64,000 bases of DNA, taken from contig CAWHHZ010000001.1 of the NCBI GenBank assembly GCA_963829355.1, positions 214,964 to 278,963 on the forward strand. The letters are read 5' to 3'. This document shows positions 1 to 64,000 of the stretch, in pieces; the stretch's first letter is position 1, and every line of letters begins with the position of its first letter. The position numbers were made by a program, and so were the translations under genes. This stretch comes from an uncultured Acidobacteriota bacterium. Its GTDB lineage: Bacteria > Acidobacteriota > Thermoanaerobaculia > Gp7-AA8 > JAHWKK01. The notes below the pieces were generated by a model. It was not told the DNA's origin and did not search any database. It saw nothing but the letters and a program-made list of their open reading frames with translations.

Positions 1-770
1 CCCGCGGCAAATCGTGTCTCCCGCGCCGTTCGATCGTTCGATGGGACCGATATCTGGTACGACTTTTATGAGCGGCCGGGGGACGCAGTCGTCGTCGTTC
101 TCCCGGGCTTCTGGCGTACCCGGCGACACGCATCTCTGACGAAACTGGCGGAGATCATCACTCGCCGCGGACGCTCCGTCGCGGTCCTGGATCTGCGAGG
201 ACATGGCGAGAGCGGCGGGCGCTTCGGCTTCAATCGGGACGAGTTCAGGGATGTGGAGCTCGTCCTGGCAGACCTCGAACGGCTGCGGGGAAAGCCTTCG
301 GTTCGTGATCCTCGGACTCTCACTCGGCGGGGCGGTCGCCGTGACACTCGCCGCCCGCAGCGATCTCGACATCCGCGGTCTCGTACTGGTCTCACCTGTT
401 GCGGATTTCGACAAGATCCGCCCCCGCCTGAACCCTCTCGAGCTCCCGCGCCACCTCGCCTTCGGCCAGGCGTTCCGCTGGCCACGATTCGACTGGAGAT
501 TCCTCCGGAGTCCGAAGTTCGTGGCAGCCGCCGAGATGCGCGAGGTGTCGTGCGCGACGTGTCTGATTCACGTCGTCAACGACTGGCTGATCCACCACGA
601 CCACTCGCGGGAGCTGAAGGAGTCGCATCCGGGAGATTGCGAGCTTCACCTGATCGAACTTCCGGTTGGCTATCACGCCGACCGCATATTCTCCGCAGAT
701 TCCGGGACGAGTCGAAGAGATCCTGGAGCGGTTTCTCGATTCACATCTCCCGGTCCGGGAGACTGCCTGA
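1..770 (+). CDS. alpha/beta-fold hydrolase, 5'-partial; reading frame shifts from 1 to 2 near 300 and from 2 to 3 near 690 (apparent single-base indels)
   Basis: Frame 1 gives ...VVVLPGFWRTRRHAS...LDLRGHGESGG...LERLRGKP. Frame 2 continues FVILGLSLGGAVAV (GxSxG nucleophile elbow)...HVVNDWLIHHDH. A frame-3 tail ends at TGA 768-770, convergent with the next gene. Confidence 0.55.
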
Positions 771-790
771 GAGTCGCTTCCCGCACTTCT

Positions 791-1897
791 TCAGGCCGCG
801 TTCTCGACCCTCCGGTAGAGTGGATCGGTCTCGACCGGAACCCGCCCCGCGTCGCGGATCAGCCGCTCGAGCTTCTGCCTCGTCATGGCGGACGCGTCGG
901 TTTCCGATCCCGCCATCCTGAAGATCCGCTCATCGGCGATCGTACCGCCGAGATCGTCTGCTCCAAAGGACAGGGCTACCTGCGCAAGCTTCTCTCCCAT
1001 CCCGATCCAATACGCCTTGATGTGATCGACGTTGTCGAAAAGAAGCCTGGATGCGGCGATCGTCCGGAGGTCGTCGAAGGGGGTCGCCTCGTCGATCTGG
1101 GTCTCGTAGATCGTGTTCTCTCTGTGGAAATGAAGCGGAACGAAACAGTTGAAACCGCGAGTCTCGTCCTGCAGCTCGCGCAGTCTCAGAATGTGGTCGA
1201 CACGGTGCTCGGGCTTCTCGATGTGGCCGTACAGCATCGTGCAGTTGGTGCGGAGTCCCTGCTCATGGCAGATTCTCGCGATCTCGAGCCAGCGGTCTCC
1301 GCTCATCTTGTGGTCGCAGATCTCATCACGAATTTCTTCGTGAAAGATCTCCGCGCCTCCGCCAGGACAGGAGTCGAGTCCGGCGTCGACGAGCGCATGG
1401 ATGGTCTCCTCGACCGACTGCTTGGAGATCTTCGACAGGAAATCGATCTCGACCATCGTCAGAGCCTTCAGATGCACTTCGGGAAATTCACGTTTGAGCG
1501 TCGAGAGCAGTCCGGTGTAATAGTCGAACTTCAGCCAGGGATGGAGTCCGCCGACGATATGTAGCTCGGTGACCCCGTGGGCGATGGACGGGCGCACCTG
1601 CTCGACGATTTCTTCGGCAGAGTACGTCCATCCGCCTTCTTTCTTCGGTCGGACGGCGAACGCGCAGAGCTTGCACGACACCACACACACGTTCGTGTGG
1701 TTGATGTAGCGGTTGACGGTGAAGTAGGTATCGTCGCCGTTCTTCGCTTCCCGCACACTATTCGCGAGTTTGCCGAGCGTCAGGATATCGGTCGTCTCAA
1801 AGAGAGTGACGCCGTCTTCGAATGTGAGCCGCTCACCTGCAGCAACTTTCTCGCTGATCGGGAGCAGTCGTCTGTCTTCAATCGATTCGTACATCAT
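791..1897 (-). CDS. radical SAM enzyme, MqnC/MqnE (futalosine-pathway menaquinone) / CofH family
   Basis: CVVSCKLCAF (CxxxCxxC) radical-SAM motif; N-terminal domain and length typical of MqnC/MqnE. Start taken at MMYESIED (1897), not the upstream ORF extension. Confidence 0.75.
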   Translation of the reverse strand: MMYESIEDRRLLPISEKVAAGERLTFEDGVTLFETTDILTLGKLANSVREAKNGDDTYFTVNRYINHTNVCVVSCKLCAFAVRPKKEGGWTYSAEEIVEQVRPSIAHGVTELHIVGGLHPWLKFDYYTGLLSTLKREFPEVHLKALTMVEIDFLSKISKQSVEETIHALVDAGLDSCPGGGAEIFHEEIRDEICDHKMSGDRWLEIARICHEQGLRTNCTMLYGHIEKPEHRVDHILRLRELQDETRGFNCFVPLHFHRENTIYETQIDEATPFDDLRTIAASRLLFDNVDHIKAYWIGMGEKLAQVALSFGADDLGGTIADERIFRMAGSETDASAMTRQKLERLIRDAGRVPVETDPLYRRVENAA

Positions 1898-1975
1898 TTC
1901 AGTCCTCTCGCATCGCCCAACAGCAGCGTACCCCGATTCATGCCCTCTGGAAAACCTCGCCCGCTGATCGACCTC

Positions 1976-2070
1976 AGTGTCATCCTGAGCCGTGTACGGA
2001 GCGATGCGTCGACATGGGTTCGAAGAAACTGTCATTCCGAAGGAGCGGCTTCATCGCGACTGAGGAATCG
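1976..2070. repeat. degenerate copy of the GTCATCCTGAG terminal-inverted-repeat element (MITE/REP-like)
   Basis: gtcatcctgagc at 1978 and gtcattccga at 2031; the latter contains the TCA (=TGA) stop of the minus-strand gene ending at 2032. Confidence 0.4.
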
Positions 2071-3186
2071 GCGGGAGGGCGATGCCGGCACGACGACGTT
2101 TCGCCACCCAGATTCCTCGCTGCGCTTCGGGATGACAGGCGCGGATGAAGCTCGAGCTCTCGGAGGATGACGGTCGGATCCAGCGACCTTCACGAGGCCG
2201 CTGTGCGGGAGCTTCCGGAGATCCTCTTCTGCTCCCACTTCTCGAGCTCCACTGGGAAACAGGTCCATTCGTGTCTGCTTGAACTCGTGAAGTGCGAACA
2301 AGGCGTGGTAGTCGTCGATGTCTGCCGACTCGGCAAGTCGCTCCATCGTTTTCTCGCATTCGTCGACCGACCGGCCCTGAATGATTGTGAAAAGGTTGTA
2401 GGGCCAGTCGTGCTGCGGCTCCCGGATCGTGGAGGACGAGATCCCATCGTCCTTCGAAAAAGCGATCGCCACATCCTCCAGACGGTCGGCAGGAACTGCC
2501 CAGACTCCCATCGCCGAGGTTGAGAATCTGGCTCTGGCTGAGGCGACCGGGCCTATGCGCGTGATCGTTCCGGCCTCCTTCTGCTCGCGGACGAAATCGA
2601 GGAGAGTGTCGGGATGCTCATTGAGCTGGCGTGCAATGGCGTCGAAGGGACGCGGTTGCGTCGGAAGCTCATCCTGGAGAAACCGGATCGTGTTTCGCCC
2701 GTTCTCGTCGGGCACGACGGGAGTCACCGCCGGATCAGGATTTCCGTCATGGAACTGCCGGATGGCGGGGAGCGGATGGATTTGCGTCGCACCCGCTTCC
2801 GCTCCGAGAAGGCGCACCGTTTCCTCGAGACCGAGCTGGGTATCGGGAGGCAGGCAGAGCGTGGACCAGAGATTGAATTCGTGGTTTCGCCGATAGTTCT
2901 GCGAAACGCCGGGATGGTCGTTGATCACTTCCGCCGCGGACTCGATCTGGTTCTCGGGTACAGATGCGATGACGAGTGCGACGGAACATCCGAGCGCCTT
3001 CGGATCGAATCGGATCTGAATTCCTCTGATGAGACCGTTCTGGCGCAGGCGCAGCGTGCGCTTGATGACTTCCTTCTCCGACATGTCGACCATCTGCCCG
3101 AGAATCGCGTAGGGGGTGGAGGTAATCGGAAAATCCCGTTGCAGGGCTTCGAGAACCTCACTGTCACGCTGGTCCAGATCAGCCAT
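2032..3186 (-). CDS. tandem Lrp/AsnC-type domain protein (NirD/NirL / AhbA/AhbB siroheme-decarboxylase-like architecture)
   Basis: Two AsnC-like halves, each with an HTH plus RAM-like domain (SEVLEALQRDFPITSTPYAILGQ...; second half FLQDELPTQPRPFDAIARQL...). The C-terminal ~60 aa is low-complexity and runs through a repeat element. Confidence 0.55.
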   Translation of the reverse strand: MADLDQRDSEVLEALQRDFPITSTPYAILGQMVDMSEKEVIKRTLRLRQNGLIRGIQIRFDPKALGCSVALVIASVPENQIESAAEVINDHPGVSQNYRRNHEFNLWSTLCLPPDTQLGLEETVRLLGAEAGATQIHPLPAIRQFHDGNPDPAVTPVVPDENGRNTIRFLQDELPTQPRPFDAIARQLNEHPDTLLDFVREQKEAGTITRIGPVASARARFSTSAMGVWAVPADRLEDVAIAFSKDDGISSSTIREPQHDWPYNLFTIIQGRSVDECEKTMERLAESADIDDYHALFALHEFKQTRMDLFPSGAREVGAEEDLRKLPHSGLVKVAGSDRHPPRARASSAPVIPKRSEESGWRNVVVPASPSRRFLSRDEAAPSE

Positions 3187-3357
3187 CTCGTCCTCCCGTC
3201 ATGCGGCACCCTGTCGTCTGGAGTTACGACTCACCCGGCATTCTATCCCTTGCCGGCCGCTCTTCAAAAATCGGTGGTTTCCGAGTTCGCGCCGGGGCGC
3301 TGGTCCGATCGAATTTGAAGCCGGAGTCCGTAAAAACATCGCGCCGGAAGCGCCTCC

Positions 3358-3693
3358 TCACCGCGATTGCCAGCGAGCTGTCCGGCCGCCTGAACCCGTG
3401 CCTGCAAACCCGCTTCCACAGCACGTTCGCGGTCGAGCGCCATATATCCCGGAGGATATTTCGAGAGCTTTTGCGACGGCCGCATCGACCAGACGCACGC
3501 CCCCGCTCAGCGTGCCACGCTGGAAGTGATGGCATGCTGCAGTGAGCTGGATCAGTCCCTGGAGAAACGTCTTGTCCGGCTCGTCCGCCTCGAGCCACAA
3601 GGTCTCCCAGGACTCGTGCGCCTCCCAAAAGCTGCCCTCATTGAAGTGCTCAATCCCTTCCCGAAGGAGCGAGCCTGTGCTGGTCGCCGGTGC
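3358..3693 (-). CDS. DUF309 family protein (no canonical start codon found)
   Basis: EGIEHFNEGSFWEAHESWETLW...FLQGLIQLTAACHHFQRG matches the DUF309 signature. The frame opens directly after the IDH TGA stop and holds no ATG/GTG/TTG before the conserved region. Confidence 0.55.
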   Translation of the reverse strand, partial: APATSTGSLLREGIEHFNEGSFWEAHESWETLWLEADEPDKTFLQGLIQLTAACHHFQRGTLSGGVRLVDAAVAKALEISSGIYGARPRTCCGSGFAGTGSGGRTARWQSR

Positions 3694-4698
3694 TCACTCC
3701 TGGATGCGTCGGCAGATCTCGTCGGTGTATTCCTCAGTGGAAGCGGTTCCGCCGATGTCGGGAGTTCTGATCTTTCCCTCGGCGAGCACACTGAGAAGTG
3801 CCTGCTCGATCTTGTCCGCGGCCGGCCGTTCATCAATGTGCCGCAGCATCAGAACCGCCGACTGTAGAAGCGCGGTCGGGTTGGCCAGTCCCTGCCCAGC
3901 GATGTCGGGAGCACTTCCGTGAACGGCTTCGAATACCGCATAGTCGTTGCCGAGGTTTGCTCCGGCGACGATTCCGAGCCCTCCGACGAGTCCGGCTGCA
4001 AGATCAGAGACGATATCTCCGTAGAAGTTTTCCAGAAGGAGAATATCGAACTGATTGGGGTTCGACACCATCTGCATGCAGAGGTTATCGACGATCCGGT
4101 CGTCAGCGACGATGTCGGGATAACCAGCCGCCACGTCACGGAAGCATCGCAGGAACAGGCCGTCAGACATCTTCATGATGTTGGCCTTATGAACGGCAGT
4201 GACACGCTTGCGACCATGCTTTCGCGCATATTCGAACGCGAACTTCGAGATGTCCGTCGACGCCTTCGCGGTGATGATCTTCAGCGATTCGACGACGCCG
4301 GGAACGACTTCGTGCTCGAGTCCACTGTAGAGGCTCTCGGTGTTCTCCCGAACAACGATGAGATCCACATCGTCATATCGCGTTTTGATCCCCGGGACCG
4401 ACTTCGCCGGGCGCAGGTTTGCGTACAGGTACAGGGCTTTCCGCAGTCGCACATTCACGGAGGTGAATCCCCTTCCGACCGGAGTGGTGGCGGGACCTTT
4501 TAGTGCGACTTTGTGGTCCTGGATCGAGTCGAGGACTTCCTGCGGGAGAGGATCGAGACCCTTGTTCACCGCCTCGAGGCCGATGACATGCTCATCCCAG
4601 TCAACCTCGACTCCTGCGCACTGGATGATTCTCGTGACCGCACGGGTGACCTCTGGTCCAATGCCGTCGCCCGGCAGCAGTGTGATGTCGTGTCTCAA
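3694..4698 (-). CDS. isocitrate/isopropylmalate dehydrogenase family, NAD-dependent IDH-like (334 aa)
   Basis: ITLLPGDGIGPEV N-terminus and the full-length beta-decarboxylating dehydrogenase fold. TTG start overlaps the upstream stop (TTGA). Confidence 0.8.
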   Translation of the reverse strand: MRHDITLLPGDGIGPEVTRAVTRIIQCAGVEVDWDEHVIGLEAVNKGLDPLPQEVLDSIQDHKVALKGPATTPVGRGFTSVNVRLRKALYLYANLRPAKSVPGIKTRYDDVDLIVVRENTESLYSGLEHEVVPGVVESLKIITAKASTDISKFAFEYARKHGRKRVTAVHKANIMKMSDGLFLRCFRDVAAGYPDIVADDRIVDNLCMQMVSNPNQFDILLLENFYGDIVSDLAAGLVGGLGIVAGANLGNDYAVFEAVHGSAPDIAGQGLANPTALLQSAVLMLRHIDERPAADKIEQALLSVLAEGKIRTPDIGGTASTEEYTDEICRRIQE

Positions 4699-5682
4699 GT
4701 TCTGTCTCCTCGCTGTTCGAAATCCATTGGGAAAGTCTCGAGCAGAGACCGGTAGTCCGGTAGCTCCGCAACACAGTCGGCGATCGTCTCGAGCGCAGAG
4801 GGGATGTAGTCGAGGTAGTGGTGCCGTTCACGCTCGACCGACTGCCTTGCGAATGTGCCGATGATCTTGATCGTCCTCTGCAGGAGTGTCTCCCTGTAGC
4901 GGACTCGGATCTGGTCGTCGGCGTCGATCTGCCGGGCGTAGTAACGCAGCAGATCCTCTTCTACTTCCTTGCCCAGCAGGCGAACGGCCCCTCGGTCGCG
5001 GAGAAGCGACGCAAGGTCGTACGTGTCGGGGCCGAGACGCAGATCCTGAAAATCGAGGATCCAGAGTTGCCCATCGTGAAGATGAAGGTTTTCACCATGA
5101 AAATCGCGATGACACAGGACGTACGGGATGGAGGGCCAGAGATGCGGCAAGCTTCCGGAGCAGTGTGCTCAAAGCTTCCGAAGACTGCTCCCGTTCCATG
5201 AGCCGGCGGACGTAGAACTCGTTCGTCATCTCCATCTCCGCCAGAAAGAAACGGGCGTCGAACGGCGGGTTGGGAACAGCGGTGCAGTCTACAGACTGGA
5301 GGCGGATGAGCTGGTCGACGGCCTGGCGATAGAGCACGCGTCCACGTTCAGGGTCTTCCTGCAGGATTCCGGTGAGGTTCTGCTGACCGACGTCATGCTG
5401 GACCAGCCCGGTGTCGCACGATCCGACCAGTGCGGGAACCTGAACCTCATCGGCGAGAATTGAATGGGCAGCGAGAAACCGTGGGAGGTGGGAGCGGACA
5501 TCCTCGGGGTAGCAGGTGACGACGAGGGATTCCCCCGAGGGCGAACGCGCCCTCGAATACTGTCGAGAAGACGCGTCACCCTTCAGAAGCTCGAGGGTCC
5601 ATTCATCATTGCCGAACTGCCGGTCCAGCAGAGACCGGATGTCGGGATGCAGACTGTTTTTAGGGCTTTCGTCAGAATTCAT
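4695..5682 (-). CDS. aminoglycoside-phosphotransferase/choline-kinase-like (APH family) kinase, frameshift near 5100-5150
   Basis: N-terminal ORF 5092-5682 plus C-terminal ORF 4695-5150 with LCHRDFHGENLHL (HxD catalytic loop) and ILDFQD (DFG-like). The two pieces are in different frames. Confidence 0.6.
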
Positions 5683-5691
5683 GGCGCCGAA

Positions 5692-6364
5692 TCACTCGGC
5701 GCTCCTCACTTCCACGCTTTCGATCTCGATCGGTGCAAGAGGCCGGTCCTGAGCGTTTCGTGGGGCGCCGACGATTTCGTCCGCAACCTCCATGCCGTTC
5801 GTCACTTCACCAAACACGCTGTAATTGTTGTCGAGGAAATTCGAGTCGGCGACCACGATGAAAAATTGTGACGATGCGCTGTCCGGGTGGGTCGAGCGGG
5901 CCATCGAAACGATCCCGCGCCGATGGGGAGTGCTGCTGAACTCGGCCTTGATCCGCTGATCCGATCCGCCGGTACCCCAGGTGGAGGGGTCCCCCTTCTT
6001 CGTGTTCGGATCGCCACCCTGGATCATGAATCCCGGAATGACACGGTGGAACTTGGTGCCATCATAGAAGCCGCTCTTGGCCAGATTCACGAAGTTGCGG
6101 ACGTGGTTCGGCGCGATCTCCGGGTAGAACTTGATCGTGATCGTGCCCTTCGATGTATTCAGGTCGACGACTGTGTTCTGAAGCTCTTCAATTGACATCG
6201 GTTCCTCCTCCGGTACGTTCGGTTCGCCGTCGACTTCGACTACGGTTTCGTTGATGGTGGTCGATTCCGGTGGCATCGATGACGTACCGTCGACAGGCTC
6301 GGTATTGATTGGGATTGGCGCATGCGCCGAGGACTAGGAGTGAGATGAGCAGAAATCGTTTCAT
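5692..6364 (-). CDS. cyclophilin-type peptidyl-prolyl cis-trans isomerase, apparently a lipoprotein (signal peptide in a shifted frame)
   Basis: FHRVIPGFMIQGGDP...SMARS...QFFI cyclophilin core. An upstream ATG at 6364 encodes MKRFLLISLLVLGAC (lipobox) in the +1 frame relative to the mature domain. Confidence 0.7.
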
Positions 6365-6412
6365 AATTGACCCGCTGGTTTGAGTTTGTCGGCTGAAGCG
6401 GGAGCGATTCTA

Positions 6413-8024
6413 CTATCTCGAGCGGGATTGCCGAAGCTGGATGTTGCCTTCCTTCACGACGATCTTCAGCGTTGGGCCCGCCGCCGTTGAGACTTCCCGT
6501 CGCCCGGATGCGACTCTTTCCGCCGACCATATCGCGGACCACGGCAAGGCCACTCACCGTCGAGTCGATGGTGTTGATGCCGGCGTCAGAGGTGATGACG
6601 GTCGCGTCGACGTTGGCTCTGAGCCCCTGCGGCAGAGTGAGGATGACGTTTCCGCCGGTGGTTTCCAGATCGAGCGACAGCCTCTGGACTCCTTGAGGGA
6701 CCTCGATCGTCACATCGCCTGACTGAGTGTGGGCGGTGACATTCTCAGCCGCTTGCTCCACCGTGATGTCGCCCCCTCCGGAGACGAGACGGAGTGTGCC
6801 GGTCGCGCTCCGGACGCGGATGTTTCCGCCTCCGGTTCGTGCGTATCCACCCTTGTTTGCGGAGTTGATCAGGATGTCGCCCGCCTCGGTCTCCACCTCG
6901 AGAGCCGCGAAGGTCTCGCCGATGTTGATGGGCCCACCCCTGGTGGTCGCCTTGAGGTCACCGAACGCGCGACCAACAACGATCTCGCCCGCTCCAGTCG
7001 AGACGGTGGCATCGTTGACTTCCACCGCGACGATGTTACCGAGTCGAGTGCTGAAGTTCAGCTCGTCGGGAACGCGGTTCTGCTGGAATGCAAAGCTTCT
7101 GGCGCCAGGACGCTGCAGCAGGAAGCGGGAGACGATCTCGATGATCTCGTCGGAGTTCGGGTGGTGATGAGGGGATGCCGGAGCGTCCGTTCCGAGCCCG
7201 GGGCTGATCTCGGCCGGGGCATCCGAGAGCGGCCCCAGAAGCAGCTCACCGGTCATGCTGGCGGCGAGGATCTTGTTCTCGCCACCGTTGAATGGCCGCC
7301 ACCCATCGATTTCTGTTCGAGGCCGGACGTGTCACGTCGGTGGTCATCTCGCGGCTTGCACGAACTCTTCCGCTGACGGACTCGGCGATCCATGTAAATG
7401 CGAGATCGGGCCTGCGCAAAGAGCCTGACACTTCCGTTGAGGGTCCGCAGCCTGCTGTCACTGCGCGGGGTGCCCTTCAGCCGCACGACGATGTCCCCAT
7501 TCGTCGTATCGACCGCCATGGGCGCTCCCGTGGCAGTAATGTCGATCACGCCGCTGAAATTCGTGATCTGAAGGTTTCCAGTAAGGTCGATCGTCTGAAT
7601 CAATGGGCTGTTGACCGTGGTGATGGCCACATTACAACTTCGCGGCAGCCGGATGTAATAATCGACAGTCGCCTCCCATCCGCGCTGGCCCGGATCGTTG
7701 CCTGCGGTCCGGATCATCCGGCCTCCGGGAATCAGGTTGGAGTGGAGAGTGATCGCCTGGCGCGCGTTGGTGACCGCTGCTGGAGTTCACTCCACGAATC
7801 GTCAGCTTCGCCCGGACGTCGAGCTTGCTTCCTCCGACCCCCTCGATCACGACATTCCCGATTCGGTTGTCGATCACGAAGGTGCTGCCGGGCGGAAAAT
7901 CATAAGTCCGGGAGAAGTTGGTGCTCCACACCTCGCTCGAGGCTGCCTGCGCGGACAGAGATCCACTCAGGCTCAGCATCAGTACGGCGAGAAGCGCCTG
8001 CTTGTAGCTCAGGTATCGCATCAC
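6413..8024 (-). CDS. secreted DUF4097 (putative adhesin / toastrack beta-repeat) protein, split over at least four frames
   Basis: Signal peptide MMRYLSYKQALLAVLMLSLSGSLSAQA at 8024. Repeats such as GNVVIEGVG, NGDIVVRLKG, GDVTIEV, GNVILTL recur across the successive frames. The C-terminus in a shifted frame ends ...TLKIVVKEGNIQLRQSRSR* at 6413. Confidence 0.5.
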
Positions 8025-9020
8025 AATGAGAGCTGGCTCAAAGCCTCCGCTGCCTTCACCCTCACGTAGAGGTTTTCGTCATCCTGATCGGCCTTGTTCC
8101 GCAGGACCTCCACCGCAGCCGAGTCGAGCTCTCCGCCTGTGGCAACCAGGTTGGCGAGTGCATCAACCGCTTTCATGCGTACGGCGGGGTTCGGATCGTT
8201 TCGAAGTGCTTCGATCAGGGCCTCGCGCGCCACCCCAGCAGACGACGCCGGCATGCTGCGGAGAGCATCCACTGCCTTGATACGGACACCCTCGTGGGAG
8301 TCGTTGCTCAGGACATTGGCGAGAGCCGCGACGAGCTCCGGCTCGGCCGCCGAGGTGGAGTAGGTGTCCTGCACCCACTGGATGACCTCCGAGCGCGAGT
8401 GGGTGGAGTTGCCGCCACTCTGCATTACGTAGGAGATCAGCTCGACCAGGCTCTCGTCGCTCGGTTTGCCCTTGACGGTGACCGAGCTCGTCAGATCGAA
8501 GCGCACCCCGATCTCGCCATCGTCAGTAAACACATTGACGTTGCGGATATCTGGCCTTCCCTGAATGCCAGGGCTGAGCTGCGACGCGGGAAGAATCATT
8601 CGCTCGGAGATCGGCGCAATCTGCTGGATCGAAGCGATCGTTGCTGGCTCCGAGACGTTCGTGGGGACAGTATCCGCTCTCTGCGCGCCCAGGAAGTACG
8701 AGGCTCCGACGAGAGTGATCAACGCCAGCAGCCTGGGCTGCCCACCGCTGCCACGCAGGGCGGCGGAAAGGAATCACCCGGGGGCTTCGCTCCTCCTGCA
8801 TTTGCCGGATCGACTCCTCGAAGCGGGCCGCCGCGCTGGCAGGTACGGGAACATCCGGAATGGCACCGAGCAGATTCCACACCTCACGGGTCGACGACCA
8901 CTCCCGACCGCACTCTTCGCACGACTCGATGTGGTGGAAGGTCTCTTCCCGCTCTTCGCCGCCCAGAGATTCCGTCAGCAGCTCGGGGATCCGTTCCTTC
9001 AGTTCATGACATTGAGACAT
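8021..9020 (-). CDS. anti-sigma factor: N-terminal zinc-finger (ChrR/RsrA-like) + TM helix + HEAT/PBS-lyase repeats, frameshift near 8740
   Basis: MSQCHELKERIPE...HIESCEECGREW zinc-finger motif. After the frame change: LLALITLVGASYFLGA (TM), then VRIKAVDAL, VRMKAVDAL, VRVKAAEAL HEAT repeats. Overlaps the sigma-factor stop by 22 nt. Confidence 0.55.
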
Positions 9021-9577
9021 TTCTCTCCTCCGAAATCCTCGGAAAGCACTTTCTTCAGCGTTTCCATCGCCCGGAAGACGCGGGTTTTGACCGCTCCTTC
9101 CGAACAGCCGGCGATCTGTGCGATCTCGGCATAAGACAGCCCCTGGTAGCGCGACAGGAGTATCGCCTCACGCTGTTCCGGAGTCAGATGCTCGAGTGCC
9201 TGTCGCACCCGTTGCTCATCCTCCCGCTTGGCGAGCTCCTCTTCTGCCGAGAGGCTGTTCTCATCACTGAGACGTGCGAGTACCGCTTCTGGTTCTTTGG
9301 GCTTGTTGTCGGCCTTTCGCAGATGATCCCGGCAATGGTTCGCGGTGATCGAGAAGAGCCACGTGGAGAGCTTTGCGTCCCCCTGGAACTGCCTCGCGTT
9401 CCGGATCATCTTCACGAACACTTCCTGGGTGACGTCTTCGGCGGCCTCGTTGTTGCGCAGAAAGCGCAGGGCAAAGTTGTAGATACGCCGACTGTAGCGC
9501 TCGAAAAGCTCCGCCGCGGGAGTGTAGTCACCCTCCTGAACGCGCCGCATCAACTCCTGGTCGTTCAGGTCACTCAT
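8999..9577 (-). CDS. ECF (sigma-70 family) RNA polymerase sigma factor
   Basis: LMRRVQEGDYTPAAELFERYSRRIYNFALRFL...region 4 HTH LSYAEIAQIAGCSEGAVKTRVFRAMETLK. Start taken at MSDLND; upstream, the ORF runs on in frame into the next gene. Confidence 0.85.
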   Translation of the reverse strand: MSDLNDQELMRRVQEGDYTPAAELFERYSRRIYNFALRFLRNNEAAEDVTQEVFVKMIRNARQFQGDAKLSTWLFSITANHCRDHLRKADNKPKEPEAVLARLSDENSLSAEEELAKREDEQRVRQALEHLTPEQREAILLSRYQGLSYAEIAQIAGCSEGAVKTRVFRAMETLKKVLSEDFGGEKCLNVMN

Positions 9578-9639
9578 ATCCACAGATTCTCTGTTCTTTG
9601 ACGACGCCATCTCGCTATGGTTTCTCACGCGCCACAATT

Positions 9640-10820
9640 TCTGGCCCGAAAGGTTCCCGAACAACGATCGGTCCCTGTCAATTCGCCACGGGCGAGCGGA
9701 GGTCCGTATCCGCGAGCGATTCGACCGGCTGCCGCCCGTCACCACCGCCCCGATCAGCAGCGGCGCAAGGGCAAGTGCGAGGCAGTCGAGCCACGTCATC
9801 AGGACCTCCGCATCGCCGAAGTTGTACTCAGTGAGACCGGCGAGATAGAGGGCGATCGAGGCGGCAATTGCGGCGTCGGCGGCCGTCCGGTCTCGCTCTC
9901 TGCGCTTCCAGAGCTCGAGGACGACGACCACAAACAGGAGGTTGTAGGCAACGAATGTCACCACCCCACGTTCGGCCCAGATCTGAACCGGATTGCTGTG
10001 CAGATGAGGTGTCCGGAACCGGGGCGCATCATCAAGCCGGTAGAACGGATACGTCTCCTTGATGTTGCCAGGACCGATCCCCACGACCGGCCGGTCCCGG
10101 ATCATCTCGGCCCCCGCCTGCGCCATCCTGATGCGGTCCAGGTTGGATGACAGCGTCGGATCAAAGACCGAGACGATTCTTCCGAACAGCGGGAGCGGCG
10201 CGGCCAGGAGCGCAAGCAGAAACAGCGTCACGGCGGCCACAGCGAGCTTCGGCCTGCGGCTCAGCACGATCCAGGAAGCGCCCCCGAGCCAGCCTATCCA
10301 GGCACCTCGGGTGTAGGTGAGAGTCAGAGCCGTGAGGACGATGGCGAGACGGTGCGATGAGATACAGATCTCTTTCGCGGATGAGATACGCAAGCATCAT
10401 CAGGGAGATCACCATGATCATTCCGGAGAAGGTCATGACATGGGAGTTTGGCCCGGTGATGCGGTGGTCCAGATCGGTCCACCCGAGGAGGAAGTACTGA
10501 CCGAGCGCCCAGATGGAGGCAAACGTCGCGATAAACACGAGCAGACGCCAGACGGTGCGCCGCACATCACTCAGCTCCTGATAGACCGAGAGTGAAAGCG
10601 GAAGGATGAGAAACAGGATCGGGTCGCCAATGTCCATCAGAGAGAAGAGCGGAGATGGGGCAAAGAGCGCCGACAGCGCCGACCCCACCAGATAGAGCCC
10701 CATGGGCAGATAGATGGCGGTCCACACCGGCCTCAGAAGAGAGCGCCGCATCGCGACGAACCAGCTGATGATCGCGAGATAGAGAAAGCCTTCCGAGGTG
10801 GCGATCCATGGCTCGCACAA
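9640..10820 (-). CDS. O-antigen ligase / Wzy-like polytopic membrane protein, frameshift near 10300-10390; 3' end uncertain
   Basis: Multi-TM N-terminal piece (10161-10820). The C-terminal piece in another frame has RIRMAQAGAEMIRDRPVVGIGPGN (Wzy_C-like) and runs without a stop into the sigma-factor ORF. Confidence 0.45.
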
Positions 10821-10901
10821 GACATGCGCAAGATAGAAGAGGATTGTCAGGCGGAGCGGGGAGGGAAGCGCGAGAATCCTGCGGAGGATGTCCAGCTTAC
10901 A

Positions 10902-11141
10902 TCACTCCCCTTCGAGCGCTTCGTCCACCAGCATCACCGGAATGTCGCTCACGATCGGATAGATCCGGCCACATTTCGAGCACTTCAGCCCCTGTTCGAC
11001 GACCGGTTCTTCGTCACGGAACTTTTCACGATAACGGTCGCGGATCTCCGTCCGGCGCTGGTCCGTGAGCGAGACGAGAGACACTTCCTGTTTGTCGACA
11101 GGACAGGCAAGAATTTCGAGCAGGGAAGGATCAACGGCCAT
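10902..11141 (-). CDS. Trm112/UPF0434-family small protein
   Basis: LLEILACPVDKQEVSL...KCSKCGRIYPIVSDIPVMLVDEA matches the Trm112p-like family (79 aa). Confidence 0.8.
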   Translation of the reverse strand: MAVDPSLLEILACPVDKQEVSLVSLTDQRRTEIRDRYREKFRDEEPVVEQGLKCSKCGRIYPIVSDIPVMLVDEALEGE

Positions 11142-11208
11142 GGTGGCGACAGTGTAGCAGAGTATGCAACCGTTTTCGGCCTGCTGGCAGTGGTCGAGTT
11201 AGACTTCC

Positions 11209-12308
11209 ATGGTGACTGTTTTCCGCTCCCCCGTTCTGCACGTCGCATCCTTCGATCGCTGGAGCGGCGCGGCCGCGCCGGCACTCGCCGAGACGGCGTC
11301 ATTGAGGCAGGCAGGTATCGACGCGGCGTATGCGTTCACCGGTGGCTATCTGATGGAGGAAAAGCTTCGCGGAGTACCCTGGGCGCATCCGGTTCTGGTC
11401 AGGGGAGAGAGTCCGTGGTCGGTTTACCGCAATGTGCGCGCCCTCAGAAAACTGATCCGCACGGGCGGGTTCGAGATCATCCACACGCATCTGAGTCACG
11501 ATCACTGGCTCGCGCGTCTCGCGATCGGCCGGAAACGACCGATCGCGTCTGGTCAGGACCTTCCACGCCCGGCGCGCAATCAAGACCGATCCGCTGTTTC
11601 GCCGGCTGCTCGGTGCCACCGATGCGCTCGGCCTGGTCAATCCGGTTCTGGCCGATCATCCCGGACTTCAGGGGCGCACGGCCATCGTCACGCCGGCGCC
11701 GGTCGAGCCGCGACACCTCCCCGATGGACCTGCCGCGAGAGAAGCTCATGGCATTCCGCACGACGTTCCCGTAATCGGGTTCATCGGAAAGGTCAGCCCC
11801 GGGCGAGGCTTCGAGGAGGCTGTCGAGACGCTCTCAATTATCCGGCGACAGCATGTCAAATGCCCGGTTGCTCATCGTCGGAAAAGGGCCGCACAGGCCG
11901 GTAATCGAGAATCTGGTCAGAGAGCTGGATCTGGAGCAGGCAGTCGTCTGGGCCGGATATCACGAGGAGGATCTGCCCGAGTACTTTCGCGCGATGAATC
12001 TGATGCTGTTTACGGCCGCGGGATCTGACGAAGGACATCGCGCGATCTCCGAGGCGAACGCATGCGGCACTCCGGTGGCAACATTCCCGCTCCCCGGCGT
12101 CGACTATGTACTGGGAGACACGGCCGGCGACCTCGTCTCTCGTGAAGCTACTCCGGCATCCCTGGCTGAGATCGCCTACCGGATTCTTTCCGGCGAACTT
12201 CGTGGAATCGAAGCCCAGAGTCGTCAAAAATGCTTTCCGCTTCGACTACGTCTCGACCGCGGAACGTCTCTTCAGTCTCTACGGGATCAGCTCACTGGTC
12301 CGCGATGA
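11209..12308 (+). CDS. family 4 glycosyltransferase (GT4), two frameshifts (near 11530 and 11850)
   Basis: Frame 1 N-terminus ...FEIIHTHLSHDHWLARLAIG. Frame 2 middle VRTFHARRAIKTDPLF...AIVTPAPV...HGIPHDVPVIGFIG. Frame 3 C-terminus LLIVGKGPHRPVIENLV...EANACGTPVATFPLPGV. Confidence 0.65.
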
Positions 12309-12376
12309 AACCAGCGGCATCAGTTCCGCCCCGCACGCATCAGCGAAGCTTTTCTACTGATACAATCCACAACCGT

Positions 12377-13627
12377 ATGCAATTAGGAGTGACGAGTGAA
12401 ATCGGCAGACTCAAACGAGTTCTGATCCATCTTCCCGGCCGCGAGATCGACAACATGCTTCCATCGATGATGGAAGAATTGCTGTTCGACGACATTCTTT
12501 TCGGCCAGCTTGCCCGCGAAGAGCATCGGCGGTTCCAGCAGATCATCTGGTTCATCGCGGATGAGATCGTCGATCTCGAGGATCTTCTCGAGGAGACTCT
12601 CCGTGACGACGAGGTCCGCAACCGGATTCTTTCCGACGTTGCGAGACGCTACAAGCTTCCGGCTGTAAGGCTCGATGAGCTGAAGTCACTGACCTCGGTC
12701 GATGCGGCCGAGCGATTGATTGGCGGAATCATCGAAGAAAAGGACAGGAGCGATCCGCATTACATCCTCCCTCCTGTGCCCAACCTCTTCTTCAGCAGAG
12801 ATCCGCAGATGGTGATCGGGGACGGCGTCGCGATCTCCGCGATGGCCACACGCGCGCGCGACCGCGAAGCGCTTCTCTCTCATTACGTCTTCAGACATCA
12901 TCCGAGTTGCCAGGGGCGGGATGTCCTCTGGACCGATGAACCGTCGATCCCATCGACCGGGGACTCTCCCACGATCGAAGGTGGCGACGTTCTGGTGGCA
13001 CGCCGTGACATTCTGCTCGCCGGCCTCTCGGAGCGCACCAACCGCGCGGGGATCGAGCAGCTCGCAGAGTCGCTGCGGAGCTCATCATCGGATGTCAGAA
13101 AGATCTTCGTCATCGAGATCCCGAACAAGCGCTCCTACATGCATCTCGATACCGTCTTCACGATCATCGACAGGGAGGAGTGTCTCGTTTTCCCGCCGGT
13201 GATGCTGAAGGGAGGAGAGAATCAGGCCCGGGTGTACAAGCTCGACCTGACTCGCCGGAACCTCCAATACGAAGAACAGTCGTCCCTTCTCGAAGCGCTC
13301 GCACATGAAGGAATGCCTCTCGAGCCCGTCCCGTGTGGCGGTCCTCGTAGAATCGACCAGGAGCGCGAGCAGTGGACTGACGGGGCAAATGCGTTCGCTC
13401 TTTCTCCAGGAGTCATTCTGCTCTACGAGCGGAACCGCCGGACGGCCGACGAGCTCGCGAACCGGGGGTACGAGATCATCGAGGAAGAGGACCTCCTCCT
13501 CGGACGAACTGATCTGGAGCTCGACAGCGGCAACCGCTATGCTGTGATGATCCGCGGTCATGAGCTTTCGCGGGCGCGGGGTGGGCCTCGTTGCATGACC
13601 ATGCCTCTCCTGCGCGAAGAGCTCTGA
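12377..13627 (+). CDS. arcA: arginine deiminase
   Basis: MQLGVTSEIGRLKRVLIH..., FSRDPQMVIGDGVAI, EGGDVLV, and a C-terminal catalytic Cys (CMTMPL). Start taken at the internal ATG 12377. Confidence 0.9.
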   Translation: MQLGVTSEIGRLKRVLIHLPGREIDNMLPSMMEELLFDDILFGQLAREEHRRFQQIIWFIADEIVDLEDLLEETLRDDEVRNRILSDVARRYKLPAVRLDELKSLTSVDAAERLIGGIIEEKDRSDPHYILPPVPNLFFSRDPQMVIGDGVAISAMATRARDREALLSHYVFRHHPSCQGRDVLWTDEPSIPSTGDSPTIEGGDVLVARRDILLAGLSERTNRAGIEQLAESLRSSSSDVRKIFVIEIPNKRSYMHLDTVFTIIDREECLVFPPVMLKGGENQARVYKLDLTRRNLQYEEQSSLLEALAHEGMPLEPVPCGGPRRIDQEREQWTDGANAFALSPGVILLYERNRRTADELANRGYEIIEEEDLLLGRTDLELDSGNRYAVMIRGHELSRARGGPRCMTMPLLREEL

Positions 13628-13656
13628 CGCGGCTTCCATAGAAAGGTCTTTTCATC

Positions 13657-14637
13657 ATGTCGACGGAACGTCGAAAGGTCGCCGTCGTGGCGTTTGGAGG
13701 AAATGCTCTCCTCCAGCCCGGCGATCGCGGTACTCAGGAAGAGCAGGTAGCACGCGCGCGCCAGGCTTCGAGATGGCTCGCCGATATCATCGCGCAGGGC
13801 TGGCGCCTCGTGCTGGTTCACGGTAACGGCCCGCAGGTCGGGAACATCCTCATTCAGGCCGAGGAAGCATCGACCAAGATCCCGCCACAGTCTCTCGATG
13901 TGGCCGTCGCCCAGACCGAGGGCTCGATCGGATTCCTGCTCCAGCAGGCGATGCGAAACCGGCTCGAGTTTCTCAACATCGATCCGGTCGTCGCGACGAT
14001 CCTGACCGAAGTCGAGGTCGATGCGAGGGACCAGGGCTTCAAAGTACCCACCAAACCGATCGGGCCCTTCTTCACACGTTATCGCGCCGAAGTGCTGAAT
14101 CGAGACTTCGGCTGGACAATGCGCGAGGACTCCGGACGCGGGTGGCGGAAGGTCGTGGCCTCACCAAAGCCTCTGCGGGTGCTCAACATGGATGCGATCC
14201 GGACTCTGGTCGAAGTGTGCGATGTGCTGGTCGCGGGAGGCGGCGGCGGGATCCCCGTCGTCCGAGGCCGCGACCGGCAATGGCGGGGCGTCGAGGCAGT
14301 CATCGACAAGGACCACTCCTCAGCCCTGATAGCGAGCGAGCTCGAAGCTGATCTGTTCATCGTCATCACGGGGATCTCGCGAGTGGCTGTCGAGTTCGGC
14401 AGACCGACGCAGAAGTGGCTCGAGTATCTTTCGGTCGAAGACGCAACCGCCTATCTCGAATCGGGCGAGTTTCCGCCGGGATCGATGGGACCAAAGATCG
14501 AAGCCGCGCTCGACCACGTAAAGCGGACCGGCAAGGAAGTTCTGATCACCGACATCGACCACATTCGCGAAGCCCTCGACGGCACGGCGGGCACCATCAT
14601 CGGTCCCGGCAAGACGAGATACGCGCCAGGAATCTAA
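13657..14637 (+). CDS. arcC: carbamate kinase
   Basis: VVAFGGNALLQ...LVLVHGNGPQVG...GGGGGIPVV match the carbamate kinase family. 30 nt downstream of arcA. Confidence 0.9.
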   Translation: MSTERRKVAVVAFGGNALLQPGDRGTQEEQVARARQASRWLADIIAQGWRLVLVHGNGPQVGNILIQAEEASTKIPPQSLDVAVAQTEGSIGFLLQQAMRNRLEFLNIDPVVATILTEVEVDARDQGFKVPTKPIGPFFTRYRAEVLNRDFGWTMREDSGRGWRKVVASPKPLRVLNMDAIRTLVEVCDVLVAGGGGGIPVVRGRDRQWRGVEAVIDKDHSSALIASELEADLFIVITGISRVAVEFGRPTQKWLEYLSVEDATAYLESGEFPPGSMGPKIEAALDHVKRTGKEVLITDIDHIREALDGTAGTIIGPGKTRYAPGI

Positions 14638-14639
14638 AG

Positions 14640-14758
14640 TCATCCTGAGAGGATCGCGTACGAAATGACTCGAAGTAAATTGAGCAGGGACTCAGGGCGA
14701 GTATGACTCCACGCGATCCTTCGACCGTCCTCCGCTGCGCTCCGGCGGCTCAGGATGA
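14640..14758. repeat. GTCATCCTGAG-TIR element (MITE/REP-like) wedged between convergent stop codons
   Basis: Left TIR agtcatcctgag directly after the arcC TAA; right TIR ggctcaggatgac supplies the TCA (=TGA) stop of the minus-strand DUF971 gene. Internal inverted repeat ggatcgcgt...acgcgatcc. Confidence 0.6.
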
Positions 14759-15097
14759 CGGATCACTGGCGCCTTGCGCGTCTTCGCTCCTGCACTCGTC
14801 GCACGGGCAGAGAGATCTAAGCCTGTCGAAGCTCCAGATTCCGAAGCGATGACCATCAGCCCAGTTCAGTTGCAGTCCATACCGGCCGCTCTTTTCGATT
14901 CCCGTGAGCTCGAACGATTTCTCCGAGAGCTCCGGCTGCTTTGGGCGTGCGATACGACCGAACAAATCGGGCTCGCCGGAGCACGTCGCGCAGGGACAAT
15001 GGTGGCGGAGATGGCGTAGCTCGAAGTATGTTTCGTGACCGTCGTCCCATACGATCACGAGCTCATTTCCGAGGACGTCGTAGAATTTCGGTGTCAT
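14750..15097 (-). CDS. DUF971 family protein (gamma-butyrobetaine hydroxylase-like N-terminal domain)
   Basis: CPCATCSG...CPCDEC paired Cys motifs; ~110 aa. Confidence 0.65.
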   Translation of the reverse strand: MTPKFYDVLGNELVIVWDDGHETYFELRHLRHHCPCATCSGEPDLFGRIARPKQPELSEKSFELTGIEKSGRYGLQLNWADGHRFGIWSFDRLRSLCPCDECRSEDAQGASDPSS

Positions 15098-16158
15098 GAC
15101 CTCTGATCATAACGGTTCGAATCCGCCAGCCGGTGAAAATCTGCTCGATGACGAGCAATCACTGATCGACATGATCAAGCGCAGATTCGCTCCTCGCTGG
15201 CGAAGGGATGATCGGCATTGGCGATGACGCGGCCGTGCTGCCCGGAGCCGATCCACTCGTCGCGACGACCGATCTCCTGATCGAAGGCGTGGACTTCTTC
15301 CCCGATGCTCCGATGTGGTTCGTCGGCAGAAAGGCTCTCTCTGCGAATCTGTCTGATCTCGCAGCGATGGGAGCCGAACCTGAAGCGTTCCTGCTGACCC
15401 TGGGGATTCCCCCGGGCTCGAGAAAGCAGATGAGCGATCTCGTTGACGGGATGGCGGAGAAGGCAGCGCGAGCGGGGATCGTTCTCGCCGGTGGCGACCT
15501 ATCCGGGGCGGAACGACTTCTGATCTCGATCACGGCGCTCGGGCGTCTCCGCAACCGACGGGCGCTGCTGAGATCCAGTGCGATGGTGGGTCAGTCGGTC
15601 TTCGTCAGCAGGCCGCTCGGGGCCGCAGCCGCTGGTCTGCAGCTTCTCCGCGCCGGCTGGCGGCTCGAGCGGGACGGGAGCGCTACGGGCCCGGCGGCCG
15701 CTTCGTACGAGATCCGCGAGCTCGCGGCGTCGCTCCTCAGAGCACAGCTCGATCCCGAACCGGAGGTGGCGCTCGGCATGAAGCTCGGGTCGATCGAGAA
15801 GATCGGCGCCTGTATCGATCTGTCCGACGGTCTTTCCCGTGATCTTGCGCGTGTGTGCGCCGCCTCGCGCGTGGGAGCGACCATCGACTGGGAGCGGCTT
15901 CCGGTCGTTTCGGATCTGGAACGCCTGAGCATCTTTCTGAAGATCGACGCCGCCGCGTGTGCACTTCACGGCGGCGAGGAGTTTTCTCTGCTGTTCACAG
16001 CGAGAGGCGGAGAAGGGGAGCTCAGTGGTCTGCTGGGACGTCCCGTATACAGGATCGGCCGGATCGAGTCTGAGCCGGGCGTGCGGCTGCTGCGCGGCGG
16101 AAAAGCGACTCCGCTCCCCCCTCTCGGCTTCGACCACTTCGCACGCGCGTCATCCTGA
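15096..16158 (+). CDS. thiL: thiamine-monophosphate kinase, frameshift near 15190
   Basis: N-terminal 30 aa (MTSDHNG...EQSLIDMIKRRFA) in frame 3, then IGIGDDAAVL...DLLIEGVDFF in frame 1. The stop TGA lies inside a repeat TIR. Confidence 0.75.
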
Positions 16159-16205
16159 GCGCCAGCGAAGGATCGCGTCCGGAATGACTCCCTCGGTGAG
16201 GATCT
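16151..16205. repeat. partial GTCATCCTGAG-TIR element
   Basis: gtcatcctgagcgccagcgaaggatcgcgt is identical to the left end of the copy at 60362; it provides the thiL stop codon. Confidence 0.4.
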
Positions 16206-18107
16206 TTACTGGCTGACGTTCTCGAGCTGTTTGATCCGCTCGGCGACGTCCCGGTAGTTCGAGTTCACGCCGTAAATCTCGACGAACGTCTTGTGAGCCT
16301 GCGTGGTGTCGCCGACCTCGACGTGGGCGCTGGCGAGCTCGTAGAGCAGACCTATGTGCTCGTCCTCGGTGATTTCGGGAACCTCGAGGCCTTTGTTGTA
16401 CCACTTGATCGCGAGCTGAGGCATACCCTTCTCGAGGAAGCAGAGACCGAGCATCGAACAGCACTCGACGGTCCGCTTCGGATCTTTCGACGCGATCTGG
16501 AACTCGCCGATCGCTTCGTCGATGAGCCCCATCTCTTTGTAGGCGATCCCTAGGTTGTAGTGGGTGTCATGATCCTCGGCGTCGAGCTGTTCCTCGACAC
16601 CCTTCTTGAATTCACGGAATACGTCTTCGAGCGACTGTTCCTCTTCCGAGAGGGAGATGTCGTCGTCGAACTCACCTTCGAGCTCCTGCTCGAGCTCGGC
16701 AGCCAGGTCGAAGAAGTCGTCCTCATCGGCGAAGAGACCTTCTTCTTCCTCTGCGCTGATCTCGGCTGCCAGGGGAGGTTCTTCCTCCGCTGAAGCCTGG
16801 GCCCGGTCGATGCCGCTCGTTACCTCGTCGTCATCGTCCGGGATCGCCGAGAGCAATTCTGCTTCGATGTCGAGGGCGGGAGGCGAGTCGGGCTCGGCTG
16901 GTGGCGGCACAGCAGATCTCTTCTGCTGAATCGTTTCGATCCGATTCCGGACTCTCGAGTCATCGGGATGCGCGGCGGCCATCGCTTCGAGTCGTTCGCT
17001 CGCTTCGTCGAAGAGCTCCTGCTCGATGTAGAAATCGATCTCGCTCAGCTCTTCCTCGGAGAGAGGTTCCTGTCCGGCTGTTGCCGACGGATGGGCTTCG
17101 GCGGCAGAGGGCACCTCAGTCTCCCCGAACGACATCTCGAGCTCTTCGGGTTCCTCGATCTCTTCGACGGCGGTCTCCGCGAGCTCCTCGACTTCTTCGA
17201 GGTCTTCGTCCTCGCCGATCTCTTCGATCTCCTCGATTTCCTCCGGTTCCTCCGGAGCGAGATCGAGTCCCGCACCTTCATCGAAGTCGAGCGTCAGCTC
17301 CTCGGAGGAAACCTCCATCTCGAGTCCGGATGCATCAACGGATGCGGGCTCCTCTTCGACCTCGAGTGTCAGCTCGTCCCCGGCTTCGAGCTCGAGCTCT
17401 TCTTCAACCTCCGGGAGGTCCTCGGCTTCGAGCTCCAGTTCCTCTGGCTCGATCTCGAGAGAGATCTCCTCCGGTTCATCCGAATCGACCGTGGGAGCCG
17501 ATGTCTCCTCGAGCTCCATCTCGTCCGGAAGCGTCATCTCTTCCGGCTCATCACTCACTTCACCGGCTAGCTCGACCTCGGGAGCTCCCGGCGGAGTGCT
17601 CTCACCGGAATCGAGGCCCCGCGATGCCAGCTCGTTGACGATTTCCTCGGCACGTTCGTTCTCGTTCTGCTCGCGCAGCACGCGTACGAATCGGCGCCCC
17701 AGTTCGCCGGCATTTTCGTTCTGACTCTCTTCGAGATATGTGTGGAAAAGCTTCTCGTACGCAGGAAGATGCTCGGGTGCATGATCGAGTACCTTGTTGA
17801 GGTGTTCGATCGCTCTGTCGAGCAGGCCGTATTTCGCGAAAACCTCCGCCTCGGTCATGTGCTCGGTGATGAACGCGAGATCCTCTTCGCCTCGATCAGT
17901 CGCCGTGACTGAAGCTGGAGCTTCCGCGGGTTGGGCCTCCGCGGCGGGACCTTGTGGCGACGTGAGGCCAAACTCCAGCGCAGCGTCTCCGTCCAGCCCG
18001 AAGCTCAGGTCCGTCGCAGGTTCGTCAGCGTCGAGAACGATTTCCTCAGCCTCATCCTCTCCCATGCTGATTTCGGGCGAGTCGTCGAGATCGATACCGA
18101 ATTCCAT
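16206..18107 (-). CDS. highly acidic (Glu/Asp-rich) low-complexity protein with TPR-like N- and C-terminal domains
   Basis: Central ELEL/EEE low-complexity region; C-terminal TPR-like HYNLGIAYKEMGLIDEAIGEFQIA.... Same frame as the upstream TPR ORF, separated only by one TGA; weak start context. Confidence 0.55.
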   Translation of the reverse strand: MEFGIDLDDSPEISMGEDEAEEIVLDADEPATDLSFGLDGDAALEFGLTSPQGPAAEAQPAEAPASVTATDRGEEDLAFITEHMTEAEVFAKYGLLDRAIEHLNKVLDHAPEHLPAYEKLFHTYLEESQNENAGELGRRFVRVLREQNENERAEEIVNELASRGLDSGESTPPGAPEVELAGEVSDEPEEMTLPDEMELEETSAPTVDSDEPEEISLEIEPEELELEAEDLPEVEEELELEAGDELTLEVEEEPASVDASGLEMEVSSEELTLDFDEGAGLDLAPEEPEEIEEIEEIGEDEDLEEVEELAETAVEEIEEPEELEMSFGETEVPSAAEAHPSATAGQEPLSEEELSEIDFYIEQELFDEASERLEAMAAAHPDDSRVRNRIETIQQKRSAVPPPAEPDSPPALDIEAELLSAIPDDDDEVTSGIDRAQASAEEEPPLAAEISAEEEEGLFADEDDFFDLAAELEQELEGEFDDDISLSEEEQSLEDVFREFKKGVEEQLDAEDHDTHYNLGIAYKEMGLIDEAIGEFQIASKDPKRTVECCSMLGLCFLEKGMPQLAIKWYNKGLEVPEITEDEHIGLLYELASAHVEVGDTTQAHKTFVEIYGVNSNYRDVAERIKQLENVSQ

Positions 18108-18155
18108 CTCCCCGGCTGATTCGGGCTCGGTTTCTGGCCCGCCATCCCGGCAACA

Positions 18156-19367
18156 TCATACCGGCTCTTCAGACGGCGCGGGTTCGGACGGAGTGATTCC
18201 CATCTGTTGCTGCACAAAGGCGAGCTTCTTCTTGTACTGCTCGTTCTGAGGCTCACGCTCGACAAGGCTCTCCAGAACGCCGACGGCGGCGTGATTGTCG
18301 CCATTCGCGATATGAGCCTCTGCCAGTGAATTCATCGCCGAGATTGCGTGAGTTTCCTGATTGGCCTTCGTGTGGGCCTCGACGACCTTCTCGAGTGTGC
18401 GGGGATGGTTCGGGTCGGCCGCCAGGATCGTGCTGAGCAGCGTTACCGCTTCAGCGTTCTCGTCGATGCGAATGAGAGCGTCGACTCTTGGAAGCAGAAT
18501 TTCGAACGCCTGATTGACGTCGCCCTTCTTGATATGCAGATCCGCGAGAGCCTCTCTCGTGCCCCCGTGCTCCGGACTCGCCGCAAGCGACTCCTCCAGC
18601 ATCGACTGCGCCGCGCCGAGGTCGCCCTTACCCGTCAGTGCTCTGCCGAGCAGCGATGAAAGCTGTGGGTCGTCAGGGCTGGCGCCACGGGCGGTCTCGA
18701 GAACCTGTATGGCCCCGTCGTGCTGGCCCGCATCATTGAGTGCGTTGACGAGCGAGGAGACCAGCTCAATGTTCGACGCGTCGATCTTGACGGCCTTCTG
18801 AAAAACCTGGCTCGCCTCATCGTACATCCCCTTCTTGAGAAGGAGGCGTCCTACACGGTCGTACTGCTTGAGCGCTTCGTCGGTCTGACCATTCTGCTGA
18901 TAGAGATCGGCCAGCTTGACGTGTATGTTGATGGAGTTCGGATCCAGCTCCGAGATTTTGCGGTAGGTCTGGAGCGCTCCCGCCGTATTGCCTTGCTTGA
19001 TGCTGTAGTCGGCGAGCACCAGGTACTGACTCTTCGCCTCCATCGCAAGGCCCTGCTTCGCATAAAGCTCGGCGAGCTTTTCGTAGATCTCGAGTCGAGA
19101 CGGATCGAGCTTGTTGATCTTCTTGTAGATCGCGATCGCCTTGAGGAAGAATCCGTCGCGGGAGTAGTGGTCCGCGATCCGGGTAAATACATCCACCGCC
19201 TCATTGGGACGGTTGATCCGAACCCAGAGGTCGCCGATTCGATTCAGCGTGTTGACGTCATTGGGGTTATCCGACAGAAGACGCTCGTACTCCTGGATGG
19301 CGTCCTCGATCTTCCCCTTGGAGACGTATTTTTCCGCTTTCGCGATAATTTTGTCGCGCGATGCCAT
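18156..19367 (-). CDS. tetratricopeptide (TPR) repeat protein
   Basis: About nine TPR-like units (AIQEYERLLSDNPNDVNTLNRIGDLW..., AIAIYKKINKLDP...). Confidence 0.75.
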   Translation of the reverse strand: MASRDKIIAKAEKYVSKGKIEDAIQEYERLLSDNPNDVNTLNRIGDLWVRINRPNEAVDVFTRIADHYSRDGFFLKAIAIYKKINKLDPSRLEIYEKLAELYAKQGLAMEAKSQYLVLADYSIKQGNTAGALQTYRKISELDPNSINIHVKLADLYQQNGQTDEALKQYDRVGRLLLKKGMYDEASQVFQKAVKIDASNIELVSSLVNALNDAGQHDGAIQVLETARGASPDDPQLSSLLGRALTGKGDLGAAQSMLEESLAASPEHGGTREALADLHIKKGDVNQAFEILLPRVDALIRIDENAEAVTLLSTILAADPNHPRTLEKVVEAHTKANQETHAISAMNSLAEAHIANGDNHAAVGVLESLVEREPQNEQYKKKLAFVQQQMGITPSEPAPSEEPV

Positions 19368-19984
19368 ATCTTTCGGATATTAATCGAAAAGTGTCGCCTG
19401 AGGTCCCGCTTTCGAAGGACTTTCTGTGGATCGGAGTCAGCCCTCTTGACGACAACGCCTGTCGATGTGACTCGGTAGCGTATCCCCGATTGTTTTCGAA
19501 ATCATACTCTGGATAGCATCCATGATACGAGTCCATCAGCAGATCGCGGTAAACCTTGGCGACAACCGAGGCGGCGGCAACTGAGACGACTCCTGGAGTC
19601 TCCTCGGATGATCGGAAGCTGGGTGACGTCGAGACTCTCCACCGCAACGGCGTCGGTCACGACGATATCGGGTCTGACGTCGAGATCGACGACGGCTCGC
19701 ATCATCGCGAGCTTGCTCGCCTCGAGAATGTTGATGCGGTCGATCGTTCGCGGCTCAACGACAGCGACCGCAACCGAGCGCGCGGTGGCCATGATGTGAT
19801 CGAACACGGCGAGCCGGGCATGGGGAGGAATCAGCTTCGAATCGCGGACGCCGAGTGTGGTCTCTCCGCCGAGAATGACGGCTGCGGCCACGACGGGTCC
19901 TGCCAGGCATCCGCGCCCCACCTCGTCAGTCCCGGCAATCGCCCGGAAGCCCAGACGACGAAGCTCGCGCTCCATCTCCGACAT
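19267..19984 (-). CDS. rnhB: ribonuclease HII, frameshift near 19550-19640; 3' end uncertain
   Basis: AGTDEVGRGCLAGPVVAAAVIL...VRDSKLIPPHAR in one frame; the C-terminal ...GCYPEYDFENNRGYATESHRQAL...GLTPIHRKSF in another. Confidence 0.7.
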
Positions 19985-20054
19985 TTCGGCGAGTCGCGCG
20001 AGCTCCTTGAGCAGACCCTCGGGAAGGGTCGTGCGTATCTGTCGAGTCAGACGT

Positions 20055-20405
20055 CTATTTCGGGCGCCGCTCTTCGATCCTGGCGGCCTTACCGCGGAGG
20101 TCTCGCAGGTAGTAGAGTTTTGCACGTCGGACTCGCCCATGTCGCGCCACCTCGATCTTGTCGATGATCGGAGAGTAGAGAGGGAAAATTCTCTCGACTC
20201 CTACGCCGCCGGAGATCTTACGAACGGTGAAAGACTGGCGTGAACCGCCGCCGCGCCTCGCGATGACGACGCCCTGGAAGATCTGGATGCGCTCTTTCTC
20301 GCCCTCGCGGACTTTTACATGGACCTTGACGGTGTCGCCGGACGTGAAGGAAGGCATCTCCTTCTGCATCTGCGTCGCTTCCACCTTCTGCATGATGTCA
20401 GCCAT
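20055..20405 (-). CDS. rplS: 50S ribosomal protein L19
   Basis: Full-length L19 ([32 protein letters not shown]...). Confidence 0.95.
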
Positions 20406-20475
20406 TGTTCTGATTACCTTTCATAGCGGCGCGAGGCGCCGTGAACTTTTACGATTAACGATTCTGCGGACCGAG

Positions 20476-21227
20476 TCAACGGTCCTCTCGATTTTCCGGT
20501 TCGAGCTCCTCGAGCATCTTTCGACCCTCAGCGTCCAGATCGACCGACTCGAGAAGGTCCGGCCTCTTCAGCAGCGTCGCCCTGAGAGACTCCTTCTTCC
20601 GCCACTGCCGTATCCGCTCAGCATGCCCGGATAGCAGCACTTCCGGGACATCCATTCCGCGAACTTCCGCCGGTCTCGTGTAGTGCGGATGATCGAGCAG
20701 TCCGTTGTAAAACGAATCTTCCTCTACCGAATTCCTGTCTCCCACCACATCCTCGACCATTCGGGAAACCGCGTCGATCACGACCATGGCGGGCAATTCC
20801 CCTCCCGACAGCACGTAATCCCCGATCGAAATCTCCTCGTCGACGATCGAGCTCCTCACGCGTTCGTCGACTCCTTCGTACCGGCCACACAGGATGATCA
20901 GCCAGTCGTGGCCCCCGAGCCGAGTCGCCGTGGCATTCTCGAATCGCTCTCCCTGAGGTGACATCAGGATGACCCGCGGGGTCTTCGCAGGTGCCTGCCG
21001 GCGGATCTCCTCGACGCATCGAAAGAATGGCTCGGCGAGCATGACCATGCCTGCTCCCCCTCCGTATGCCTCGTCATCTGTCGACCTGTGCCGGTCGGTC
21101 GTGAAGTCGCGAAGGTCCCAGATGTTGAGCTCGATGATGTTTTGTTTGATCGCCCGCGCAACCACCCCTTCGTTACGGATCGTCTCGAACATCGGCGGGA
21201 AGATGGACACCACGTCGACCCTCAGCT
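20476..21227 (-). CDS. trmD: tRNA (guanine37-N1)-methyltransferase domain, in one continuous frame with upstream rimM (no stop between them)
   Basis: RVDVVSIFPPMFE...EAYGGGAGMVMLAEPFF...RVILMSPQGERF...LIILCGRYEGVDERV...ISIGDYVLSGGELPAMVVIDAV match TrmD. Confidence 0.85.
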
Positions 21228-21891
21228 CCGGCTCGATACGTGGCGGCTCCTCTTCCTTCGGTTCGGGAGGGAGCGGATCGTGGAGAGTTCCCGCACGGCG
21301 GCGGCTCTCCCGCTTGTCGGCGATCGGTGCCTCTTCAATCTCGTCGAGCCCTTCCGGGATGTCCGCCACGATTCGACCAGCCTCGAGATCGACCTCGGTA
21401 CAAATCGCCTTCACGAAGGGCAGATCGAACTCGCGCCCCTCTTCGCTGCGGACGGTCAGGAGCAGCCCGCCGCCACCTTCGGCGACACTGATGACCGTTC
21501 CGAGTGTGTCACCCGCCGGACCGACCACCTCGAGATTCTCCAGCTCGTAGAGGTAGTACTCATCCTCCTCGGTCTCGAGCCGGTCCTCCTCCGGAATCTC
21601 CACGCTCCAACTGCTGTAGCGGCGGATCTCCTCGGGTGCATCGATTCCCTCGAAGGCGAGGAGAACGCGCGGACCGTGGTAGCGGACAGAGCGGATCGGC
21701 GCAGAGAGAATCGTTTTCTCGTCAGGCGAGACGAGAAAGACGGACTGGAGCTTGTCGAATCGCGCGGGATCGTGGGTCCACGGCTCGACGCTCGTCTCTC
21801 CGCGAACGCCATGAGGCTTGCGGATCACGCCGATGGCCACGAGCGAATCGCGCTCGATCGATGCGGTGCAGTCTTTGAGGGAGGAGGACAT
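21228..21891 (-). CDS. rimM: 16S rRNA processing protein RimM domain (N-terminal part of the 501-aa rimM-trmD ORF)
   Basis: LVAIGVIRKPHGVRGETSVEPWTHDP...YYLYELENLEVV...GTVISV; start taken at MSSSLKD (21891). A 35-aa Pro/Glu-rich linker leads straight into TrmD. Confidence 0.75.
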
Positions 21892-21907
21892 CGGCGTCGG
21901 AGCCGAG

Positions 21908-22138
21908 TCAGTCGATGATGTCGAGGAAGTACCTGCGGCGGTTCTTCGTCCCGGCAACTTCGAGAAGGGTGCGGATGGCACGAGCAGTCCGTCCCTGGCG
22001 GCCGATCACCTGACCCAGGTCGTCCTGGGCGACGCGGAGCTCGTACCGCGTCGCCTGACCTTCGTCGATCTCGTCGACGATCACCTGCTCAGGTGTATCG
22101 ACGAGAGATCGTACGACATGCTCGACGAGATCTTTCAT
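21908..22138 (-). CDS. KH-domain RNA-binding protein (UPF0109/YlqC-like)
   Basis: 76 aa, VIGRQGRTARAIRTLL (KH GxxG motif); conserved position between rpsP and rimM. Confidence 0.8.
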   Translation of the reverse strand: MKDLVEHVVRSLVDTPEQVIVDEIDEGQATRYELRVAQDDLGQVIGRQGRTARAIRTLLEVAGTKNRRRYFLDIID

Positions 22139-22380
22139 TCAGCGGCGACAGCGTTCTTCTTGAACAGCGACTTGACCGTGTCCGACATCTTGGCACCCTG
22201 GCCGACCCAGTACTCGACGCGCTCGTTGTTGAGCTCGAGATGCGCGGGCTTTTTGGCTGGATCATAGGTGCCGATCTGCTCGACGGTGGCGGCGCGAGGG
22301 GTGAGTCTCGAATCGGATACGACGATCCGGTAGAACGGGTTGTGAGTCGAACCCTGGCGACGCAGGCGAATCTTCAGCAT
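22135..22380 (-). CDS. rpsP: 30S ribosomal protein S16
   Basis: MLKIRLRRQGSTHNPFYRIVVSDSR... is the classic S16 N-terminus. Confidence 0.95.
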   Translation of the reverse strand: MLKIRLRRQGSTHNPFYRIVVSDSRLTPRAATVEQIGTYDPAKKPAHLELNNERVEYWVGQGAKMSDTVKSLFKKNAVAAE

Positions 22381-22475
22381 GAACTGCTCCTTGAGCTTCT
22401 GAATTACGTTAAAACGGTCGGAGACACGATGGTCCTCTCCGCCGTGATTTCAGCGATTGTCAACTAACGTCGGGC

Positions 22476-23832
22476 CTAACCGAACAATTCCGGGGGGAGA
22501 CCCTTCATCCCTTTTCCCATCTTCCCGAGCTTCCTGCCACCGAAGCCTTTCGAGAAGCGCTTCATCATCTTCTTCATGGCCAGATACTGCTTGAGGAGCC
22601 GGTTGATCTCCTGAACGGTGGTGCCGGATCCCCTCGCGATTCTCTTCTTTCTCGATCCGTTGATGAGCTGAGGATGCGCGCGCTCCCTGATGGTCATCGA
22701 GTTGAGAATCGCTTCCATACGGACGAGAGCGGACTCATCCACGTCCTCTTCCTTGACCCGCGGCATTCCCATCGACGGGAGCATCTGCATGATCGAGGAC
22801 ATCGAACCCATCTTCTTGACCTGCTGGAGCTGCGACCGAAGATCTTCTAGCGTGAACTCGTTCTTCGCGACACGTTTCGCGAGCCGCTCCGCCTCCTTCT
22901 GATCGATGTCGGTCTCGACCTTCTCGATGAGCGAGAGAACATCGCCGAGTCCGAGGATCCGCTGCGCCATGCGGTCGGGATGGAAGAGATCGAGGTCGGT
23001 GTACTTTTCGCCGACACCGACCATCTTGATCGGGCGGTTGACGACCGACTTGATCGAGAGTGCCGCGCCACCGCGCGCATCACCATCGAGCTTTGTCAGC
23101 ACGATTCCGGTGACGCCGAGCCTCTCGTCGAACTGCTGAGCCGATTTGACCGCATCCTGACCGGTCATGGCGTCGGCAACGAAGAGGACCTCTGACGGAT
23201 TGACGAGCGCCTTGATCTCGCTCAGCTCGTTCATCAGCTCTTCATCGATGTGAAGGCGTCCTGCGGTATCGAGAATGACGACGTCGTAGAGGAGGGTCCG
23301 CGCCTCCTTCATCGCCATCTGTGCGATCTTGCGCGGGTCACGCTCTTCACCGATCTGGAGCGACGGAACCTTCACCTTCTCGGCGACCACGTGGAGCTGA
23401 TCGATCGCGGCGGGGCGGTAGACGTCGCACGGGACGAGGAGCGGCTTCTTCCCCTTCGTCTTGAGGTGCAGGGCGAGCTTTCCCGAGGTCGTCGTCTTAC
23501 CGGAACCCTGAAGTCCGGTCATCATCACGACGGCAGGCTCCCCCACCAGACTCAGGCCGACATGCGCGCCACCGAGGAGCTCCTGGAGCTCGTCGCGGAC
23601 GATCTTGGTGACCTGCTGACCCGGTGAGAGCGCGGTAAGCACATCGCTGCCGACTGCCTTCTCACGGACCCGCCGGGTGAACTCCTTGACCACCTTGAAA
23701 TTGACATCCGCCTCGAGCAAGCGCCAGGCGGATATCCTTGAGCGCCTGATCGATATGCCACTCGTTGAGGGTGGCCTCGCCGCGCAGGGTCTTGAAGGTA
23801 CGGTCGAGTCGTTCCTGAAGATTGTCGAACAT
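22476..23832 (-). CDS. ffh: signal recognition particle protein Ffh, frameshift (1-nt insertion) near 23715
   Basis: True N-terminus MFDNLQERLDRTFKTLRGEATLNEWHIDQALKDIRLAL from ATG 23832; then after a 1-nt shift LLEADVNFKVVKEF...GLQGSGKTTTSGKLA...DTAGR...M-domain. The listed ORF start at 23912 is out-of-frame run-on. Confidence 0.9.
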
Positions 23833-23892
23833 GACACGTCCCCGAACATTGCGCGGGATGCGTATAATCCGAGTCGGCTATCGTAGTGCCAT

Positions 23893-24765
23893 ATGCCGAC
23901 GATCCACCTCATCGACGCAAGTCCTTACATCTTCCGCGCATACTTCTCTCTGCCCGACTCGATCAGAGATCCCGGCGGGATGGCGATGAATGCCGTGTAT
24001 GGTTTCGCGTCGTTCCTCCTCAAGTACGTCGACGAGGAGAAGCCGACGCATGCGGCGGTCACCTTCGACCGCAGCCTCAACACGAGCTTCCGCAACGAGA
24101 TCTATCCTGAATACAAGCAGCAGCGCGAGCTTCCACCTCCCGAGCTCGAGGCCCAACTCAGCCGGTGCGAGGAGGCAGCCCGAGCCCTCGGATTCGCGAC
24201 CTGGGCCGACGAGTCGTACGAGGCGGATGATCTGATTGCCACGATCGTCGACCAGATCAGCGCAAAGGACCGGCAATTCGTGATCGTCACGTCCGACAAG
24301 GATCTCGCGCAGCTCGTGTCGGGCCGGACTGAGCTGTACGACTATGGGAAAGGCGCGAGGCTGGACGCCGCGGCGGTCGAGAACAAAATGGGCGTGGCGC
24401 CCGGATGCGTGCCGGACTATCTCGGCCTCGCGGGCGACAGCGTCGACAACATTCCGGGGGTACGGGGAATCGGGCCGAAAACCGCCGCAGCTCTCCTCGG
24501 CATCTACGGGTCGATCGAGGCGTTGTATGCGAACCTCGATTCTGTGCGCGGGTGCGGAGTGCGGGGCGCGAAGTCAATCGAGGAGCGGCTCCGATCGCAG
24601 GAGGAGCAGGCGCGCCTGTCGAAGGAGCTCGCGACGGTCTCGACCGCGGCTCCGATTGAGGTCTCGCTGGGTGAGCTCCAGTATCGGGGCGCCACTCCGG
24701 ACGCCGAGAGACTGTTCGGTGAATGGGGCTTCGGAACGATTCGTGAGAGGGTGTCGGCGCAATGA
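23893..24765 (+). CDS. 5'-3' exonuclease (Pol I N-terminal-like, flap endonuclease ExoIX/XNI type)
   Basis: HLIDASPYIFRAYFSLP...ADDLIATIV...TSDKDLAQLV...IPGVRGIGPKTAAALL (HhH). Confidence 0.8.
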   Translation: MPTIHLIDASPYIFRAYFSLPDSIRDPGGMAMNAVYGFASFLLKYVDEEKPTHAAVTFDRSLNTSFRNEIYPEYKQQRELPPPELEAQLSRCEEAARALGFATWADESYEADDLIATIVDQISAKDRQFVIVTSDKDLAQLVSGRTELYDYGKGARLDAAAVENKMGVAPGCVPDYLGLAGDSVDNIPGVRGIGPKTAAALLGIYGSIEALYANLDSVRGCGVRGAKSIEERLRSQEEQARLSKELATVSTAAPIEVSLGELQYRGATPDAERLFGEWGFGTIRERVSAQ

Positions 24766-24816
24766 CGGAATTCCCTTTGCACGAGCAGGGCTGTAGATGA
24801 AAGAGGAGAGAAGTCT

Positions 24817-25446
24817 GTGAAAATCGCAATCTTCGGATCGACCGGCGGTACAGGGCGCGAGCTCGTAGGGCAGGCGCTCGAGCGTAATCACACGATTACG
24901 GCATTCGCCCGGCACCCGATGAAGATCAGCCTGCTGATGGATTACATCCGTGTGATCTCCGGCGACGTGCTCGTCGATCACGACAGGATCGAGCGTGCGG
25001 TCAATGGTGTCTCAGCCGTCCTGGTGGCCCTCGGGACCGATCTGACCAGTCGCAACCATCCCGTCGAGTCGGAGGGCACACGCAACATCATCTCGGCGAT
25101 GAAAAACTGTGGCGTGAAGCGGATCATCGTCGAGAGCGCTTTCGCAGTCGGTGAAAGCCAGCAATACATGGCGCGCTCGCAGTACAAATTGATGGAGACG
25201 CTGCTCGGCCCGATTCTCGAGGACAAGGAAAAGCAGGAAGCGGCCATCAGAGAGAGCGGTCTCGACTACGTCATCGTCAGGCCTGTCGGCCTTTCGAAGG
25301 GCGCCTGCACGGGCGTCTACCGGATCGGCGAGAAACTCGAACCGAAGATGATGGCGAGAATCTCCCGCGCCGACGTCGCACACTTCATGCTCAACCAGCT
25401 CGACCACCGCCGCAACCTCGGACGCGCCGTCACGATCGCGTATTGA
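24817..25446 (+). CDS. NAD(P)H-binding NmrA/SDR-like protein
   Basis: MKIAIFGSTGGTGRELV (Rossmann GxxGxxG); GTG start. Confidence 0.7.
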   Translation: MKIAIFGSTGGTGRELVGQALERNHTITAFARHPMKISLLMDYIRVISGDVLVDHDRIERAVNGVSAVLVALGTDLTSRNHPVESEGTRNIISAMKNCGVKRIIVESAFAVGESQQYMARSQYKLMETLLGPILEDKEKQEAAIRESGLDYVIVRPVGLSKGACTGVYRIGEKLEPKMMARISRADVAHFMLNQLDHRRNLGRAVTIAY

Positions 25447-25470
25447 CCCCTTGAACCTTCGAAACCGGCT

Positions 25471-26064
25471 CTAACTGTCCAGCTCGACCGTCCAGTACGC
25501 CGCGTCGAGGAAGTTCTTCCAGACCTCCGGGAACTGCCGGCCCTGGTAGCGGTGGAGAGGGTGCCAGTTCGGCCGGATCGGTGGACGGCGCAAGTCCATG
25601 CCGCATTCGGACGGGAGCTTGTTACCCTTCTTGACATTGCACTTGAGGCAGGCGCAGACGACGTTCTCCCACGTTGATCTTCCACCACGCGAGACCGGGA
25701 TGACGTGATCGAGCGAGAGCTCGGCGGTCGAGAACTTCTTCCAGCAGTACTGACATCTGTTGCGGTCGCGGAGATAGATGTTGCCGCGCGAGAACTTCAC
25801 TTCCTGCCGCGGGACCTTTTCGAACCGGAGAAGCTGCACGACGTGAGGGACGAGAATCGCGCGGCTCGGTGTCGCGATCGCGTCGTCGGACGGCTGGACT
25901 GGAATGTCCTGCCAGTTGAGGAAGTCGTAGGTCGTGTAGTCCGGTCCCACCGCACGAACCTGACCCTTGTAGAGCAGCGTAATCGCGCGCTTTACCGAAG
26001 TGACCTGAATGGCCTGAAAAAACCGATTCAGAACCAGGACCTGTCCATCAAGGATATGACTCAC
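25471..26064 (-). CDS. HNH endonuclease (stand-alone, 197 aa)
   Basis: CQYCWKK...LDHVIPVSRGGRSTWENVVCACLKCNVKKG HNH motif. GTG start with RBS GGAGGAG 6 nt upstream; the upstream part of the track ORF is rejected. Confidence 0.75.
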   Translation of the reverse strand: MSHILDGQVLVLNRFFQAIQVTSVKRAITLLYKGQVRAVGPDYTTYDFLNWQDIPVQPSDDAIATPSRAILVPHVVQLLRFEKVPRQEVKFSRGNIYLRDRNRCQYCWKKFSTAELSLDHVIPVSRGGRSTWENVVCACLKCNVKKGNKLPSECGMDLRRPPIRPNWHPLHRYQGRQFPEVWKNFLDAAYWTVELDS

Positions 26065-26267
26065 TTTGGTCTCCTCCGCGATTTTAGCAGAATAACAGTC
26101 CGACGAGTCTGACATGTCCGACATGTCTGACGCCCAACCACCCCGGCATTGCCCATCACTTGAAAAATTCCCCGTTTTCGGCGATAGTGACTGCCGAGAC
26201 TCGGAAGAACTGAGTCCGGGTGAGGTGTCCGTGGCGGACAACCGATCCGGATTGTTAGTGTGTGAAT

Positions 26268-26297
26268 CGTCCGGCGCCTGGGGCGCGGACGTTTTTT
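26268..26297 (+). terminator. intrinsic-terminator-like hairpin + T6 located 23 nt upstream of the next start codon (possible attenuator)
   Basis: cgtccggcgcc-tgg-ggcgcggacg followed by tttttt; then GGGAGG RBS and ATG at 26321. Confidence 0.4.
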
Positions 26298-26320
26298 CGG
26301 GGTGGTTTTGGGAGGATACG

Positions 26321-27809
26321 ATGCGCTCAGTCTCTCGCGTTACTCTTCTGGTCGTTGCGTTGCTCGCGGTCGTGGTACCGCCGGCGATGGCAGACCATTT
26401 CGTGGCTGATTGCCCGCTGACATTCGTCGGCCAGGCGGACGCTGCTTCACAATACGGGCTGTCGCCGCACGGCGTCTTCAAGAACGGCTCGGTCATCTAT
26501 GTCCTTCGCGGACAGGTGCTCCAGACCCTCGCGGTCACCGACAGCGGTGAAGTCTCGGTCGTCCGGGAGGACTTCCTCGAGTCGCTCGCTGCGGACGATC
26601 CGGATGGCGGAACCGCCTACTCGAATGGTTATCTGTTCATCTCCAGCGGAGCCGGTCTCGAGATCTACGATCTGCGCAACACACGAGGCGGGGCTGCGGG
26701 ACGCGCGCCCGTCAAGGTTTCCCAGACTCCCGCACCGCACTACGGGAAACTCGCCGTCCAGGGAAACGTTCTCGCCGGCCTGTTATCCGGCAACGAGTCT
26801 CCCCTGCATTCCGTCGGGATCGAGCCGTTGTTTTAATTCGATCGATCTGTGGAGCATATCAGACCTCAGCGCTCCCGCAATGAGGAGCTCGATCTCCTCG
26901 GCGACGAGCAGCACATCGGGTTCAACGACATCGCATTCGCCAACGGCTACCTCTATTCGACGGGCATGAAGGGAACACATGCATTCGACGTGACGAATCC
27001 GGCCCTCCCGGGCACCGTCCGCGCCTATCCGACACAGGGACAGTTCCTGACGACGAACGGCCGCAACATTCTCGGAATTGGACAGGAGAGTCTGGTTGGG
27101 GTTTTCACGATCGGACCGGGACCCGACCTCTCATGGTTCTACGTTTACCACCTGCCGAATGCATTCAACCTGGCGAATCCGATCATGTTCCATCCGCAGG
27201 CATGGATTTCAGAGCAGCGCCTCGTGACGATGGTCGATGAGAAGGATCCAATGACCGGGAAGCCGGCACGGACGATCGCCTTCGACGTCTTCGACTTCAG
27301 CATCTATCCGCATGACGGCTTCGATGATCGTCTTTACGAGAATCGTTTCGTACGTCGATACGAACGAGGTCCTCTACAACCCATTGATGGTCGGGCCGTT
27401 CGTCTACGTGACCGGTGAGATGAGCGGGGTCCAGGTCTACGGCTCTTGCGGCGAGATCTCAGGAAAGATCGAGCTCGACAGCGTCACACAGCTCCCATGT
27501 GGCGGAGCCGAGATCCACGGATGGATTGCCGGGCAGAACAAGATCTCGAATATCGAGCTGTTCATGGATGGCGAGTCTCTCGGATTCGCTTCGCTGACCC
27601 GCGAGCGCAAAGACATCAGCTCCAGCCGTCAGGTCTGGGGCTGGGCCATCAGTGTCAATCTCGATGACACAACAGAGGGTGAGCACGTCATGCGCGCGGT
27701 CGCCACGGATGCCGAGGGCAACGAGCGCCAGTTCGATTCGATGGTCGCTCTCTTCCCCGGTCCCGATGAGGGCAACTGCAAGGCACGCCGCCGCATCACC
27801 GGGCGGTAA
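26321..27809 (+). CDS. secreted LVIVD-repeat (beta-propeller) protein with C-terminal beta-sandwich-like domain, two frameshifts (near 26840 and 27330)
   Basis: Signal peptide MRSVSRVTLLVVALLAVVVPPAMA. LVIVD-type repeats SNGYLFISSGAGLEIYDLRN and ANGYLYSTGMKGTHAFDVTNPALP. Three ORF pieces in three frames. Confidence 0.6.
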
Positions 27810-27843
27810 TCGGACAGAGTCGAATACGATCTTCCCAGATCGA

Positions 27844-27883
27844 AGCCGCTGTCGGCCCTCACGGCTGACAGCGGCTTTTTTTT
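27844..27883 (+). terminator. rho-independent terminator
   Basis: agccgctgtcggcc-ctcac-ggctgacagcggct followed by a T-run; 35 nt after the stop of the LVIVD gene. Confidence 0.7.
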
Positions 27884-28028
27884 GTTGCGTCAATGAGTCA
27901 TTGGATCTTTCGTCATGAAGGCGGTCATGTTGCGTTTGACGCGCGCGTTGTCGTGTCTCGGCGTTTCCATCCGCCGCCCTCCGGGTGGTACTCGTGACGG
28001 GCCGGAGAGCATGACGACCATCTCACCG

Positions 28029-28975
28029 TCACCAACGAACGTCGTTCCGCCCGACGGCGCGCAGCAGACGATAGCGCAACGTTCGCAGCTTCGGCCAGAG
28101 GTGATGATGCAGCGCTCCGAGCGCTCGACGATAGCCCTGTCGTGGCCTGAGCAACATCACAGCATGATACGAATGACCGCGGCGGAGCTCTTCGCGATCC
28201 CGTTCGATCAGCCATTGGAGACGATCCTCGCCCGCCGCAGCCCAGTCGATCACGGGGTAGAGCACCGAGAGAAGAGTGCCCCCGTAGTCGCGCCGTTCCT
28301 CGATCTCGAATGTTCTCAGCACTTCAGGAATGATCTCCGAGGATCGAACCGCCTCGGATGGGTCGTCTTCCTGAATCGGCAACTCCAGTCGCTGAGATCG
28401 TCTCGATTCGTCGGGAATCTTCTCGAACACCAACCGGTGGACCTCCAGCAATTTCTGATTCCAGTCGGTTCTGGAAGGGCCTACATATTCATCAAAGTAG
28501 AAGAAGCCTCCCGGTCTCAGAGGTCTTCCCGATCGCGAGGAACAACTTCTCCAGCGATGCGACATGGTGCAGCGCCTGATGGATAAAGACGGCGTCGTAG
28601 CGGCGACGCCGGGAGAAGGGGCTCATTGAAGTTCGAGGAGTAGTAGCTGATCCTGGCTGACATTCCGGCAGTGCGAGCCTCTCGCTGCGCTACTGCCAGC
28701 GATCCGACTGAACCGTCGAAAGCATCGACGTGCTCGAACATCTCCCGCCGGATCAGATCGCGTTCCAATGCGCCGGTTCCACAGCCGATGCTGAGCGCAC
28801 GCTCTCGTTTCTCGAGACCAATACGCTTCTGCAGAGCGTCGAGTGGCCACAGATGGGGAGTACCCGAGATCGACTCGTTGACATACTCCCGAACCTTCAC
28901 CTCGGAGAGCCAGCTCGAATGAGTCGGCGCGACGACCTCCGAATCCCAGAAGCTTCCAGACTGCCCGACACTCAA
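28029..28975 (-). CDS. class I SAM-dependent methyltransferase, frameshift near 28540
   Basis: Motif I LSIGCGTGALE in ORF 28517-28975; post-I region PGGFFYFDEYVGP in ORF 28029-28565 (different frame). Confidence 0.65.
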
Positions 28976-29673
28976 TGCGCACTCTCCGAGCGTTCATCCA
29001 GAATACGCCTTGCTGCTTCTGCGGGGTCGGGAGCCTGCGTGATCGGTCTTCCGATGACGAGATAATCGGCTCCGGCGCGCAGCGCTTCAGATGCGCTCAT
29101 CGTTCTCTTCTGGTCTCCCGTCGCATCACCCGCGGCCCGAATTCCAGGGGTCACGATCAGGACGTCGTTCCCGAGATGCTCGCGGATCGTGCGGATCTCG
29201 TGAGGGGAGGCGACGACGCCATCGATGCCACTACGCACACCGAGCGTCGCGAGCCGCAGGACGGTCTCGTGGAGCGTGCCGCTCATGCCCGTCTCGGCAA
29301 GCGACTCCTCATCGTGGCTCGTCAGAACGGTCACGCCGAGAATGCGGGTCGAGCTGCCGCGCGCTCCTTCGACGGCAGCCCGCAGCATTGCCGAACCGCC
29401 ACTCGTGTGGACGGTGAGAAGCGAGACACTCAGTTTCACCGCCTCCTGCACCGCGTGCAGGACCGTATTCGGAATGTCGTGAAACTTCAGATCGAGAAAC
29501 ACATCAATCTGCCGCTCCTGAAGCTCCGCCACGATCGAGGGGCCGTTCGCGGTGAATGCCTGGAGACCGACCTTCATCATCCCGACAATTCCTGTGAGCC
29601 GGTCCGCGAGCGAGAGGATCTCGTCGCGCGAAGAACGGTCGAGTGCAACGATGATCCGGGAGTGTTCGGGCAT
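28972..29673 (-). CDS. pyrF: orotidine 5'-phosphate decarboxylase
   Basis: IIVALD...DLKFHDIPNTV...LTVHTSGG...IVTPGIR; 233 aa. Confidence 0.9.
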   Translation of the reverse strand: MPEHSRIIVALDRSSRDEILSLADRLTGIVGMMKVGLQAFTANGPSIVAELQERQIDVFLDLKFHDIPNTVLHAVQEAVKLSVSLLTVHTSGGSAMLRAAVEGARGSSTRILGVTVLTSHDEESLAETGMSGTLHETVLRLATLGVRSGIDGVVASPHEIRTIREHLGNDVLIVTPGIRAAGDATGDQKRTMSASEALRAGADYLVIGRPITQAPDPAEAARRILDERSESAH

Positions 29674-29900
29674 GGCAGTTGATATTGTACGGGACCTGGT
29701 CGGATCGGTGCGGTAAGGTGTGTTTCCTCAGTCGTGATATCGCGCCTGCAAAAAGACGACACTCCGGTCTGACGAATGCACGGGCTCTGCCGATCTGAGC
29801 ACGCAGGTCACGGGCAGCTATGCTCATCGTCAGACTGTCTCACGTCGACCGATCCACGAGGCTGGTCTGAAATGCGCACACTTCGGTTCCGGGGAGATCT

Positions 29901-31640
29901 ATGAACAAAACGGAAGTTGCCGAGGCACTCGCTGAGCTGTCGCGATACCTGGAGATGAAGGGTGAAAACCGGTTCAAGGTCGGGGCGTACTCGCGTGCGG
30001 CGGACGCGCTCGAAGCTGCCGACGAGAATCTCGAGCTTCTGGTCGAGCAGGACCGGCTCACGAAGATCGAGGGGATCGGCAAGGGGACGGCTTCGGTCAT
30101 CCGCGAGCTGGTGATGGAAGGCGAGTCATCGTATCTGGAAGAGCTGCGGTCGGAGTTTCCAGCGTCCCTGCTCGAGCTGGCGGACGTCAATGGTGTGGGT
30201 CCGAAGCGGGCGATGCAGCTGCACGCCGAGCTCGGCATCGAGACAGTCGATGACCTCGAAGAGGCGATTCGTGAAGAGCGGCTCGCAAGCGTTTCCGGGT
30301 TTGGCGCAAAGACCGTCGAACGTGTTCGGAAAGGGATTGCGACGTGGCGGAAGAGCCGGTCGCGTGTGCTCCTGCCGATGGCGCTCGAGCCGCGACGACG
30401 CTGAAGGAGCGGCTCGGATCGGTCCCGTCCCGTCGAGCCGCGTGGAGATCGCGGGCGAGGTGCGGCGCCGCGCGGAAACCGTCGGACGCATCGACGTCGT
30501 CGTAACGGCAAAGGACTGCGGAGGGCGGTCCGTGACATTCTGGCCGCTGACCTGCCGGGGCGGTTCTCCAGCGAGTACTGGAGGTGTCGATCACCGGCAC
30601 GATGCGGCCTTCGCTGCCGGTGCGGATTTCGGTCGTCGATCCAAAAGAGCGTCCCGTGCGGCTTCTCTGGGAGACAGGTTCCGATGAGTTCCTCGACGCG
30701 CTCGTGGACCATGCGAAGGAGCGGTCCATCGAGCTACGGCCGGATGGGGTCCGCGTCGGGAACCGCGTCCGGCGACCTGAGGATGAGGCGGCGCTTTTCA
30801 AGTTGCTCGATCTCGCCGACATTGAGCCGGAGCTCCGGGAACGAAGCGCGGTGATCATTGAGGGTGCCGACGTCGACGGCATTGTGCGGCTCGGTGACAT
30901 CCGAGGAACGTTTCATGTTCACACGACCTGGTCCGACGGCAAGAACACGTCTCGAGGAAATGGTGCGGAGCTGCCGAGGAGATGGGATTCGAGTACGTCG
31001 GCATCTCTGATCACTCGAAGACGGCGAGCTATGCCGGCGGGTTGACGGAGAAGCGGGTCAGTGAGCAGCATGCAGAGATCAAGCGCGTCCAGAAGAGCAG
31101 CAAGATCCGGGTTTTTCGAGGAACCGAATGCGACATCCTTCCCGACGGCACGATGGACTTCGATGAGGAGACGCTGGCTTCGTTCGACTTCGTCATTGCT
31201 TCGGTGCATTCGAGTTTCTCGATGCCGCCGACGAGATGACCGACAGGATTGTCCGCGCACTGTCGAATCCATGGGTCACATTCCTCGGACACGTAAGCGG
31301 CCGGAAGCTACTCATTCGAGACGGCTACTCCGTCGAGTACGCGCAAGATCTTCGAGGCTGCCGCGGCAGAGATGGTGTCCTGATCGAGATCAACGGACAC
31401 CCTCGGCGACTTGATCTGGACTGGAAGCTCATGCGCGACGCGATCGAGCGAGGAGTGCGGTTCGCAGATCAATCCTGACGCCCACTCGACGGAGCGCTCG
31501 AGCATGTGACGACGGGTGTGTGGCACGCGCGAAGGGGTGGTCGTCCCGCGCGATGCGGTTCTCAACACTGGCTCGGTCGAGGACGTCGAGAAGCACCTGG
31601 CAACCGGCGCGACGGGCGAAGAGCACGAGCGGCGTAAGAA
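29901..31640 (+). CDS. family X DNA polymerase with C-terminal PHP domain, fragmented by about 5 frameshifts; 3' end uncertain
   Basis: HhH N-terminus (LTKIEGIGKGTASVIRE...VNGVGPKRAMQL); PHP motifs FHVHTTWSDGKNT, YVGISDHSK, ECDILPDGTMDF, INPDAHS in successive frames. Confidence 0.7.
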
Positions 31641-31846
31641 GATGAGCTGCCCGCGATGGGGTGCTAGGGAGCTCAAGGAACGAGGAGGAGCTCGACGTTC
31701 TCGACCCCTGGTCGAGCTCGGGCTGTCATTCCGAGCAAAGCGAGGAACCTGGGCGGCGAACGGGCAGGCATCTTTTCTCTCCCGAATTCGGTGATGAGGA
31801 CGGACCCGATCATTCCATCGTAGACGACCCCGGCCGATGTCGGGCT

Positions 31847-33994
31847 TCAGTCTGCGTTGAACACGACCACGGGGCAAGGCGCGTGGTTGAGGATACGCTC
31901 CACCTTCGGACCGAGGAACAGCCGTTGCGAACCTGGTCGAAGGTCGGTGCCGAGAATGATCAGATCAACCGCTTCCTTCCTCGCCAGATCGAGAATCACC
32001 CGTTCCGCATCCCGGCCCACACGCACCTCTTCATCGATGTTCGCAGAGATCGCCTCCCCCACCACCTTGAGATCGGAAACGATCTGACGGGCTGCTCCGA
32101 GCTGGCGCTGGAACAGGCTGTTATCGGGATCGAACGTGATCTGGCTCTGCTTCTGAACGACGTTCAGAAGAATGACCTTTTCTCCCTCACCGCGGGTCAG
32201 AGCAAAACCTACCTCCGCGGCACGTCGCGAGGGAAGGGTGCCGTTGGTCGGGACCAGCACCCGACTCCCGGTCCATTCTCCATGTTCCGCGCCACTGCGG
32301 ATCACCATCGTCGGGCACGGCGAGACCCGAAGAAGATAGTCCACCATAGGATTGAACAACACCCGCGACGAGCCCGCCTCCTCGGAGGCTCCGAGCAGCA
32401 TCAGATCGTAGCCTTTTTCGGCCTCATCGAGAATGAGCTCCGAAGGAGAGGTCCCTTCCACGACTTTCTTCGAGAGCTCGACGCCGGGAAAGAGCTCACT
32501 GACCCGATCGAGGAAATCGACGCCCTTTCCTCGCTCGCCCGGCTTCGTCACCGTGAGGAGACTCAGCGCGATCGGACTCGCTTCCGACAGTTTCTGAAGG
32601 ATCTTCGACTCGATGCGATACGTCATCGTCGAGGTGTCCCGGAGCCGGATGGGGAGCAGTACGCGGTGAATCGATGCGACGAGACTCTCCTCTTCCTTCT
32701 CCTCCTTCTGGAGGCGCTCGAGCTCCTCGTCCGAAGGAGTCACGTGCCTGAGCACCCATCGCAATGCGGTCGGCGCCAGCAGCGCGTTCGTCATCGCCAT
32801 CAGAACGATGATCGAGAACATGTCACGGGAGAAGACGCCGAGGGAGAGTCCGATGGTTGCGATGATGATGTCCATCGCACCGCGTGTGTTCAACCCGGCG
32901 CTGAACGAAAGTGCGTACCAGTGATCTTTCCGTCCGATGAGCCGGGCGCCGATATAGGTTCCGGTGCCCTTGGCGATGGCCGTGACAACGATGACCGTCG
33001 CTGCAAGACCGAGAAGGCGAGGCTCCATGAGATGCCTGAGGTCGACCTTGAGACCCGCGACCGCGAAGAAGATTGGAGCGAAAACGCCGAGGGCGATGCT
33101 CTCCAGCTTCTCCAGCGCGTCCTCCGGGAGTCTCCGCATCTGCGAGAAAACGATCCCTATGATGAACGCTCCGAGCACCGCCTCGAGATGAAGCGCCATG
33201 CTGATCGCACCCCAGGCAAACATCAGGACGACGATGAACGTCAGGTAACGGTCCGCTCCCGTGACTCGATCACCGACGAAGTCGATCAGCCGTTTCACGA
33301 CCCAGCGGCCGACGGTGAGGCTGAGGATGATGAACGCGATGACGCTGCCAGCGTTCTGCGCGACGGAACCCGCGGTGATCTCGTGACCCGACGCGAGACC
33401 TGCAACGATCGAAAGTATGATCCAGCCGATCGTGTCGTCGCTCATGCCGGCGGCGATGAGAGTCTGGCCGACGTCGCGCCTCATCAGATTCATGTCCATG
33501 ATCACCTTGGCGATCACGGCGATCGCCGAGATGGCCATCGCGGTTCCAAGGAAAAGAGCGAATACCATCCGCTCTTCGGGGTTACCGAGAAGAGAGTCAG
33601 GCAGATTACGACCGAGAAAGAAGCCGCCGGTAAACGTGAGAATGATGCCGCAGAGCGATACCCCGATCGCGGTCTTTGCGTGTCGGCGGATCAGCGCAAG
33701 ATCTGTCTCGAGACCCGTGATCAGCATCATGAACATCGCGCCGATGAGAGAAATCACTTCGAGGAGGTAGCCCTGGGTAGGAGTCTGCGGAACGATGTAG
33801 GCGCCCGCGGCCGGAACCATCGAAGAGAGAATGGACGGTCCGAGGAGGATTCCGGCGAAGATCTCTCCCACGACGGCCGGCTGGCCGAGCCGCTTCGAGA
33901 CCTCGCCGAGCGCTCTCGCGGTGAAGAGCAATACCCCGATCTGGACGACGAGTCTCAGTACGTCTTCATGTGCTGCCGCGGTAAATGGTTCCAT
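31847..33994 (-). CDS. CPA2-family (Kef-type) monovalent cation:proton antiporter fused to two C-terminal universal stress protein (UspA) domains
   Basis: Intact 715 aa; about 12 TM with GLETDL motif; C-terminal tandem USP domains (VLVPTNGTL...; PCPVVVF). Confidence 0.85.
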   Translation of the reverse strand: MEPFTAAAHEDVLRLVVQIGVLLFTARALGEVSKRLGQPAVVGEIFAGILLGPSILSSMVPAAGAYIVPQTPTQGYLLEVISLIGAMFMMLITGLETDLALIRRHAKTAIGVSLCGIILTFTGGFFLGRNLPDSLLGNPEERMVFALFLGTAMAISAIAVIAKVIMDMNLMRRDVGQTLIAAGMSDDTIGWIILSIVAGLASGHEITAGSVAQNAGSVIAFIILSLTVGRWVVKRLIDFVGDRVTGADRYLTFIVVLMFAWGAISMALHLEAVLGAFIIGIVFSQMRRLPEDALEKLESIALGVFAPIFFAVAGLKVDLRHLMEPRLLGLAATVIVVTAIAKGTGTYIGARLIGRKDHWYALSFSAGLNTRGAMDIIIATIGLSLGVFSRDMFSIIVLMAMTNALLAPTALRWVLRHVTPSDEELERLQKEEKEEESLVASIHRVLLPIRLRDTSTMTYRIESKILQKLSEASPIALSLLTVTKPGERGKGVDFLDRVSELFPGVELSKKVVEGTSPSELILDEAEKGYDLMLLGASEEAGSSRVLFNPMVDYLLRVSPCPTMVIRSGAEHGEWTGSRVLVPTNGTLPSRRAAEVGFALTRGEGEKVILLNVVQKQSQITFDPDNSLFQRQLGAARQIVSDLKVVGEAISANIDEEVRVGRDAERVILDLARKEAVDLIILGTDLRPGSQRLFLGPKVERILNHAPCPVVVFNAD

Positions 33995-34060
33995 CTTGTT
34001 GAGCCTTCAGGCCTGGACGACTGCGCTGGACGCGCAACAATACAACATCCACGCCCGGTT

Positions 34061-34495
34061 TCAGCCTGAAGATCGATAGCTGCAGGCGAGCTCGATGTGA
34101 CTGTTGATGTCGCGCGCACTCTTCCGAACTGCGCCGACTTTGCGATCACGTTCGATGATGAACGTCACCCGGCCGGCAAGCTTCAGCAGTGGCCACTTCA
34201 CGCCGTACGTCGAAATGATCTCCGCTCCTGGATCGCCGACGAGAGGGAAAGGCAGGTCGAGCTCCTCCCGGAAGCGGTCGCTGACGTCCTGCCCATCAGC
34301 CGAAACCCCGACCACGTCAACCCCCCGCGCTACGAGATCGTCATACTGCTCGCGAAACTCGCGAGCCTCCTTCGTTCAGCCGGGTGTGAACGCCTTCGGA
34401 AAAAAGAAAACCGCCACAGCCCCGCTCTCCAGCAACTCGTAAAGCGACGAATCGCCAATCGAAAAGTCGGGAGCCGCGTCACCAGTGGAGAGCAT
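34061..34495 (-). CDS. BCP/PrxQ-type peroxiredoxin with in-frame TGA at the peroxidatic Cys position (candidate selenocysteine Prx)
   Basis: MLSTGDAAPDFSIGD...GAVAVFFFPKAFTPG-[TGA 34376-34378]-TKEAREFREQYDDLVARGVDVVGVSADGQD... aligns with E. coli Bcp YFYPKAMTPGCT, with TGA exactly at CysP. Sequence is in frame on both sides of the TGA. Confidence 0.65.
34348..34366 (-). promoter_or_regulatory. candidate bacterial SECIS hairpin 9 nt downstream of the in-frame UGA
   Basis: UGA-acgaaggag-GCUCGCGaguuuCGCGAGC: a 7-8 bp perfect stem with a GU-containing apical loop ~20 nt after the UGA. Confidence 0.5.
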
Positions 34496-34518
34496 GTTGA
34501 AAGGATATCAGGCATCGG

Positions 34519-36720
34519 TCAGCAGTCGTCAGATTGTGGACGTTCGTGGACGTGGTGGACGTCTGTGGACGATGTGGACAGAAGCGTGGACTGAGGCGTG
34601 GACAGAGGCGTGGACGGAAAGCTGCTCAGAAACTCTCTTGAAGTTTCTGGTCCACTCTTTCGTCCACGCTTCTGTCCACGCTTCTGTCCACCCAGTCCAC
34701 CCAGTCCACCATGTCCACAGACGTCCACCCCGTCCACAACCTGTCGACTGTCGACTGACGACCGACGACTGCACCCTTGCAGCTCCCGAATGAACGCCCC
34801 GGTGCTGACGGGGCGGCCTAGAAACTCCTCCACGATTGTCTTTGCCTCGGCTTCTCCTCCGCGTGCGAGGATGACCTCTCGGAAGCGGTGGCCGGTGTCG
34901 CGGTTCATGATGTCGTCACCGAATACCGAGAGCAGATCGTTCGCGATTGTTTCCGACCAGAGATAGCCGTAGTAGCCGGCCGCGTAGCCGCCCGTAATGT
35001 GGCCGAACGCGGCCGGAAACATCGTTCCTTCGACATAGCCGAGCGCCGTCTCATCTTCCATCTGCCTCCAGCGGTCGAGCGACGAGGCTGAGCTCGCTCC
35101 GGCGAGCGCCATGTCGTAGCTCGCGTAGAGGTGTTGCCGCGCGTAATGGATCCCCTTGCCGAACCGGCGCGCACCGTCGAGTCTTTTCGCCAGATCCGCG
35201 TCGATGACCGGACAGGTCGGACAGATCTCCGCCATGATCGAGAGGCTCTCGATCCGTCTCCCCCACTCTTCGAACATCTGCGAAGGAGCTTCGACGAAGT
35301 CGCGCTGCACCGCCGTCCCGGAGTGCATGTTGTAGACGGTCGACGAGAGAACGCCGTGGAGGACATGGCCGAACTCGTGGAGAAACGTCTCGAGCTCCTG
35401 GTGGGTCAGGCCTCGGCGATCGAAGTTCGTGACGAGCGCACTGACTGGTTTTCTCCCGGTCCTTCTGCTGACCCCACGCACAGGCCAGGCGGCGGCGTGT
35501 TTGTACTTGCCGTCTCGAGGGTAGAGGTCCATGTAGATCCCGCCGATGAGCTCATCGCTCGTCCCGTCGATGACGTCGAAGTACAGAACCTCGGGACTCC
35601 ACACAGGAACCTCGATCCGCTCGAACCGGACTCCGTAGAGCCGGCTGCTGAGCTCGAGGACCCAGCAGATCGACGGCTCGACGGGAAAATACTTCCGGAG
35701 CTTTTCCTGATCGACGGAAAACTTCTGCTCACGCACCCGCTCCGACCAGTAAGGCACGTCCCAACGATGAATCCGGACCGACTCCAGCGGCTCGTTCGTC
35801 GCGGCAGCTTTTGCCCGTCGCAGCTCCCCGAGATCGTGCTGCTCCCGCTCCCGCACGGCATCGAGAACATCGTCGAGGAACGCGCGAACACGCTCGGGAT
35901 TCTCGACCATTCGCCGGCGTGTCACATAATGCGCGTACGTCGGCAGAGCGTAGAGGGTGGCCATCTCGCTACGCAGCTCCACGATCGTGTCGAGCAGTCG
36001 TAGATTCTCCTCTCCTCCCCGCTGGAGGTAAGCGGTAAAGAGGCGGCGCCTCGCATCTTCGCTCCGCACGTTCATCATGAACGGGTTGTACTCCGGATAG
36101 TCGAACCCGACGAGAATCTCGTCGCCATCCCTATCGAGGGTGTCGATGATGGCCTGCGGAAGTCCCTCGATTTCGCTCTCGGAAAAGCGGACCTTCACCT
36201 CCTGTTCCCGGATGTTCTTTGCGAACTGCTGACTGAGCTCAGTGATCGACTGGCTGATCTCCCGGAAACGGCGACGCTCATCCTCGTCGAGAGCGACACC
36301 GCTGTCTTCGAACGCTTCGAGCAGATCCTTCTTCAGCGTCAGCTCCGGCGGGCTGGACGGCTCGACAGCAGAGACTCTCTCGAAGAGTGCACGATTCTGA
36401 TAGATCTCGGTGTTGAAACTCGAGAGCTCGACCATGTGCTCGTCCGCGGCTTCCCGAACCTGCCGGACAGGATGGACCTCGTTGAGCAGGGACACCGGCC
36501 CGAAGACGTCCTCGACGAGAATCTCGATGTCATCCCACCGGTCGAGAACATCGCTGACTGATGATTTCTCCAGAGGGATCGACTCGATCTCGTTCAATTT
36601 CGATCGCGCCAGATCGATCACGCGACGACATGAGTGCTCGAGCGTGATGGGATCGTGGATCGGGAGGATTGTGCGCTCGGCGGCGCGAGGTTCAGGCGAC
36701 TTCGGACTCAGATCGTGCAT
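34519..36720 (-). CDS. M3-family zinc metallopeptidase (oligopeptidase A / Dcp-like); the last ~80 codons run through the hexamer array and are probably not genuine
   Basis: HEFGHVLHGVL (HExxH). ATG 36720 with GGGGAG RBS. The C-terminal tail GGLGGLGG...STPLSTPQST is a translation of the repeat array. Confidence 0.75.
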   Translation of the reverse strand: MHDLSPKSPEPRAAERTILPIHDPITLEHSCRRVIDLARSKLNEIESIPLEKSSVSDVLDRWDDIEILVEDVFGPVSLLNEVHPVRQVREAADEHMVELSSFNTEIYQNRALFERVSAVEPSSPPELTLKKDLLEAFEDSGVALDEDERRRFREISQSITELSQQFAKNIREQEVKVRFSESEIEGLPQAIIDTLDRDGDEILVGFDYPEYNPFMMNVRSEDARRRLFTAYLQRGGEENLRLLDTIVELRSEMATLYALPTYAHYVTRRRMVENPERVRAFLDDVLDAVREREQHDLGELRRAKAAATNEPLESVRIHRWDVPYWSERVREQKFSVDQEKLRKYFPVEPSICWVLELSSRLYGVRFERIEVPVWSPEVLYFDVIDGTSDELIGGIYMDLYPRDGKYKHAAAWPVRGVSRRTGRKPVSALVTNFDRRGLTHQELETFLHEFGHVLHGVLSSTVYNMHSGTAVQRDFVEAPSQMFEEWGRRIESLSIMAEICPTCPVIDADLAKRLDGARRFGKGIHYARQHLYASYDMALAGASSASSLDRWRQMEDETALGYVEGTMFPAAFGHITGGYAAGYYGYLWSETIANDLLSVFGDDIMNRDTGHRFREVILARGGEAEAKTIVEEFLGRPVSTGAFIRELQGCSRRSSVDSRQVVDGVDVCGHGGLGGLGGQKRGQKRGRKSGPETSREFLSSFPSTPLSTPQSTLLSTSSTDVHHVHERPQSDDC
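34536..34740. repeat. symmetric inverted array of GTGGAC x8 (left) and GTCCAC x9 (right) around a palindromic centre CAGAAACT-ctcttg-AAGTTTCTG
   Basis: GTGGAC starts at 34536, 46, 55, 65, 74, 86, 98, 34610; GTCCAC starts at 34650, 62, 74, 86, 95, 34704, 13, 23, 32. Spacings are 9-10 bp at the outer ends and 12 bp near the centre on both arms. Units such as aTGTCCACAg resemble the high-GC DnaA box TTGTCCACA. Confidence 0.8.
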
Positions 36721-36997
36721 TGGCTCCCCTGTTGCTGCGAAGCAATGATATCTGCAATCGGACGTCCGGCTCACCCGGTCTGGAATCGGCGGAAAGCCGG
36801 GCGCCCCCGACAGCTGTCACAGTCGGGACGAGAGTCATTTCACTCCACTGACGAAGCGAGGCGGCGTTCATTCCCCCGCTCAGGACGACAGTCGCCCGGC
36901 AACGGATCCCTCCGCTACAATTCAACCACAGCAGCGGGGATAATCTCCTTGCCGCACCGAAACACCACAATGCTTGCACGATCTGGAAGGACGACGA

Positions 36998-38281
36998 ATG
37001 AGAAGACTTCTGCTGGCCCTCTGTCTGATGGCTTTCGGTTGCAGCACGGCAGTGACGGGAGGACGCGTCATGGATGACATCGCTCGAGACTACGTCAGTC
37101 TCGTTCTCGCGCTCGGTGAGCACGATGACGGGTATGTGGACGCGTACTACGGGCCGGAGGAGTGGCGGAATGAAGTCCGGGAGGATCTCCCCTCTCTCGC
37201 ACAGATCGCCACCCGGGCGAGTGAGCTTCGATCGGAGCTCGCACGCGTCAGCACCACTGACCCGATGGAGCAGATGCGCGCCGACTACCTCTCGACTCAG
37301 CTTCTTGCTCTCTCGACCAGGGTGCGGATGCTCGAGGGAGAGTCCCTCTCCTTCGATGAGGAGTCGAAGCTTCTCTACGGTGCCGTCGCTCCGCATCACT
37401 CGGCTGCCCATTTCGAGGAAATCCTGAACCGGCTCGATGAAGAGCTGCCGGGTGACGGTCCGCTCGTCGACCGGATCGAAGCGTTCCGCAAAGACTTCAT
37501 CATTCCGCGCGACAAGCTCGACACAGTCTTCCAGAGAGCGATTCAGGGCTGTCGCTCCCGCACCGAACAGTGGATCGATCTTCCCGCGGGAGAGACATTC
37601 CGGATCGAGTACGTCAACGACAAGCCATGGAGCGGCTACAACTGGTATCAGGGAGGATTCGACTCACTGATCCAGGTCAATACCGATCTGCCGATCTACA
37701 TCGATCGTGCGATCGATCTCGCCTGCCATGAAGGCTATCCCGGACACCACGTCTACAACACGATGCTGGAGAAGAACCTCGTCCGCGACAGGGGATGGGC
37801 GGAATTCAGCGTCTATCCTCTGTACAGCCCGCAATCGCTCATCGCGGAAGGCTCGGCCAACTACGGGATCGAGATGGCGTTTCCCGGCGATCAGCGTGTG
37901 AGCTTTGAACGGCAGGAGCTGTTCCCGATCGCGGGGATCGATCCTGCTCGCGCCGATCGCTACTACGCGATTCAGGAGCTTGTCGGCGAGCTATCCTACG
38001 CGGGGAACGAGGCGGCGAGGCGTTATCTCGACGGAGAGATCAGTCGCGCGGAAGCAATCGACTGGCTCGAGAAGTATGCGTTGATGGGTGAGGACCGCGC
38101 CACCCAGAGGACCAAGTTCATGGACGCGTACCGCAGCTATGTCATCAACTACAACCTCGGCCAGGATCTGGTGCGCGGATACGTGGAGCGGGAGGGGGGC
38201 GACGATCCGGCGGCGCGCTGGAGAGTTTTCGAGCGAATCCTCTCGACGCCCGTTCTTCCAGCCGACATCACTCCGAGGTAG
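36998..38281 (+). CDS. DUF885-family lipoprotein (HExxPGHH putative metallopeptidase-like)
   Basis: Lipoprotein signal MRRLLLALCLMAFGCS; LACHEGYPGHHV motif. Confidence 0.7.
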   Translation: MRRLLLALCLMAFGCSTAVTGGRVMDDIARDYVSLVLALGEHDDGYVDAYYGPEEWRNEVREDLPSLAQIATRASELRSELARVSTTDPMEQMRADYLSTQLLALSTRVRMLEGESLSFDEESKLLYGAVAPHHSAAHFEEILNRLDEELPGDGPLVDRIEAFRKDFIIPRDKLDTVFQRAIQGCRSRTEQWIDLPAGETFRIEYVNDKPWSGYNWYQGGFDSLIQVNTDLPIYIDRAIDLACHEGYPGHHVYNTMLEKNLVRDRGWAEFSVYPLYSPQSLIAEGSANYGIEMAFPGDQRVSFERQELFPIAGIDPARADRYYAIQELVGELSYAGNEAARRYLDGEISRAEAIDWLEKYALMGEDRATQRTKFMDAYRSYVINYNLGQDLVRGYVEREGGDDPAARWRVFERILSTPVLPADITPR

Positions 38282-38346
38282 TGGGAGAATAGGTTTTCTG
38301 CAACAGTTGGTGCCGGTCTTCGTACACACCCCTGAGGAGATCGGAA

Positions 38347-38982
38347 ATGTCAAAACGTGTTGCTTTCATATTGGTTGCTCTGTCAATCGCGATTTCTGCC
38401 GACGCCAGAACGTGGCGGACCGAGAGATACAAGATCGACTCGCACTCTGTGGATACCGTCGAGATCGAGCATGCAGTTGGAGAGTTGACCATCGAAGCGG
38501 GCGACTCCCAGATGATCGAGATCGTGATGACGGTCGAGTGCTCGAGCTGGAGTAAGAAGTGTGAAGCACGCACCGAGCAGGTTGAGCTCAGCTCGCGAAC
38601 GGCGGGCGGCACGCTCGAGCTTCGCATCAAAGGATTCCCGAAGACGGCCGATTCTCTCTCGGTCAACCTCGAGATCAGGATGCCTCGCAGGCTTTCGCTC
38701 GATATCGATCATGGCGTCGGGGAGACGACCATACGCGGTGTGGAGGGAGACATCTCAGTCGAATCAGGCGTCGGGGAGGTTTCCGTGAAGGGCCCGGTTG
38801 AGGCTTTCGGTGAGGTCGATGCAGAGTGCGGCGTGGGAGAGGCCGATCTGTCCGTGCCAGGCGGCCACATCGAGCGCGAAGGCTTCCTCTTCCTCGGCAA
38901 CGAGCTCAAGTGGAGCGGATCGGGCGAATCGGTGATCGAAGTGGAGATCGGCGTCGGATCCCTCGAGATCGAGCTGTACTAG
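38347..38982 (+). CDS. secreted DUF4097-like beta-repeat protein
   Basis: Signal peptide MSKRVAFILVALSIAISADA; repeated GVGE(T/V/A)x strands. Confidence 0.6.
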   Translation: MSKRVAFILVALSIAISADARTWRTERYKIDSHSVDTVEIEHAVGELTIEAGDSQMIEIVMTVECSSWSKKCEARTEQVELSSRTAGGTLELRIKGFPKTADSLSVNLEIRMPRRLSLDIDHGVGETTIRGVEGDISVESGVGEVSVKGPVEAFGEVDAECGVGEADLSVPGGHIEREGFLFLGNELKWSGSGESVIEVEIGVGSLEIELY

Positions 38983-39117
38983 CCGCGGTGAGGCATTCCG
39001 CGCACGCGTAGCCTCGACTGTTTCTGTCTCTCAGGAGCGTTGTTCGTCCCACGGCTCGGAATGACGGCGAGTACGTTCCGAGACGGTGTCCGGGCCTCGG
39101 CGGTCGCCTCCGCCTCC

Positions 39118-39852
39118 TCAATCAGGTAATGAGGCGGCCAGCGAGCTCAGCGGCGGCTGGAACGCCTCGCCGAAGATCTCGAACGGCACCCGGTTGCCGA
39201 CACGCTCCAGAGGCTTTGCGTTCTCGATGACTGACTGATACGTCTCGTAACAGTCGAGTGCGCGGCGTGCGGTGGCGATATCTTCCTGATCGACCGGAAT
39301 GAGCGCGCCGATCTCCTCCGGGTCGGTCGCCTTGAGCGAGAACGGGCCTTCCGGTTCATCGCTCGGAAGAACCGTGAAGAAGGCGAGACGTTTGAGCTCC
39401 TCGATCTCGTTCCGTGCGCGCATCGCGCAGAACACACGCTTGACCACGGCGTGCGTGACGAGATGGTCGGAGAAGCCGCTCACGCCGTGCACACCGTAGG
39501 TGACGACGATGTGAGGACGGACCCGGCGTATCGCTGATTCGACGATCGACTCCAGATCGAGCGGATTTTCCCGGTGGAGCTCCCCGTCGGGAAAATCGTG
39601 GAGCGCGAACGATGTCAGGTCGAGTACTTCCCGCACGCATTCCATCTCTTTCGCGCGGACCGCGCCCATCTCCTGAATGCTCAGGCCGAGCCGGTGACGC
39701 TGCCTGGTTGCCCCTCCGCGCGTGAAGGTGAGGAGGTGGACTTCGTCGCCATCTCTTCGCTGACGTGAGATTGCGAGCGACGGTCCGAAGCTCTCGTCGT
39801 CCGGGTGTGGGAACACATACAGATAGCGCACTGGCGTATATTGGGGAGCCAT
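39118..39852 (-). CDS. PIG-L/LmbE-family N-acetylglucosaminyl deacetylase
   Basis: VFPHPDDESFG...HxxH motifs; 244 aa from ATG 39852. The longer track ORF upstream is antisense to the next gene. Confidence 0.8.
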   Translation of the reverse strand: MAPQYTPVRYLYVFPHPDDESFGPSLAISRQRRDGDEVHLLTFTRGGATRQRHRLGLSIQEMGAVRAKEMECVREVLDLTSFALHDFPDGELHRENPLDLESIVESAIRRVRPHIVVTYGVHGVSGFSDHLVTHAVVKRVFCAMRARNEIEELKRLAFFTVLPSDEPEGPFSLKATDPEEIGALIPVDQEDIATARRALDCYETYQSVIENAKPLERVGNRVPFEIFGEAFQPPLSSLAASLPD

Positions 39853-41113
39853 GAAAACGATCATCTCACTCCTTCTCCTGAGTTTCACCTGGCCGGCCGC
39901 TGCTCTCGACCGTGCGACGATCGATCGTGAGGTCGACGCGCTCTTCAACCAATGCGTGGAGATCCGGAGAGATCTGCACATGCATCCCGAGCTTTCGAAC
40001 CGTGAGGAGCGGACTTCGAACGTCATTGCCGGGCGCCTCGAGGCACTTGGAATCCCGATCGAGCGGGGTGTCGCGAAACATGGAGTGGTTGCGGTCATCG
40101 AGGGTTCTCTTCCCGGTCCCACCGTCGCCGTCCGTGCGGATATCGACGCCTTGCCGATCAACGAGGTGATCGACGTCCCGTACAAGTCACTCAACGAGGG
40201 TGTGAAGCACGCCTGCGGACACGATGTGCACACCACCGTCGGTCTGACAGTGGCCGAGATTCTCTGGAAGCATCGTGACGGTCTTCCAGGAAAAGTGATC
40301 GTTTTCTTCCAACCGGCCGAGGAGGGGCCGCCGCCTGGAGAGAAGGGTGGGGCGCCGCTCATGATCGAGGAAGGCTTCCTCGCACGCTATCAACCCGACG
40401 CGATGTTTGCTCTCCATACGATGCCGACCCTCGAGGTGGGGAATGTCAGTTTTGCGCCGGGTGCGCAGATGGCTTCCTCCGACACGTTTGCCATCGACAT
40501 CACCGGAAAGCAGAGCCACGGAGCGGAGCCGCATCGGGGTATCGATCCGATCTTCATCGGCTCGCAGATCGTGACGGCATTGCAGAGCATCGACAGCCGC
40601 CGGATCGATCCGCTCGAGCCAGTCGTCGTGACAATCGGTACATTTCACGCCGGAACGAGGTTCAACATCGTTCCGGCCAGTGCCAGACTCGAGGGTACGC
40701 TACGCACCCTCTCGCCGGCAGTACGAACCGAATCGAGACGCCTGATCCGGGAGATCAGCGAACTGACGGCAAAGGCACTCGAGGGGTCCGCTGTCGTATC
40801 CTTCCAGGACGATGCGGCCAATCCGGTTCTGATCAATGACGCCGAACTGACCACCTTTGCGGAACGATCACTCCAGAAGACGCTGGGTGAGGGCCAGGTG
40901 CATCGTGACCCGCCGCGAATGGTCGCCGAGGACTTCGCTCACTTCTCCGAGGCGCTGCCGTCGTTCTACTACTTTCTGGGGGTCGGGAATCAGGAGAAGG
41001 GAATCACGGAGAACCTGCACACACCAGGATTCGATGTCGATGAGCGCAGCCTCGCGATTGGCGCGAGAACGATGACGGCTCTCGTCGTCGACTATCTCAC
41101 CTCGCACGAGTGA
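39851..41113 (+). CDS. secreted M20D-family amidohydrolase (N-acyl-amino-acid amidohydrolase / hippuricase-like)
   Basis: Signal peptide MKTIISLLLLSFTWPAAA; ACGHDVHTT...FQPAEEG...match M20D metal ligands. Its ATG overlaps the ATG of the divergent deacetylase (CATG). Confidence 0.85.
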   Translation: MKTIISLLLLSFTWPAAALDRATIDREVDALFNQCVEIRRDLHMHPELSNREERTSNVIAGRLEALGIPIERGVAKHGVVAVIEGSLPGPTVAVRADIDALPINEVIDVPYKSLNEGVKHACGHDVHTTVGLTVAEILWKHRDGLPGKVIVFFQPAEEGPPPGEKGGAPLMIEEGFLARYQPDAMFALHTMPTLEVGNVSFAPGAQMASSDTFAIDITGKQSHGAEPHRGIDPIFIGSQIVTALQSIDSRRIDPLEPVVVTIGTFHAGTRFNIVPASARLEGTLRTLSPAVRTESRRLIREISELTAKALEGSAVVSFQDDAANPVLINDAELTTFAERSLQKTLGEGQVHRDPPRMVAEDFAHFSEALPSFYYFLGVGNQEKGITENLHTPGFDVDERSLAIGARTMTALVVDYLTSHE

Positions 41114-41121
41114 TGACGGCT

Positions 41122-41252
41122 GTCATCCTGAGCTGCCGGATCCCGCGAAGCGGGAGCAGGACGGTCGAAGGATCGCGGACTTTGCCGACTGTCAGGACGG
41201 AAAGAACGCGACAGTCAGGACGTACGCGATCCTTCGCTTCGCTCAGGATGAC
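41122..41252. repeat. GTCATCCTGAG-TIR element, full copy (~130 bp)
   Basis: gtcatcctgagctgccggatcccgcgaagcgg...ggacggtcgaaggatcgcg...gtcaggacg...cgctcaggatgac; about 90% identical to the copy at 45264. Confidence 0.6.
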
Positions 41253-41271
41253 AGTAGGTTCAAAGTGGTAT

Positions 41272-43731
41272 TCAGTCCTGCCCGGCCGGGGCGATGTGCA
41301 GGCCGATCTTCCAGATCAGGGCTTCCAATCGGGGATCGTTTCTGAGCGGGTCGACGGCAGGATCCACCTTCAGAGCAGTGACTCTGCTGGAACGCTCCCG
41401 CACGGCCCGGTCGAGCAACTGGAAAGCCTCGTCGTGTTCTCCGAGAGCCACGTGCACCAGGGCGATGTCGTACGGTGAAACGTAGCGATCCTCGTTCTCC
41501 CTGATGTTCTGGAGAATCTGGCGGGCCCGTGGCTCGTTTCCGGCCGCCGCGTAGGCGTACGCGAGCTCCGTTGACCGTTCCGGATCCCGGCCTGAGAGCC
41601 GCTCCGCCGTGGCGAACTCATCGATCGCCTCCTGAGCCAGCTCTCCTTTGAATGCGTAGGCCCATCCCAGCGATCTGTGGGCCTGCGGAAAGGCCGGATC
41701 GATCTGGATCGCGCTCTTGTAGTGGCTGATCGCCGCATTGTAATTTCTCGAGAGGAGATGAGGAGTCCCCTGTCCCGTTCGAAAGGAGATCGAGAGGGGG
41801 TCGAGAGATTGAGCCAGGTCGCGCTGCCTCATCGCTTCTCCGAAGTTTCCCATCAGCATGTACAAGCCGCCGCACCAGTATCTGGCCCTGGCGTTACTGG
41901 GATCGAGGTCAAACGCCTGCTGGCACTCCCGCACGGCGCTGCTCCAGTCCCAGTCGTAGTTCGACAGCGTGTAGGCAAGAGCAACGTGAGCACCCGATAG
42001 AGATGGGTCCAGCCGCAGCGCCTTGTTGGCGTACTCTTTCGCTGCCGGGAAAGCACCCTCCGGCGGAACCTCCGCATAACTGCCCAGCATGTTGTAGCAA
42101 TCCGCAAGACCAACGTATGCATCCGCGAAAGCGGGATCGACCTCGATTGCTCGGCGGAAGTGCCTGATCGCCTGATCACAGTTCCTGCGGTTGTCATGCA
42201 CCCAGAGGTACTGGCCCTTCAGATACTCGTCGTAGGCGGCTGGTTTGTCGGTTAAGCGCCGTGTCACCCGGTCTGCTTCTTCGCTCGAGAGCCGGAGCCG
42301 CAACTGGTTGGCGATGTCTCGAGAGACACTTTCCTGCACGATGAAGAGATCTGAGACCTTCCTCCTGTAGACATTTCCCCACACCTGCGTTCCGAGGCGA
42401 ACATCGACGACGTCGACCGAAACGCGGAGGTCGCTTCCCTCGTGCGCGATCGATCCCACCACCACGGCGTCGACGTCGAGAGCCTGACCAATCTCGCTCG
42501 GTGTCATTGAACTGCCGCGGTATTTGTCCATCGTGCTCCGGGCGAGAACACGAAGATTGGAGATTTGCGAGAGTCTTTGCGTGATCTCTTCGGTCAGGCC
42601 TACCGAGAGGTAGCTGGTCTGCGAATCCTCATTTTCGGTCTCGAACGGAACGATCGCGATCGAGTTGACCGGTCGCGGGATGCCGGAGAGGTAATGGACG
42701 AACAGAAGAGCCGCGACAAGGAGAATCGACGCTGTGATGATCTCCGGTCTCCGGGAGCGGACGAGTCCCCTCAGGCCGAACACGCTGCGGTTGCTCGGCC
42801 AGGAGGACGAAAAGCTCTGCGCCGCGCTCGCCGTACGCATCCGCGGAAACAGTGACGACCGCCGTTCATTGGCGAGACCGAGCTCGTTTCTGATATCGAG
42901 CAGGCGATCGAGGACCTCGGCGCTGCTCTGGATCCGATCGCCTCTCTCCTTTGCCATGGCGTCCCGAAGCAGAGCAAGCAGGGCCTCCGGTACATCGTCG
43001 CGAGAAGCGGTGATCGGTTCGGGCGGATCAAAGAGGATTGCCTTGACCGTATCTCCCCGGGTCTTGCGATTGAAAGGCGCCTGACCCGTCAGCATTTCGT
43101 GGATGAGCACCCCGAGACTGAATACGTCGGAGGACTGGTCGACGTCGAAGGTCAGGATCTGCTCCGGGGACATGTAGTTGAACGTTCCCATCACCATTCC
43201 GGGATCAGTGGGTGCTCCAGCTCCAGCCTGCCCCCCCTCGTCGCTCCGCAGCAAAAGCTTCGCGAGTCCGAAATCGAGAACCTTGATCAGCCCGTCGTCG
43301 CGCGCCATCACATTGTCCGGCTTGATGTCCCGATGCACCACCCCCGCCTCATGCGCCGCGACCAGGGCGGCTGCGACTCCGATCGCAACCTCGATCGTCT
43401 GTGGTACCGTGAGCGGACCGTCGTGAAGGATCTCGTGAATCGTTCTTCCCGAGACATACTCCTGGGCGATGAAGTGGTACCCGGACGACTCACCGATCTC
43501 ATGGATCGTGACGATGTTCGGGTGATTCAGAGCGGAAGCAGTGCGTGCTTCCAGTTTGAAACGCTGCAGATGATCTTCGTCACGAACAGCATTTTCCGTA
43601 AGGACCTTGAGGGCCACACGACGATCGAGTCTCGTGTCCTCAGCCAGATAAACATCTCCCATTCCGCCAGATCCAATCTTCTTCAGGATCCGGTAGTGAG
43701 AAATCTCCCCCGGTGTGTTCGAAACCGACAT
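41272..43731 (-). CDS. serine/threonine protein kinase with transmembrane segment and C-terminal TPR repeats
   Basis: GSGGMGDVYLA...ALK, HRDIKPDNVM, DFGLAK, APE; TM IITASILLVAALLFVHYL; TPR units at the C-terminus. Intact 819 aa. Confidence 0.85.
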   Translation of the reverse strand: MSVSNTPGEISHYRILKKIGSGGMGDVYLAEDTRLDRRVALKVLTENAVRDEDHLQRFKLEARTASALNHPNIVTIHEIGESSGYHFIAQEYVSGRTIHEILHDGPLTVPQTIEVAIGVAAALVAAHEAGVVHRDIKPDNVMARDDGLIKVLDFGLAKLLLRSDEGGQAGAGAPTDPGMVMGTFNYMSPEQILTFDVDQSSDVFSLGVLIHEMLTGQAPFNRKTRGDTVKAILFDPPEPITASRDDVPEALLALLRDAMAKERGDRIQSSAEVLDRLLDIRNELGLANERRSSLFPRMRTASAAQSFSSSWPSNRSVFGLRGLVRSRRPEIITASILLVAALLFVHYLSGIPRPVNSIAIVPFETENEDSQTSYLSVGLTEEITQRLSQISNLRVLARSTMDKYRGSSMTPSEIGQALDVDAVVVGSIAHEGSDLRVSVDVVDVRLGTQVWGNVYRRKVSDLFIVQESVSRDIANQLRLRLSSEEADRVTRRLTDKPAAYDEYLKGQYLWVHDNRRNCDQAIRHFRRAIEVDPAFADAYVGLADCYNMLGSYAEVPPEGAFPAAKEYANKALRLDPSLSGAHVALAYTLSNYDWDWSSAVRECQQAFDLDPSNARARYWCGGLYMLMGNFGEAMRQRDLAQSLDPLSISFRTGQGTPHLLSRNYNAAISHYKSAIQIDPAFPQAHRSLGWAYAFKGELAQEAIDEFATAERLSGRDPERSTELAYAYAAAGNEPRARQILQNIRENEDRYVSPYDIALVHVALGEHDEAFQLLDRAVRERSSRVTALKVDPAVDPLRNDPRLEALIWKIGLHIAPAGQD

Positions 43732-43822
43732 TTCCTTTTGATGACGCTGGACGGAACCGAGACTGCTCCGCCTTCCTGATCAAGGCACGAGACTTGTTGA
43801 GGCTAAAATAGCGCGAATTGCC

Positions 43823-44632
43823 ATGACAGACAATTTTGTAGCTGTAGCGACTGAAGCCGCCAGAGCCGGAGCCGGAATTCTTCTCGGTTACTGGCAGAAC
43901 CTCGGCCAGGAAGATGCTGACACCAAAGCGAGAAATGACTGGGTCTCGCGGGCTGACCGCGAATCCGAGTCGAAGATCATCGAGGTCATCCGAAAGTCAC
44001 ATCCGGACGACTCCATTCTCGGCGAAGAGAGCGGGGCGTCGACGACTGGAACGAGTGGCCGGACCTGGATCATCGATCCGCTCGACGGCACCTCGAACTA
44101 CCTGAGGCACTTCCCGTTCTGGTCGATCTCCATCGCCCTGAGGCAGGGAGAAGAAATGATCGGGGGACTCGTCTTCGAGCCCCTGCGGGACGAATGGTTC
44201 GTGGCCCGGAAGGGCGGCGGTACACTGCGCAACGGTGAACGCGTTCATGTGGCGGATCAGCCGGGTCTCGACGGAGCCTTCATCGCCACAGGCTTTCCGT
44301 TCAGAGCTCTCAAATACCTCGACGACTACATGGGCGTGTTCCGGGACGTCGTGGCCACTGCCAAAGGCGTACGCCGTGCCGGATCAGCAGCTCTGGACCT
44401 GGCCTACACCTCGGCCGGAATCTTCGACGGATTCTTCGAGCTCCACCTCGCACCGTGGGACATCGCCGCAGGCGGTCTCCTCGTTCGAGAGGCGGGCGGC
44501 ATCGTCAGCGATTTCTCCGGTGGCGAGCAGTTCTGGGAGTCCGGTAACATCGTCGGAGCCTCACCCGGCGTGCATCGAGAGCTGGTCGATATCATCGGCC
44601 GCCACACCTCGGAGGGACGCCTGCAGGTTTGA
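43823..44632 (+). CDS. inositol monophosphatase family protein (SuhB-like)
   Basis: WIIDPLDGTSNY...motifs of the IMPase family. Confidence 0.85.
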   Translation: MTDNFVAVATEAARAGAGILLGYWQNLGQEDADTKARNDWVSRADRESESKIIEVIRKSHPDDSILGEESGASTTGTSGRTWIIDPLDGTSNYLRHFPFWSISIALRQGEEMIGGLVFEPLRDEWFVARKGGGTLRNGERVHVADQPGLDGAFIATGFPFRALKYLDDYMGVFRDVVATAKGVRRAGSAALDLAYTSAGIFDGFFELHLAPWDIAAGGLLVREAGGIVSDFSGGEQFWESGNIVGASPGVHRELVDIIGRHTSEGRLQV

Positions 44633-45242
44633 GCGAACCGGTACTCCCCCGCGAGTTCTATCAGCAGGAGACTGTGGCACTCTCCCGATCTCTTCTCGGA
44701 TGCGTGCTGCACCGCAGAGTTGGCTCGACGACCGTGAGCGGCATCATCGTCGAGACCGAAGCGTACCTCGGCGCGAATGACCCCGCCAGCCATGCCCGAC
44801 GAGGCCTCCGCAGCGCCAGGAATGAGTCGATGTACAAGGCCGGCGGTCACGCCTACGTCTACTTCACGTACGGCATGTATCACTGCATGAATGTCGTGGG
44901 TGGCGAGCCAGACATCGCCGAAGCGGTTCTGTTGAGAGCGATCGAACCGCTCAGTGGAATCGAGATCATGCGACAGAACCGGCCGACGGCGAAGAAAGAT
45001 CGGGATCTGTGCAACGGTCCAGGAAAGTTGTGCATGGCGATGAGCATCGACCGTCGATCTCGACGGCGTGGGTCTCGATTCGAAGCTTCTGTATCTGACG
45101 GGCAGAAGGGAGCCGGTGGACGAGGAGCAGATCGGTATATCGCCCCGGATCGGCATCGATGGGAGTGGTCACGCCGCCGCATGGCCGCTGAGGTTTTTCA
45201 TCAAGAGCAGCCCGTTCCTATCGCGACGCGACCGGGTTTGAT
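44629..45242 (+). CDS. DNA-3-methyladenine glycosylase (Mpg/AAG family), frameshift near 45045
   Basis: GIIVETEAYLG...HAYVYFTYGMYHCMNVV; the C-terminus continues in the +1 frame (VDLDGVGLDSKLLYLTG...IGISPRIGID) to TGA near 45240. Confidence 0.7.
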
Positions 45243-45263
45243 GGACCGGAAGGAAACCCGGCT

Positions 45264-45435
45264 GTCATCCTGAGCCGCCGCAGCGCAGCGGAGGACGGTC
45301 GAAGGATCGCGTACTTTACCGACTGTCAGGACGGAAAGTACGCGACAGTCAGGACGTACCCGATCCTTCGCAGCGCTCAGAGGCTGTGAAAGAATCCAGC
45401 GTACCCTGGATTTTTTCACAGCCTCTCAGGATGAC
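45264..45435. repeat. GTCATCCTGAG-TIR element with an extra internal hairpin insert
   Basis: Both TIRs are intact. The right TIR cTCAggatgac supplies the stop codon of the minus-strand thioesterase. Confidence 0.6.
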
Positions 45436-45821
45436 TTTTGCTTGTCGAAACGAGACGTGGTCAGAACGAAATCACAGGTCGACGTTGCGACGAGCTTCAC
45501 GTCCTCGTCGTACATCTCCACGTATCCGACGCACACCTTTGCGCCCTTCTTCAGAATCCGGGCGTCTGCCACGATCCGGCTTTTCGCCCGTCGAAGAAAG
45601 TGGATGGAGAGATTGGACGTCGCGAATCCCATCTTCCCGTCGAAGTTGGTCGAGAGGGCGCAGGCGACGGCCGTATCAGCAAGCATCGAGAGGACGCCGC
45701 CGTGAATACTGCCGCCGCCGTTATCGAACTGCGTGAGGAAATCGATGGCGAGGCGAGCGTGATCGAGCTCGAGATCAGTGATCTCGAAGTGAAGGTATCG
45801 CTGACTCTGCTCTCTCATCAA
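45426..45821 (-). CDS. PaaI/4HBT-family hotdog-fold thioesterase
   Basis: GGGSIHGGVLSMLADTA motif; 131 aa. Confidence 0.8.
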   Translation of the reverse strand: MMREQSQRYLHFEITDLELDHARLAIDFLTQFDNGGGSIHGGVLSMLADTAVACALSTNFDGKMGFATSNLSIHFLRRAKSRIVADARILKKGAKVCVGYVEMYDEDVKLVATSTCDFVLTTSRFDKQKSS

Positions 45822-45869
45822 ATCGTGCGCGAAGCCGGTCGATCAGATCTGGAGAGATCGATCTGGTGC

Positions 45870-46172
45870 TCACCGGAAGATCGACATCACGCGCTTGACC
45901 ACACCCTGTTCCTTCTCGACGAGCTGTTCGACTTCGCCGGCATCGAACCAGGTTCCGTGACACGACACGCAGCGATCCAGCTCGATGCCCTGAAGCTCGA
46001 AGTGAGAAAGCTCCATGCCGCACTTCGGGCATCTCATGTGGTGCAGTTCCCTGAGACGCTCTTTCTCTTCCGCCGCCATCTTTGTCTCGCGCTCGCGGGC
46101 CCACTGCTTCCGCCGCTCGAGCTCCTCCCTGGCGAAATACTCCTCTTCTGTTTCACTTGGTTTCTTCATCAC
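45870..46172 (-). CDS. zinc-ribbon protein (zf-TFIIB-like)
   Basis: CPKCGMEL...CVSCHGTWFD; charged N-terminal helix. Confidence 0.6.
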   Translation of the reverse strand: MMKKPSETEEEYFAREELERRKQWARERETKMAAEEKERLRELHHMRCPKCGMELSHFELQGIELDRCVSCHGTWFDAGEVEQLVEKEQGVVKRVMSIFR

Positions 46173-46249
46173 GAAGATTTCTCCTTGAGACGTAAAGCGC
46201 GAACGCCCGGCGGTGCGAGAGCGGATGGACGACGCTCCGCCCCACGGCT

Positions 46250-46795
46250 CTAGCGAACCGGAGCGAATACGGGGATCTTTTTCTCCGCGAGAGCAAACGC
46301 GCCGAACAGGAGGCCGGAGAACAGCAGGTCACCCGCGATCGTGTTCCCGAAGAACGGGACCGCAGCGACGTAGCAGGTCACCAAACCCTCGAACGAGATC
46401 GGATACATTCCGGACGTGGCCCAGACGGCAAAGTTCGTCACGATGAAGAAGATCGACGATGCCACGAGGGAGCCACCGATCACCGAGCTTGCGCCCACAC
46501 CCATGCGGCGGATCACGAGTCCCACCGGAACCGTCAGGACGAGAGCCATGTAGATCACGGGTAGAGTCGCATGAAATCCGTTACCCGTCGTCAGTTCGAG
46601 CAGCGAGTCGCTGAGAAGCATCGCACCGAGCGGGAGCAGGAACGCAAGACTCTTTCGTCCGTAACGTGCACCGGCGAAGAGTGCGAGCGCACCGAGCGGT
46701 GTGAAATTCGGCGGGTGTGGCACGAGTCGCAGCAGTGCGGCTCCAAACACGAGGCCGGTAATCAGCCAGAGTCTGGCTTTGGTGTTTTCGGTCAT
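46250..46795 (-). CDS. polytopic membrane protein of unknown function
   Basis: Five to six predicted TM helices; start taken at MTENTKARLWLITGLVF. Confidence 0.5.
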   Translation of the reverse strand: MTENTKARLWLITGLVFGAALLRLVPHPPNFTPLGALALFAGARYGRKSLAFLLPLGAMLLSDSLLELTTGNGFHATLPVIYMALVLTVPVGLVIRRMGVGASSVIGGSLVASSIFFIVTNFAVWATSGMYPISFEGLVTCYVAAVPFFGNTIAGDLLFSGLLFGAFALAEKKIPVFAPVR

Positions 46796-46839
46796 GATGT
46801 CCTCCATCTTGTCTAATCGGCTAACACGCGGGATTTCTT

Positions 46840-48658
46840 TCAACGAATATACCTCACACCGACAATTGTCCGGCGGGAGGGTGCAGGGTATCCGAGAACT
46901 TCTTCATACTCCTCGTCGAGCAGGTTCTCGAATCTTCAGATACGGGGTGAGACCAGAGCGATGACCCATCCTGAGATCCATGTCCACAACGGTGTACGCA
47001 TCATTCGTCACGCGCCCGAAGGGGAAGGCGGACTGGAAATCGGCCCGATCACCGGAGTAAAGAGCGCTGATAAGCCCGGCGAACACTCCCCGCTCCCAGC
47101 CGATCGACAACGCTCCGCTCTGTTCCGGACGGCGCAACAACTCGAGGCCCGTGGCGCGGTCCTCGGTGTCGAGGATCGTCCAGGAACCGTCGATGCGCAC
47201 CATGCCAGCTCTCACGGATCCGCCGAGCTCGAGTCCGCTCGTCACGGCACTGCCGACATTCGCGAGCCGGTTCGAAACCGGATCGAATACGATCAGATCG
47301 TCGATGTCGTTGTGAAACCAGGTGAGGGAGACGCGGCTGGAATCACCCGTCCAGTCGAGCCCGGCTTCCCAGCTCTGCGACGTTTCGGCTCCGAGCTCCG
47401 CATTACCGTAGAACGGATAGTAGAGATCACCGACGGAGGGGGCGCGAAAGGCTTCTCCGTAGGCGACGCGTCCTCGAATGCGGCCCAGGGAGAGCCCGCC
47501 ACTGATTCTCGGGTGAGGTCTCCGCGCCGAACTCTTCGTAGTTGTCGTAGCGCAGTCCTGCCGCAACCTCGAGAGCCGCCGTCCCTAAGGTGGCGGAGAA
47601 CCGGTCCTCGATGAAAACGGCTTTCGACTGACGCTCGTCGCCATCCAGATTCGTTCCGAAGAGAGTTTCATCCGTCACCGAAGAGTCTCGAGCTCTCCTC
47701 CCGCCACGATGGTGCCGGCAGCCGTATCGAATCTTCCCGTCACCGACAACCGCTCGCTCTGCGAATCGGTTTCGCTGGCGATCGGCCCGAATGTACCGAA
47801 CGGATCACTGAAGTCGATCTGGTGCCCGGTCCGCGAGAGCGTCGCGTCCCACACCCCGAAACCGCTGACGATGGTGACCGGGACAGCGATCTGGAGCTCG
47901 CCTCCGTCCTGTCGACGCTCGAGCGAAGGCTGGCCCTGATCGAAGGGAATCCCCAGTTCGTAGTCGTTGAATCTTCCTGACGCGCCGAGAGAGATGTTGT
48001 CGCGGGGGCTCCATCGCAGCGAGCTGACCACAGAGAACTGGCGGAAGTCATCATTATCGAAGAAGCCGTCGTCCTCACGCGCTTCCACGGCGAGATCAGC
48101 GCTCAATCCGGTCCATACGCCCGTCGCCTCCAGCCGGCCGTTGAGAAGTCCACGCTCGCCGACCTGAAGGTCGGATGCGATGCCCGGCCTTCTCGCGCCA
48201 GTGAGGACATTAATGACACCCCCCACTGCGTCGGCCCCATACAGGGAAGAGAACGGTCCTCGCACCACCTCGACCTTCTCGACCCCCACGCTCGAGAACT
48301 GGCCCCAGTCATAGCCTGAAAAATACGGGTTGTTGATTTCGATTCCGTTCCAGAGGACCAGGGTCTGCGCCGAGTTGACGCCACGGGTGAAAAGCGAAGT
48401 CTGCCGTCCCGATGAGCCGGATCTGCTCAGCGACAACCCCGGGACTCCTCGAAGGACCTCCTCCAGGTTGAGAGCGTTCTGCCGTTCGATCTCTTCTCTG
48501 GTGATGATGGTGACGGAAGCCGGCGTGTCCTCCGCGTTCTCGACGATGGCGGAGGCGGTGACGACGACCTCTTCCTCGAAGACCTCACCGGCTGATTGCT
48601 GGCCGAGAATGGGGAGGGTACAGAGGGTGAGTGACAGGGTGAGACGACACAGCCGCAT
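46840..48658 (-). CDS. TonB-dependent outer-membrane receptor (BtuB-like), fragmented by at least 3 frameshifts
   Basis: Signal peptide MRLCRLTLSLTLCTLPILGQQ. TonB box and plug (DTPASVTIITREEIE...FTRGVNSAQTLVLWNGIEINN). C-terminal ...NLLDEEYEEVLGYPA...VRYIR* recovered by frame change. Preceded by a cobalamin riboswitch. Confidence 0.7.
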
Positions 48659-48751
48659 GAGAGCTCCTTTCGCTTCCCACCGAAGCGCGTTGTGGGACCG
48701 GGAAGCTCGCGTCTGCGCGGAACCGCTCCCATGACCCGAAGGAATGTGAAC

Positions 48752-48922
48752 CGTGTGAGGCAGCCGGTCTCCTGACTCCCGAATCATCCTCCTCGAAGCA
48801 CCCTTCCCGGATAACTTCTCCAGTGGGGATCGCCGCTCGCGCGGTTGATCAGCTTCGATTCGTCATCGGTCACAGTGGCGGGGGCCGTGTCGGACTTGCA
48901 CCGACTTCCCGTGCACCACCTC
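48752..48922 (-). promoter_or_regulatory. cobalamin (AdoCbl) riboswitch
   Basis: Minus-strand RNA GGUGCACGGGAAGUCGGUGCAAGUCCGACACGGCCCCCGCCACUGUGA...CCCACUGG...GGGAAGGG...GAGUCAGGAGACCGGCUGCC carries the conserved core and B12 box; ~95 nt upstream of the TBDR ATG. Confidence 0.8.
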
Positions 48923-48994
48923 ACGAAGGTGTAAAAGAACAGATCGGCGATTGTAGCAGAGAGGGAAGGCTGAGGTAACGCCTCCGGCGTTTCT

Positions 48995-50083
48995 TCAGCG
49001 GATGATGTTGATGTCGAGAGAGATATTCAGGCGGATCTTGCGGTGCCTCTGCAGCTCGTCGAGGGAGAGGTTCAGGGGGATCGTCACTTCCTTGACGAGA
49101 CCGTCGAACTGGCGCCGCTCGCTCTGCTGCTCGAGTCGCGGGAGCGAGTTGAGAATCTGATCCGGCAGCGGAATCTCCACGGAACCGAGCGGAACCTCCG
49201 CTTCCTCATGACCGTCGGTCTCGAAGCCCGAGAAAGAAGCATCAAAGCCTGAAGAGGGAGCCGTCGAACCAACATCCGCGGTTGCGTCAAGGAGCTCAGT
49301 TTCGACGATAGGTGCCTCCTGATCGGCCGCATCGTCGATCGTGAAAGTGGAGTCGTCCTCCTGCCTTCCCGGTGACGATGCCTCCGTCACGAGCACATCG
49401 TCCCACACGGACTCTTCCTGCTGCTGCCGGTCGTCGTCCGCAACACGTGCGTCGAGAACTTTGATCTCCTTCTCCAGAGGCTCTTTCCCCTGAAGACCGT
49501 ACTTCTTGATCAGGTGGGACAGAACCAACCGGGTGGCTCCCTTGAGAGTCTCTTCGACTCCGAGCCCCGTCGTCGCGACCGACTCGAATGACGGCACCCC
49601 GAGCTTGTTGACCTCACGCTCGAGCTCCTCGACAGGCAGCGCGTTCGGGAGGTCGCGCTTGTTGTACTGAAGCACGAGCGGAATGTCGCGGATCCTGATC
49701 CCCTGCTTCCGCAGATTGTCCTCGAGGTTCTGGAGACTCTCGGTATTCGCGTCGAGCGCGAAGTCCTGACTGTCGACGACGAACACCACACCGTCAGCGC
49801 CCTTGAGGACGAGCTGTCTCGTCGAGTTGTAGTAGACCTGACCGGGAACGGTATAGAGCTGGAGTTTCGTTCTCATCCCGCGGATCGTGCCGAGGTCGAG
49901 CGGGAGAAAGTCGAAGAAGAGCGTGCGGTCCGTCTTGGTGGCCAGCGAGAGCATCTTGCTCTTGTTGTTTGACGGCAGCGAGTCGTAGATGAACTGCAGG
50001 TTGGTCGTCTTCCCGCAGAGACCCGGGCCGTAGTAAACGACCTTTGCGGTGATCTCTTTGGTCGCGTAGTTGAAGAGGACCAT
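48995..50083 (-). CDS. mglA: MglA-like Ras-family small GTPase with ~165-aa acidic C-terminal extension
   Basis: Close match to the MglA N-terminus (KVVYYGPGLCGKTTNLQFIY...TDRTLFFDFLPL...YTVPGQ...QYNKRDLPNA); total 362 aa. Confidence 0.8.
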   Translation of the reverse strand: MVLFNYATKEITAKVVYYGPGLCGKTTNLQFIYDSLPSNNKSKMLSLATKTDRTLFFDFLPLDLGTIRGMRTKLQLYTVPGQVYYNSTRQLVLKGADGVVFVVDSQDFALDANTESLQNLEDNLRKQGIRIRDIPLVLQYNKRDLPNALPVEELEREVNKLGVPSFESVATTGLGVEETLKGATRLVLSHLIKKYGLQGKEPLEKEIKVLDARVADDDRQQQEESVWDDVLVTEASSPGRQEDDSTFTIDDAADQEAPIVETELLDATADVGSTAPSSGFDASFSGFETDGHEEAEVPLGSVEIPLPDQILNSLPRLEQQSERRQFDGLVKEVTIPLNLSLDELQRHRKIRLNISLDINIIR

Positions 50084-50247
50084 ACGCAGGGCAGATTATC
50101 GGAGGGGTTGACAGGTGTCAACGAAACAGATCTTCCGGCCCGATCGCCCGGCTGCGGCGGGCTGCGGCACGTCCCGACGGATCGGCGTGAGCGTGCCTCA
50201 AGCGCGACGAAATTTCATCGCTTTCATGCTCTGTTGGAGACCGGCAC

Positions 50248-50340
50248 GGAGGAGTGGCAGAGCGGTTGAATGCAGCGGTCTTGAAAACCGCCGTGCCGGT
50301 GACCCCGGCACCGTGGGTTCGAATCCCACCTCCTCCGCCA
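50248..50340 (+). tRNA. tRNA-Ser (anticodon TGA), CCA encoded
   Basis: Acceptor GGAGGAG/CTCCTCC, anticodon loop CTTGAAA, long variable arm, T-loop GGTTCGAAT. Confidence 0.85.
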
Positions 50341-50356
50341 GTTGAGAATGCCTCAT

Positions 50357-50490
50357 GTCATCCTGAGCCGCCGGATCCCGCGAAGCGGAAGGAGGACGGT
50401 CGAAGGATCGCGTGGAGTCATACTCACCCCGAGTTTTCTTCGGAATCCAAGTCGAGTCAGCCCGTACGCGATCCTTCGCTTCGCTGCTAA
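50357..50490. repeat. GTCATCCTGAG-TIR element (degenerate right end) 16 nt after the tRNA
   Basis: gtcatcctgagccgccggatcccgcgaagcgg...ggacggtcgaaggatcgcg is shared with the copies at 41122 and 45264. Confidence 0.5.
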
Positions 50491-50524
50491 TGAACCCTTC
50501 GTAAAGTGCTGAAAACGATAGGTC

Positions 50525-50596
50525 GTCATCCTGACAAGGTTCATTTCTGCTTCACTGGTGACAGCGAAGCGGCGACATTCCCCCGCTCAGGATGAC
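50525..50596. repeat. short GTCATCCTGAG-TIR element
   Basis: gtcatcctgacaagg...gacattcccccgctcaggatgac. Confidence 0.5.
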
Positions 50597-50670
50597 ATCC
50601 TGGGCAATTTCGAGGGTCTCGGCTGGGAATGTTGGTACACTACCTTTGTTTGGAGTCTGGGCACGCTCGC

Positions 50671-50763
50671 GGAGAGATGGGAGAGCGGCTTAATCCAGCG
50701 GTTTGCTAAACCGCCGTACTGATAACCTCAGTACCGAGGGTTCGAATCCCTCTCTCTCCGCCA
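50671..50763 (+). tRNA. tRNA-Ser (anticodon GCT), CCA encoded
   Basis: Acceptor GGAGAGA/TCTCTCC, anticodon loop TTGCTAA, long variable arm, T-loop GGTTCGAAT. Confidence 0.85.
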
Positions 50764-50825
50764 CTTTGTTCCCTGGCCGGCGCGGCATGACTCCCCCGCG
50801 CGGAACCGATCGGTGGCGGGGGCTT

Positions 50826-51593
50826 CTACGGCTGTCCCATCTTCTTGACCGCGTCGTTCAGACCTGCGATCAGATCGACCGGGAGCGGGAACACGATGGT
50901 CGTGTTCTTCTCCATTCCGATCTCAGTGAGTGTCTGAAGATAGCGAAGCTGGATCGTCACCGGCTCCTTCGACATCATCTTTGCTGCCTCCACGAGCTGC
51001 TTCGCGGCCTGGAACTCGCCCTCGGCATGGATGATCTTCGATCGCTTTTCACGTTCCGCTTCGGCCTGCCTGGCGATCGCGCGTGTCATCTGCTCGGGGA
51101 TGTCGACCTGCTTAACCTCGACGTTGACGACTTTCACACCCCAGGGAGCCGTGTGCTTGTCGAGGATCTCCTGAATGCGCACATTCAGCTTCTCACGCTC
51201 GGAAAGGAGATCGTCGAGCTCCACCTCTCCGAGCACGGAACGCAACGTTGTCTGTGCAAACTGGAACGTCTGGAAGATGTAGTCCTCGACCTCCACCACC
51301 GCCTTGGTCGGATCGACGACGCGCAGAAAAATCACGGCATTGACCTTCACGGTGACGTTGTCCCGGGTGATCGTGTCCTGAGGCGGGACCTCGAGCGCGA
51401 TCTGCCTGAGCGAGATGCGAACCATGCGGTCGATCGGCGCAAACACAAAGATGACGCCCGGCCCCTTGTCGTGGTCGAGCAATCGTCCGAGGCGGAAGAT
51501 CACGCCACGCTCGTATTCGGCGAGAATCTTGATCGAGCTCAACAGGTAGAAGCCGAGGATGACGACGACGATGATCAGGCCGAATGAGCCCAT
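50826..51593 (-). CDS. SPFH/band-7 (stomatin-like) membrane protein
   Basis: N-terminal TM followed by the SPFH domain ([13 protein letters not shown]...). Confidence 0.85.
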
Positions 51594-51650
51594 GACGGTA
51601 CCTCCTGGTGGTCAGTTTGGGCCGCTACCAATCCAGTGTAGCGGCACGTT

Positions 51651-52955
51651 TCAGCGATCCTCGGTCTTACCACTCTCCGGCGCGACTGGGGCGACAGTCA
51701 GAGCGAGGTCGTGAATCTCCCGCACGACGATGCTCGCGCCGGCCGCGATCGGGACCTCCGAGCTTGCATTCCACAACTCCCCGTGCACGAAAACCCGGCC
51801 AGATGCTTCGATTGGTGTCTCGGCGGTTCCGATCGCACCGATCATTCCGGCTTCTCCGGTCATCGATTGCCGCTTGTGGGCACGGACGACGAGTGTGACG
51901 AGAAAGATTGCGATCAGACCAAAGGGGACGCTCACGGCAAGAGACGTGACCCAGTGCACCCGCATCTCAGGAACCGGCCCATCGACGAGGAGGAGCCCTC
52001 CGAGAAAGAGCGAGACCACTCCCCCGACACCGAGAACGCCATGACTTGCGTAGGCGGCCTCGAGCGCGAAGAGGACAAACGCGAGGATGATCAGTCCCAC
52101 AGCGGCGTAGCGCACGGGAAGGATGTTGAGCGCGAAGATGGCCAGCATGACGAACAGAGCGCCGGCAACACCCGGAATGATCGCGCCGGGATGGTTGAAC
52201 TCGGCCCAGATTCCGAGCATCCCGAGCGACAGGAGTATGAATGCGACGTTCGGATCCATGATGAACGCCAGGAGCTGCTGGCGAAGGGACATCTCCATCG
52301 TTTCGATCGAGCTGTCGGAGAGATCGAGTTTCACCGTGGTGCCATCGAAGCGATGAACGTCCCGCCCTCGCAGACTCTCCAGCAGTGCGTCCGTATCGGC
52401 CGCGACGATCTCGATCAGGCCGAGCTCGCGCGCCTCTTCTTCGGTGTACGACTTGCTCTCGATCACGGCGGCTTCAGCCGCTTCCACGTTGCGGCCGCGC
52501 TTGTTGACGACCGCCCGCATGAACGCGGCAGAGTCGTTCCTCATCTTCGTCTCCATGACCTCACCCACCTCTCCGCCGTTCATCATGACGGGGTGAGCCG
52601 CGCCGGTATTGGTTCCCGGGGACATCGCGGCGACGTCGGCGGACTGAAGAATGAAAAAGCCGGCGGAGGCGGCGCGGCTCCCGCTGGGGTGGACGAACAC
52701 GATGACCGGCACCTCTGAGTCGAGGATGCTGTTGACGATGACTCTGGTCGATGATTCGAGACCGCCCGGAGTCCTCAGTTCGATCAGAAGCGCCTCGGCC
52801 TGGCTCTCCTCCGCCTGCGCTATCCCGCGCTCGACGAATTCCTCGGTGACGGGGTGGATCAGACCGTCCACGACGAGCCTCAGAATTTCGGCCTTCGCCG
52901 GCACAGCCATCAGTGCAACGGCAATCAGTAGAACGAATGATCGAGGACGTGGCAT
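51651..52955 (-). CDS. NfeD-family membrane-bound serine protease (ClpP-class), stomatin operon partner
   Basis: ClpP-like N-terminal domain, central TM helices, C-terminal OB/NfeD domain. Confidence 0.8.
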   Translation of the reverse strand: MPRPRSFVLLIAVALMAVPAKAEILRLVVDGLIHPVTEEFVERGIAQAEESQAEALLIELRTPGGLESSTRVIVNSILDSEVPVIVFVHPSGSRAASAGFFILQSADVAAMSPGTNTGAAHPVMMNGGEVGEVMETKMRNDSAAFMRAVVNKRGRNVEAAEAAVIESKSYTEEEARELGLIEIVAADTDALLESLRGRDVHRFDGTTVKLDLSDSSIETMEMSLRQQLLAFIMDPNVAFILLSLGMLGIWAEFNHPGAIIPGVAGALFVMLAIFALNILPVRYAAVGLIILAFVLFALEAAYASHGVLGVGGVVSLFLGGLLLVDGPVPEMRVHWVTSLAVSVPFGLIAIFLVTLVVRAHKRQSMTGEAGMIGAIGTAETPIEASGRVFVHGELWNASSEVPIAAGASIVVREIHDLALTVAPVAPESGKTEDR

Positions 52956-52990
52956 TTGCCTGCAACGATCTTATCGCACTGGAGCGCTAC

Positions 52991-53563
52991 TCAGTTCTTC
53001 TTCCTGCTCCGCTTCGGCTTTTGCCAATTCTCGCCTCGAAGCAACCACCAGAGTGCGAAGGCAATCCCGTAGAAGCCGACGACCCGATAGAAGTGATCGA
53101 GGCTTCCCCACACATTTCGCGAGAACACGCCATAGTGCACCTCGCTCCATGCACCGAGCTGCAGGGCGTAGATCTTCTTGATACGGATCAGCAACGCGCC
53201 CACATGCGTGATCCACAGTATGAGAAGGGAGATCGCAAGGCCCGATACGTTGGCGTTCGAGAACGTCGGTTTCGAGATCGCGAAGAGCGCGAAAAGAAGA
53301 ATCACGTTGAAGGTGAGGTCGTTCAAAGGTGCGACTGGGCGCGGCGACTCCGGCGGAAAGTCGGCCCGGTTGACAATGACGCCGTTTCCCTCACCTGCCA
53401 CGAGCTCGGTAATATCCGGTGATTCAGTCAGGTTGAGAAGCGACTGCGCGGGGGGCATGACCACCGTACGATAGGCTGGAGAGAACCCGAGCCACAGGAC
53501 GAGCCCGAGCGAGAACCCGGCGAGGGCTTTAAGAACTGGCTTCCACGCGAGCAGGCGTTGCAA
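52991..53563 (-). CDS. membrane protein, possibly the C-terminal part of the upstream exosortase separated by a frameshift
   Basis: 190 aa with about four TM; overlaps the exosortase ORF by 35 nt in another frame. Confidence 0.4.
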   Translation of the reverse strand: MQRLLAWKPVLKALAGFSLGLVLWLGFSPAYRTVVMPPAQSLLNLTESPDITELVAGEGNGVIVNRADFPPESPRPVAPLNDLTFNVILLFALFAISKPTFSNANVSGLAISLLILWITHVGALLIRIKKIYALQLGAWSEVHYGVFSRNVWGSLDHFYRVVGFYGIAFALWWLLRGENWQKPKRSRKKN

Positions 53564-54302
53564 ACTTGGAGCTCCAGATCAGGAAGATGACGACGCCAGC
53601 CAGCACGATCAAAATCTGCCAGACGGCCGTATGGAAGAGCTGAAACACGCTCTCGTAGTAGCGGCCCAGCAGAAAGAGGGTCACGATTCTCACGAAGTTC
53701 AGAAGCTGGATCGCGACTCCACCCGCGAGGACTCCACTGATGCGTGACATCGGGCCGGCCGGGAATGCTCCAATCGCCGCAATCACGAGCAGCATCGCCT
53801 CCACTCCATTGCAGCCGTTTGCAATGTTTACGGCGAAGGCGCTCGAGAGAATCATTGTGCCTTCTACCCGCACGTCCTGTCCGAGCATCTGCAGAATCGA
53901 TCCGGAGACCGAGGTGATCCACTGCGTGTAGGGAACGATCACGTGATCATTGACGGGAGGCGCTGCGATGATCGCCCAGCCCACCACCAGAAAGATCAAG
54001 AAGAGCAGAAGAAAGCGCTTGTTGCGATCGAGCTTCATGCGAGACAGGTCAACCGTCGGGGCGTCATGGTTGTTCCGGTGCGTTTCCGGAAGCTGCGCGC
54101 GATCAGTTCCATCGCAGAGCGTGCCACATGAACAGCACCGAGAACGCGAGGACAGAGAGAATCGAGCCGACCAGTAGCCACTCCGGCGAGTAAACCTCAC
54201 TTCTTCCATGTCGCTCTCCCGCGAGAGCGAGCGAATGAAAAGTGCAAGAAAGCCTCCGCAAACGGCAAATGCGATCACGCCGACGATCGAGGTCACGATC
54301 AA
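53529..54302 (-). CDS. exosortase/archaeosortase-family transmembrane protein; N-terminal region probably frameshifted, start uncertain
   Basis: NIANGCNG (Cys motif) and LLNFVRIVTLFLLG (Arg motif) in a multi-TM core from MKLDRNKRFLLLFLIFLVVGW (~54038). Upstream TM-like sequence lies in another frame (ORF 54103-54453). Confidence 0.5.
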   Translation of the reverse strand: MIVTSIVGVIAFAVCGGFLALFIRSLSRESDMEEVRFTRRSGYWSARFSLSSRSRCCSCGTLCDGTDRAQLPETHRNNHDAPTVDLSRMKLDRNKRFLLLFLIFLVVGWAIIAAPPVNDHVIVPYTQWITSVSGSILQMLGQDVRVEGTMILSSAFAVNIANGCNGVEAMLLVIAAIGAFPAGPMSRISGVLAGGVAIQLLNFVRIVTLFLLGRYYESVFQLFHTAVWQILIVLAGVVIFLIWSSKFATPARVEASS

Positions 54303-54452
54303 AGTTTCCCGGAAACCCGGTGCCGAGGGAACCTCGCCAGAACCTGGAGGACAGGTGCGGAGATCGGCACGGCCATTGCTCTAAATAACATATCAAGATC
54401 GCGAGAATCGAACGCTCGCGCAACGACGTAAGAGCACGAAAGGAGCGCTTCA

Positions 54453-54687
54453 ATGAGAGAGCCGGAACGGACCGACAGAGTCAACTCCATCTGGAATCAG
54501 GTCGAGGGAACTGGAACCAGTTCAAGGGAGTCGTCAAGGAGAGATGGAACGATCTCACCGACGACGATCTGGAACAAATGGAAGGCCGGCGCGATCGGAT
54601 CGTCGGAAAGATTCAGGAGCGCTATGGAGAGAGCCGGTGGAAACGGGCTGACATCGAGCGCGAGCTCGAGCAGAATAGCCGCGGCTG
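54453..54687 (+). CDS. CsbD-family general stress protein, frameshift near 54510
   Basis: ATG with AAGGAG RBS; after a +2 shift NWNQFKGVVKERWNDLTDDDLEQMEGRRDRIVGKIQERYGESRWK...ELEQNSRG*. Confidence 0.7.
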
Positions 54688-54714
54688 ACGTCATACTGTC
54701 AATCGAGAACCGAG

Positions 54715-54743
54715 AGACCCGGGTTGTTGCCCGGGTCTTTTTT
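54715..54743 (+). terminator. rho-independent terminator
   Basis: gacccgggttgttgcccgggtc followed by ttttttt. Confidence 0.65.
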
Positions 54744-54796
54744 TGTGAGATAAACCTTCCGGACGCGCAACCGTACTAGAAGGCAGGAGACTAGGA

Positions 54797-55539
54797 ATGA
54801 AACTGCGCACACCATCGATGCTGGTCATGCTCGTTCTGGCTGCCGGGCTCACCGGATGTTACGAGCCGGAGAGCCACATCGTGCAGACGGTCGACGAGAC
54901 CTGGCCTGCCGATGGTGTGACGACTCTCGATCTCGAATCTTTGAACGGGCGGGTCGATGTACGCGCGACGGGCGACGATCAGATCGTCATCAGAGCCGAG
55001 GTGCGCTCCTCGCACAAATCGAACGATGAAGTCGTCCGGTTCGCGGTGAGAAAGGGATTCTGGAAGTGCGCGAAAAGTGGCCGCGCGCAAAGGGATTCCT
55101 GCCGTTCGGCCGCAGTTCGGGCGGAAGCGTCCGCTACGAGATCGAGGTTCCGGAACGATGCGAGCTCGAGCTCGAGACGACCAACGGCCGCCTGGAGACC
55201 CATGGGGTTCGAGGACGTCAGTCGCTGACCTCGGTCAACGGGCGGATCGAGATCGACACCCCCGATGCATTGATCGAAGCAGAGACCGTGAATGGTCGGA
55301 TCGAAGCGAGGTTCCACGAAGCGTTTCGTGGTGCAGAGCTCGCGACCGTCAATGGCTCCGTAAAAGTGTATGTCCCCTCGGGAACTCAGGTGGCCGCCGA
55401 CGTCGACCAGGTCAACGGGTCATTCAATTCGCGGTTGCCGGTCGTGGTGAATGCCAGTGGCGCAGAGGGGATGCCGCTCCGGGTCTCCACCGTGAACGGA
55501 AGTGTCACGCTGGACCAGATGGGGCCGGACCCGGAGTAG
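54797..55539 (+). CDS. DUF4097 (toastrack) lipoprotein, frameshift near 55080
   Basis: Lipobox LAAGLTGC; NGRVDVRATGDDQIVIRAEV then TNGRLETHG, VNGRIEIDT, TVNGRIEARF, TVNGSVKVYV in the second frame. Confidence 0.6.
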
Positions 55540-55586
55540 TGTTTCGACGCGCCCGTCCACGGCTCTGAAGCACTACACTAGAGCTC

Positions 55587-57241
55587 GTGTGGTCCTCGTC
55601 CAGATCGAGACAGACGTGGGCAGCCTGTCTGCTCGGCCTGTTGGTCACGATCGGTTCTCTCGAGCCGATCGAGAACTACGACTACTTCTGGCATCTCGCC
55701 ACGGGCGAGTGGATCATCGAGCATCGAGCTCTTCCGGAGACTGACCCGTTCACCCTCGCCAGCGATGACGGAACATGGATCAACCTCGAATGGCTGTTCC
55801 AGGCGATTCTGTACCCTGCCTATGAGCTGCTCGGACATGCGGGGCTCACCGTACTGCTCGCGCTTCTGATCGGAGCTGGCACCGTTGGATTGTTCTTCTA
55901 TGCGGCTGACCGGTCGAGCGTGGCTGCATCTCTTCTCCTTTGTGCGATCGCCTGGACAGGCGCATCGTTCCGGATCGACCTGAGGGCGGAGACGGCGGCG
56001 ATCCCGTTCCTCGTAATCTTTCTGATCGTCCTGTTCCGAAATCCAGACCGACGATCGCTCCTCATTGCGCTGCTGCTCCCGCCGATCTGGTTCGCGGTTC
56101 ATCCCTCCGCGCTTCTCGCGCCCGTGCTGGCAGGTCTCGTGACGGCCGGTGCGATCTTCAGCCAGGCCGAGACGAGGCGTGAGATCATCTTCCGTTTCGT
56201 TCAGACGATCGGGAGCGGCCTTTCGCTTCTGATCAATCCATGGGGGCTCGACGGGGTGCTCGCACCGGTGCGTCTCGCGGGTCTCCTCGAGCGCGAGGGG
56301 CTGGTGAACCTCGAATGGCTGCCGAGCTCTCCGCGAACGTTCCCGGGCTCTACGCGACCCTCATCGTCGCCATCCTGCTTGTCGCTCTCATGCGCAAGGA
56401 TCCGCTGCGCTGGGCAAAGCTTCTCGCACTCGCCTTTCTGGGAGCGCTCGCCGTGAGGTACGTACGCAACCAGGCGCTGTTCTATCCGGCGTTGCCTGTC
56501 CTGGTCGCGACGGCGATACCCGCACTGTCGCCGATATGGAATCGGGTCCTCGTCATCGGAGCCGCGCTGCTGGTCGCAGGAGGTCTCACAGGGCAGAATC
56601 CCGGACTCGGCATCGACGTGGAGAAGTTCCCGGTGCGGACCGTCAAACGTCTCCAGACACTCGGGCTCGAGGGGAACGTCTACAATCCCGATCAATTCGG
56701 AGGTTATCTGGTGTGGTCGTTCTATCCGGACCGGCGCACGCTTGTGGATGGACGGAACGAGCTCCATGTCGAATTCTTCCGACGGTTCGAGCGGGCGCGG
56801 CTCGACAGTCGCGAGTGGCGGAAGATGTTCTCCGACTATGATCTCGATCTGGCAGTCGAGGAGTACCGGTCGGACTATATTGAAGCGATTGATGGTGTGA
56901 CGGGCGAGCGCAGCCGCGTCCCCCCTTCGCTCGTACTGTTCCCCCGCGACGAGTGGGCGCTCATCGGTTTCGACGAATCCTCAATGCTGTTCGCGAAACG
57001 GGATGCGTATCCTGCAAGTGTTCTTCACCGCGCAGAGCTGCGCGCGATCGTCCCCGACGCCAGGTTTCCCGCCGATGCCGTTCGAGGGAACTATCAGGAC
57101 GCTCTGAAGGAGCTCCTATCGGTGGAGTCCTCGCAGGGAAGCTTTCCGAGACTCGAGACGCTGAAGCGCCTCGTCATTGCAGCAGGGGAGAGAGAGGGGA
57201 TGCAGCGACAATCAGTTGACGACGCCGTCGCGGCCGAATGA
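55587..57241 (+). CDS. large polytopic membrane protein, putative GT-C-fold glycosyltransferase (PMT/ArnT-like), frameshift near 56330
   Basis: DYFWHLATGEWIIEHRALPETDPFT...WINLEWLF N-terminal motif region and more than 10 TM. Second piece ...YNPDQFGGYLVWSFYPDRRTLVDGRNE. Confidence 0.5.
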
Positions 57242-57511
57242 CTCCGCCTCTTCAACGGGCCAGCGCTCCTGAACGAGCTTCTCGAGCTTCGGCCGGATCG
57301 CGAGGTCGAACTCGGCAGCGTAAGCGGGTGAGAGCGAATGAATCGATTTGCGGGCGCACTCGATGAGGCAACGCGCCTCCCGATGCGACAGCTCTTCGTT
57401 CCGTATGATCATTCCAGCCGTGAGCTCGATGATCATCCTGAAGCGACGGTCCGTGCGGCGTTCCGCGAATGAACCGAGCCCGGTTCGCTCCTGCATCACA
57501 TTTCTCTGCAT
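57212..57511 (-). CDS. hypothetical small protein
   Basis: ORF downstream of the FmdB-like gene on the same strand; no recognisable domain. Confidence 0.3.
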   Translation of the reverse strand: MQRNVMQERTGLGSFAERRTDRRFRMIIELTAGMIIRNEELSHREARCLIECARKSIHSLSPAYAAEFDLAIRPKLEKLVQERWPVEEAESFGRDGVVN

Positions 57512-57603
57512 TCGTAGCGACGAAACGTCCGGGCGAGGGGGAGTAATTCCGAATGTGAGCAGCGATGAGAGACCGCGGGATGCGCTCCTATCTGGCAGAT
57601 AGG

Positions 57604-57912
57604 TCAGTCCGTCCCGCCACTCTTCTTCGACCCTCCGCCCTCGCTGCCTGCCTTGGTCGTGCCGGAGTCCGTTGAGCTCCCGCCATCTGTCTTATTCGCT
57701 CCACCCTCACCACCCTTTTCACCCGAGCCTCCCGCACGGGCGTAGTCGGTGATGTAAAAACCGGAGCCCTTGAACTGGATCGCTGGCGACGAAACGAGTT
57801 TCTTCAGCTCGCCACCGCATTGCGGGCACTCTGTGAGCGGCGGATCCGAGAACTTCCTGATTACTTCGATCCGCTCCTGACACGCTTGACAAAGGTATTC
57901 GTACAAAGGCAT
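57604..57912 (-). CDS. FmdB-family zinc-ribbon protein with Gly/Ser-rich tail
   Basis: MPLYEYLCQACQERIEV...CPQCGG...FKGSGFY. Confidence 0.75.
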   Translation of the reverse strand: MPLYEYLCQACQERIEVIRKFSDPPLTECPQCGGELKKLVSSPAIQFKGSGFYITDYARAGGSGEKGGEGGANKTDGGSSTDSGTTKAGSEGGGSKKSGGTD

Positions 57913-58036
57913 TTGAGTTTCTCTCCTGAGCGGGTGAATCAACAGGCGTTCACACGGCTGGATTCCTGCTCTCACGCTGCCGCAGAATGCGTCTGCCCCT
58001 CCCGATCCGGCGGTCGAATGTGCTACCGTCAATTTC

Positions 58037-58613
58037 CGTGAAGTGGGTTCTGTCGATCGTCATCATCATGAGTGCCGCGGCATGTTCCTTCGACGACGGG
58101 GACGAGCGGCGCGCCTCGTGGCGCGAGGTACAGGCTCTCAAGATTTCCTATCTCGAATCGTCTCCCGATTTGAAACTGGAAACCAAGCAGAAGTGGGCCG
58201 ACGCGGTGCGCAATTATCTCGATCGATGGCCGGATCACCCCGCAGCTTTGCAGACGTGGAACGACCTGCAGCTCGATTTCGCGGAGCAGCTCGAAGCAAA
58301 TGCGCATTTCGATGAGGCAGAGCGTCACTACGCAGACTTTCTCGAGCGGAACCCGGGACATGCGCTCGCGCGCGAAGGGCTCGAGCGTGTGCGTCGCCGC
58401 CAGTCTCTGTCGTCCGATGATCTCGAAAAACTGCGCAAAGGAATGTCGAGCTCCGAGGTTGCCAGCTATCTGGGACTTCCGCGACCGGGATGGGAGCGCA
58501 GTGCGATCCTCGACGGAGAGCGGGTCGAGTCGTGGTATTACCGAGACTCGAGCGGAGTTGTCCACGGCGTCCACTTCCGGAACGATGCCCTGTTCGAGAT
58601 CGATGTCGAGTGA
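58037..58613 (+). CDS. lipoprotein with C-terminal BamE/SmpA_OmlA-like domain (start uncertain, possibly 57987)
   Basis: VKWVLSIVIIMSAAACS lipobox; C-terminus LRKGMSSSEVASYLGLPRPGWERSAIL...SWYY. Confidence 0.5.
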
Positions 58614-58824
58614 TCCCTTCACGCTCCGCCGGCCGAGCTCCATGAGACTGGCTCCCGGGACGCTGCCTGATGCCTCCGGCCGCATTGCCTCTGCCCGACA
58701 CCGAAAACAGCTTGTCGGCCGCGGGTAGGTGCGCCTGAGGCTTTGCGTTATCATGACTATGGTGTCGGCCGGATCCGTCCGGTGCGGGCGCTCTATCTGA
58801 CTTGAGCATTACGAGGGAGATGTC

Positions 58825-60345
58825 ATGGCTGTGCAGGGTGAGGAACTCGCCTCGAAAATAGAGGAAAAGATCAAACAGGCGATCGACTCGGTCGTCGAGG
58901 ATATCCGGGTCTCGATCGATGACGTTCGCGACGTCGTGAACCAGCAGTTCGACGCGGTGCTCCAGAGCGTACTGGCCGACGCGAAGGCGATGTCGGTGAG
59001 AGCCGAGCTCGACGAAATGCTGGCCGGACAGGTCGCACCGCCCCCGGCGGCTCCTCCGGAAACTCAGGCCGAACCGGGCCTCGGGAGCCGGGAGCTGAAA
59101 AAGGCAATTCAGCAGATCGAGCGGGGCGGGACCCAGGTCGACGTGCTCAACGCTCTGCTCGAGCAGTTGCTCGAGTTCGGATCGCGCGCTGCCCTGCTGA
59201 TTCTCAAGAGCGACACCTTCAGCGGCTGGAAGGGGAAAGGTTTCTCCTCTTTCGGCGGCCAGGACGAGTTCGTCAAGAGACTCAGCGCCGGACCCGGCGA
59301 GATCCGAGAGCTCGACCGGTTGCGACTCGAAGAGAAGGTCGTGAGCTGGGATGGCGGATCGTTCGCGCAGAAGCTCGGAATCACGCCCCCAGCCAGCGCC
59401 CTCGTCGTTCCGATGGTGATCAAGGACAAGATCTCCGCCGCGGTATACGTCGACCGCATGCCGGACTCCGAGGGCAAGCTCGATCAGGCCGCAGTCGAGC
59501 TGCTCGTGTTCGCGACGGGCCTCCTCATCGACACGCTCGCAATCCGCAAGAAGGTTCCATCTCCCACCCTCAGCCGGGAAACGGATGCGGAGCCGTTCGA
59601 GTCCGAAGAGCCGGAAATGCTCGCGCACGGCCAGCTGCAGGCTCCTGAACCTGCAACGCCCGCGTCACGAGAGTTGACGATGGAGCGGGAGCAACCAGCA
59701 CCACCCCGAACTGAACATGACAAGCCAGTTCCGGAGGTCGAGGAACCATCGGCGCCTCGACCGGCGTCGACCGGTATTGAGATGCCTTCGAGGTATCCCG
59801 AGCACGTAGAGCCCCCACGTCCGAAGGAGGAGCCTTCGCCGGTCGAGCCAATTCCGACTGAGCTCCGATCAGTCGAACCGCCGCCAGCCGAGACTCCGTC
59901 CGCGCCGCCGGCTGCCGCCACATCGGCTCCCGCGACTCCCGTGGAGCCCGCACCTCCAGAAGCGCCGCAGCCGTCCGCTCCGCCTCCGACACAGGTGAAA
60001 CCGAAAACGGGAGGCTCTGGCGAGAGCACCCAGTATGTCCCGCCCCCCGGCGTGAAGGGCGGTTTTGCCGCGCGCGCGGAGATGGGCGAGGACGCGAAAA
60101 AGCACGACGACGCCCGCCGATTCGCGCGGCTGCTGGTCTCCGAGATCAAGCTCTACAACGAGGGTAAAGTCGATCAGGGCCGCAAGAACGGCGATCTCTA
60201 CGAAAGACTCAAAGAAGACATCGACCGTAGCCGCCAGATGTATGAGGACCGGGTACCGAGCGAAGTCAGGGATGTCTCGAACTACTTCTACGACGAGCTC
60301 GTGAGGATCCTCGCCGACGGAAACACCGACGCTCTCGGTCTCTGA
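58825..60345 (+). CDS. hypothetical protein with N-terminal alpha/beta domain, long Pro/Glu-rich linker and conserved C-terminal helical domain
   Basis: GAGGGAG RBS; linker PEPATPAS...PPPAETPSAPPAAATSAP; C-terminus RRFARLLVSEIKLYNEGKV...YERLKEDIDRSRQMYEDRV. Confidence 0.6.
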   Translation: MAVQGEELASKIEEKIKQAIDSVVEDIRVSIDDVRDVVNQQFDAVLQSVLADAKAMSVRAELDEMLAGQVAPPPAAPPETQAEPGLGSRELKKAIQQIERGGTQVDVLNALLEQLLEFGSRAALLILKSDTFSGWKGKGFSSFGGQDEFVKRLSAGPGEIRELDRLRLEEKVVSWDGGSFAQKLGITPPASALVVPMVIKDKISAAVYVDRMPDSEGKLDQAAVELLVFATGLLIDTLAIRKKVPSPTLSRETDAEPFESEEPEMLAHGQLQAPEPATPASRELTMEREQPAPPRTEHDKPVPEVEEPSAPRPASTGIEMPSRYPEHVEPPRPKEEPSPVEPIPTELRSVEPPPAETPSAPPAAATSAPATPVEPAPPEAPQPSAPPPTQVKPKTGGSGESTQYVPPPGVKGGFAARAEMGEDAKKHDDARRFARLLVSEIKLYNEGKVDQGRKNGDLYERLKEDIDRSRQMYEDRVPSEVRDVSNYFYDELVRILADGNTDALGL

Positions 60346-60361
60346 GGCGAAGAAGCCAAAC

Positions 60362-60480
60362 GTCATCCTGAGCGCCAGCGAAGGATCGCGTAAGGGGTGA
60401 CTCGAGGTGAATTGGCGGTGGAGACTCAGGGGACTCCACGAGGCCGAAGGCCGCCGGGTGAAGTCTTCGCTCAGGATGAC
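60362..60480. repeat. GTCATCCTGAG-TIR element
   Basis: gtcatcctgagcgccagcgaaggatcgcgt...cttcgctcaggatgac; the first 30 nt are identical to the 16151 copy. Confidence 0.6.
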
Positions 60481-60524
60481 CCCGGTCCACTGGAGACGGC
60501 GGTATCTCCCGCGAAACAGTGACG

Positions 60525-61472
60525 CTACGACTTCCTGGTCGAGGCCTCGATTTTCTTCCCGACCCGCAAGGCGAGCTCCAGCGCCGCGAGTCCGTCGAGT
60601 CCGCTGACCAGCGGGGTCTCGCGTTTACGGACACACTCGAGGAAGGCTTCGAGCTCGGCGCGGAGAGGCTCTTTCCGCTCCACCTCGACTCGTACCTCTT
60701 CGATACGCGGTTCGCCGTCGTTCTGAACGAGGCGATAGCCCTTGACTTCCTGTTCCTTCGTATCGACCGAGATATAGGCGTCCCGCCCGAAGATGCGAAA
60801 CTTCCGCATCTTTTCGCTCGAGACCCTGCTCGCGACGAGGTTTGCCACGCTTCCGTCCACCATCTCCAGCCGCACATTCGCCATATCGACTTTCTCGGTG
60901 AGGACAGGCACCCCGATCGCCTCGATGCCGACGATCTCCTTGCCGAGCAGCGAGATCACGAGCTGCAGGTCGTGAATCATGAGATCGAGCAGAACGTCGA
61001 TGTCGAGAGATCGGGCGGAGAAAACGCCGATCCGCTGCGCCTCGATGTATCGTGGATTCTGGACGATGGGAGCAGTCGCCTGGATCGCGGGGTTGTATCG
61101 TTCGACATGCCCCGTCTGGATGATGCGCCCGCTCTTTCCGGCGATCTCGATCAGCCGGCGGGCGGACTCCGGATCATCGGTAATCGGCTTCTCGATCATC
61201 ACATCGCAACCGCTCTCGATCAGAGTCGTCGCCACCTCTGCATGCAGCACGGTCGGAGTTGCCACGACGGCACACTCGATCTCCTTTGCGAGGGATGCGA
61301 CCGAATCGAATCGTCTGAGCCCGAGGTTCCCGGACACCTCTGCAGCCCGCTCGTCGCTCGGCTCGACAAAGCCGACGACTTCGGCTTCCGGCATCTCGGT
61401 GAGGACACGAGCATGGAGCCGACCGAGGTATCCGACGCCGACGACTCCGGTGCGGGTCGTGTCTTGACTCAT
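60525..61472 (-). CDS. Gfo/Idh/MocA-family NAD(P)-dependent oxidoreductase
   Basis: GVVGVGYLGRLHARVL Rossmann N-terminus; EKP motif. Confidence 0.85.
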   Translation of the reverse strand: MSQDTTRTGVVGVGYLGRLHARVLTEMPEAEVVGFVEPSDERAAEVSGNLGLRRFDSVASLAKEIECAVVATPTVLHAEVATTLIESGCDVMIEKPITDDPESARRLIEIAGKSGRIIQTGHVERYNPAIQATAPIVQNPRYIEAQRIGVFSARSLDIDVLLDLMIHDLQLVISLLGKEIVGIEAIGVPVLTEKVDMANVRLEMVDGSVANLVASRVSSEKMRKFRIFGRDAYISVDTKEQEVKGYRLVQNDGEPRIEEVRVEVERKEPLRAELEAFLECVRKRETPLVSGLDGLAALELALRVGKKIEASTRKS

Positions 61473-62251
61473 CGAATGATTCCTCTCTGAGAGGTACGAA
61501 CGAAGTCGATCAGATAGCTGACTTCAGGGAGCTCTCCCAGATCAGCCTCGATCTTCTCCAATGCGGCTTCCCGTCTCATCTTCGATCGCACCAGCACCCG
61601 GTACGCCTGCTGGAGCGCATGAATGGTATCCGGAGAAAATCCTTTTCTTTCCAGTCCTATGGTGTTGACGCCATAGGTCTTCGGTGGGCGTGCGCCCACG
61701 GTCTTCATGAACGGCAGGACGTCCTGAGTGGCAATCGTCCATCCGCCGGTGAACGCGTAGTTGCCGACCTTGCAGAACTGATGAATCGCGGTGAAAGCTC
61801 CGATCACAGCGTGATCACCGACCTCGACGTGGCCAGCCAGTGTTCCGCCATTTGCGAAAAGGACATTCGACCCGACGATGCAGTCGTGAGCGATGTGCGA
61901 ATACACCATCAGGAAATTGTCGTGCCCGATGACAGTCTTTCCTCCGCCGCCAACAGTTCCCCGGTTGATCGAGATGAACTCTCTGAATGTGTTCCGGTCG
62001 CCGATCGTCAGCGTCGTCTTCTCACCCTTGAACTTGAGATCCTGCGGCTCCGTGCCGATCGAGGATTGTCCGAAGAAGCGGTTGTCTCGACCGATCGTGG
62101 TCGGCCCTTCGATCCGCGTCGACGGACCGAGCCAGGTTCCATCACCGATGACGACATCCGGGCCGACGAAGCACCAGGGGCCGACTTCGACGCCGTCGCC
62201 GAGTACGGCACCCTCTTCGACAATGGCTGTCTGGTGGATCACGTTGCTCAT
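61469..62251 (-). CDS. lpxA: acyl-ACP:UDP-N-acetylglucosamine O-acyltransferase
   Basis: MSNVIHQTAIVEEGAVLGDGVEVGPWCFVG hexapeptide repeats; conserved position after fabZ. Confidence 0.9.
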   Translation of the reverse strand: MSNVIHQTAIVEEGAVLGDGVEVGPWCFVGPDVVIGDGTWLGPSTRIEGPTTIGRDNRFFGQSSIGTEPQDLKFKGEKTTLTIGDRNTFREFISINRGTVGGGGKTVIGHDNFLMVYSHIAHDCIVGSNVLFANGGTLAGHVEVGDHAVIGAFTAIHQFCKVGNYAFTGGWTIATQDVLPFMKTVGARPPKTYGVNTIGLERKGFSPDTIHALQQAYRVLVRSKMRREAALEKIEADLGELPEVSYLIDFVRTSQRGIIR

Positions 62252-62688
62252 GCCGGCCGGTCCGAAACGATCGACATGAGCTCTGCTTCGGCAACGACTT
62301 TGCCGTCGACTCGCGCCGATCCCTTGAATTTTGCAGAGGAAGAGCGAGCCTGCAGGACGACCATCTCCAGAATGAGCTGGTCTCCCGGCACCACGGGCTT
62401 CCGAAAACGCGCCTTGTCGATCCCGCCGAAGTAGAAGAGCTTCTTGTCCCGATCCTCGAGATCCTTGAGGAACAGGATTGCGCCGCACTGCGCGAGCGCC
62501 TCGATGATCAGCACGCCGGGCATGATCGGGGCTCCCGGAAAATGGCCCTGAAAGTGTGGCTCATTCGCGGTGACGTTTTTCAGTCCCACAATTCTCTTGT
62601 TGTCTTCCCATTCGATGATCCGGTCGACCAGAAGAAGAGGAAACCGGTGGGGCAGCATTTTGAGTATGTCCTGTATCGTTAGCATCAT
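62248..62688 (-). CDS. fabZ: 3-hydroxyacyl-ACP dehydratase
   Basis: LPHRFPLLLVDRI...EPHFQGHFPGAPIMPGVL. Confidence 0.9.
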   Translation of the reverse strand: MMLTIQDILKMLPHRFPLLLVDRIIEWEDNKRIVGLKNVTANEPHFQGHFPGAPIMPGVLIIEALAQCGAILFLKDLEDRDKKLFYFGGIDKARFRKPVVPGDQLILEMVVLQARSSSAKFKGSARVDGKVVAEAELMSIVSDRPA

Positions 62689-63713
62689 CAGTCCTTCGGT
62701 GCGTTGTCGACGCGATATTTCTCGAGCTGCGAAAGGCGCTTCATCAGATTGGGGAGCTTCCGGATCATCGCATCACTCCGCCGTGTCTCCGTCAGAGGCC
62801 GCGCCGGCACTCCGGCGAGAGTGATCGGCCCGTCGAATGACTTGGTGACCGCAGTCTTCGCGGCAACCATCACCTGCGATCCAAGACGGATATGCCCCAC
62901 CGCTCCGGACTGACCGCCAAAGGCACAGTAGTCGCCGATGGTTGTCGAGCCGGCGATCCCGACCTGGCCCGCAAGGAAACAATGACGGCCGACCTCCACA
63001 TTGTGAGCGATCATGACCAGGTTGTCGATTTTTGTACCTTCTCTCACGATCGTGTCTTTGAGAGTCCCCCGGTCGATCGTCGTTCCCGAGCCGATTTCCA
63101 CGTCGTTTTCAATGACCACTCCGCCTATCTGAGGGATCTTGTGGTGGCGCCCGGCATGCGTTGCGAATCCAAAGCCATCGCCGCCGACCACAGCGCTCGA
63201 ATGGACGATGCAACGCTCACCCAGCGTCACCCCCTGATAGACGGTGACGTTGGGAAAGAGGACACTCTTCCGACCGATCGACACATGATCACCGATCGAG
63301 ACACCCTCCCGGATGATCACGTCATCCTCGATGACGGCGTGCTCACCGATCGTGACGAACGGACCGATCCGCACATCGCTTCCGAGCCTTGCGGAGTTTG
63401 CGATCACCGCGTGCGGCGAGATGCCCGGAGGTGCGGGGATCGTCCAGAACCACTCTCTGAGTACCTGTGAGAAGGCGAAGTAGGGGTTCTCGACCCGGAC
63501 CCAGGTATCGGAGCTTCCCTCCATATCCGCGGGGACGAGCAGGATGCCGGCGCCCGAACGACTCGCCGCGTCGGGGTCACCCGTGACGATGAATGACAGA
63601 TCGGTCACTCCCGCTTCATCAAGTGGCCGGACGCGCTCGACGACGATCCCGGCATCTCCGGTGGTGACACCTCCGGTGAGCTCTGCGACCTGAGTGATGG
63701 TGAGCATCGGCAC
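62688..63713 (-). CDS. lpxD: UDP-3-O-acylglucosamine N-acyltransferase
   Basis: 341 aa, hexapeptide-repeat LbH fold, LpxD N-terminal domain. Confidence 0.9.
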   Translation of the reverse strand: MPMLTITQVAELTGGVTTGDAGIVVERVRPLDEAGVTDLSFIVTGDPDAASRSGAGILLVPADMEGSSDTWVRVENPYFAFSQVLREWFWTIPAPPGISPHAVIANSARLGSDVRIGPFVTIGEHAVIEDDVIIREGVSIGDHVSIGRKSVLFPNVTVYQGVTLGERCIVHSSAVVGGDGFGFATHAGRHHKIPQIGGVVIENDVEIGSGTTIDRGTLKDTIVREGTKIDNLVMIAHNVEVGRHCFLAGQVGIAGSTTIGDYCAFGGQSGAVGHIRLGSQVMVAAKTAVTKSFDGPITLAGVPARPLTETRRSDAMIRKLPNLMKRLSQLEKYRVDNAPKD

Positions 63714-63737
63714 GGGCGCGAATTGTAACAGTGATCA

Positions 63738-63769
63738 ACAACAAAAAGCCCCCGCGGATCCGCGGGGGC
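63738..63769 (-). terminator. rho-independent terminator between skp and lpxD
   Basis: Minus-strand gcccccgcggatccgcgggggc followed by uuuuuguu. Confidence 0.6.
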
Positions 63770-63799
63770 TTTCGGAGTGATACGGGAGCTCGACTTCCT

Positions 63800-64000
63800 C
63801 AGTTCGCTGCGGTTCCGGCTCGCTCGTTCACGCGCTTGATGACGACGTCGGTGACGTCGACGGCATCAGATGCGTAGACGAGTCCGGACTCCATCTTGTT
63901 GAAGATGACTGCGAAGCCCATTTCCTTCCCGACCTCGTTGATCACCGGCATGATCTCCTTCTCGAGAGCCTGGAGCGAACGATCGCGATGAGCGGTGAGC
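63800..64000 (-). CDS. skp: OmpH/Skp periplasmic chaperone (3' part; gene continues beyond the window)
   Basis: ...LQALEKEIMPVINEVGKEMGFAVIFNKMESGLVYASDAVDVTDVVIKRVNER; classic bamA-skp-lpxD-fabZ-lpxA order. Confidence 0.6.

Follow-up and report, generated by a model that had tools for sequence, protein, structure and literature searches.

On the minus strand of the window, as we refer to the whole 64-kb stretch of DNA analyzed here, we identified a gene that very probably encodes a functional selenoprotein, namely a Sec-containing peroxiredoxin of the PrxQ/BCP type, as far as can be judged from sequence data. The frame that runs from 34495 down to 34061 comprises 144 sense codons plus a stop and is crossed by a single internal TGA, at codon 40, such that it reads MLSTGDAAPDFSIGDSSLYELLESGAVAVFFFPKAFTPG-TGA-TKEAREFREQYDD...ELACSYRSSG-TGA, with FFFPKAFTPG-TGA-TKEAREF in the immediate surroundings of codon 40. 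It harbors neither a frameshift nor an extra stop, its ATG is the start used by orthologs, and the encoded protein is short and cytoplasmic, with 39 residues ahead of Sec and no signal peptide. The first-pass annotation of this DNA had described the same unbroken minus-strand frame with a TGA at 34376-34378, and both sets of coordinates are confirmed here. The gene, its internal UGA, and the form in which gene callers render it are as follows:

34061-34495, minus strand: complete coding sequence of the putative selenoprotein, a PrxQ/BCP-type peroxiredoxin of 144 residues with Sec as residue 40 and a TGA stop at 34063-34061
34376-34378, minus strand: in-frame UGA, predicted to specify U40 at the peroxidatic position of PxxxTxxU; TGA is kept in orthologs, TGC or TGT stands in Cys homologs
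34061-34315, minus strand: gene-caller fragment of 84 aa (P0001) that starts at a GTG past the UGA, an annotation artifact

When a Cys is put in at codon 40, the window protein matches the Pfam families AhpC-TSA (E = 5.9e-29) and Redoxin (E = 4.7e-18), and its closest solved structures in the PDB are those of the PrxQ/BCP proteins 5epf_A and 3drn_A (E about 1e-18 to 2e-18). When 5.8 billion proteins were searched, all the matches above about 60% identity were found to be fragments of 83-105 residues, most of which start past the UGA, and the full-length matches, at 50-59% identity only, carried a Cys at this position within a FFFP[KRM]AFTPGC motif. Since the close matches are fragments and the full-length ones are Cys forms, this distribution points to a conserved TGA that halts gene callers; the nearest relatives (P0063, P0072-P0077, and P0084) are cut short by gene callers in the same way as the window gene. 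The in-frame UGA thus aligns with a conserved redox-active Cys, U40 corresponding to a Cys in all the Cys forms, and the earlier assignment of the frame to the BCP/PrxQ type, with TGA at the peroxidatic Cys, is borne out by the AhpC-TSA match and by the motif of the full-length homologs.

For three fragments, the underlying DNA could be recovered from independent Logan and ENA assemblies (L001/L002, L003, and L004). The four contigs, which represent three distinct sequences, all harbor the complete ORF, a TGA at the identical codon and the same hairpin downstream of it, and they have the gene order Peptidase_M3, Prx, Na/H-exchanger+Usp in common with the window; the reconstructed products are 81% (L001/L002), 73% (L003), and 69% (L004) identical to that of the window. 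According to the Nei-Gojobori method, dN/dS between the window and these orthologs amounts to 0.08-0.18 over the 39 codons before the UGA and to 0.10-0.33 over the 98 codons after it, with a dS of 0.55-2.2 that is near saturation, indicating that purifying selection acts on both sides of a UGA that is itself kept in the orthologs. Once polarized with outgroups, the changes on the window's own lineage consist of 13 synonymous and 6 conservative nonsynonymous substitutions.

This selection, which bears on both halves of the ORF, together with the pattern of substitutions on the window lineage, excludes a sequencing error or a pseudogene. The first-pass annotation had left open that a TGT had been turned into a TGA by error, in which case the true codon would be TGT or TGC and the gene would encode an ordinary Cys-peroxiredoxin. 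Probable indel or fusion artifacts found elsewhere in the window lend this idea some credit: near 15130-15210, a frameshift interrupts a ThiL-like gene, and two window ORFs appear fused (RimM+TrmD and Wzy_C+ECF-sigma), which gives some support to the earlier remark that this sequence is prone to indels. However, these suspected errors are indels, not substitutions, and the TGA is found again in the four independently assembled orthologous contigs as well as in over 190 other homologs, where a Sec-specific hairpin accompanies it, so that the probability of such an error is practically nil. If the UGA were instead a genuine stop, the locus would either be a decaying pseudogene or give rise to no more than a peptide of 39 aa and/or the restart fragment of 84 aa, in keeping with the output of gene callers, which is limited to that fragment, and with the fact that no component of the Sec machinery was detected in the 64-kb window. 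Such a stop is nonetheless extremely unlikely given the dN/dS of 0.08-0.33 that the codons before and after the UGA show at near-saturated dS, the 13 synonymous versus 6 nonsynonymous changes on the window lineage, the absence of frameshifts and additional stops in the ORF, the location of catalytic residues, all invariant, on either side of the UGA, and the fact that the 84-aa fragment is devoid of the active site.

Of the Sec machinery, the 64-kb window yielded no tRNA-Sec, its two tRNAs both being tRNA-Ser (anticodons UGA and GCU), and neither SelA nor SelB nor SelD was found among its 30 ORFs of at least 250 aa, in agreement with the earlier statement that the window holds no selA, selB, selD, or tRNA-Sec. 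ARAGORN, run on the fetched orthologous and homologous loci only, returned 6 tRNAs and no tRNA-Sec. An ORF with AIRS and AIRS_C domains (15208-16158) was considered as a candidate SelD and rejected on the basis of its ThiL-like motifs, of the frameshift upstream of it, and of the absence of a Sec/Cys N-terminal motif; we take its GIGDDAAVL...TTDLLIEGVDF motifs to mark it as ThiL-like. Likewise, 44 other TGA-bridged frames of the window were rejected as selenoprotein genes, these being off-frame artifacts or true gene ends, none of them with a redox motif.

A scenario in which the family is a true selenoprotein family but the Sec-decoding trait was recently lost, leaving the window gene nonfunctional or inefficiently read through, is consistent with the lack of Sec machinery in the 64-kb window and with the frequency at which bacteria lose selenoproteins and the Sec trait (PMC1794560). 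Against this, the substitutions on the window lineage are still selective, the hairpin is perfect and the same as that of the nearest ortholog, and the ORF has stayed intact despite an error-prone assembly. It is because of this evidence of selection that we consider a functional selenoprotein very probable and a recent loss of the trait quite improbable. Very unlikely, too, is that UGA-40 is decoded otherwise than as Sec, through near-cognate read-through by Trp or Cys or through a reassigned UGA, with a hairpin that merely slows the ribosome: no specific point speaks in its favor, when UGA is the normal stop for the window gene itself (34063-34061) and for neighboring genes, and when the codon occupies a redox-active Cys position at which only Sec or Cys preserves catalysis.

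The second line of evidence for Sec insertion at codon 40 comes from the RNA structure that the sequence directly downstream of it is predicted to form:

34348-34366, minus strand: predicted bSECIS hairpin, with its 5' arm GCUCGCGA at 34366-34359, its loop GUU at 34358-34356, and its 3' arm UCGCGAGC at 34355-34348

This hairpin (GCUCGCGA-GUU-UCGCGAGC) has a stem of 8 bp and a folding energy of -14.0 kcal/mol, begins 9 nt past the UGA, and presents its apical loop 16-17 nt past the UGA, the loop being GUU, which widens to AGUUU when the A-U pair opens. In the published bSECIS model, the loop has 3-9 nt with a G in its first two positions, the stem 4-16 bp, the UGA-to-loop distance is 16-37 nt, and the minimum free energy lies at or below -7.5 kcal/mol (PMC13188914). 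The window hairpin falls within every one of these limits, its UGA-to-loop spacing of 16-17 nt being at the lower end of the model, so that what the first-pass annotation had put forward, namely a hairpin 9 nt past the UGA with GU in its loop and at the spacing expected for a bacterial SECIS, holds with the loop now located as GUU. No Rfam family matched in the SECIS region. Taken by itself, the 66-nt fold is only moderately unusual (z = -1.16). When all 2,064 TGA trinucleotides of the window are considered, an unbroken stem of 8 bp or longer follows in SECIS geometry in 3.9% of cases, a 28-nt segment reaches -14 kcal/mol or lower in 0.8%, and the two features coincide in 0.3%. Because the hairpin alone is not statistically exceptional, its significance rests on comparative data.

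These data were gathered for the subfamily defined by the motif FFFPKAFTPG-[U/C]-[TSA]x[EQ][AT]xxF, in which the segment from +7 to +34 was folded. The Sec forms (73 distinct sequences) have a mean energy of -12.9 kcal/mol, with six or more of the 7 register pairs present in 75% of them; the mean for the Cys forms (13 sequences) is -5.2 kcal/mol, and only one of them (L217) retains the hairpin. The first-pass annotation had called for a look at the hairpin in relatives: it is kept in the orthologs with TGA, where that of the nearest ortholog is identical to that of the window, and in 1 of the 13 Cys forms. The identity of the hairpin among the four close orthologs is owed in part to protein constraint, through the conserved AREFRE codons. 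Nevertheless, Cys forms with a near-identical peptide at this place (such as TREADEFRRE and TREAREFSRE) have no hairpin, so that protein constraint alone does not explain it. Moreover, double-sided changes are observed within the Sec set at 3 of the 8 pairs (15-29 as CG, UA, or AU; 16-28 as GC or CG; 20-24 as GC or AU), and between the window clade (GCUCGCG/CGCGAGC, peptide AREFRE) and the main clade (CCGGCG/CGCCGG, peptide AGEFRR) the differences are compensatory, with amino acids altered on both arms. The covariation score of 0.146 was reached by none of 500 shuffled alignments, which scored 0.060 ± 0.008, and slid registers score lower. In other subfamilies of Sec-Prx, the hairpin sequences are unrelated, as in the periplasmic Myxococcota proteins (GCGCUG-CGUGA-CAGCGC) or in Anaeromyxobacter and Archangium (GCGUACCG-GGAC-CGGUAUGC), and the apical loop mostly lies 16-23 nt past the UGA. 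Altogether, the published constraints, the association with Sec forms, and the covariation support the view that this hairpin is a SECIS element.

The residues on which peroxidase activity would depend are distributed over both halves of the frame:

34385-34399, minus strand: codons Pro33 to Thr37 of the PxxxTxxU motif (P33 at 34399-34397, T37 at 34387-34385), both invariant in 74 Sec and 11 Cys forms
34169-34171, minus strand: codon of Arg109, the conserved peroxiredoxin active-site Arg, within a GRVTF motif, invariant in 85 of 85 subfamily sequences
34082-34099, minus strand: codons His133 (34099-34097) to Cys138 (34084-34082), His133 being invariant in 85 of 85 subfamily sequences

P33, T37, U/C40, and R109 are thus invariant across the 85 subfamily sequences, and the protein unites an AhpC-TSA thioredoxin-fold domain, a PxxxTxxC/U motif, and the conserved Arg, as is expected of a PrxQ/BCP protein. 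The resolving Cys that E. coli Bcp-type enzymes carry 5 residues past the active site was not found: the window has Arg45 at this place and the subfamily mostly Gly. The first-pass annotation, which had regarded the resolving Cys as absent, was right about this position but not about the protein overall, in which there is a largely conserved Cys138. This residue, the sole Cys of the window protein, is present in 60 of the 74 Sec forms (81%) and in 6 of the 11 Cys forms, and is a candidate resolving residue. As residue 45 is not a Cys, the window protein resembles either 1-Cys BCPs or BCPs with an alternative resolving Cys; likewise, the occurrence of Cys138 in 81% of the Sec forms, with the invariant His133 nearby, suggests either recycling through a U40-C138 selenenylsulfide or a 1-Sec enzyme that would be reduced directly by a thiol partner.

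By analogy with the established bacterial Sec pathway, the hairpin located 9 nt past UGA-40 would act as a bacterial SECIS: SelB-GTP-Sec-tRNA(Sec) would bind it and bring Sec to the UGA in the A-site, in competition with release factor 2, and the second UGA (34063-34061), at which no SECIS-type hairpin was detected, would end the protein. On the basis of peroxiredoxin chemistry, the U40 selenolate, activated by the invariant Pro33, Thr37, and Arg109, would then attack the hydroperoxide and be converted into a selenenic acid, which could be reduced via a selenenylsulfide with Cys138 or directly, in a 1-Cys-type manner, by a thioredoxin- or glutaredoxin-type reductant. It is from these parallels that we infer the binding of SelB, the incorporation of selenium, the activity as a peroxidase, and the part played by Cys138.

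Upstream of the gene, no Shine-Dalgarno sequence precedes the ATG, and a scan for consensus promoters and terminators between 33900 and 34850 gave no match. One short element close to the start codon may be relevant to expression:

34502-34507, minus strand: TATCCT hexamer located 6 nt ahead of the ATG, possible -10 box of a leaderless transcript

In the window as well as in L001, L003, and L004, a TATCCT or TATGCT hexamer precedes the ATG by 6-7 nt, and the hexamer may be the -10 box of a leaderless transcript. The most unusual feature in the vicinity is a near-perfect palindrome of about 270 nt, composed of GTGGAC/GTCCAC hexamers and situated directly upstream of the Prx gene, for which Rfam returned only generic long-hairpin miRNA models at sub-threshold scores. 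As it abuts the possible leaderless promoter, this palindrome might conceivably be an element of unknown kind that serves in regulation or is mobile, a reading to which we assign a low probability.

The distribution of the Sec form was investigated by scanning one genome per GTDB species with the pattern TTYCCNAARGCNTTYACNCCNGGNTGA, that is, FPKAFTPG followed by TGA, which is found in at least 119 species-representative genomes. Among the matches listed, the taxa include Myxococcota (with Anaeromyxobacter and Archangium), Acidobacteriota/Vicinamibacteria, Actinomycetes, Marinimicrobia, Spirochaetes, and others, and a complete peroxiredoxin ORF extends across the TGA in 117 of 124 cases (L001-L004 and the window being counted); the closest named relatives, again among the matches listed, are MAGs of Vicinamibacteria and Acidobacteriota, at about 52-56% identity. 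A scan of metagenomes for FFFPKAFTPG followed by TGA, TGC, or TGT yielded, among the matches listed, 81 of 120 with TGA and 39 of 120 with TGY, these matches being a sample taken in scan order and not an unbiased census. Among the matches listed, Sec thus occurs with the FFFPKAFTPG motif no less often than Cys. From an ecological perspective, and with the same caveat as to sampling bias, the Sec form appears very common in soil and rhizosphere metagenomes as well as in MAGs of Acidobacteriota-like bacteria, Myxococcota, and Actinomycetes. One may further envision a soil-bacterial "1-Sec" subfamily of PrxQ in which Sec is the commoner form (81 TGA for 39 TGY among the matches listed), His133 and Cys138 make up a novel resolving or activating pair, and expression is governed by the palindrome, although we regard this combination as unlikely.

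As for its significance, the public record apparently holds only the 84-residue fragment (P0001), where the true product would be a selenoenzyme of 144 residues. If so, the window gene implies that this uncultured bacterium has the Sec-decoding trait and that part of its peroxide defense requires selenium.

When compared with known systems, the predicted SECIS of the window is like those of E. coli fdhF and fdnG in being a hairpin that lies in the coding sequence just 3' of the Sec-UGA and whose small loop has a G and then a U, but it has no sequence similarity to them and consists of a short, perfect 8-bp stem, predicted to be a target of SelB. The fdhF element has a bulged U, which the window hairpin lacks. 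The Prx-like 1-3 thiol:disulfide oxidoreductases are also bacterial selenoproteins with a thioredoxin-fold, PF00578-related domain, but their motif is UxxC, whereas the window protein shows TxxU and lacks a Cys within 3 residues of Sec. E. coli Bcp/PrxQ (NF006960, thioredoxin-dependent thiol peroxidase) belongs to the same fold class and is the best NCBIfam match; it differs in having Cys in place of Sec and a resolving Cys at +5, where the window has Arg45. The active sites are also alike, that of E. coli Bcp being of the FYPKAMTPGC type. The equivalog cut-offs of NCBIfam were not reached for Bcp (NF006960, 70.3 bits for a cut-off of 140) or for the Deinococcus-type PrxQ (NF053650, 63.5 bits for a cut-off of 260), and the window protein is a family-level relative of Bcp/PrxQ and not an equivalog of either. 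PrxU of Eubacterium acidaminophilum is the experimentally characterized Sec peroxiredoxin that is cited for the family (Sohling et al. 2001; NF040737); as the window protein scores 32.1 bits against its equivalog cut-off of 270 bits, it belongs to another Prx family and is not an ortholog of PrxU.

The closest known system is the "Prx" (TxxU) selenoprotein family of Zhang, Gladyshev, and co-workers (COG1225/PF00578), exemplified by proteins of Anaeromyxobacter dehalogenans, Geobacter metallireducens, and Syntrophobacter fumaroxidans, to which the window gene belongs. This family is well established (PMC1088965; PMC2398784; PMC1794560), as the first-pass annotation had stated for Prx-like selenoproteins: it counts 253 members in the GOS data (PMC2398784), three Sec-peroxiredoxins in A. 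dehalogenans (PMC1794560), and features in a 2026 review among the known families, with a conserved PxxxTxxU motif (PMC13188914). Sec-containing Prx, reported since 2005, is known to be among the most abundant bacterial selenoprotein families. Like its other members, the window protein combines PxxxTxxU, a predicted peroxidatic Sec, an AhpC-TSA domain, a SECIS-type hairpin directly downstream, and many Cys homologs, and its FPKAFTPGU motif also occurs, in the genome scan, in members from Anaeromyxobacter and Myxococcota. It nevertheless falls in a distinct short, cytoplasmic subfamily, without signal peptide and with the invariant His133, and its predicted SECIS (GCUCGCGA/UCGCGAGC) is unlike the ones found in Myxococcota Sec-Prx subfamilies. 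Hence, the window gene does not introduce a new principle but adds a new, misannotated member to a long-established selenoprotein family.

The ATG of the selenocysteine peroxiredoxin gene is preceded, 6-7 nt upstream, by a TATCCT or TATGCT hexamer in four of four orthologues, namely in the window and at three syntenic loci from independent assemblies (L001, L003 and L004):

window 34502-34507, minus strand: hexamer before the peroxiredoxin ATG
L001, about 101-106: the same element
L003, about 9814-9819: the same element
L004, about 1677-1682: the same element

A consensus promoter scan around the gene (window 33900-34850) returned no promoter. As no Shine-Dalgarno sequence was found ahead of the ATG at any of these four loci, the position of the hexamer suggests, from sequence comparison, that it may serve as a -10 box and that the peroxiredoxin mRNA would be leaderless.

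Between the start of this gene and the neighboring M3-peptidase gene lies a near-perfect palindrome of about 270 nt:

34496-34790: palindrome, with core arms at about 34508-34630 and 34650-34772
34519-36774, minus strand: Peptidase_M3 ORF, 751 aa

The palindrome is built of about eight GTGGAC and nine GTCCAC hexamers spaced by 9-12 nt, is flanked by CGACTGACGAC-type repeats, and folds as RNA at -177.5 kcal/mol (z = -13). Over the whole window we counted 16 copies of the motif GTCCAC-N3-6-GTCCAC, as against 0.08 expected, and 15 of the 16 fall inside the palindrome. A related palindrome is present at L001, where the contig end falls inside it, and at L003, where it contains a scaffold gap; it is absent from L004. 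Rfam returned only sub-threshold matches to miRNA hairpins, which we judged spurious, and a terminator, an operator array or a MITE/REP-like insertion are all possible roles. The Peptidase_M3 ORF, whose L003 orthologue counts 650 aa as against 751 in the window, lacks the homologous stop and continues for about 84 codons into the palindrome, which could reflect either a real extension or an assembly artefact.

With regard to sequence quality, three further ORFs are informative:

15130-16158, plus strand: AIRS/AIRS_C gene, which we take to be ThiL-like from motifs including GIGDDAAVL
20476-21981, minus strand: RimM and TrmD domains in a single ORF
8999-10393, minus strand: Wzy_C O-antigen-ligase C-terminus and a complete ECF sigma factor in a single ORF

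In the first, the N-terminal 'EQSLIDMIKRRF' segment and the GIGDDAAVL core lie in different frames, probably through a 1-nt indel, which lends some support to the remark of the first-pass annotation that the sequence is indel-prone. The other two are likely neighboring genes joined by lost stops or frameshifts.

Elsewhere, the window carries the following elements:

48745-48935, minus strand: cobalamin riboswitch, 92.9 bits
47675-48787, minus strand: ORF with a TonB-dependent-receptor Plug domain
50248-50340 and 50671-50763, plus strand: two tRNA-Ser genes, anticodons UGA and GCU

The riboswitch lies directly upstream of the Plug-domain ORF, presumably a B12 uptake gene. The tRNA-Ser with the 'tga' anticodon was rejected as a tRNA-Sec, since it decodes UCA codons, whereas the anticodon of tRNA-Sec is itself UCA.

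Among members of the peroxiredoxin's own subfamily, one cysteine form (L217, metagenome contig Ga0...) uses a TGC codon and keeps an intact CCGGCGG-GUU-CCGCCGG hairpin (-14.1 kcal/mol). This form appears to have switched recently from Sec to Cys, leaving the hairpin as a "fossil" SECIS. Two residues near the C-terminus also stand out:

34082-34099, minus strand: codons of His133...Cys138

His133 is invariant (85/85 subfamily members), and Cys138, the sole cysteine of the window protein, is found in 81% of the selenocysteine forms. The protein is a BCP without the cysteine five residues after the active site, for which Cys138 is a possible candidate as alternative resolving residue.

Follow-up and report, generated by a model that had tools for sequence, protein, structure and literature searches.

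The array of GTGGAC and GTCCAC units between an M3 peptidase gene and a peroxiredoxin gene (prx) is the largest example here of a class of repeats that is common in Acidobacteriota (Thermoanaerobaculia, Vicinamibacteria, and their relatives). We are confident that it belongs to this class and that it is neither a replication origin nor an operator. Our best explanation, to which we assign a probability of about 0.55, is that it is a palindromic minisatellite that is driven by slippage and that, if it has any effect, serves as a structural hairpin (3'-end or insulating) between the peptidase gene and a separately promoted prx. An earlier note on this DNA, made from the sequence alone, had given a cruciform-prone minisatellite as its third alternative, and this was essentially right. 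The evidence that counts for our explanation is the stable palindrome, the ordered mirror arms, the same junction in relatives, a census of the class, another junction where these hairpins are found (Fpg-like to ECF-sigma), and analogues in the literature. The coordinates in Table 1 refer to the window, that is, the whole 64-kb stretch of DNA that was analyzed.

Table 1. The parts of the array, its flanking genes, and the putative promoter element of prx, by position in the window.
Feature	Positions	Strand	Details
Outer left arm	34508..34535		Degenerate 7-mers (GGTCAGC AGTCGTC AG...), complementary to 34738-34771; inverted repeats, paired in the folds
Left arm, distal zone	34536..34579	+	Five GTGGAC at 9-10-nt spacing: 34536, 34546, 34555, 34565, 34574
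Left arm, inner zone	34574..34619	+	Four 12-nt units GTGGACAGAAGC at 34574, 34586, 34598, 34610; period 12, 3.8 copies
Central stem-loop (apex of the palindrome)	34627..34649		CAGAAACT (34627-34634) / ctcttga / AGTTTCTG (34642-34649); folds
Right arm, inner zone	34650..34691	-	Four GTCCAC at 12-nt spacing (GTCCACGCTTCT): 34650, 34662, 34674, 34686
Right arm, distal zone	34686..34737	-	Six GTCCAC at 9-10-nt spacing: 34686, 34695, 34704, 34713, 34723, 34732; one unit more than the left arm
Outer right arm	34741..34771		7-mers CTGTCGA CTGTCGA CTGACGA CCGACGA CTG; period 7, 4.4 copies
M3 (thimet-like) oligopeptidase ORF	34519..36774	-	The match to Pfam PF01432 extends to residue 666 of 751
Peroxiredoxin (AhpC/TSA, BCP/PrxQ-like), prx	34061..34495	-	In-frame TGA at 34376-34378, at the catalytic Cys position
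-10-like hexamer TATCCT	34502..34507	-	6-7 nt upstream of the prx ATG; conserved where five orthologous junctions were aligned

Most of what the earlier note had described in the array itself holds. There are eight units of GTGGAC on the + strand and then nine of GTCCAC (GTGGAC on the - strand), or 17 copies within 202 bp, as compared to 26 copies across the remaining 63.8 kb of the window. Just 0.08 copies would be expected in 202 bp (Poisson P ~ 1e-33). The spacing of the units (10, 9, 10, 9, 12, 12, and 12 nt in the left arm and 12, 12, 12, 9, 9, 9, 10, and 9 nt in the right), the palindromic center, and the distance to prx, whose ATG on the - strand is 40 nt before the first unit, are all as described. 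The arms were said to be imperfect reverse complements of each other, and indeed the left arm and the reverse complement of the right arm are 85% identical over ~120 nt, with indels that are the size of a unit. The mirrored order of the unit variants is not random, as none of 500 shuffles of the unit order matched the observed score. A unique 4-nt spacer in the right distal zone, agac, has its mirror image in the gtct of the left arm.

The element extends further than had been noted, from 34508 to 34771, as an imperfect palindrome of 264 bp. The GTGGAC and GTCCAC units are its core, and it also takes in the outer 7-mer units (TCGTCAG on the left and CTGTCGA or CTGACGA on the right). If a tandem array is defined as three or more head-to-tail, non-coding units of 6-12 nt, then both arms qualify, with 8 and 9 units and periods of 9-12 nt. 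We found no second element of this kind within the 64-kb window. The idea that same-face helical phasing is a general property did not survive, as the periods of the sister elements are 7-12 nt.

The element is predicted to fold stably both as RNA (-183 kcal/mol, z = -11.5) and as DNA (-94 kcal/mol, z = -11.3), i.e., each arm has a reverse-complement partner close by with which it can pair (85% mirror identity, fold z around -11). A terminator scan found no Rho-independent terminator at 33900-35100; there is no U-tract after the hairpin, whose 3' arm is followed on the sense strand by AATCTGACGACTG. Over the window as a whole, canonical hairpin-plus-T terminators are no more frequent than expected (33 found vs. 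about 37 expected), and only one of them is convincing. A consensus scan around the array gave no match to a sigma-70 promoter. The Rfam matches in the window, at gathering thresholds, are a cobalamin riboswitch and two tRNAs, and none of these is at the array. Furthermore, across 19 arrays of the class, the RNA folds are as stable in sense as in antisense (9 vs. 10 arrays, with a mean difference of +0.3 kcal/mol), so the G-U signature of RNA-level selection is absent.

We rejected the possibility of a CRISPR, as the "spacers" are only 3-6 nt and there are no cas genes nearby. We also rejected an assembly artifact, as equivalent arrays are present at orthologous sites in independent assemblies from ENA, JGI, Logan, and NCBI, including one contig of 5.08 Mb.

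The array lies after the homologous part of the peptidase gene and before the start of prx. As had been noticed before, the peptidase ORF reads through it. The homologous part of the peptidase ends at about 34774 (residue 667), and all of its relatives have about 650 amino acids; the last 84 codons (34522-34773) come from reading through the array, as far as a TGA within a 7-mer unit. In a related genome, L001, whose peptidase is 78% identical, the stop codon precedes the array. Judging from the sequence, the 84-amino-acid C-terminal extension of the deposited peptidase appears to be spurious and to be explained by the array. A deletion at the border of the array probably took out the stop codon in this genome, and the protein would therefore have gained an accidental tail.

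On the other side of the array, prx is a candidate selenocysteine protein. A hairpin, GCTCGCGAGTTTCGCGAGC (34348-34366), follows its in-frame TGA, and both are conserved in L001 and in two other relatives, L003 and L164. There is no Shine-Dalgarno sequence before prx, and the position of the -10-like hexamer suggests that prx may be transcribed from a promoter of its own, downstream of the array, as a leaderless mRNA. Alternatively, the C-rich arm by the start codon might be an unstructured repeat leader for prx. An unstructured leader of this kind has been proposed for the TAACTGA repeats of Beggiatoaceae, and related suggestions have been published (PMC4679880; bioRxiv 10.1101/2022.06.06.494920). 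Also, the proximal arm of several sister arrays stops 0-8 nt away from an ATG that lacks a Shine-Dalgarno sequence. However, a leaderless prx mRNA would not include the array. The promoter at the Fpg-sigma junction (discussed below) is downstream of the array, which is therefore outside of that leader as well, and arrays between convergent genes have no start codon downstream. We give hardly any weight to this possibility.

At the peptidase-prx junction, both the copy number and the sequence of the array vary at a conserved site, as can be seen by comparing the window to L001 and L003 (and this is also true of the Fpg-sigma junction). L001 has the same units as the window. L003, whose peptidase is 67% identical, has GGTTCA/TGAACCCA units in an unchanged architecture. 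Two relatives have no array: in L164 (68% identical), there are only 20 nt from the stop codon to the ATG, and in L165 (77% identical), there is an unrelated spacer of 540 bp instead. The array also interrupts assemblies, with a run of Ns inside the array of L001 and a contig end in L002. A profile of the peptidase gave 80 metagenome loci as well, but their best segment is at most 66% identical, and just one of them (L074) has a prx-like match, which is weak, on the opposite strand, and 1.8 kb away. As these loci are distant and nearly devoid of prx, they are uninformative about the prx junction. It was these same 80 loci that brought the wider class of arrays to light.

These comparisons bear on the suggestion that the array is an operator for an oligomerizing regulator of prx. 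More generally, a protein might oligomerize on GTGGAC sites at 9-12-bp spacing and either regulate prx or organize the DNA, as at a plasmid centromere. The identical hexamers, their regular spacing, and their location just upstream of prx would all fit. However, the junctions in L003, L164, and L165 conserve prx and TATCCT even though the GTGGAC array is not conserved, and because orthologous junctions carry a different unit or no array at all, the operator reading fails. Also, the sister arrays have unrelated units beside unrelated genes, the arrays follow the peptidase whatever lies downstream, and neither of the immediate neighbors (the M3 peptidase and a Na/H exchanger-Usp protein) is a DNA-binding protein. 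We consider an operator to be very unlikely.

The array had also been likened to oriC, with two opposed arrays of DnaA boxes on which DnaA would oligomerize. It does resemble oriC in that it has opposed clusters of a short motif, and a few of the units look like the high-GC DnaA box: 3 of the 17 are within one mismatch of TTRTCCACA. But none is a perfect match, and the array does not contain several 9-mers that match the DnaA box (TTATNCACA / TTGTCCACA). Across the window, 12 sites are within one mismatch of TTRTCCACA, as compared to 10.6 expected by chance. We found no dnaA in the 64-kb window (the best hit from tblastn with E. coli DnaA had E = 2.7), and the cumulative GC skew does not switch at 34.6 kb and stays flat from one end of the window to the other. 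As the earlier note recognized, there is no AT-rich unwinding element nearby: the array has a GC content of 58% and coding sequence on both sides. The note proposed conservation in relatives as a check, and the array is not conserved, given the TGAACC units of L003 and the lack of any array in L164 and L165. Finally, the identical architecture occurs many times per genome with other units. All of the other defining features of oriC that we tested are absent, and the origin reading is effectively refuted.

Opposed tandem-unit hairpins occur about 3.5 times per 100 kb in Acidobacteriota loci. Loci from Acidobacteriota had 14 arrays in 401 kb, while loci from Proteobacteria had none in 788 kb, and we found 27 strict arrays in 1.84 Mb, as compared to none in shuffled sequence. 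Across the class, the units are 7-12 nt long and differ from site to site, even between neighboring arrays in the same locus, and the two arms change in step. Certain units are found more than once: GTTGTC twice in L098 and GATGAA twice in L093, and GTTGTCn units are found in L016, L049, L090, and L098. The arrays begin at the upstream stop codon or close to it, and wherever there is a recognizable promoter, they end just before it. In about 15 Acidobacteriota loci, an array comes directly after the stop codon of the peptidase, irrespective of the next gene. Of the independent sites, about 14 are between co-directional genes, 5 are convergent, and just 2 are divergent, so divergent spacers look under-represented. 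Most of the arrays (33 of 36) share a G-to-C polarity. In a Hymenobacter locus (L154), a canonical bidirectional terminator is found between the repeat arms. We also considered whether the units supply -35-like elements (TTGACA, or the "AAC" of ECF sigma factors) or stop codons in all frames. GTTGAC, CTGACGA, and GATGAA would fit this idea, but GTGGAC/GTCCAC and several others do not, and we dropped it.

The recurrence of units (GTTGTCn, GATGAAn, and AATTGAn) at different sites and in different genomes, the terminal inverted symmetry, and the presence or absence of the array between relatives might point to a mobile element, similar to a MITE or a REP, that inserted at the end of the peptidase gene. 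On the other hand, the loops and flanks are unrelated even where two arrays have a unit in common, and there is no second copy in the 64-kb window. Furthermore, no target-site duplication is evident in comparison to the empty site in L164, and the ORF that is encoded by the array, used as a query for other GTGGAC arrays that had been annotated as protein, has no match among 5.8 billion proteins. It would surprise us greatly if this were an insertion.

At the Fpg-like to ECF-sigma junction, a hairpin of this class is present in 11-12 of 16 loci, with a different heptamer each time. Invariably, the hairpin comes after the stop codon and before a conserved ECF-type promoter (TCTAACGTTTCC-N16-CGTCTAT). 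The mean complementarity of the arms within an array is 0.71, as compared to an arm identity of 0.40 between genomes. In four of the junctions, the stop codon abuts the -35 element.

In the mechanism that we favor, the array would fill the spacer from the 3' end of the M3 peptidase gene to the promoter of the putative selenocysteine prx. Replication slippage inside an arm would add or drop units, and intrastrand template switching or conversion would transfer these changes to the other arm, so the arms would remain complementary as the sequence of the unit drifts. When the peptidase gene is transcribed, the RNA would form a stem of about 100 bp. The stem might stop or pause RNA polymerase, or it might shield the transcript from 3'-exonucleases, and it would thereby keep the peptidase transcript apart from prx. 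The effect would not need a sequence-specific protein. The functional part of this model is borrowed from REP/BIME palindromes. We hold to a 3'-end or insulator role, rather than none, only tentatively and at a little under even odds.

Several observations count against a function. The U-tract is missing and the terminator scan is empty at the array. The element is dispensable, as it is absent from L164, L165, and four of the Fpg-sigma junctions. Two independent sites have divergent start codons on either side, and a 3'-end role would be meaningless there. And the arrays occupy the full space from the stop codon to the promoter, and even destroyed a stop codon here, as a neutral or selfish repeat would. 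It may be that the palindromic minisatellite has no function at all: slippage and copying between the arms would expand it until it reached constrained sequence, and the lineage would tolerate it between genes. The polymorphism for presence or absence at orthologous sites, the unequal arms (8 vs. 9 units here and 3 vs. 10 in L098), the decay of one arm in L086, the lack of strand asymmetry in the RNA, the tendency to abut stop codons and -35 elements, and the occupation of all three intergenic orientation classes all fit this possibility. It does not so readily account for the retention of the hairpin at the same junction in most of 16 diverged genomes despite complete turnover of the units, for the common polarity, or for the apparent depletion of divergent spacers, but inheritance plus mutational bias could explain these three patterns. 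We take a functionless repeat seriously, although we are somewhat doubtful of it.

The closest known relatives of the array are the STRR hairpins of cyanobacteria and the inverted pairs of Xanthomonas. Hairpin-forming heptamer arrays (STRRs) have been known from cyanobacteria for decades. Like the arrays in Acidobacteriota, they are made of tandem units of about 7 nt, are found in spacers, and can form hairpins between co-directional genes. For the STRR in the hupS-hupL spacer of Nostoc/Anabaena, stabilization of the transcript or translational coupling has been proposed, and neither has been proven (PMC2670836). There is even some sharing of units, as the Nostoc repeat unit ttgtcagttgtcag (PMC2408588) corresponds to the GTTGTCn of L016, L049, L090, and L098. 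However, cyanobacterial STRRs belong to a few families with tens of copies per genome, while the unit of the window array does not recur in the way that STRR1-3 or GGGAATC do (there is no other GTGGAC array in the 64 kb). Also, unlike STRRs, the arrays in Acidobacteriota turn over their units between orthologous sites.

The inverted pairs of heptameric GGGAATC arrays in Xanthomonas are intergenic and could form stem-loops or cruciforms, and their function was not settled (Rehm et al. 2015, PMC4692102). Their sites are conserved between species while their length and sequence vary, and they are rarer between divergent genes (PMC4692102). They resemble our arrays in being opposed pairs of intergenic short-unit tandem arrays, and the G-rich array is downstream of ORFs on the coding strand, which is the polarity that predominates here. 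But Xanthomonas has a single unit throughout the genome, which has the potential to form G-quadruplexes and occurs preferentially in four copies, while the Acidobacteriota, a different phylum, have site-specific units without G-tracts (GTGGAC, TGAACC, GTTGTC, GATGAA, and others), periods of 7-12 nt, nested zones of different period within one hairpin, and up to 17 units in the window. REPs have units of 20-40 bp with a sequence that is conserved genome-wide and a cognate RAYT transposase, and their arms are not tandem arrays; in contrast, no common sequence links the arrays in Acidobacteriota. What the REP/BIME elements of Enterobacteria and Pseudomonas do share with them is that they are intergenic hairpins at the 3' ends of genes, and the roles proposed for REP/BIME include protection of mRNA 3' ends, termination, and supercoiling (PMC3733652).

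For annotation, our results remove a false candidate for an origin. Relative to the STRR and Xanthomonas systems, what is new in Acidobacteriota is that every site has its own unit, and orthologous sites therefore show that the hairpin and its tandem construction outlast the sequence. The Acidobacteriota examples also place the element between a stop codon and the next promoter. The choice between a structure that is selected and a by-product of mutation becomes testable. A bolder possibility, which we think is unlikely, is that Acidobacteriota use structurally selected, self-renewing tandem-unit hairpins as boundary markers between the stop codon of one gene and the promoter of the next, whether as a distinct way to insulate or terminate transcription units without a U-tract or as the substrate of a dedicated hairpin-handling activity. 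If so, the units would turn over freely, the arms would change in concert, and a strict polarity (G-rich 5' arm and C-rich 3' arm) would be maintained on both strands. Extrapolating from 3.5 per 100 kb, there are perhaps on the order of 100 such hairpins per genome. If this reading is true, it would explain the purpose of STRR-type repeats.

The array between the M3 peptidase ORF and prx, the peroxiredoxin gene, has the 17 copies that the earlier note described, eight GTGGAC on one strand and nine on the other (table), and the spacing of the units is also as stated there: 10, 9, 10, 9, 12, 12, and 12 in the left arm and 12, 12, 12, 9, 9, 9, 10, and 9 in the right. GTGGAC occurs 26 times in the other 63.8 kb of the window; at that density, 0.08 copies would fall in 202 bp by chance, as compared to the 17 observed (P ~1e-33). 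The palindrome exceeds its earlier-noted extent: pairing runs outward into 7-mer units, and the whole element is an imperfect palindrome of 264 bp, with three nested zones whose periods change from 7 to 9-10 to 12 nt inward, around a small central stem-loop. The left arm is 85% identical to the reverse complement of the right arm over ~120 nt, with unit-sized indels. Also, the unit variants follow a mirrored order (none of 500 shuffles of the unit order reached the observed alignment score); for example, the unique spacer gtct on one arm matches agac on the other. Because of this mirrored order, we consider the arms to be true mirror copies rather than two arrays with only a hexamer in common. 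The folding energy predicted for the element is extreme, at -183 kcal/mol for RNA (z = -11.5) and -94 kcal/mol for DNA (z = -11.3). Coding sequence borders the array, which has a GC content of 58%, and there is no second comparable element elsewhere in the 64-kb window.

Positions of features in the window
Feature	Position	Strand	Details
Canonical intrinsic terminator	27842-27878	+	16-bp stem and T-run; only convincing one in 60 kb
Na/H exchanger-Usp gene		-	next after prx
prx (AhpC/TSA peroxiredoxin)	34061-34495	-	downstream of array
Hairpin in prx	34348-34366		perfect 8-bp stem, begins 9 nt 3' of the TGA
In-frame TGA of prx	34376-34378	-	FTPG-TGA-TKE
TATCCT	34502-34507	-	6-7 nt upstream of prx ATG
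Outer 7-mer units	34508-34535 / 34741-34771		pair with each other
Left arm	34536-34615	+	8 GTGGAC
Central stem-loop	34627-34649		flanked by the period zones
Right arm	34650-34737	-	9 GTGGAC
M3 (thimet-type) oligopeptidase ORF	34519-36774	-	upstream of array; Pfam match ends at residue 666 of 751
Array-encoded tail of peptidase	34522-34773	-	84 aa
Sequence related to dispersed repeat	45361-45432		around 54-nt palindrome, 45376-45429
Cobalamin riboswitch	48745-48935	-	Rfam RF00174, 92.9 bits
tRNA-Ser(TGA)	50248-50340		
Inverted copies of dispersed repeat	50355-50381 / 50572-50598		
tRNA-Ser(GCT)	50671-50763		

The three genes that flank the array are all on the same strand. As had been noted, the peptidase ORF reads through the array (GGLGGLGG...STPLSTPQST). 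Its homologs are 617-685 amino acids long, mostly ~650, in all 120 listed except for the identical deposited sequence; given these lengths and the end of the Pfam match, the last 84 codons are read-through of the array. L001, the closest relative, has a TAG stop 6 nt ahead of the array, and the corresponding stop is lost in the window. The peptidase thus lost its stop codon at the array's border and has an array-encoded tail. The deposited protein (P0001, 733 amino acids) contains this tail; its relatives have ~650 amino acids. By the names of its homologs, the organism belongs to the class Thermoanaerobaculia of Acidobacteriota.

In prx, the in-frame TGA falls exactly at the position of the peroxidatic cysteine and is followed by a hairpin (GCTCGCGA-GUU-UCGCGAGC); both are kept in three relatives (L001, L003, and L164). 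Judging from the sequence, prx encodes a putative selenocysteine-containing peroxiredoxin of the BCP/PrxQ-like type with a SECIS-like element. Gene callers cut it to 88-91 amino acids. There is no Shine-Dalgarno sequence ahead of the prx ATG, and TATCCT, which is at the same position in these three relatives, resembles a -10 element. This suggests that the prx mRNA is leaderless, in which case the prx promoter would lie downstream of the array as well.

We recovered the orthologous junction (peptidase, prx, and Na/H exchanger) from relatives. In L001 (peptidase 78% identical), the array is built of GTGGAC/GTCCAC and CAGTCAT/CTGACGA units and is interrupted by an assembly gap; in L003 (67%), the same architecture consists of GGTTCA / TGAACCCA units. 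In L164 (68%), there are just 20 nt from the stop codon to the prx ATG, and in L165 (77%), there is an unrelated spacer of 540 bp. In the alignment, prx, its TGA, and the TATCCT motif are conserved across all four junctions (with TATGCT in L165). Assemblies of this closest relative break within the array, by a stretch of N in the scaffold of L001 (7142-7240) and by the end of the contig in L002 (at 2373).

The earlier note had raised three possibilities: opposed DnaA boxes at an origin, operators for prx, or a cruciform-prone minisatellite. None of the 17 units is a perfect DnaA box, and 3 are within one mismatch; a scan of the window found 12 such sites, in line with the 10.6 due to chance; no dnaA is encoded in the window; and the GC skew is flat across it. 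Furthermore, the junction has the same units in L001, a different unit in L003, and none in L164 or L165. We therefore reject an origin or DnaA oligomerization array. We also reject an operator array, as prx, its TGA, and TATCCT are conserved at the junction but the array units are not. A binding array for DnaA or for a regulator of prx would not be expected to vary or vanish while prx and TATCCT stay. The minisatellite is upheld.

A scan of loci fetched with the peptidase profile found many intergenic hairpins of opposed tandem units, each with its own unit: GTTCTTag x4 / AAGAACct x4, AATGTTg / AACATTc, GATGAAg / TTCATCc, GTTGTCn / GACAACn, CATGGGtg / CCCATGca, and the nested GAGGTTC-GCAGAAc...TTCTGCa-GAACCTC. 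A strict detector (at least 3 hexamers at 6-14-nt spacing and at least 3 copies of the reverse complement no more than 150 bp away) found 27 arrays in 1.84 Mb versus none in shuffled sequence. By taxon, Acidobacteriota loci had 14 in 401 kb, Proteobacteria loci had none in 788 kb, and loci from Bacteroidota and others had 1 in 125 kb. In ~15 Acidobacteriota loci, an array lies right after the stop codon of the M3 peptidase regardless of the downstream gene, so arrays are associated with the peptidase's 3' end and not with prx. Across the window and loci L003-L154, the 5' arm has more G than C, and the 3' arm is rich in C, in 33 of 36 arrays, on both strands; there is no T versus A bias.

Two loci each have two arrays a few kb apart that share a unit and differ in loops and flanks (GATGAA in L093, 4580-4656 and 7367-7424; GTTGTC in L098, 11930-11990 and 15864-15982), which hints at a limited vocabulary of units or at exchange between arrays. 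The sole example outside Acidobacteriota among the loci examined is from Hymenobacter daecheongensis (L154, 11927-12075), where a canonical bidirectional terminator between convergent genes has AGTTGTc / ACAACTg repeat arms on either side. As for other repeats, a dispersed repeat of the GTCATCCTGAGC...GAAGGATC type is present in inverted copies between two tRNA-Ser genes of the window, and a related sequence is also found in the spacer of L165 (2600-2680).

Hairpins of this class also separate an Fpg-like gene from an ECF sigma-factor gene in 11-12 of 16 loci. Nearly every genome has a heptamer of its own (GATCGCn, GTTGTCg, GGTGTCa, GTTGCCg, GTGCTGa, GGCGTTg, GATGAAc, and others); L086 and L014 have one in common. 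Within an array, the complementarity of the arms is 0.71 on average, versus a between-genome arm identity of 0.40, so the hairpin and its tandem build persist while the sequence turns over and the arms change together. The hairpin always has the stop codon on one side and, on the other, a conserved ECF-type promoter, TCTAACGTTTCC-N16-CGTCTAT; this promoter precedes the sigma-factor gene in L098 (7335-7447) and at the orthologous junction of 15 other loci. The four loci that lack a hairpin have the stop codon right next to the -35 element, and in some genomes the stop codon of the Fpg-like gene overlaps this element. At this junction, the hairpin belongs to the 3' region of the upstream unit rather than to the leader of the downstream gene.

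Of the independent sites, ~14 lie between co-directional genes, 5 between convergent genes, and 2 between divergent genes. The window shows no enrichment of canonical terminators (33 found versus ~37 expected from shuffled sequence). The orientations, this lack of enrichment, and the Hymenobacter terminator would fit a REP-like role at 3' ends, where the hairpin could act in termination, pausing, exonuclease blocking, or insulation. Other observations speak against such a role or for a neutral hairpin: the terminator scan found no U-tract after the window's hairpin; RNA stability and G-U pairs show no sense/antisense asymmetry across 19 arrays; the element is missing from some orthologous sites; and arrays occupy all of the space from stop codon to promoter, with the window's array having removed a stop codon.

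Similar repeats are known. In cyanobacteria, STRR heptamers can fold into hairpins, as they do between hupS and hupL, and it has been suggested, without proof, that these stabilize transcripts or couple translation (PMC2670836); Nostoc uses ttgtcagttgtcag (PMC2408588). Xanthomonas has ~70 inverted pairs of GGGAATC arrays, which differ in length from species to species, are under-represented in divergent spacers, and have no identified function; their G-rich orientation is the same as in the Acidobacteriota arrays (PMC4692102). The TAACTGA repeats of Beggiatoaceae and the recF/recO heptamers of Nostoc are further unresolved cases. Unlike these, the Acidobacteriota units are site-specific, the periods are nested and span 7-12 nt, the window's array is very large, and the phylum differs. 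Our literature search did not find such arrays described for Acidobacteria.

The best explanation for the array is a palindromic minisatellite at a transcription-unit boundary that would be driven by slippage and template switching. It may have a structural role, as a 3'-end hairpin or an insulating one. Tandem-unit hairpins are also a likely recurrent cause of fragmented metagenome-assembled genomes in this lineage.

Follow-up and report, generated by a model that had tools for sequence, protein, structure and literature searches.

The short intergenic repeats in a 64-kb stretch of an Acidobacteriota MAG (the whole stretch analysed, called the window below) most likely belong to the Ssn-related motifs (SRM), a hairpin class that overlaps with the CGTC-tagged REPs, and would be a member previously undescribed for that class. 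The repeats are built from an oriented unit of about 28 nt, which recurs in many bacterial phyla and is concentrated around genes for a small GIY-YIG nuclease.

The repeat family in the window

The repeat family is real, over-represented, intergenic and of the REP kind. With one mismatch allowed and both strands of the 64-kb window searched, GTCATCCTGAG was matched 16 times against 2.19 matches expected from dinucleotide-preserving shuffles, and none of 100 shuffles reached 16. Thirteen of the 16 matches were exact, and each of these fell on a copy that an earlier note, made from the sequence, had already located, which confirmed both its copies and, within the window, the excess over shuffled expectation that it anticipated. 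The one-mismatch matches at 8078 and 20963 lie inside ORFs, carry no other feature of the family and are probably due to chance. Eight intergenic elements and three fragments or variants (Table 1) together cover about 1.5% of the window; the variant at 39030-39066 was absent from the earlier list.

Table 1 Positions and composition of the repeat elements in the window
Feature	Position	Strand	Composition	Site or neighbours
Inverted-pair elements (5)	E2 14639-14759; E4 41122-41252; E5 45264-45435; E7 50525-50596; E8 60362-60480
One-ended elements (3)	E1 1979-2069; E3 16149-16205; E6 50357-50490
Fragments/variants (3)	31725; 36834-36890; 39030-39066		last newly found
E1	1979-2069	+	two tandem units
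E1 first unit	1979-2029		decayed, long-loop, CCT-type
E1 second unit	2031-2069		TCC-type, GTCATTCC-GA...GA-GGAATC
E2	14639-14759		head-to-head dimer, orientation opposite to E4	few bases separating stops of convergent amino-acid-kinase and DUF971 genes
E2 long-loop unit	14715-14759	-
E2 loop-deleted unit	14639-14658	+
E3	16149-16205	+	one unit, 16149-16177: CGTCATCCTGAGC + GCCAG + CGAAGGATCGCG
E4 (flagged element)	41121-41253		head-to-head dimer	M20 peptidase stop 41111-41113 (+); Ser/Thr kinase-TPR stop 41272-41274 (-)
E4 left unit	41121-41177	+	TGTCATCCTGAGC + 32-nt inner hairpin insert + CGAAGGATCGCG
E4 spacer			47 nt, structured	between left and right units
E4 right unit	41225-41253	-	canonical TGTCATCCTGAGCGAAGCGAAGGATCGCG
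E5	45263-45436		head-to-head dimer
E5 left unit	45263-45311	+	loop E2-like
E6	50356-50490		spacer E2-like; right unit truncated after ...CGCTTCGCT
E6 left unit	50356-50412	+	long-loop
E7	50524-50597		72 bp; only 10-12-nt ends (GTCATCCTGA...TCAGGATGAC) common to family, interior different
E8	60361-60481		head-to-head dimer; right end only GTCATCCTGAGCGAAG	506-aa ORF stop 60343-60345 (+); GFO/IDH/MocA oxidoreductase stop 60525-60527 (-)
E8 left unit	60361-60390	+	GCCAG loop as E3
Solo TCC-type unit	31724-31752	+	TGTCATTCCGAGCAAAGCGAGGAACC, one stem mismatch
Decayed E7-subfamily copy	36830-36891	-	GTCGTCCTGAGCGGGGGAATG...
TCC-type unit, 5' half only	39030-39066	-	CGTCATTCCGAGCC...	between two convergent ORFs

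The composite elements are nearly identical at unrelated loci and mosaic in their make-up, with identities of 91-98% in long multi-copy alignments. The E5 spacer, for example, is 93% identical to that of E4, and part of a spacer akin to those of E2 and E8 remains in E3. The right unit of E5 (- strand) is interrupted at 45381-45429 by 49 bp of inserted sequence, made up of a 44-bp palindrome and a duplicated CTCAG; no further copies of this palindrome were found in the window.

The placement between genes and at their 3' ends was confirmed, the flanking genes being convergent at E2, E3, E4, E5 and E8. Four stop codons are overlapped by the repeat and, when checked in the sequence, were all supplied by it as had been claimed: those of the NirDL/AsnC-tandem gene (2032-2034, - strand, the TCA of GTCA in E1), of the DUF971 gene (14750-14752), of thiL (TGA at 16156-16158, which together with the last two codons lies inside the E3 unit) and of the thioesterase gene (45426-45428, - strand, in the outer end of E5). 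An ORF at 44629-45273 that also ends in the repeat was rejected as a frameshift artefact, the real stop of this glycosylase gene being at 45239-45241. The two tRNA-Ser genes (50248-50340 and 50671-50763) had been described as bracketed by two copies; instead, the copies at 50357-50490 and 50525-50596 lie between them, E6 beginning 17 nt after tRNA-Ser(TGA) and E7 ending 74 nt before tRNA-Ser(GCT).

Structure and conservation of the hairpin unit

The unit reads (T/C)GTC-AT-NNN-GA, followed by GC GAA GC or a longer inner hairpin and then by GA-N'N'N'-AT-C. Its stem has nine positions (AT, three pairs, G.A/A.G and two GC pairs), two of which are non-Watson-Crick, and its loop is formed by the three nucleotides GAA or by an insert 5-41 nt long, always placed between GAGC and CGA. 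The (T/C)GTC tag is present in all units of the window and the C after the stem (...AGGAT-C) in every intact one; the tail behind the unit is CGCG in the window and CTC across phyla. What had been taken for an 11-bp terminal inverted repeat is the 5' half of this unit, and the shared internal core, though real in the cross-copy alignments, is its 3' half, CGAAGGATCGCG.

The long elements each pair two oppositely oriented units, whose GTC tags point outward and which are separated by lineage-specific spacers. Four of the five inverted-pair elements with outward tags are clear unit dimers, truncated dimers make up two or three of the one-ended copies, and the unit also occurs singly (in E3). The suggestion that the paired ends fold into long hairpins was borne out for full elements, which differed from shuffles with z scores of -3.5 to -12 as RNA and -2.9 to -7.6 as DNA. 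The single unit scored like shuffles in nearest-neighbour DNA folding (z -1.2 to +0.2), and the case for a unit hairpin therefore rests on covariation.

The pattern of the unit, GTCATNNNGAGCGAAGCGANNNATC, was found at 120 or more loci in more than 15 bacterial phyla among the GTDB species genomes. Among the matches listed, the stem triplets were Watson-Crick complementary in 131 of 143 copies, with nine different triplets represented; when each locus was counted once, 115 of 127 were complementary, compared with a mean of 27.6 and a maximum of 44 after shuffling. The inner GC pairs covary too (GAACGAAGTGA), and by this comparison of sequences the unit hairpin appears to be under selection. Of 138 copies across phyla (among the matches listed), 110 had T and 20 had C before GTC; the C after the stem was fixed by the cross-phylum search pattern and is not independent evidence there. 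Only the unit, of about 27 nt, is common to the window and the other genomes, the spacers of the window being found in no other compared loci. Patescibacteria and Bacillota are among the phyla that carry it.

A GIY-YIG nuclease gene adjoining the units

All-against-all comparison of the neighbours of 120 of these motif loci brought out two loci in which a small GIY-YIG gene adjoins a unit. No other recurrent neighbour family was obtained, the largest clusters being two-component signalling domains, short-chain dehydrogenases and DinB. The GIY-YIG gene, of about 100 aa, was then seen in 80 metagenomic loci, with units no more than 400 nt away in 75 of them. A forward unit lay upstream of the gene in 48 of the 80 loci, a reverse unit at its 3' end in 59, and both, with tags outward, in 35; the last seven residues of the query used to rank these loci are encoded by the repeat, which may slightly favour the 3' units, not the upstream ones. 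The density of units was 3.1 per kb near the gene, 0.30 per kb farther off and 0.05 per kb in shuffles.

The encoded protein is 49-50% identical to its sole N. gonorrhoeae homologue (tblastn E = 1e-13; BLASTP 6e-28), the ORF of which is surrounded by CGTCATTCCCGCG...GCGGGAATC repeats (NTS) and is presumably the ssnA orthologue. Searches of PDB and NCBIfam with the GIY-YIG protein returned a distant UPF0213 match only (E = 2e-4) and no named family. The 64-kb window itself contains no ssn gene (best tblastn E = 0.5).

SsnA binds its hairpin only as single-stranded DNA and in one orientation, and does not bind RNA; cutting requires the three bases before the palindrome and binding the C that follows it, and the loop of the substrate can be removed or extended (PMC11893778). 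This tolerance of loop changes fits the long-loop units of the window.

Relation to known hairpin families

Because the units cluster at GIY-YIG genes and the protein has its homologue in Neisseria, the family is placed with the SRM. The likeness to SRM/NTS (Chenal et al., Nat Commun 2025, PMC11893778), in which the Neisseria NTS, a subset of dRS3, are included, extends to the unpaired HGTC directly 5' of a palindrome beginning with AT, the C directly 3' of it, an oriented hairpin in tens to hundreds of intergenic copies, a variable and extendable loop, and units on either side of a single-domain GIY-YIG gene of about 100 aa (cd10448) with their tags outward. The size of the unit also lies within the range of about 20-50 nt of the SRM inverted-repeat hairpins. 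As for differences, SRM have one continuous GC-rich stem of 8 bp and a 3' tail YRG, whereas the unit described here has five Watson-Crick pairs, a tandem G.A step and an inner hairpin, with a tail of TC or GCG; moreover, the units are built here into composite dimers of 120-170 bp, and the host is an Acidobacteriota MAG with no ssn within 64 kb.

The published SRM pattern, HGTCWYN(0-2)YYVSBRHN(0-5)WNVSBRGN(0-2)RNCYNB, which is an operational search tool derived from 29 genomes and not a definition of the class, gave no match in the window and none among 300 units at the 80 ssn loci, as against eight matches at the N. gonorrhoeae locus. The sequence type therefore differs from that of the hairpins tested with the enzyme.

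The CGTC-tagged REP superfamily, to which Neisseria dRS3 and Rickettsia RPE-4/RPE-6 belong, is similar in several further respects (Di Nocera, De Gregorio and Rocco, BMC Genomics 2013, PMC3733652). Its members carry a terminal, unpaired tag, CGTC or else TGTC/CCTC, the first two of which are the tags seen here, and have a stem of 8-9 bp (nine positions in the unit) that opens with a complementary A-T. They form mainly head-to-head dimers, often heterodimers with unequal loops and structured spacers, lie near stops between convergent or unidirectional genes, and have no linked tyrosine transposase (PMC3733652). In contrast to the REP loops of 4-5 nt and tails that are mostly CCA, the unit has GAA or a long insert as its loop and CTC or CGCG as its tail, and two of its stem positions are G.A mismatches. 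The superfamily was found in five phyla, Acidobacteria not among them, and its four families were compared here by their text description (PMC3733652). The supplements of that paper contained no matching strings, and a literature search with GTCATCCTGAGCG-like strings and with repeat-encoded peptides (RFARND, SFRAKRGI) returned unrelated papers only.

Alternative explanations

A primarily RNA-level function, in which 3' UTR hairpins end transcription or shield mRNA from 3' exonucleases and the link to the nuclease is secondary, appears unlikely. It would agree with the occurrence of the elements at the 3' ends of genes, in many cases convergent pairs, and with the strong folding of full elements as RNA. 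The orientation of single units beside an upstream gene end, 40 sense and 12 antisense by an ORF-based proxy among the matches listed from the various phyla, points the same way, as does the T:G found on the GTCAT strand in four of the 12 non-complementary stems of these matches, with none in the reverse arrangement. The bias in orientation would, however, arise just as well if only the template of the lagging strand could be cleaved, and an RNA function would leave the conserved unpaired GTC tag and the clustering at ssn unexplained. SsnA, besides, does not bind RNA (PMC11893778). The terminator role proposed earlier received no support either: no element in 40500-51500 or 14000-17000 was called terminator-like or has a U tract, a short T run following one copy only (45264-45435). 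Rfam at gathering level gave only two tRNAs and a cobalamin riboswitch for the whole window, and nothing credible for 41050-41320 even at E <= 10.

Still less probable is that the elements are REPINs (PMC3116915), REP doublets that owe their mobility to a RAYT, a single-copy tyrosine (HUH) transposase of the IS200-like type. Their architecture is the same: two inverted hairpins and a spacer, an absence of duplications, intergenic location and lineage-specific types. With REPINs/RAYTs (Bertels and Rainey 2011; Nunvar et al. 2010), the repeats share inverted doublets that form one long hairpin, lineage-specific sequence types without target duplications and a single-copy flanked nuclease gene, and with enterobacterial REPs they share the hairpin tip GCGAAGC. 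Nevertheless, the tag is (T/C)GTC and not GTAG, no tyrosine transposase flanked by CGTC repeats was reported by Di Nocera et al. (PMC3733652), the gene flanked in 80 loci encodes a GIY-YIG protein, and no other neighbour family recurs at the motif loci. RAYTs are HUH tyrosine transposases acting through a covalent intermediate, whereas the GIY-YIG nuclease is hydrolytic.

A classical MITE, that is, a deletion derivative of an IS that moves with the help of a DDE transposase supplied in trans and recognising the 11-bp inverted ends, is very improbable. MITEs such as Correia elements, ERIC and Nezha resemble the repeats in being small, non-coding, intergenic and foldable, with inverted ends, and the sizes of 55-170 bp, the many intergenic copies and one filled-versus-empty site agree with this. 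The latter came from the comparison of insertion sites with relatives that had been suggested earlier, and it established presence/absence at E2: in the syntenic relative L229, the stops of the amino-acid-kinase and DUF971 genes are 3 nt apart. This is a clean comparison. The M20 locus of E4 is at best weakly indicated as a second empty site; in relatives with 78-86% identical M20 proteins, no unit flanks the M20 or kinase orthologues, and the local gene order differs.

MITEs are characterised by target-site duplications and IS-derived ends. Neither feature was seen here: no target-site duplication was found at any of the five complete copies or between the filled and empty E2 sites, and in the window, where the ORFs adjoining the elements were scanned by family, neither an IS with such ends nor a transposase ORF, for which the earlier note proposed a check, was seen. 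In more than 15 phyla the supposed terminal repeat occurs by itself, forming one half of a hairpin unit; the stem of that unit covaries, which is unexpected of a protein-binding end, and the gene flanked by units elsewhere encodes a GIY-YIG nuclease. From the former label "MITE/REP-like", the REP part is retained, while the MITE part finds no support in view of the missing duplications and the self-contained hairpin unit to which the inverted repeat belongs. Finally, chance or the composition of a GC-rich genome would account for nothing beyond the isolated one-mismatch matches in ORFs (8078 and 20963) and can practically be dismissed in view of 16 matches against 2.2 expected, a number that no shuffle reached, and of the high identity of the multi-copy alignments.

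Possible mechanism and implications

Returning to the SRM assignment, the following sequence of events may be proposed. The unit, with its unpaired (T/C)GTC tag, AT and three covarying pairs, tandem G.A/A.G, variable inner hairpin and C after the stem, occurs in this Thermoanaerobaculia-like genome mostly as inverted pairs joined by structured spacers, and these composites have apparently been copied to many intergenic sites, chiefly between the 3' ends of genes. Their near-identity at unrelated loci, their mosaic make-up and the empty E2 site of L229 speak for such dispersal. When the DNA becomes single-stranded, the unit would fold and be bound in one orientation by a cognate Ssn, a GIY-YIG protein of about 100 aa, which would nick the strand a few bases 5' of the GTC tag. 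The gene for this nuclease would lie elsewhere in the genome and would probably itself be flanked by two units. These steps follow the example of Neisseria SsnA; that this hairpin is bound and cut, that the genome encodes ssn and how the copies have spread are inferences. A hydrolytic GIY-YIG nuclease alone cannot account for copy-and-paste spread.

A more far-reaching possibility, which we consider doubtful as a whole, is that the hairpin with the G.A step forms a distinct and very widespread class of Ssn targets, present in this Thermoanaerobaculia lineage as a REPIN-like composite that is actively copied to new intergenic sites in an Ssn-dependent manner. If this were true, a GIY-YIG nuclease would drive a bacterial non-autonomous element via nick-induced repair or copying, not by transposase chemistry.

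For annotation, a repeat that overlaps four stop codons and probably fragments assemblies gains a name and a testable partner. Since the published pattern misses what is possibly the commonest type of hairpin, surveys of SRM abundance and Ssn specificity probably undercount. Each pair of Ssn and hairpin is a potential tool for site-specific cutting of single-stranded DNA, so that a new and simple recognition hairpin of 28 nt that tolerates inserts in its loop may have practical value. The Ssn/SRM system would in this way be extended to Acidobacteriota.

Repeat elements in the window and their hairpin unit

The repeat family reported in the earlier note is real. The sequence GTCATCCTGAG, with at most one mismatch and on both strands, has 16 matches in the 64-kb window against 2.19 expected from dinucleotide-preserving shuffles, none of 100 of which reached 16, and the 13 exact matches lie where the copies had been placed. 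In the window self-comparison, long stretches are common to different copies at 91–98% identity. The paired ends do fold each element, as had been proposed: compared with shuffles, whole elements fold far better both as RNA (z −3.5 to −12) and as DNA (z −2.9 to −7.6). No Rfam family match was obtained for the elements.

Elements of the repeat family in the window (window positions)
Feature	Position	Remark
Complete inverted-pair element	14639-14759	
Complete inverted-pair element	41122-41252	flagged element
Complete inverted-pair element	45264-45435	
Complete inverted-pair element	50525-50596	
Complete inverted-pair element	60362-60480	
One-ended element	1979-2069	
One-ended element	16149-16205	
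One-ended element	50357-50490	
Variant with GTCATTCCGA or GTCGTCCTGAG	2031	
Variant with GTCATTCCGA or GTCGTCCTGAG	31725	
Variant with GTCATTCCGA or GTCGTCCTGAG	36880	
Variant with GTCATTCCGA or GTCGTCCTGAG	39056	newly found

The "11-bp terminal inverted repeat" forms one half of a small hairpin unit and the "internal core", present in several copies as described, forms the other. The canonical unit, taken from the right end of the 41122-41252 element on the minus strand (TGTCATCCTGAGCGAAGCGAAGGATCGCG), consists of an unpaired (T/C)GTC tag, an ATCCT/AGGAT stem, a G-A step on both sides, a GC-GAA-GC tip, and a C immediately 3' of the stem. The left-hand units at 41122, 45264 and 50357 and the inverted unit at 14759 are the canonical unit plus 24–32 nt between GAGC and CGA, an insert that forms a small hairpin of its own with a tip of the GCGAAGC type, and the units at 16149 and 60362 carry GCCAG at the insert position. 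The long elements are two inverted units with their tags outward ("head-to-head") and a structured spacer between them. Moreover, the copies are mosaic: the 45264 element shares its loop with the 14759 one (98% over 49 nt) and its spacer with the 41122 element (93% over 89 nt). The right-hand unit of the 45264-45435 element is split by a 49-bp insertion (45381-45429), an almost perfect palindrome of 44 bp (GGCTGTGAAAGAATCCAG.../...CTGGATTTTTTCACAGCC) flanked by two copies of CTCAG. The insertion resembles a very small element nested in the unit, with a target duplication of 5 bp; no other copy of this palindrome was found in the window.

In this Thermoanaerobaculia-like Acidobacteriota metagenome-assembled genome (MAG), the elements sit between gene ends, and convergent genes flank five of the sites. 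All four stop codons attributed to the repeat are indeed supplied by it, while the 50357 and 50525 copies, thought to bracket the tRNA-Ser pair, are instead located between the two tRNA-Ser genes. A fifth apparent stop inside the repeat (ORF 44629-45273) was rejected as the product of a frameshift in a methylpurine-DNA glycosylase gene (44629-45241). Residues 1–142 match a relative's protein in one frame (85% identity), the 57 C-terminal residues match in the +1 frame and end at the TGA 45239-45241, before the 45264 element, and the mechanical ORF continues into the repeat; the frameshift is either an assembly error or the mark of a pseudogene.

Two other features were seen in the window. One is a cobalamin riboswitch (Rfam RF00174, 92.9 bits) on the minus strand (48745-48935), upstream of the minus-strand ORF 47675-48787. 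At 34535-34737, about nine GTGGAC hexamers spaced by 9–11 nt, a loop of about 35 nt, and about nine GTCCAC hexamers form an imperfect palindrome of about 200 bp (arms of up to 51 nt, 82–88% complementary), which occupies the last ~85 codons of an M3 peptidase ORF, past the end of the Pfam domain.

Conservation of the unit across phyla

An exact 25-mer of the unit is present in 24 IMG/VR contigs. Scanning GTDB, one genome per species, with the pattern GTCATNNNGAGCGAAGCGANNNATC gave at least 120 loci, which, among the matches listed, belong to Acidobacteriota, Nitrospirota, Planctomycetota, Bacteroidota, Chloroflexota, Gemmatimonadota, Verrucomicrobiota, Patescibacteria, Bacillota and Alphaproteobacteria, with others. 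The spacers of the window elements were absent from all other fetched loci, and only the unit was shared. Among the matches listed, 131 of 143 copies show Watson-Crick complementarity at the six free stem positions, with nine different triplets; with one count per locus the figure is 115 of 127, whereas shuffles average 27.6 and reach 44 at most. The inner GC pairs covary as well (GAGC..GCGA to GAAC..GTGA). Of 138 copies among these matches, 130 have T or C before GTC and 115 have T after ATC. These data show the unit to be a hairpin under selection whose unpaired flanks are conserved too; that both shape and flanks persist across phyla argues for a partner that is conserved as well. At one locus of a Bacteroidaceae MAG (L033, 3563-4217), seven GTT/AAC-type units, in the same orientation, with an exact 105-bp period and conserved flanks, form a tandem array and are not dispersed copies.

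Of the motif matches listed, 24% fall within long ORFs, whereas 77% of random positions do. Transcribed hairpins may have a role in mRNA 3' ends, which would agree with the sense bias of single units beside an upstream gene end (40 sense to 12 antisense, by an ORF proxy with no gene caller) and with four T:G pairs and none the other way round, both among the matches listed. However, terminator features are lacking, none of the window elements in 14000-17000 and 40500-51500 being called terminator-like, contrary to the role suggested in the earlier note, and the conserved tag would be left unexplained.

A probable GIY-YIG partner gene

Among all ORFs near the motif loci (at least 120 listed), no recurrent family was found except one two-member cluster, namely, ~100-aa GIY-YIG proteins directly beside units in a Gracilibacteria MAG and an alphaproteobacterial MAG. 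Application of these two proteins as queries against metagenomes resulted in 80 loci, in 75 of which units lie within 400 nt of the GIY-YIG gene. Typically, a forward unit is located a few tens of bases 5' of the gene and a reverse unit at or over its 3' end (upstream unit in 48/80, downstream in 59/80, both in 35/80). Close to the gene there are 3.1 units per kb, compared with 0.30 per kb in the more distant parts of these loci and 0.05 per kb after shuffling. The units cluster around genes of the Ssn family (small GIY-YIG single-strand DNA nucleases) in outward orientation. A GA...GA step around a 7–41-nt inner hairpin is found in 251 of the 300 units at these loci, which makes the long-loop units of the window normal for the family.

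Many Ssn ORFs (L038 5700-6700, from the Gracilibacteria MAG, and many of the metagenomic loci L148-L227) end in a repeat-encoded tail (...DSSLRSE, ...DPSLRS), since the downstream unit extends over the gene's 3' end. It is also common at Ssn loci for the 5' half-unit to be partially duplicated in tandem (TGTCATCCTGAGC plus ~8 nt, two to three times, then a full unit).

The GIY-YIG family matches one place in each of two Neisseria gonorrhoeae chromosomes (49% identity, E = 1e-13), the PLSDB records NZ_CP119142.1 and NZ_CP119140.1 (2.17 Mb, filed as plasmids though evidently chromosomes), from which the putative ssnA locus was taken. A metagenomic member flanked by CCT-type units aligns with the matched ORF at 50% identity (E = 6e-28). 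As this ORF is the sole homologue in the chromosome and has NTS repeats (the Neisseria Ssn-related motif) all around it, we infer that it is the ssnA orthologue. No ssn gene lies within the 64-kb window. Since Ssn genes in the protein database are mostly on 1–2-kb contigs, presumably because the flanking repeats break assemblies, the absence of ssn from a MAG would be weak evidence.

Gain, loss and possible turnover

Composite elements have been copied within the genome, and one has been inserted where a relative has none. In the syntenic relative L229 (ThiL 74% and DUF971 85% identical; same order of amino-acid kinase, DUF971, thiL and TPR gene), the kinase and DUF971 stop codons are 3 nt apart; comparison of insertion sites, as suggested in the earlier note, showed exactly this site to be filled in the window by the 121-bp element 14639-14759, with no duplication. 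In the window the ancestral DUF971 stop can still be made out, but it is out of frame, so the ORF now terminates in the repeat. L229 also has units 3' of thiL, but these have the TCC stem, lie at another distance and adjoin an assembly gap. In this thiL-TPR intergenic region (6994-7045), a duplicated 5' half-unit and a full TCC-type unit are directly followed by the scaffold gap (N run). The gap suggests that unit repeats break assemblies, with which the short contigs of most Ssn proteins are consistent. In the window, the TCC type occurs only as solo or decayed copies (2031, 31725, 39056) and the intact dimers are of the CCT type, which suggests, by analogy with REPIN populations, that stem types may turn over. 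No unit was found beside the M20 and kinase orthologues in relatives with a 78–86% identical M20 peptidase, where gene order differs.

Relation to published repeats and proposed mechanism

According to Chenal et al. 2025 (PMC11893778), SsnA of Neisseria meningitidis is a 94-aa single-domain GIY-YIG protein (cd10448) that binds CGTCATTCCCGCGMAVGCGGGAATCYRG (NTS, a subset of dRS3) as single-stranded DNA only and in one orientation only, and makes its cut a few bases 5' of the repeat. The three bases preceding the palindrome are important for cleavage and the C following it is important for binding, and the loop tolerates deletion or extension. Repeats flank ssnA, Ssn-related motifs (SRM) flank thousands of Ssn homologues across phyla, and the Neisseria system reduces transformation by repeat-carrying DNA. 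The arrangement of hairpins around a small GIY-YIG gene was already described there. The NTS/dRS3 repeats fall within the "CGTC-tagged REPs" of Di Nocera et al. 2013 (PMC3733652). These are described there as having a CGTC/TGTC tag, stems beginning A-T and a head-to-head dimer arrangement (often heterodimers with structured spacers), as lying near stop codons where genes are convergent or unidirectional, and as lacking an associated tyrosine transposase.

The window family is a member of this SRM/CGTC-REP class, with a phylum and hairpin design outside the published search pattern, as judged from that pattern and the available descriptions. The degenerate SRM pattern gave 0 matches in the window and 0 among the 300 units at the 80 ssn loci, against 8 at the Neisseria locus. 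In the window stem, five Watson-Crick pairs are followed by a tandem G.A step and then by a separate inner hairpin, whereas the stem described for SRM is one continuous GC-rich stem. Compared with CGTC-REPs by text description, the window loops are 3-nt or long, not 4–5 nt, and the window and family tails are CTC or CGCG, not CCA. The REP-like half of the earlier "MITE/REP-like" label was right, and the MITE/transposase half is unsupported, target-site duplication being absent at every complete copy.

By analogy with the literature on the related hairpin, Ssn would bind the folded single strand and nick upstream of the tag. The window genome probably encodes a cognate Ssn, for which the window hairpins would be candidate targets whenever the DNA is single-stranded, in replication, repair or incoming DNA. 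Since a hydrolytic nuclease alone cannot transpose DNA, spread may have occurred via nick-induced repair or copying.

Given the 2025 paper, the unit family would not surprise a specialist. It is useful for annotation and for broader SRM surveys, and the window hairpin is a candidate new Ssn specificity.
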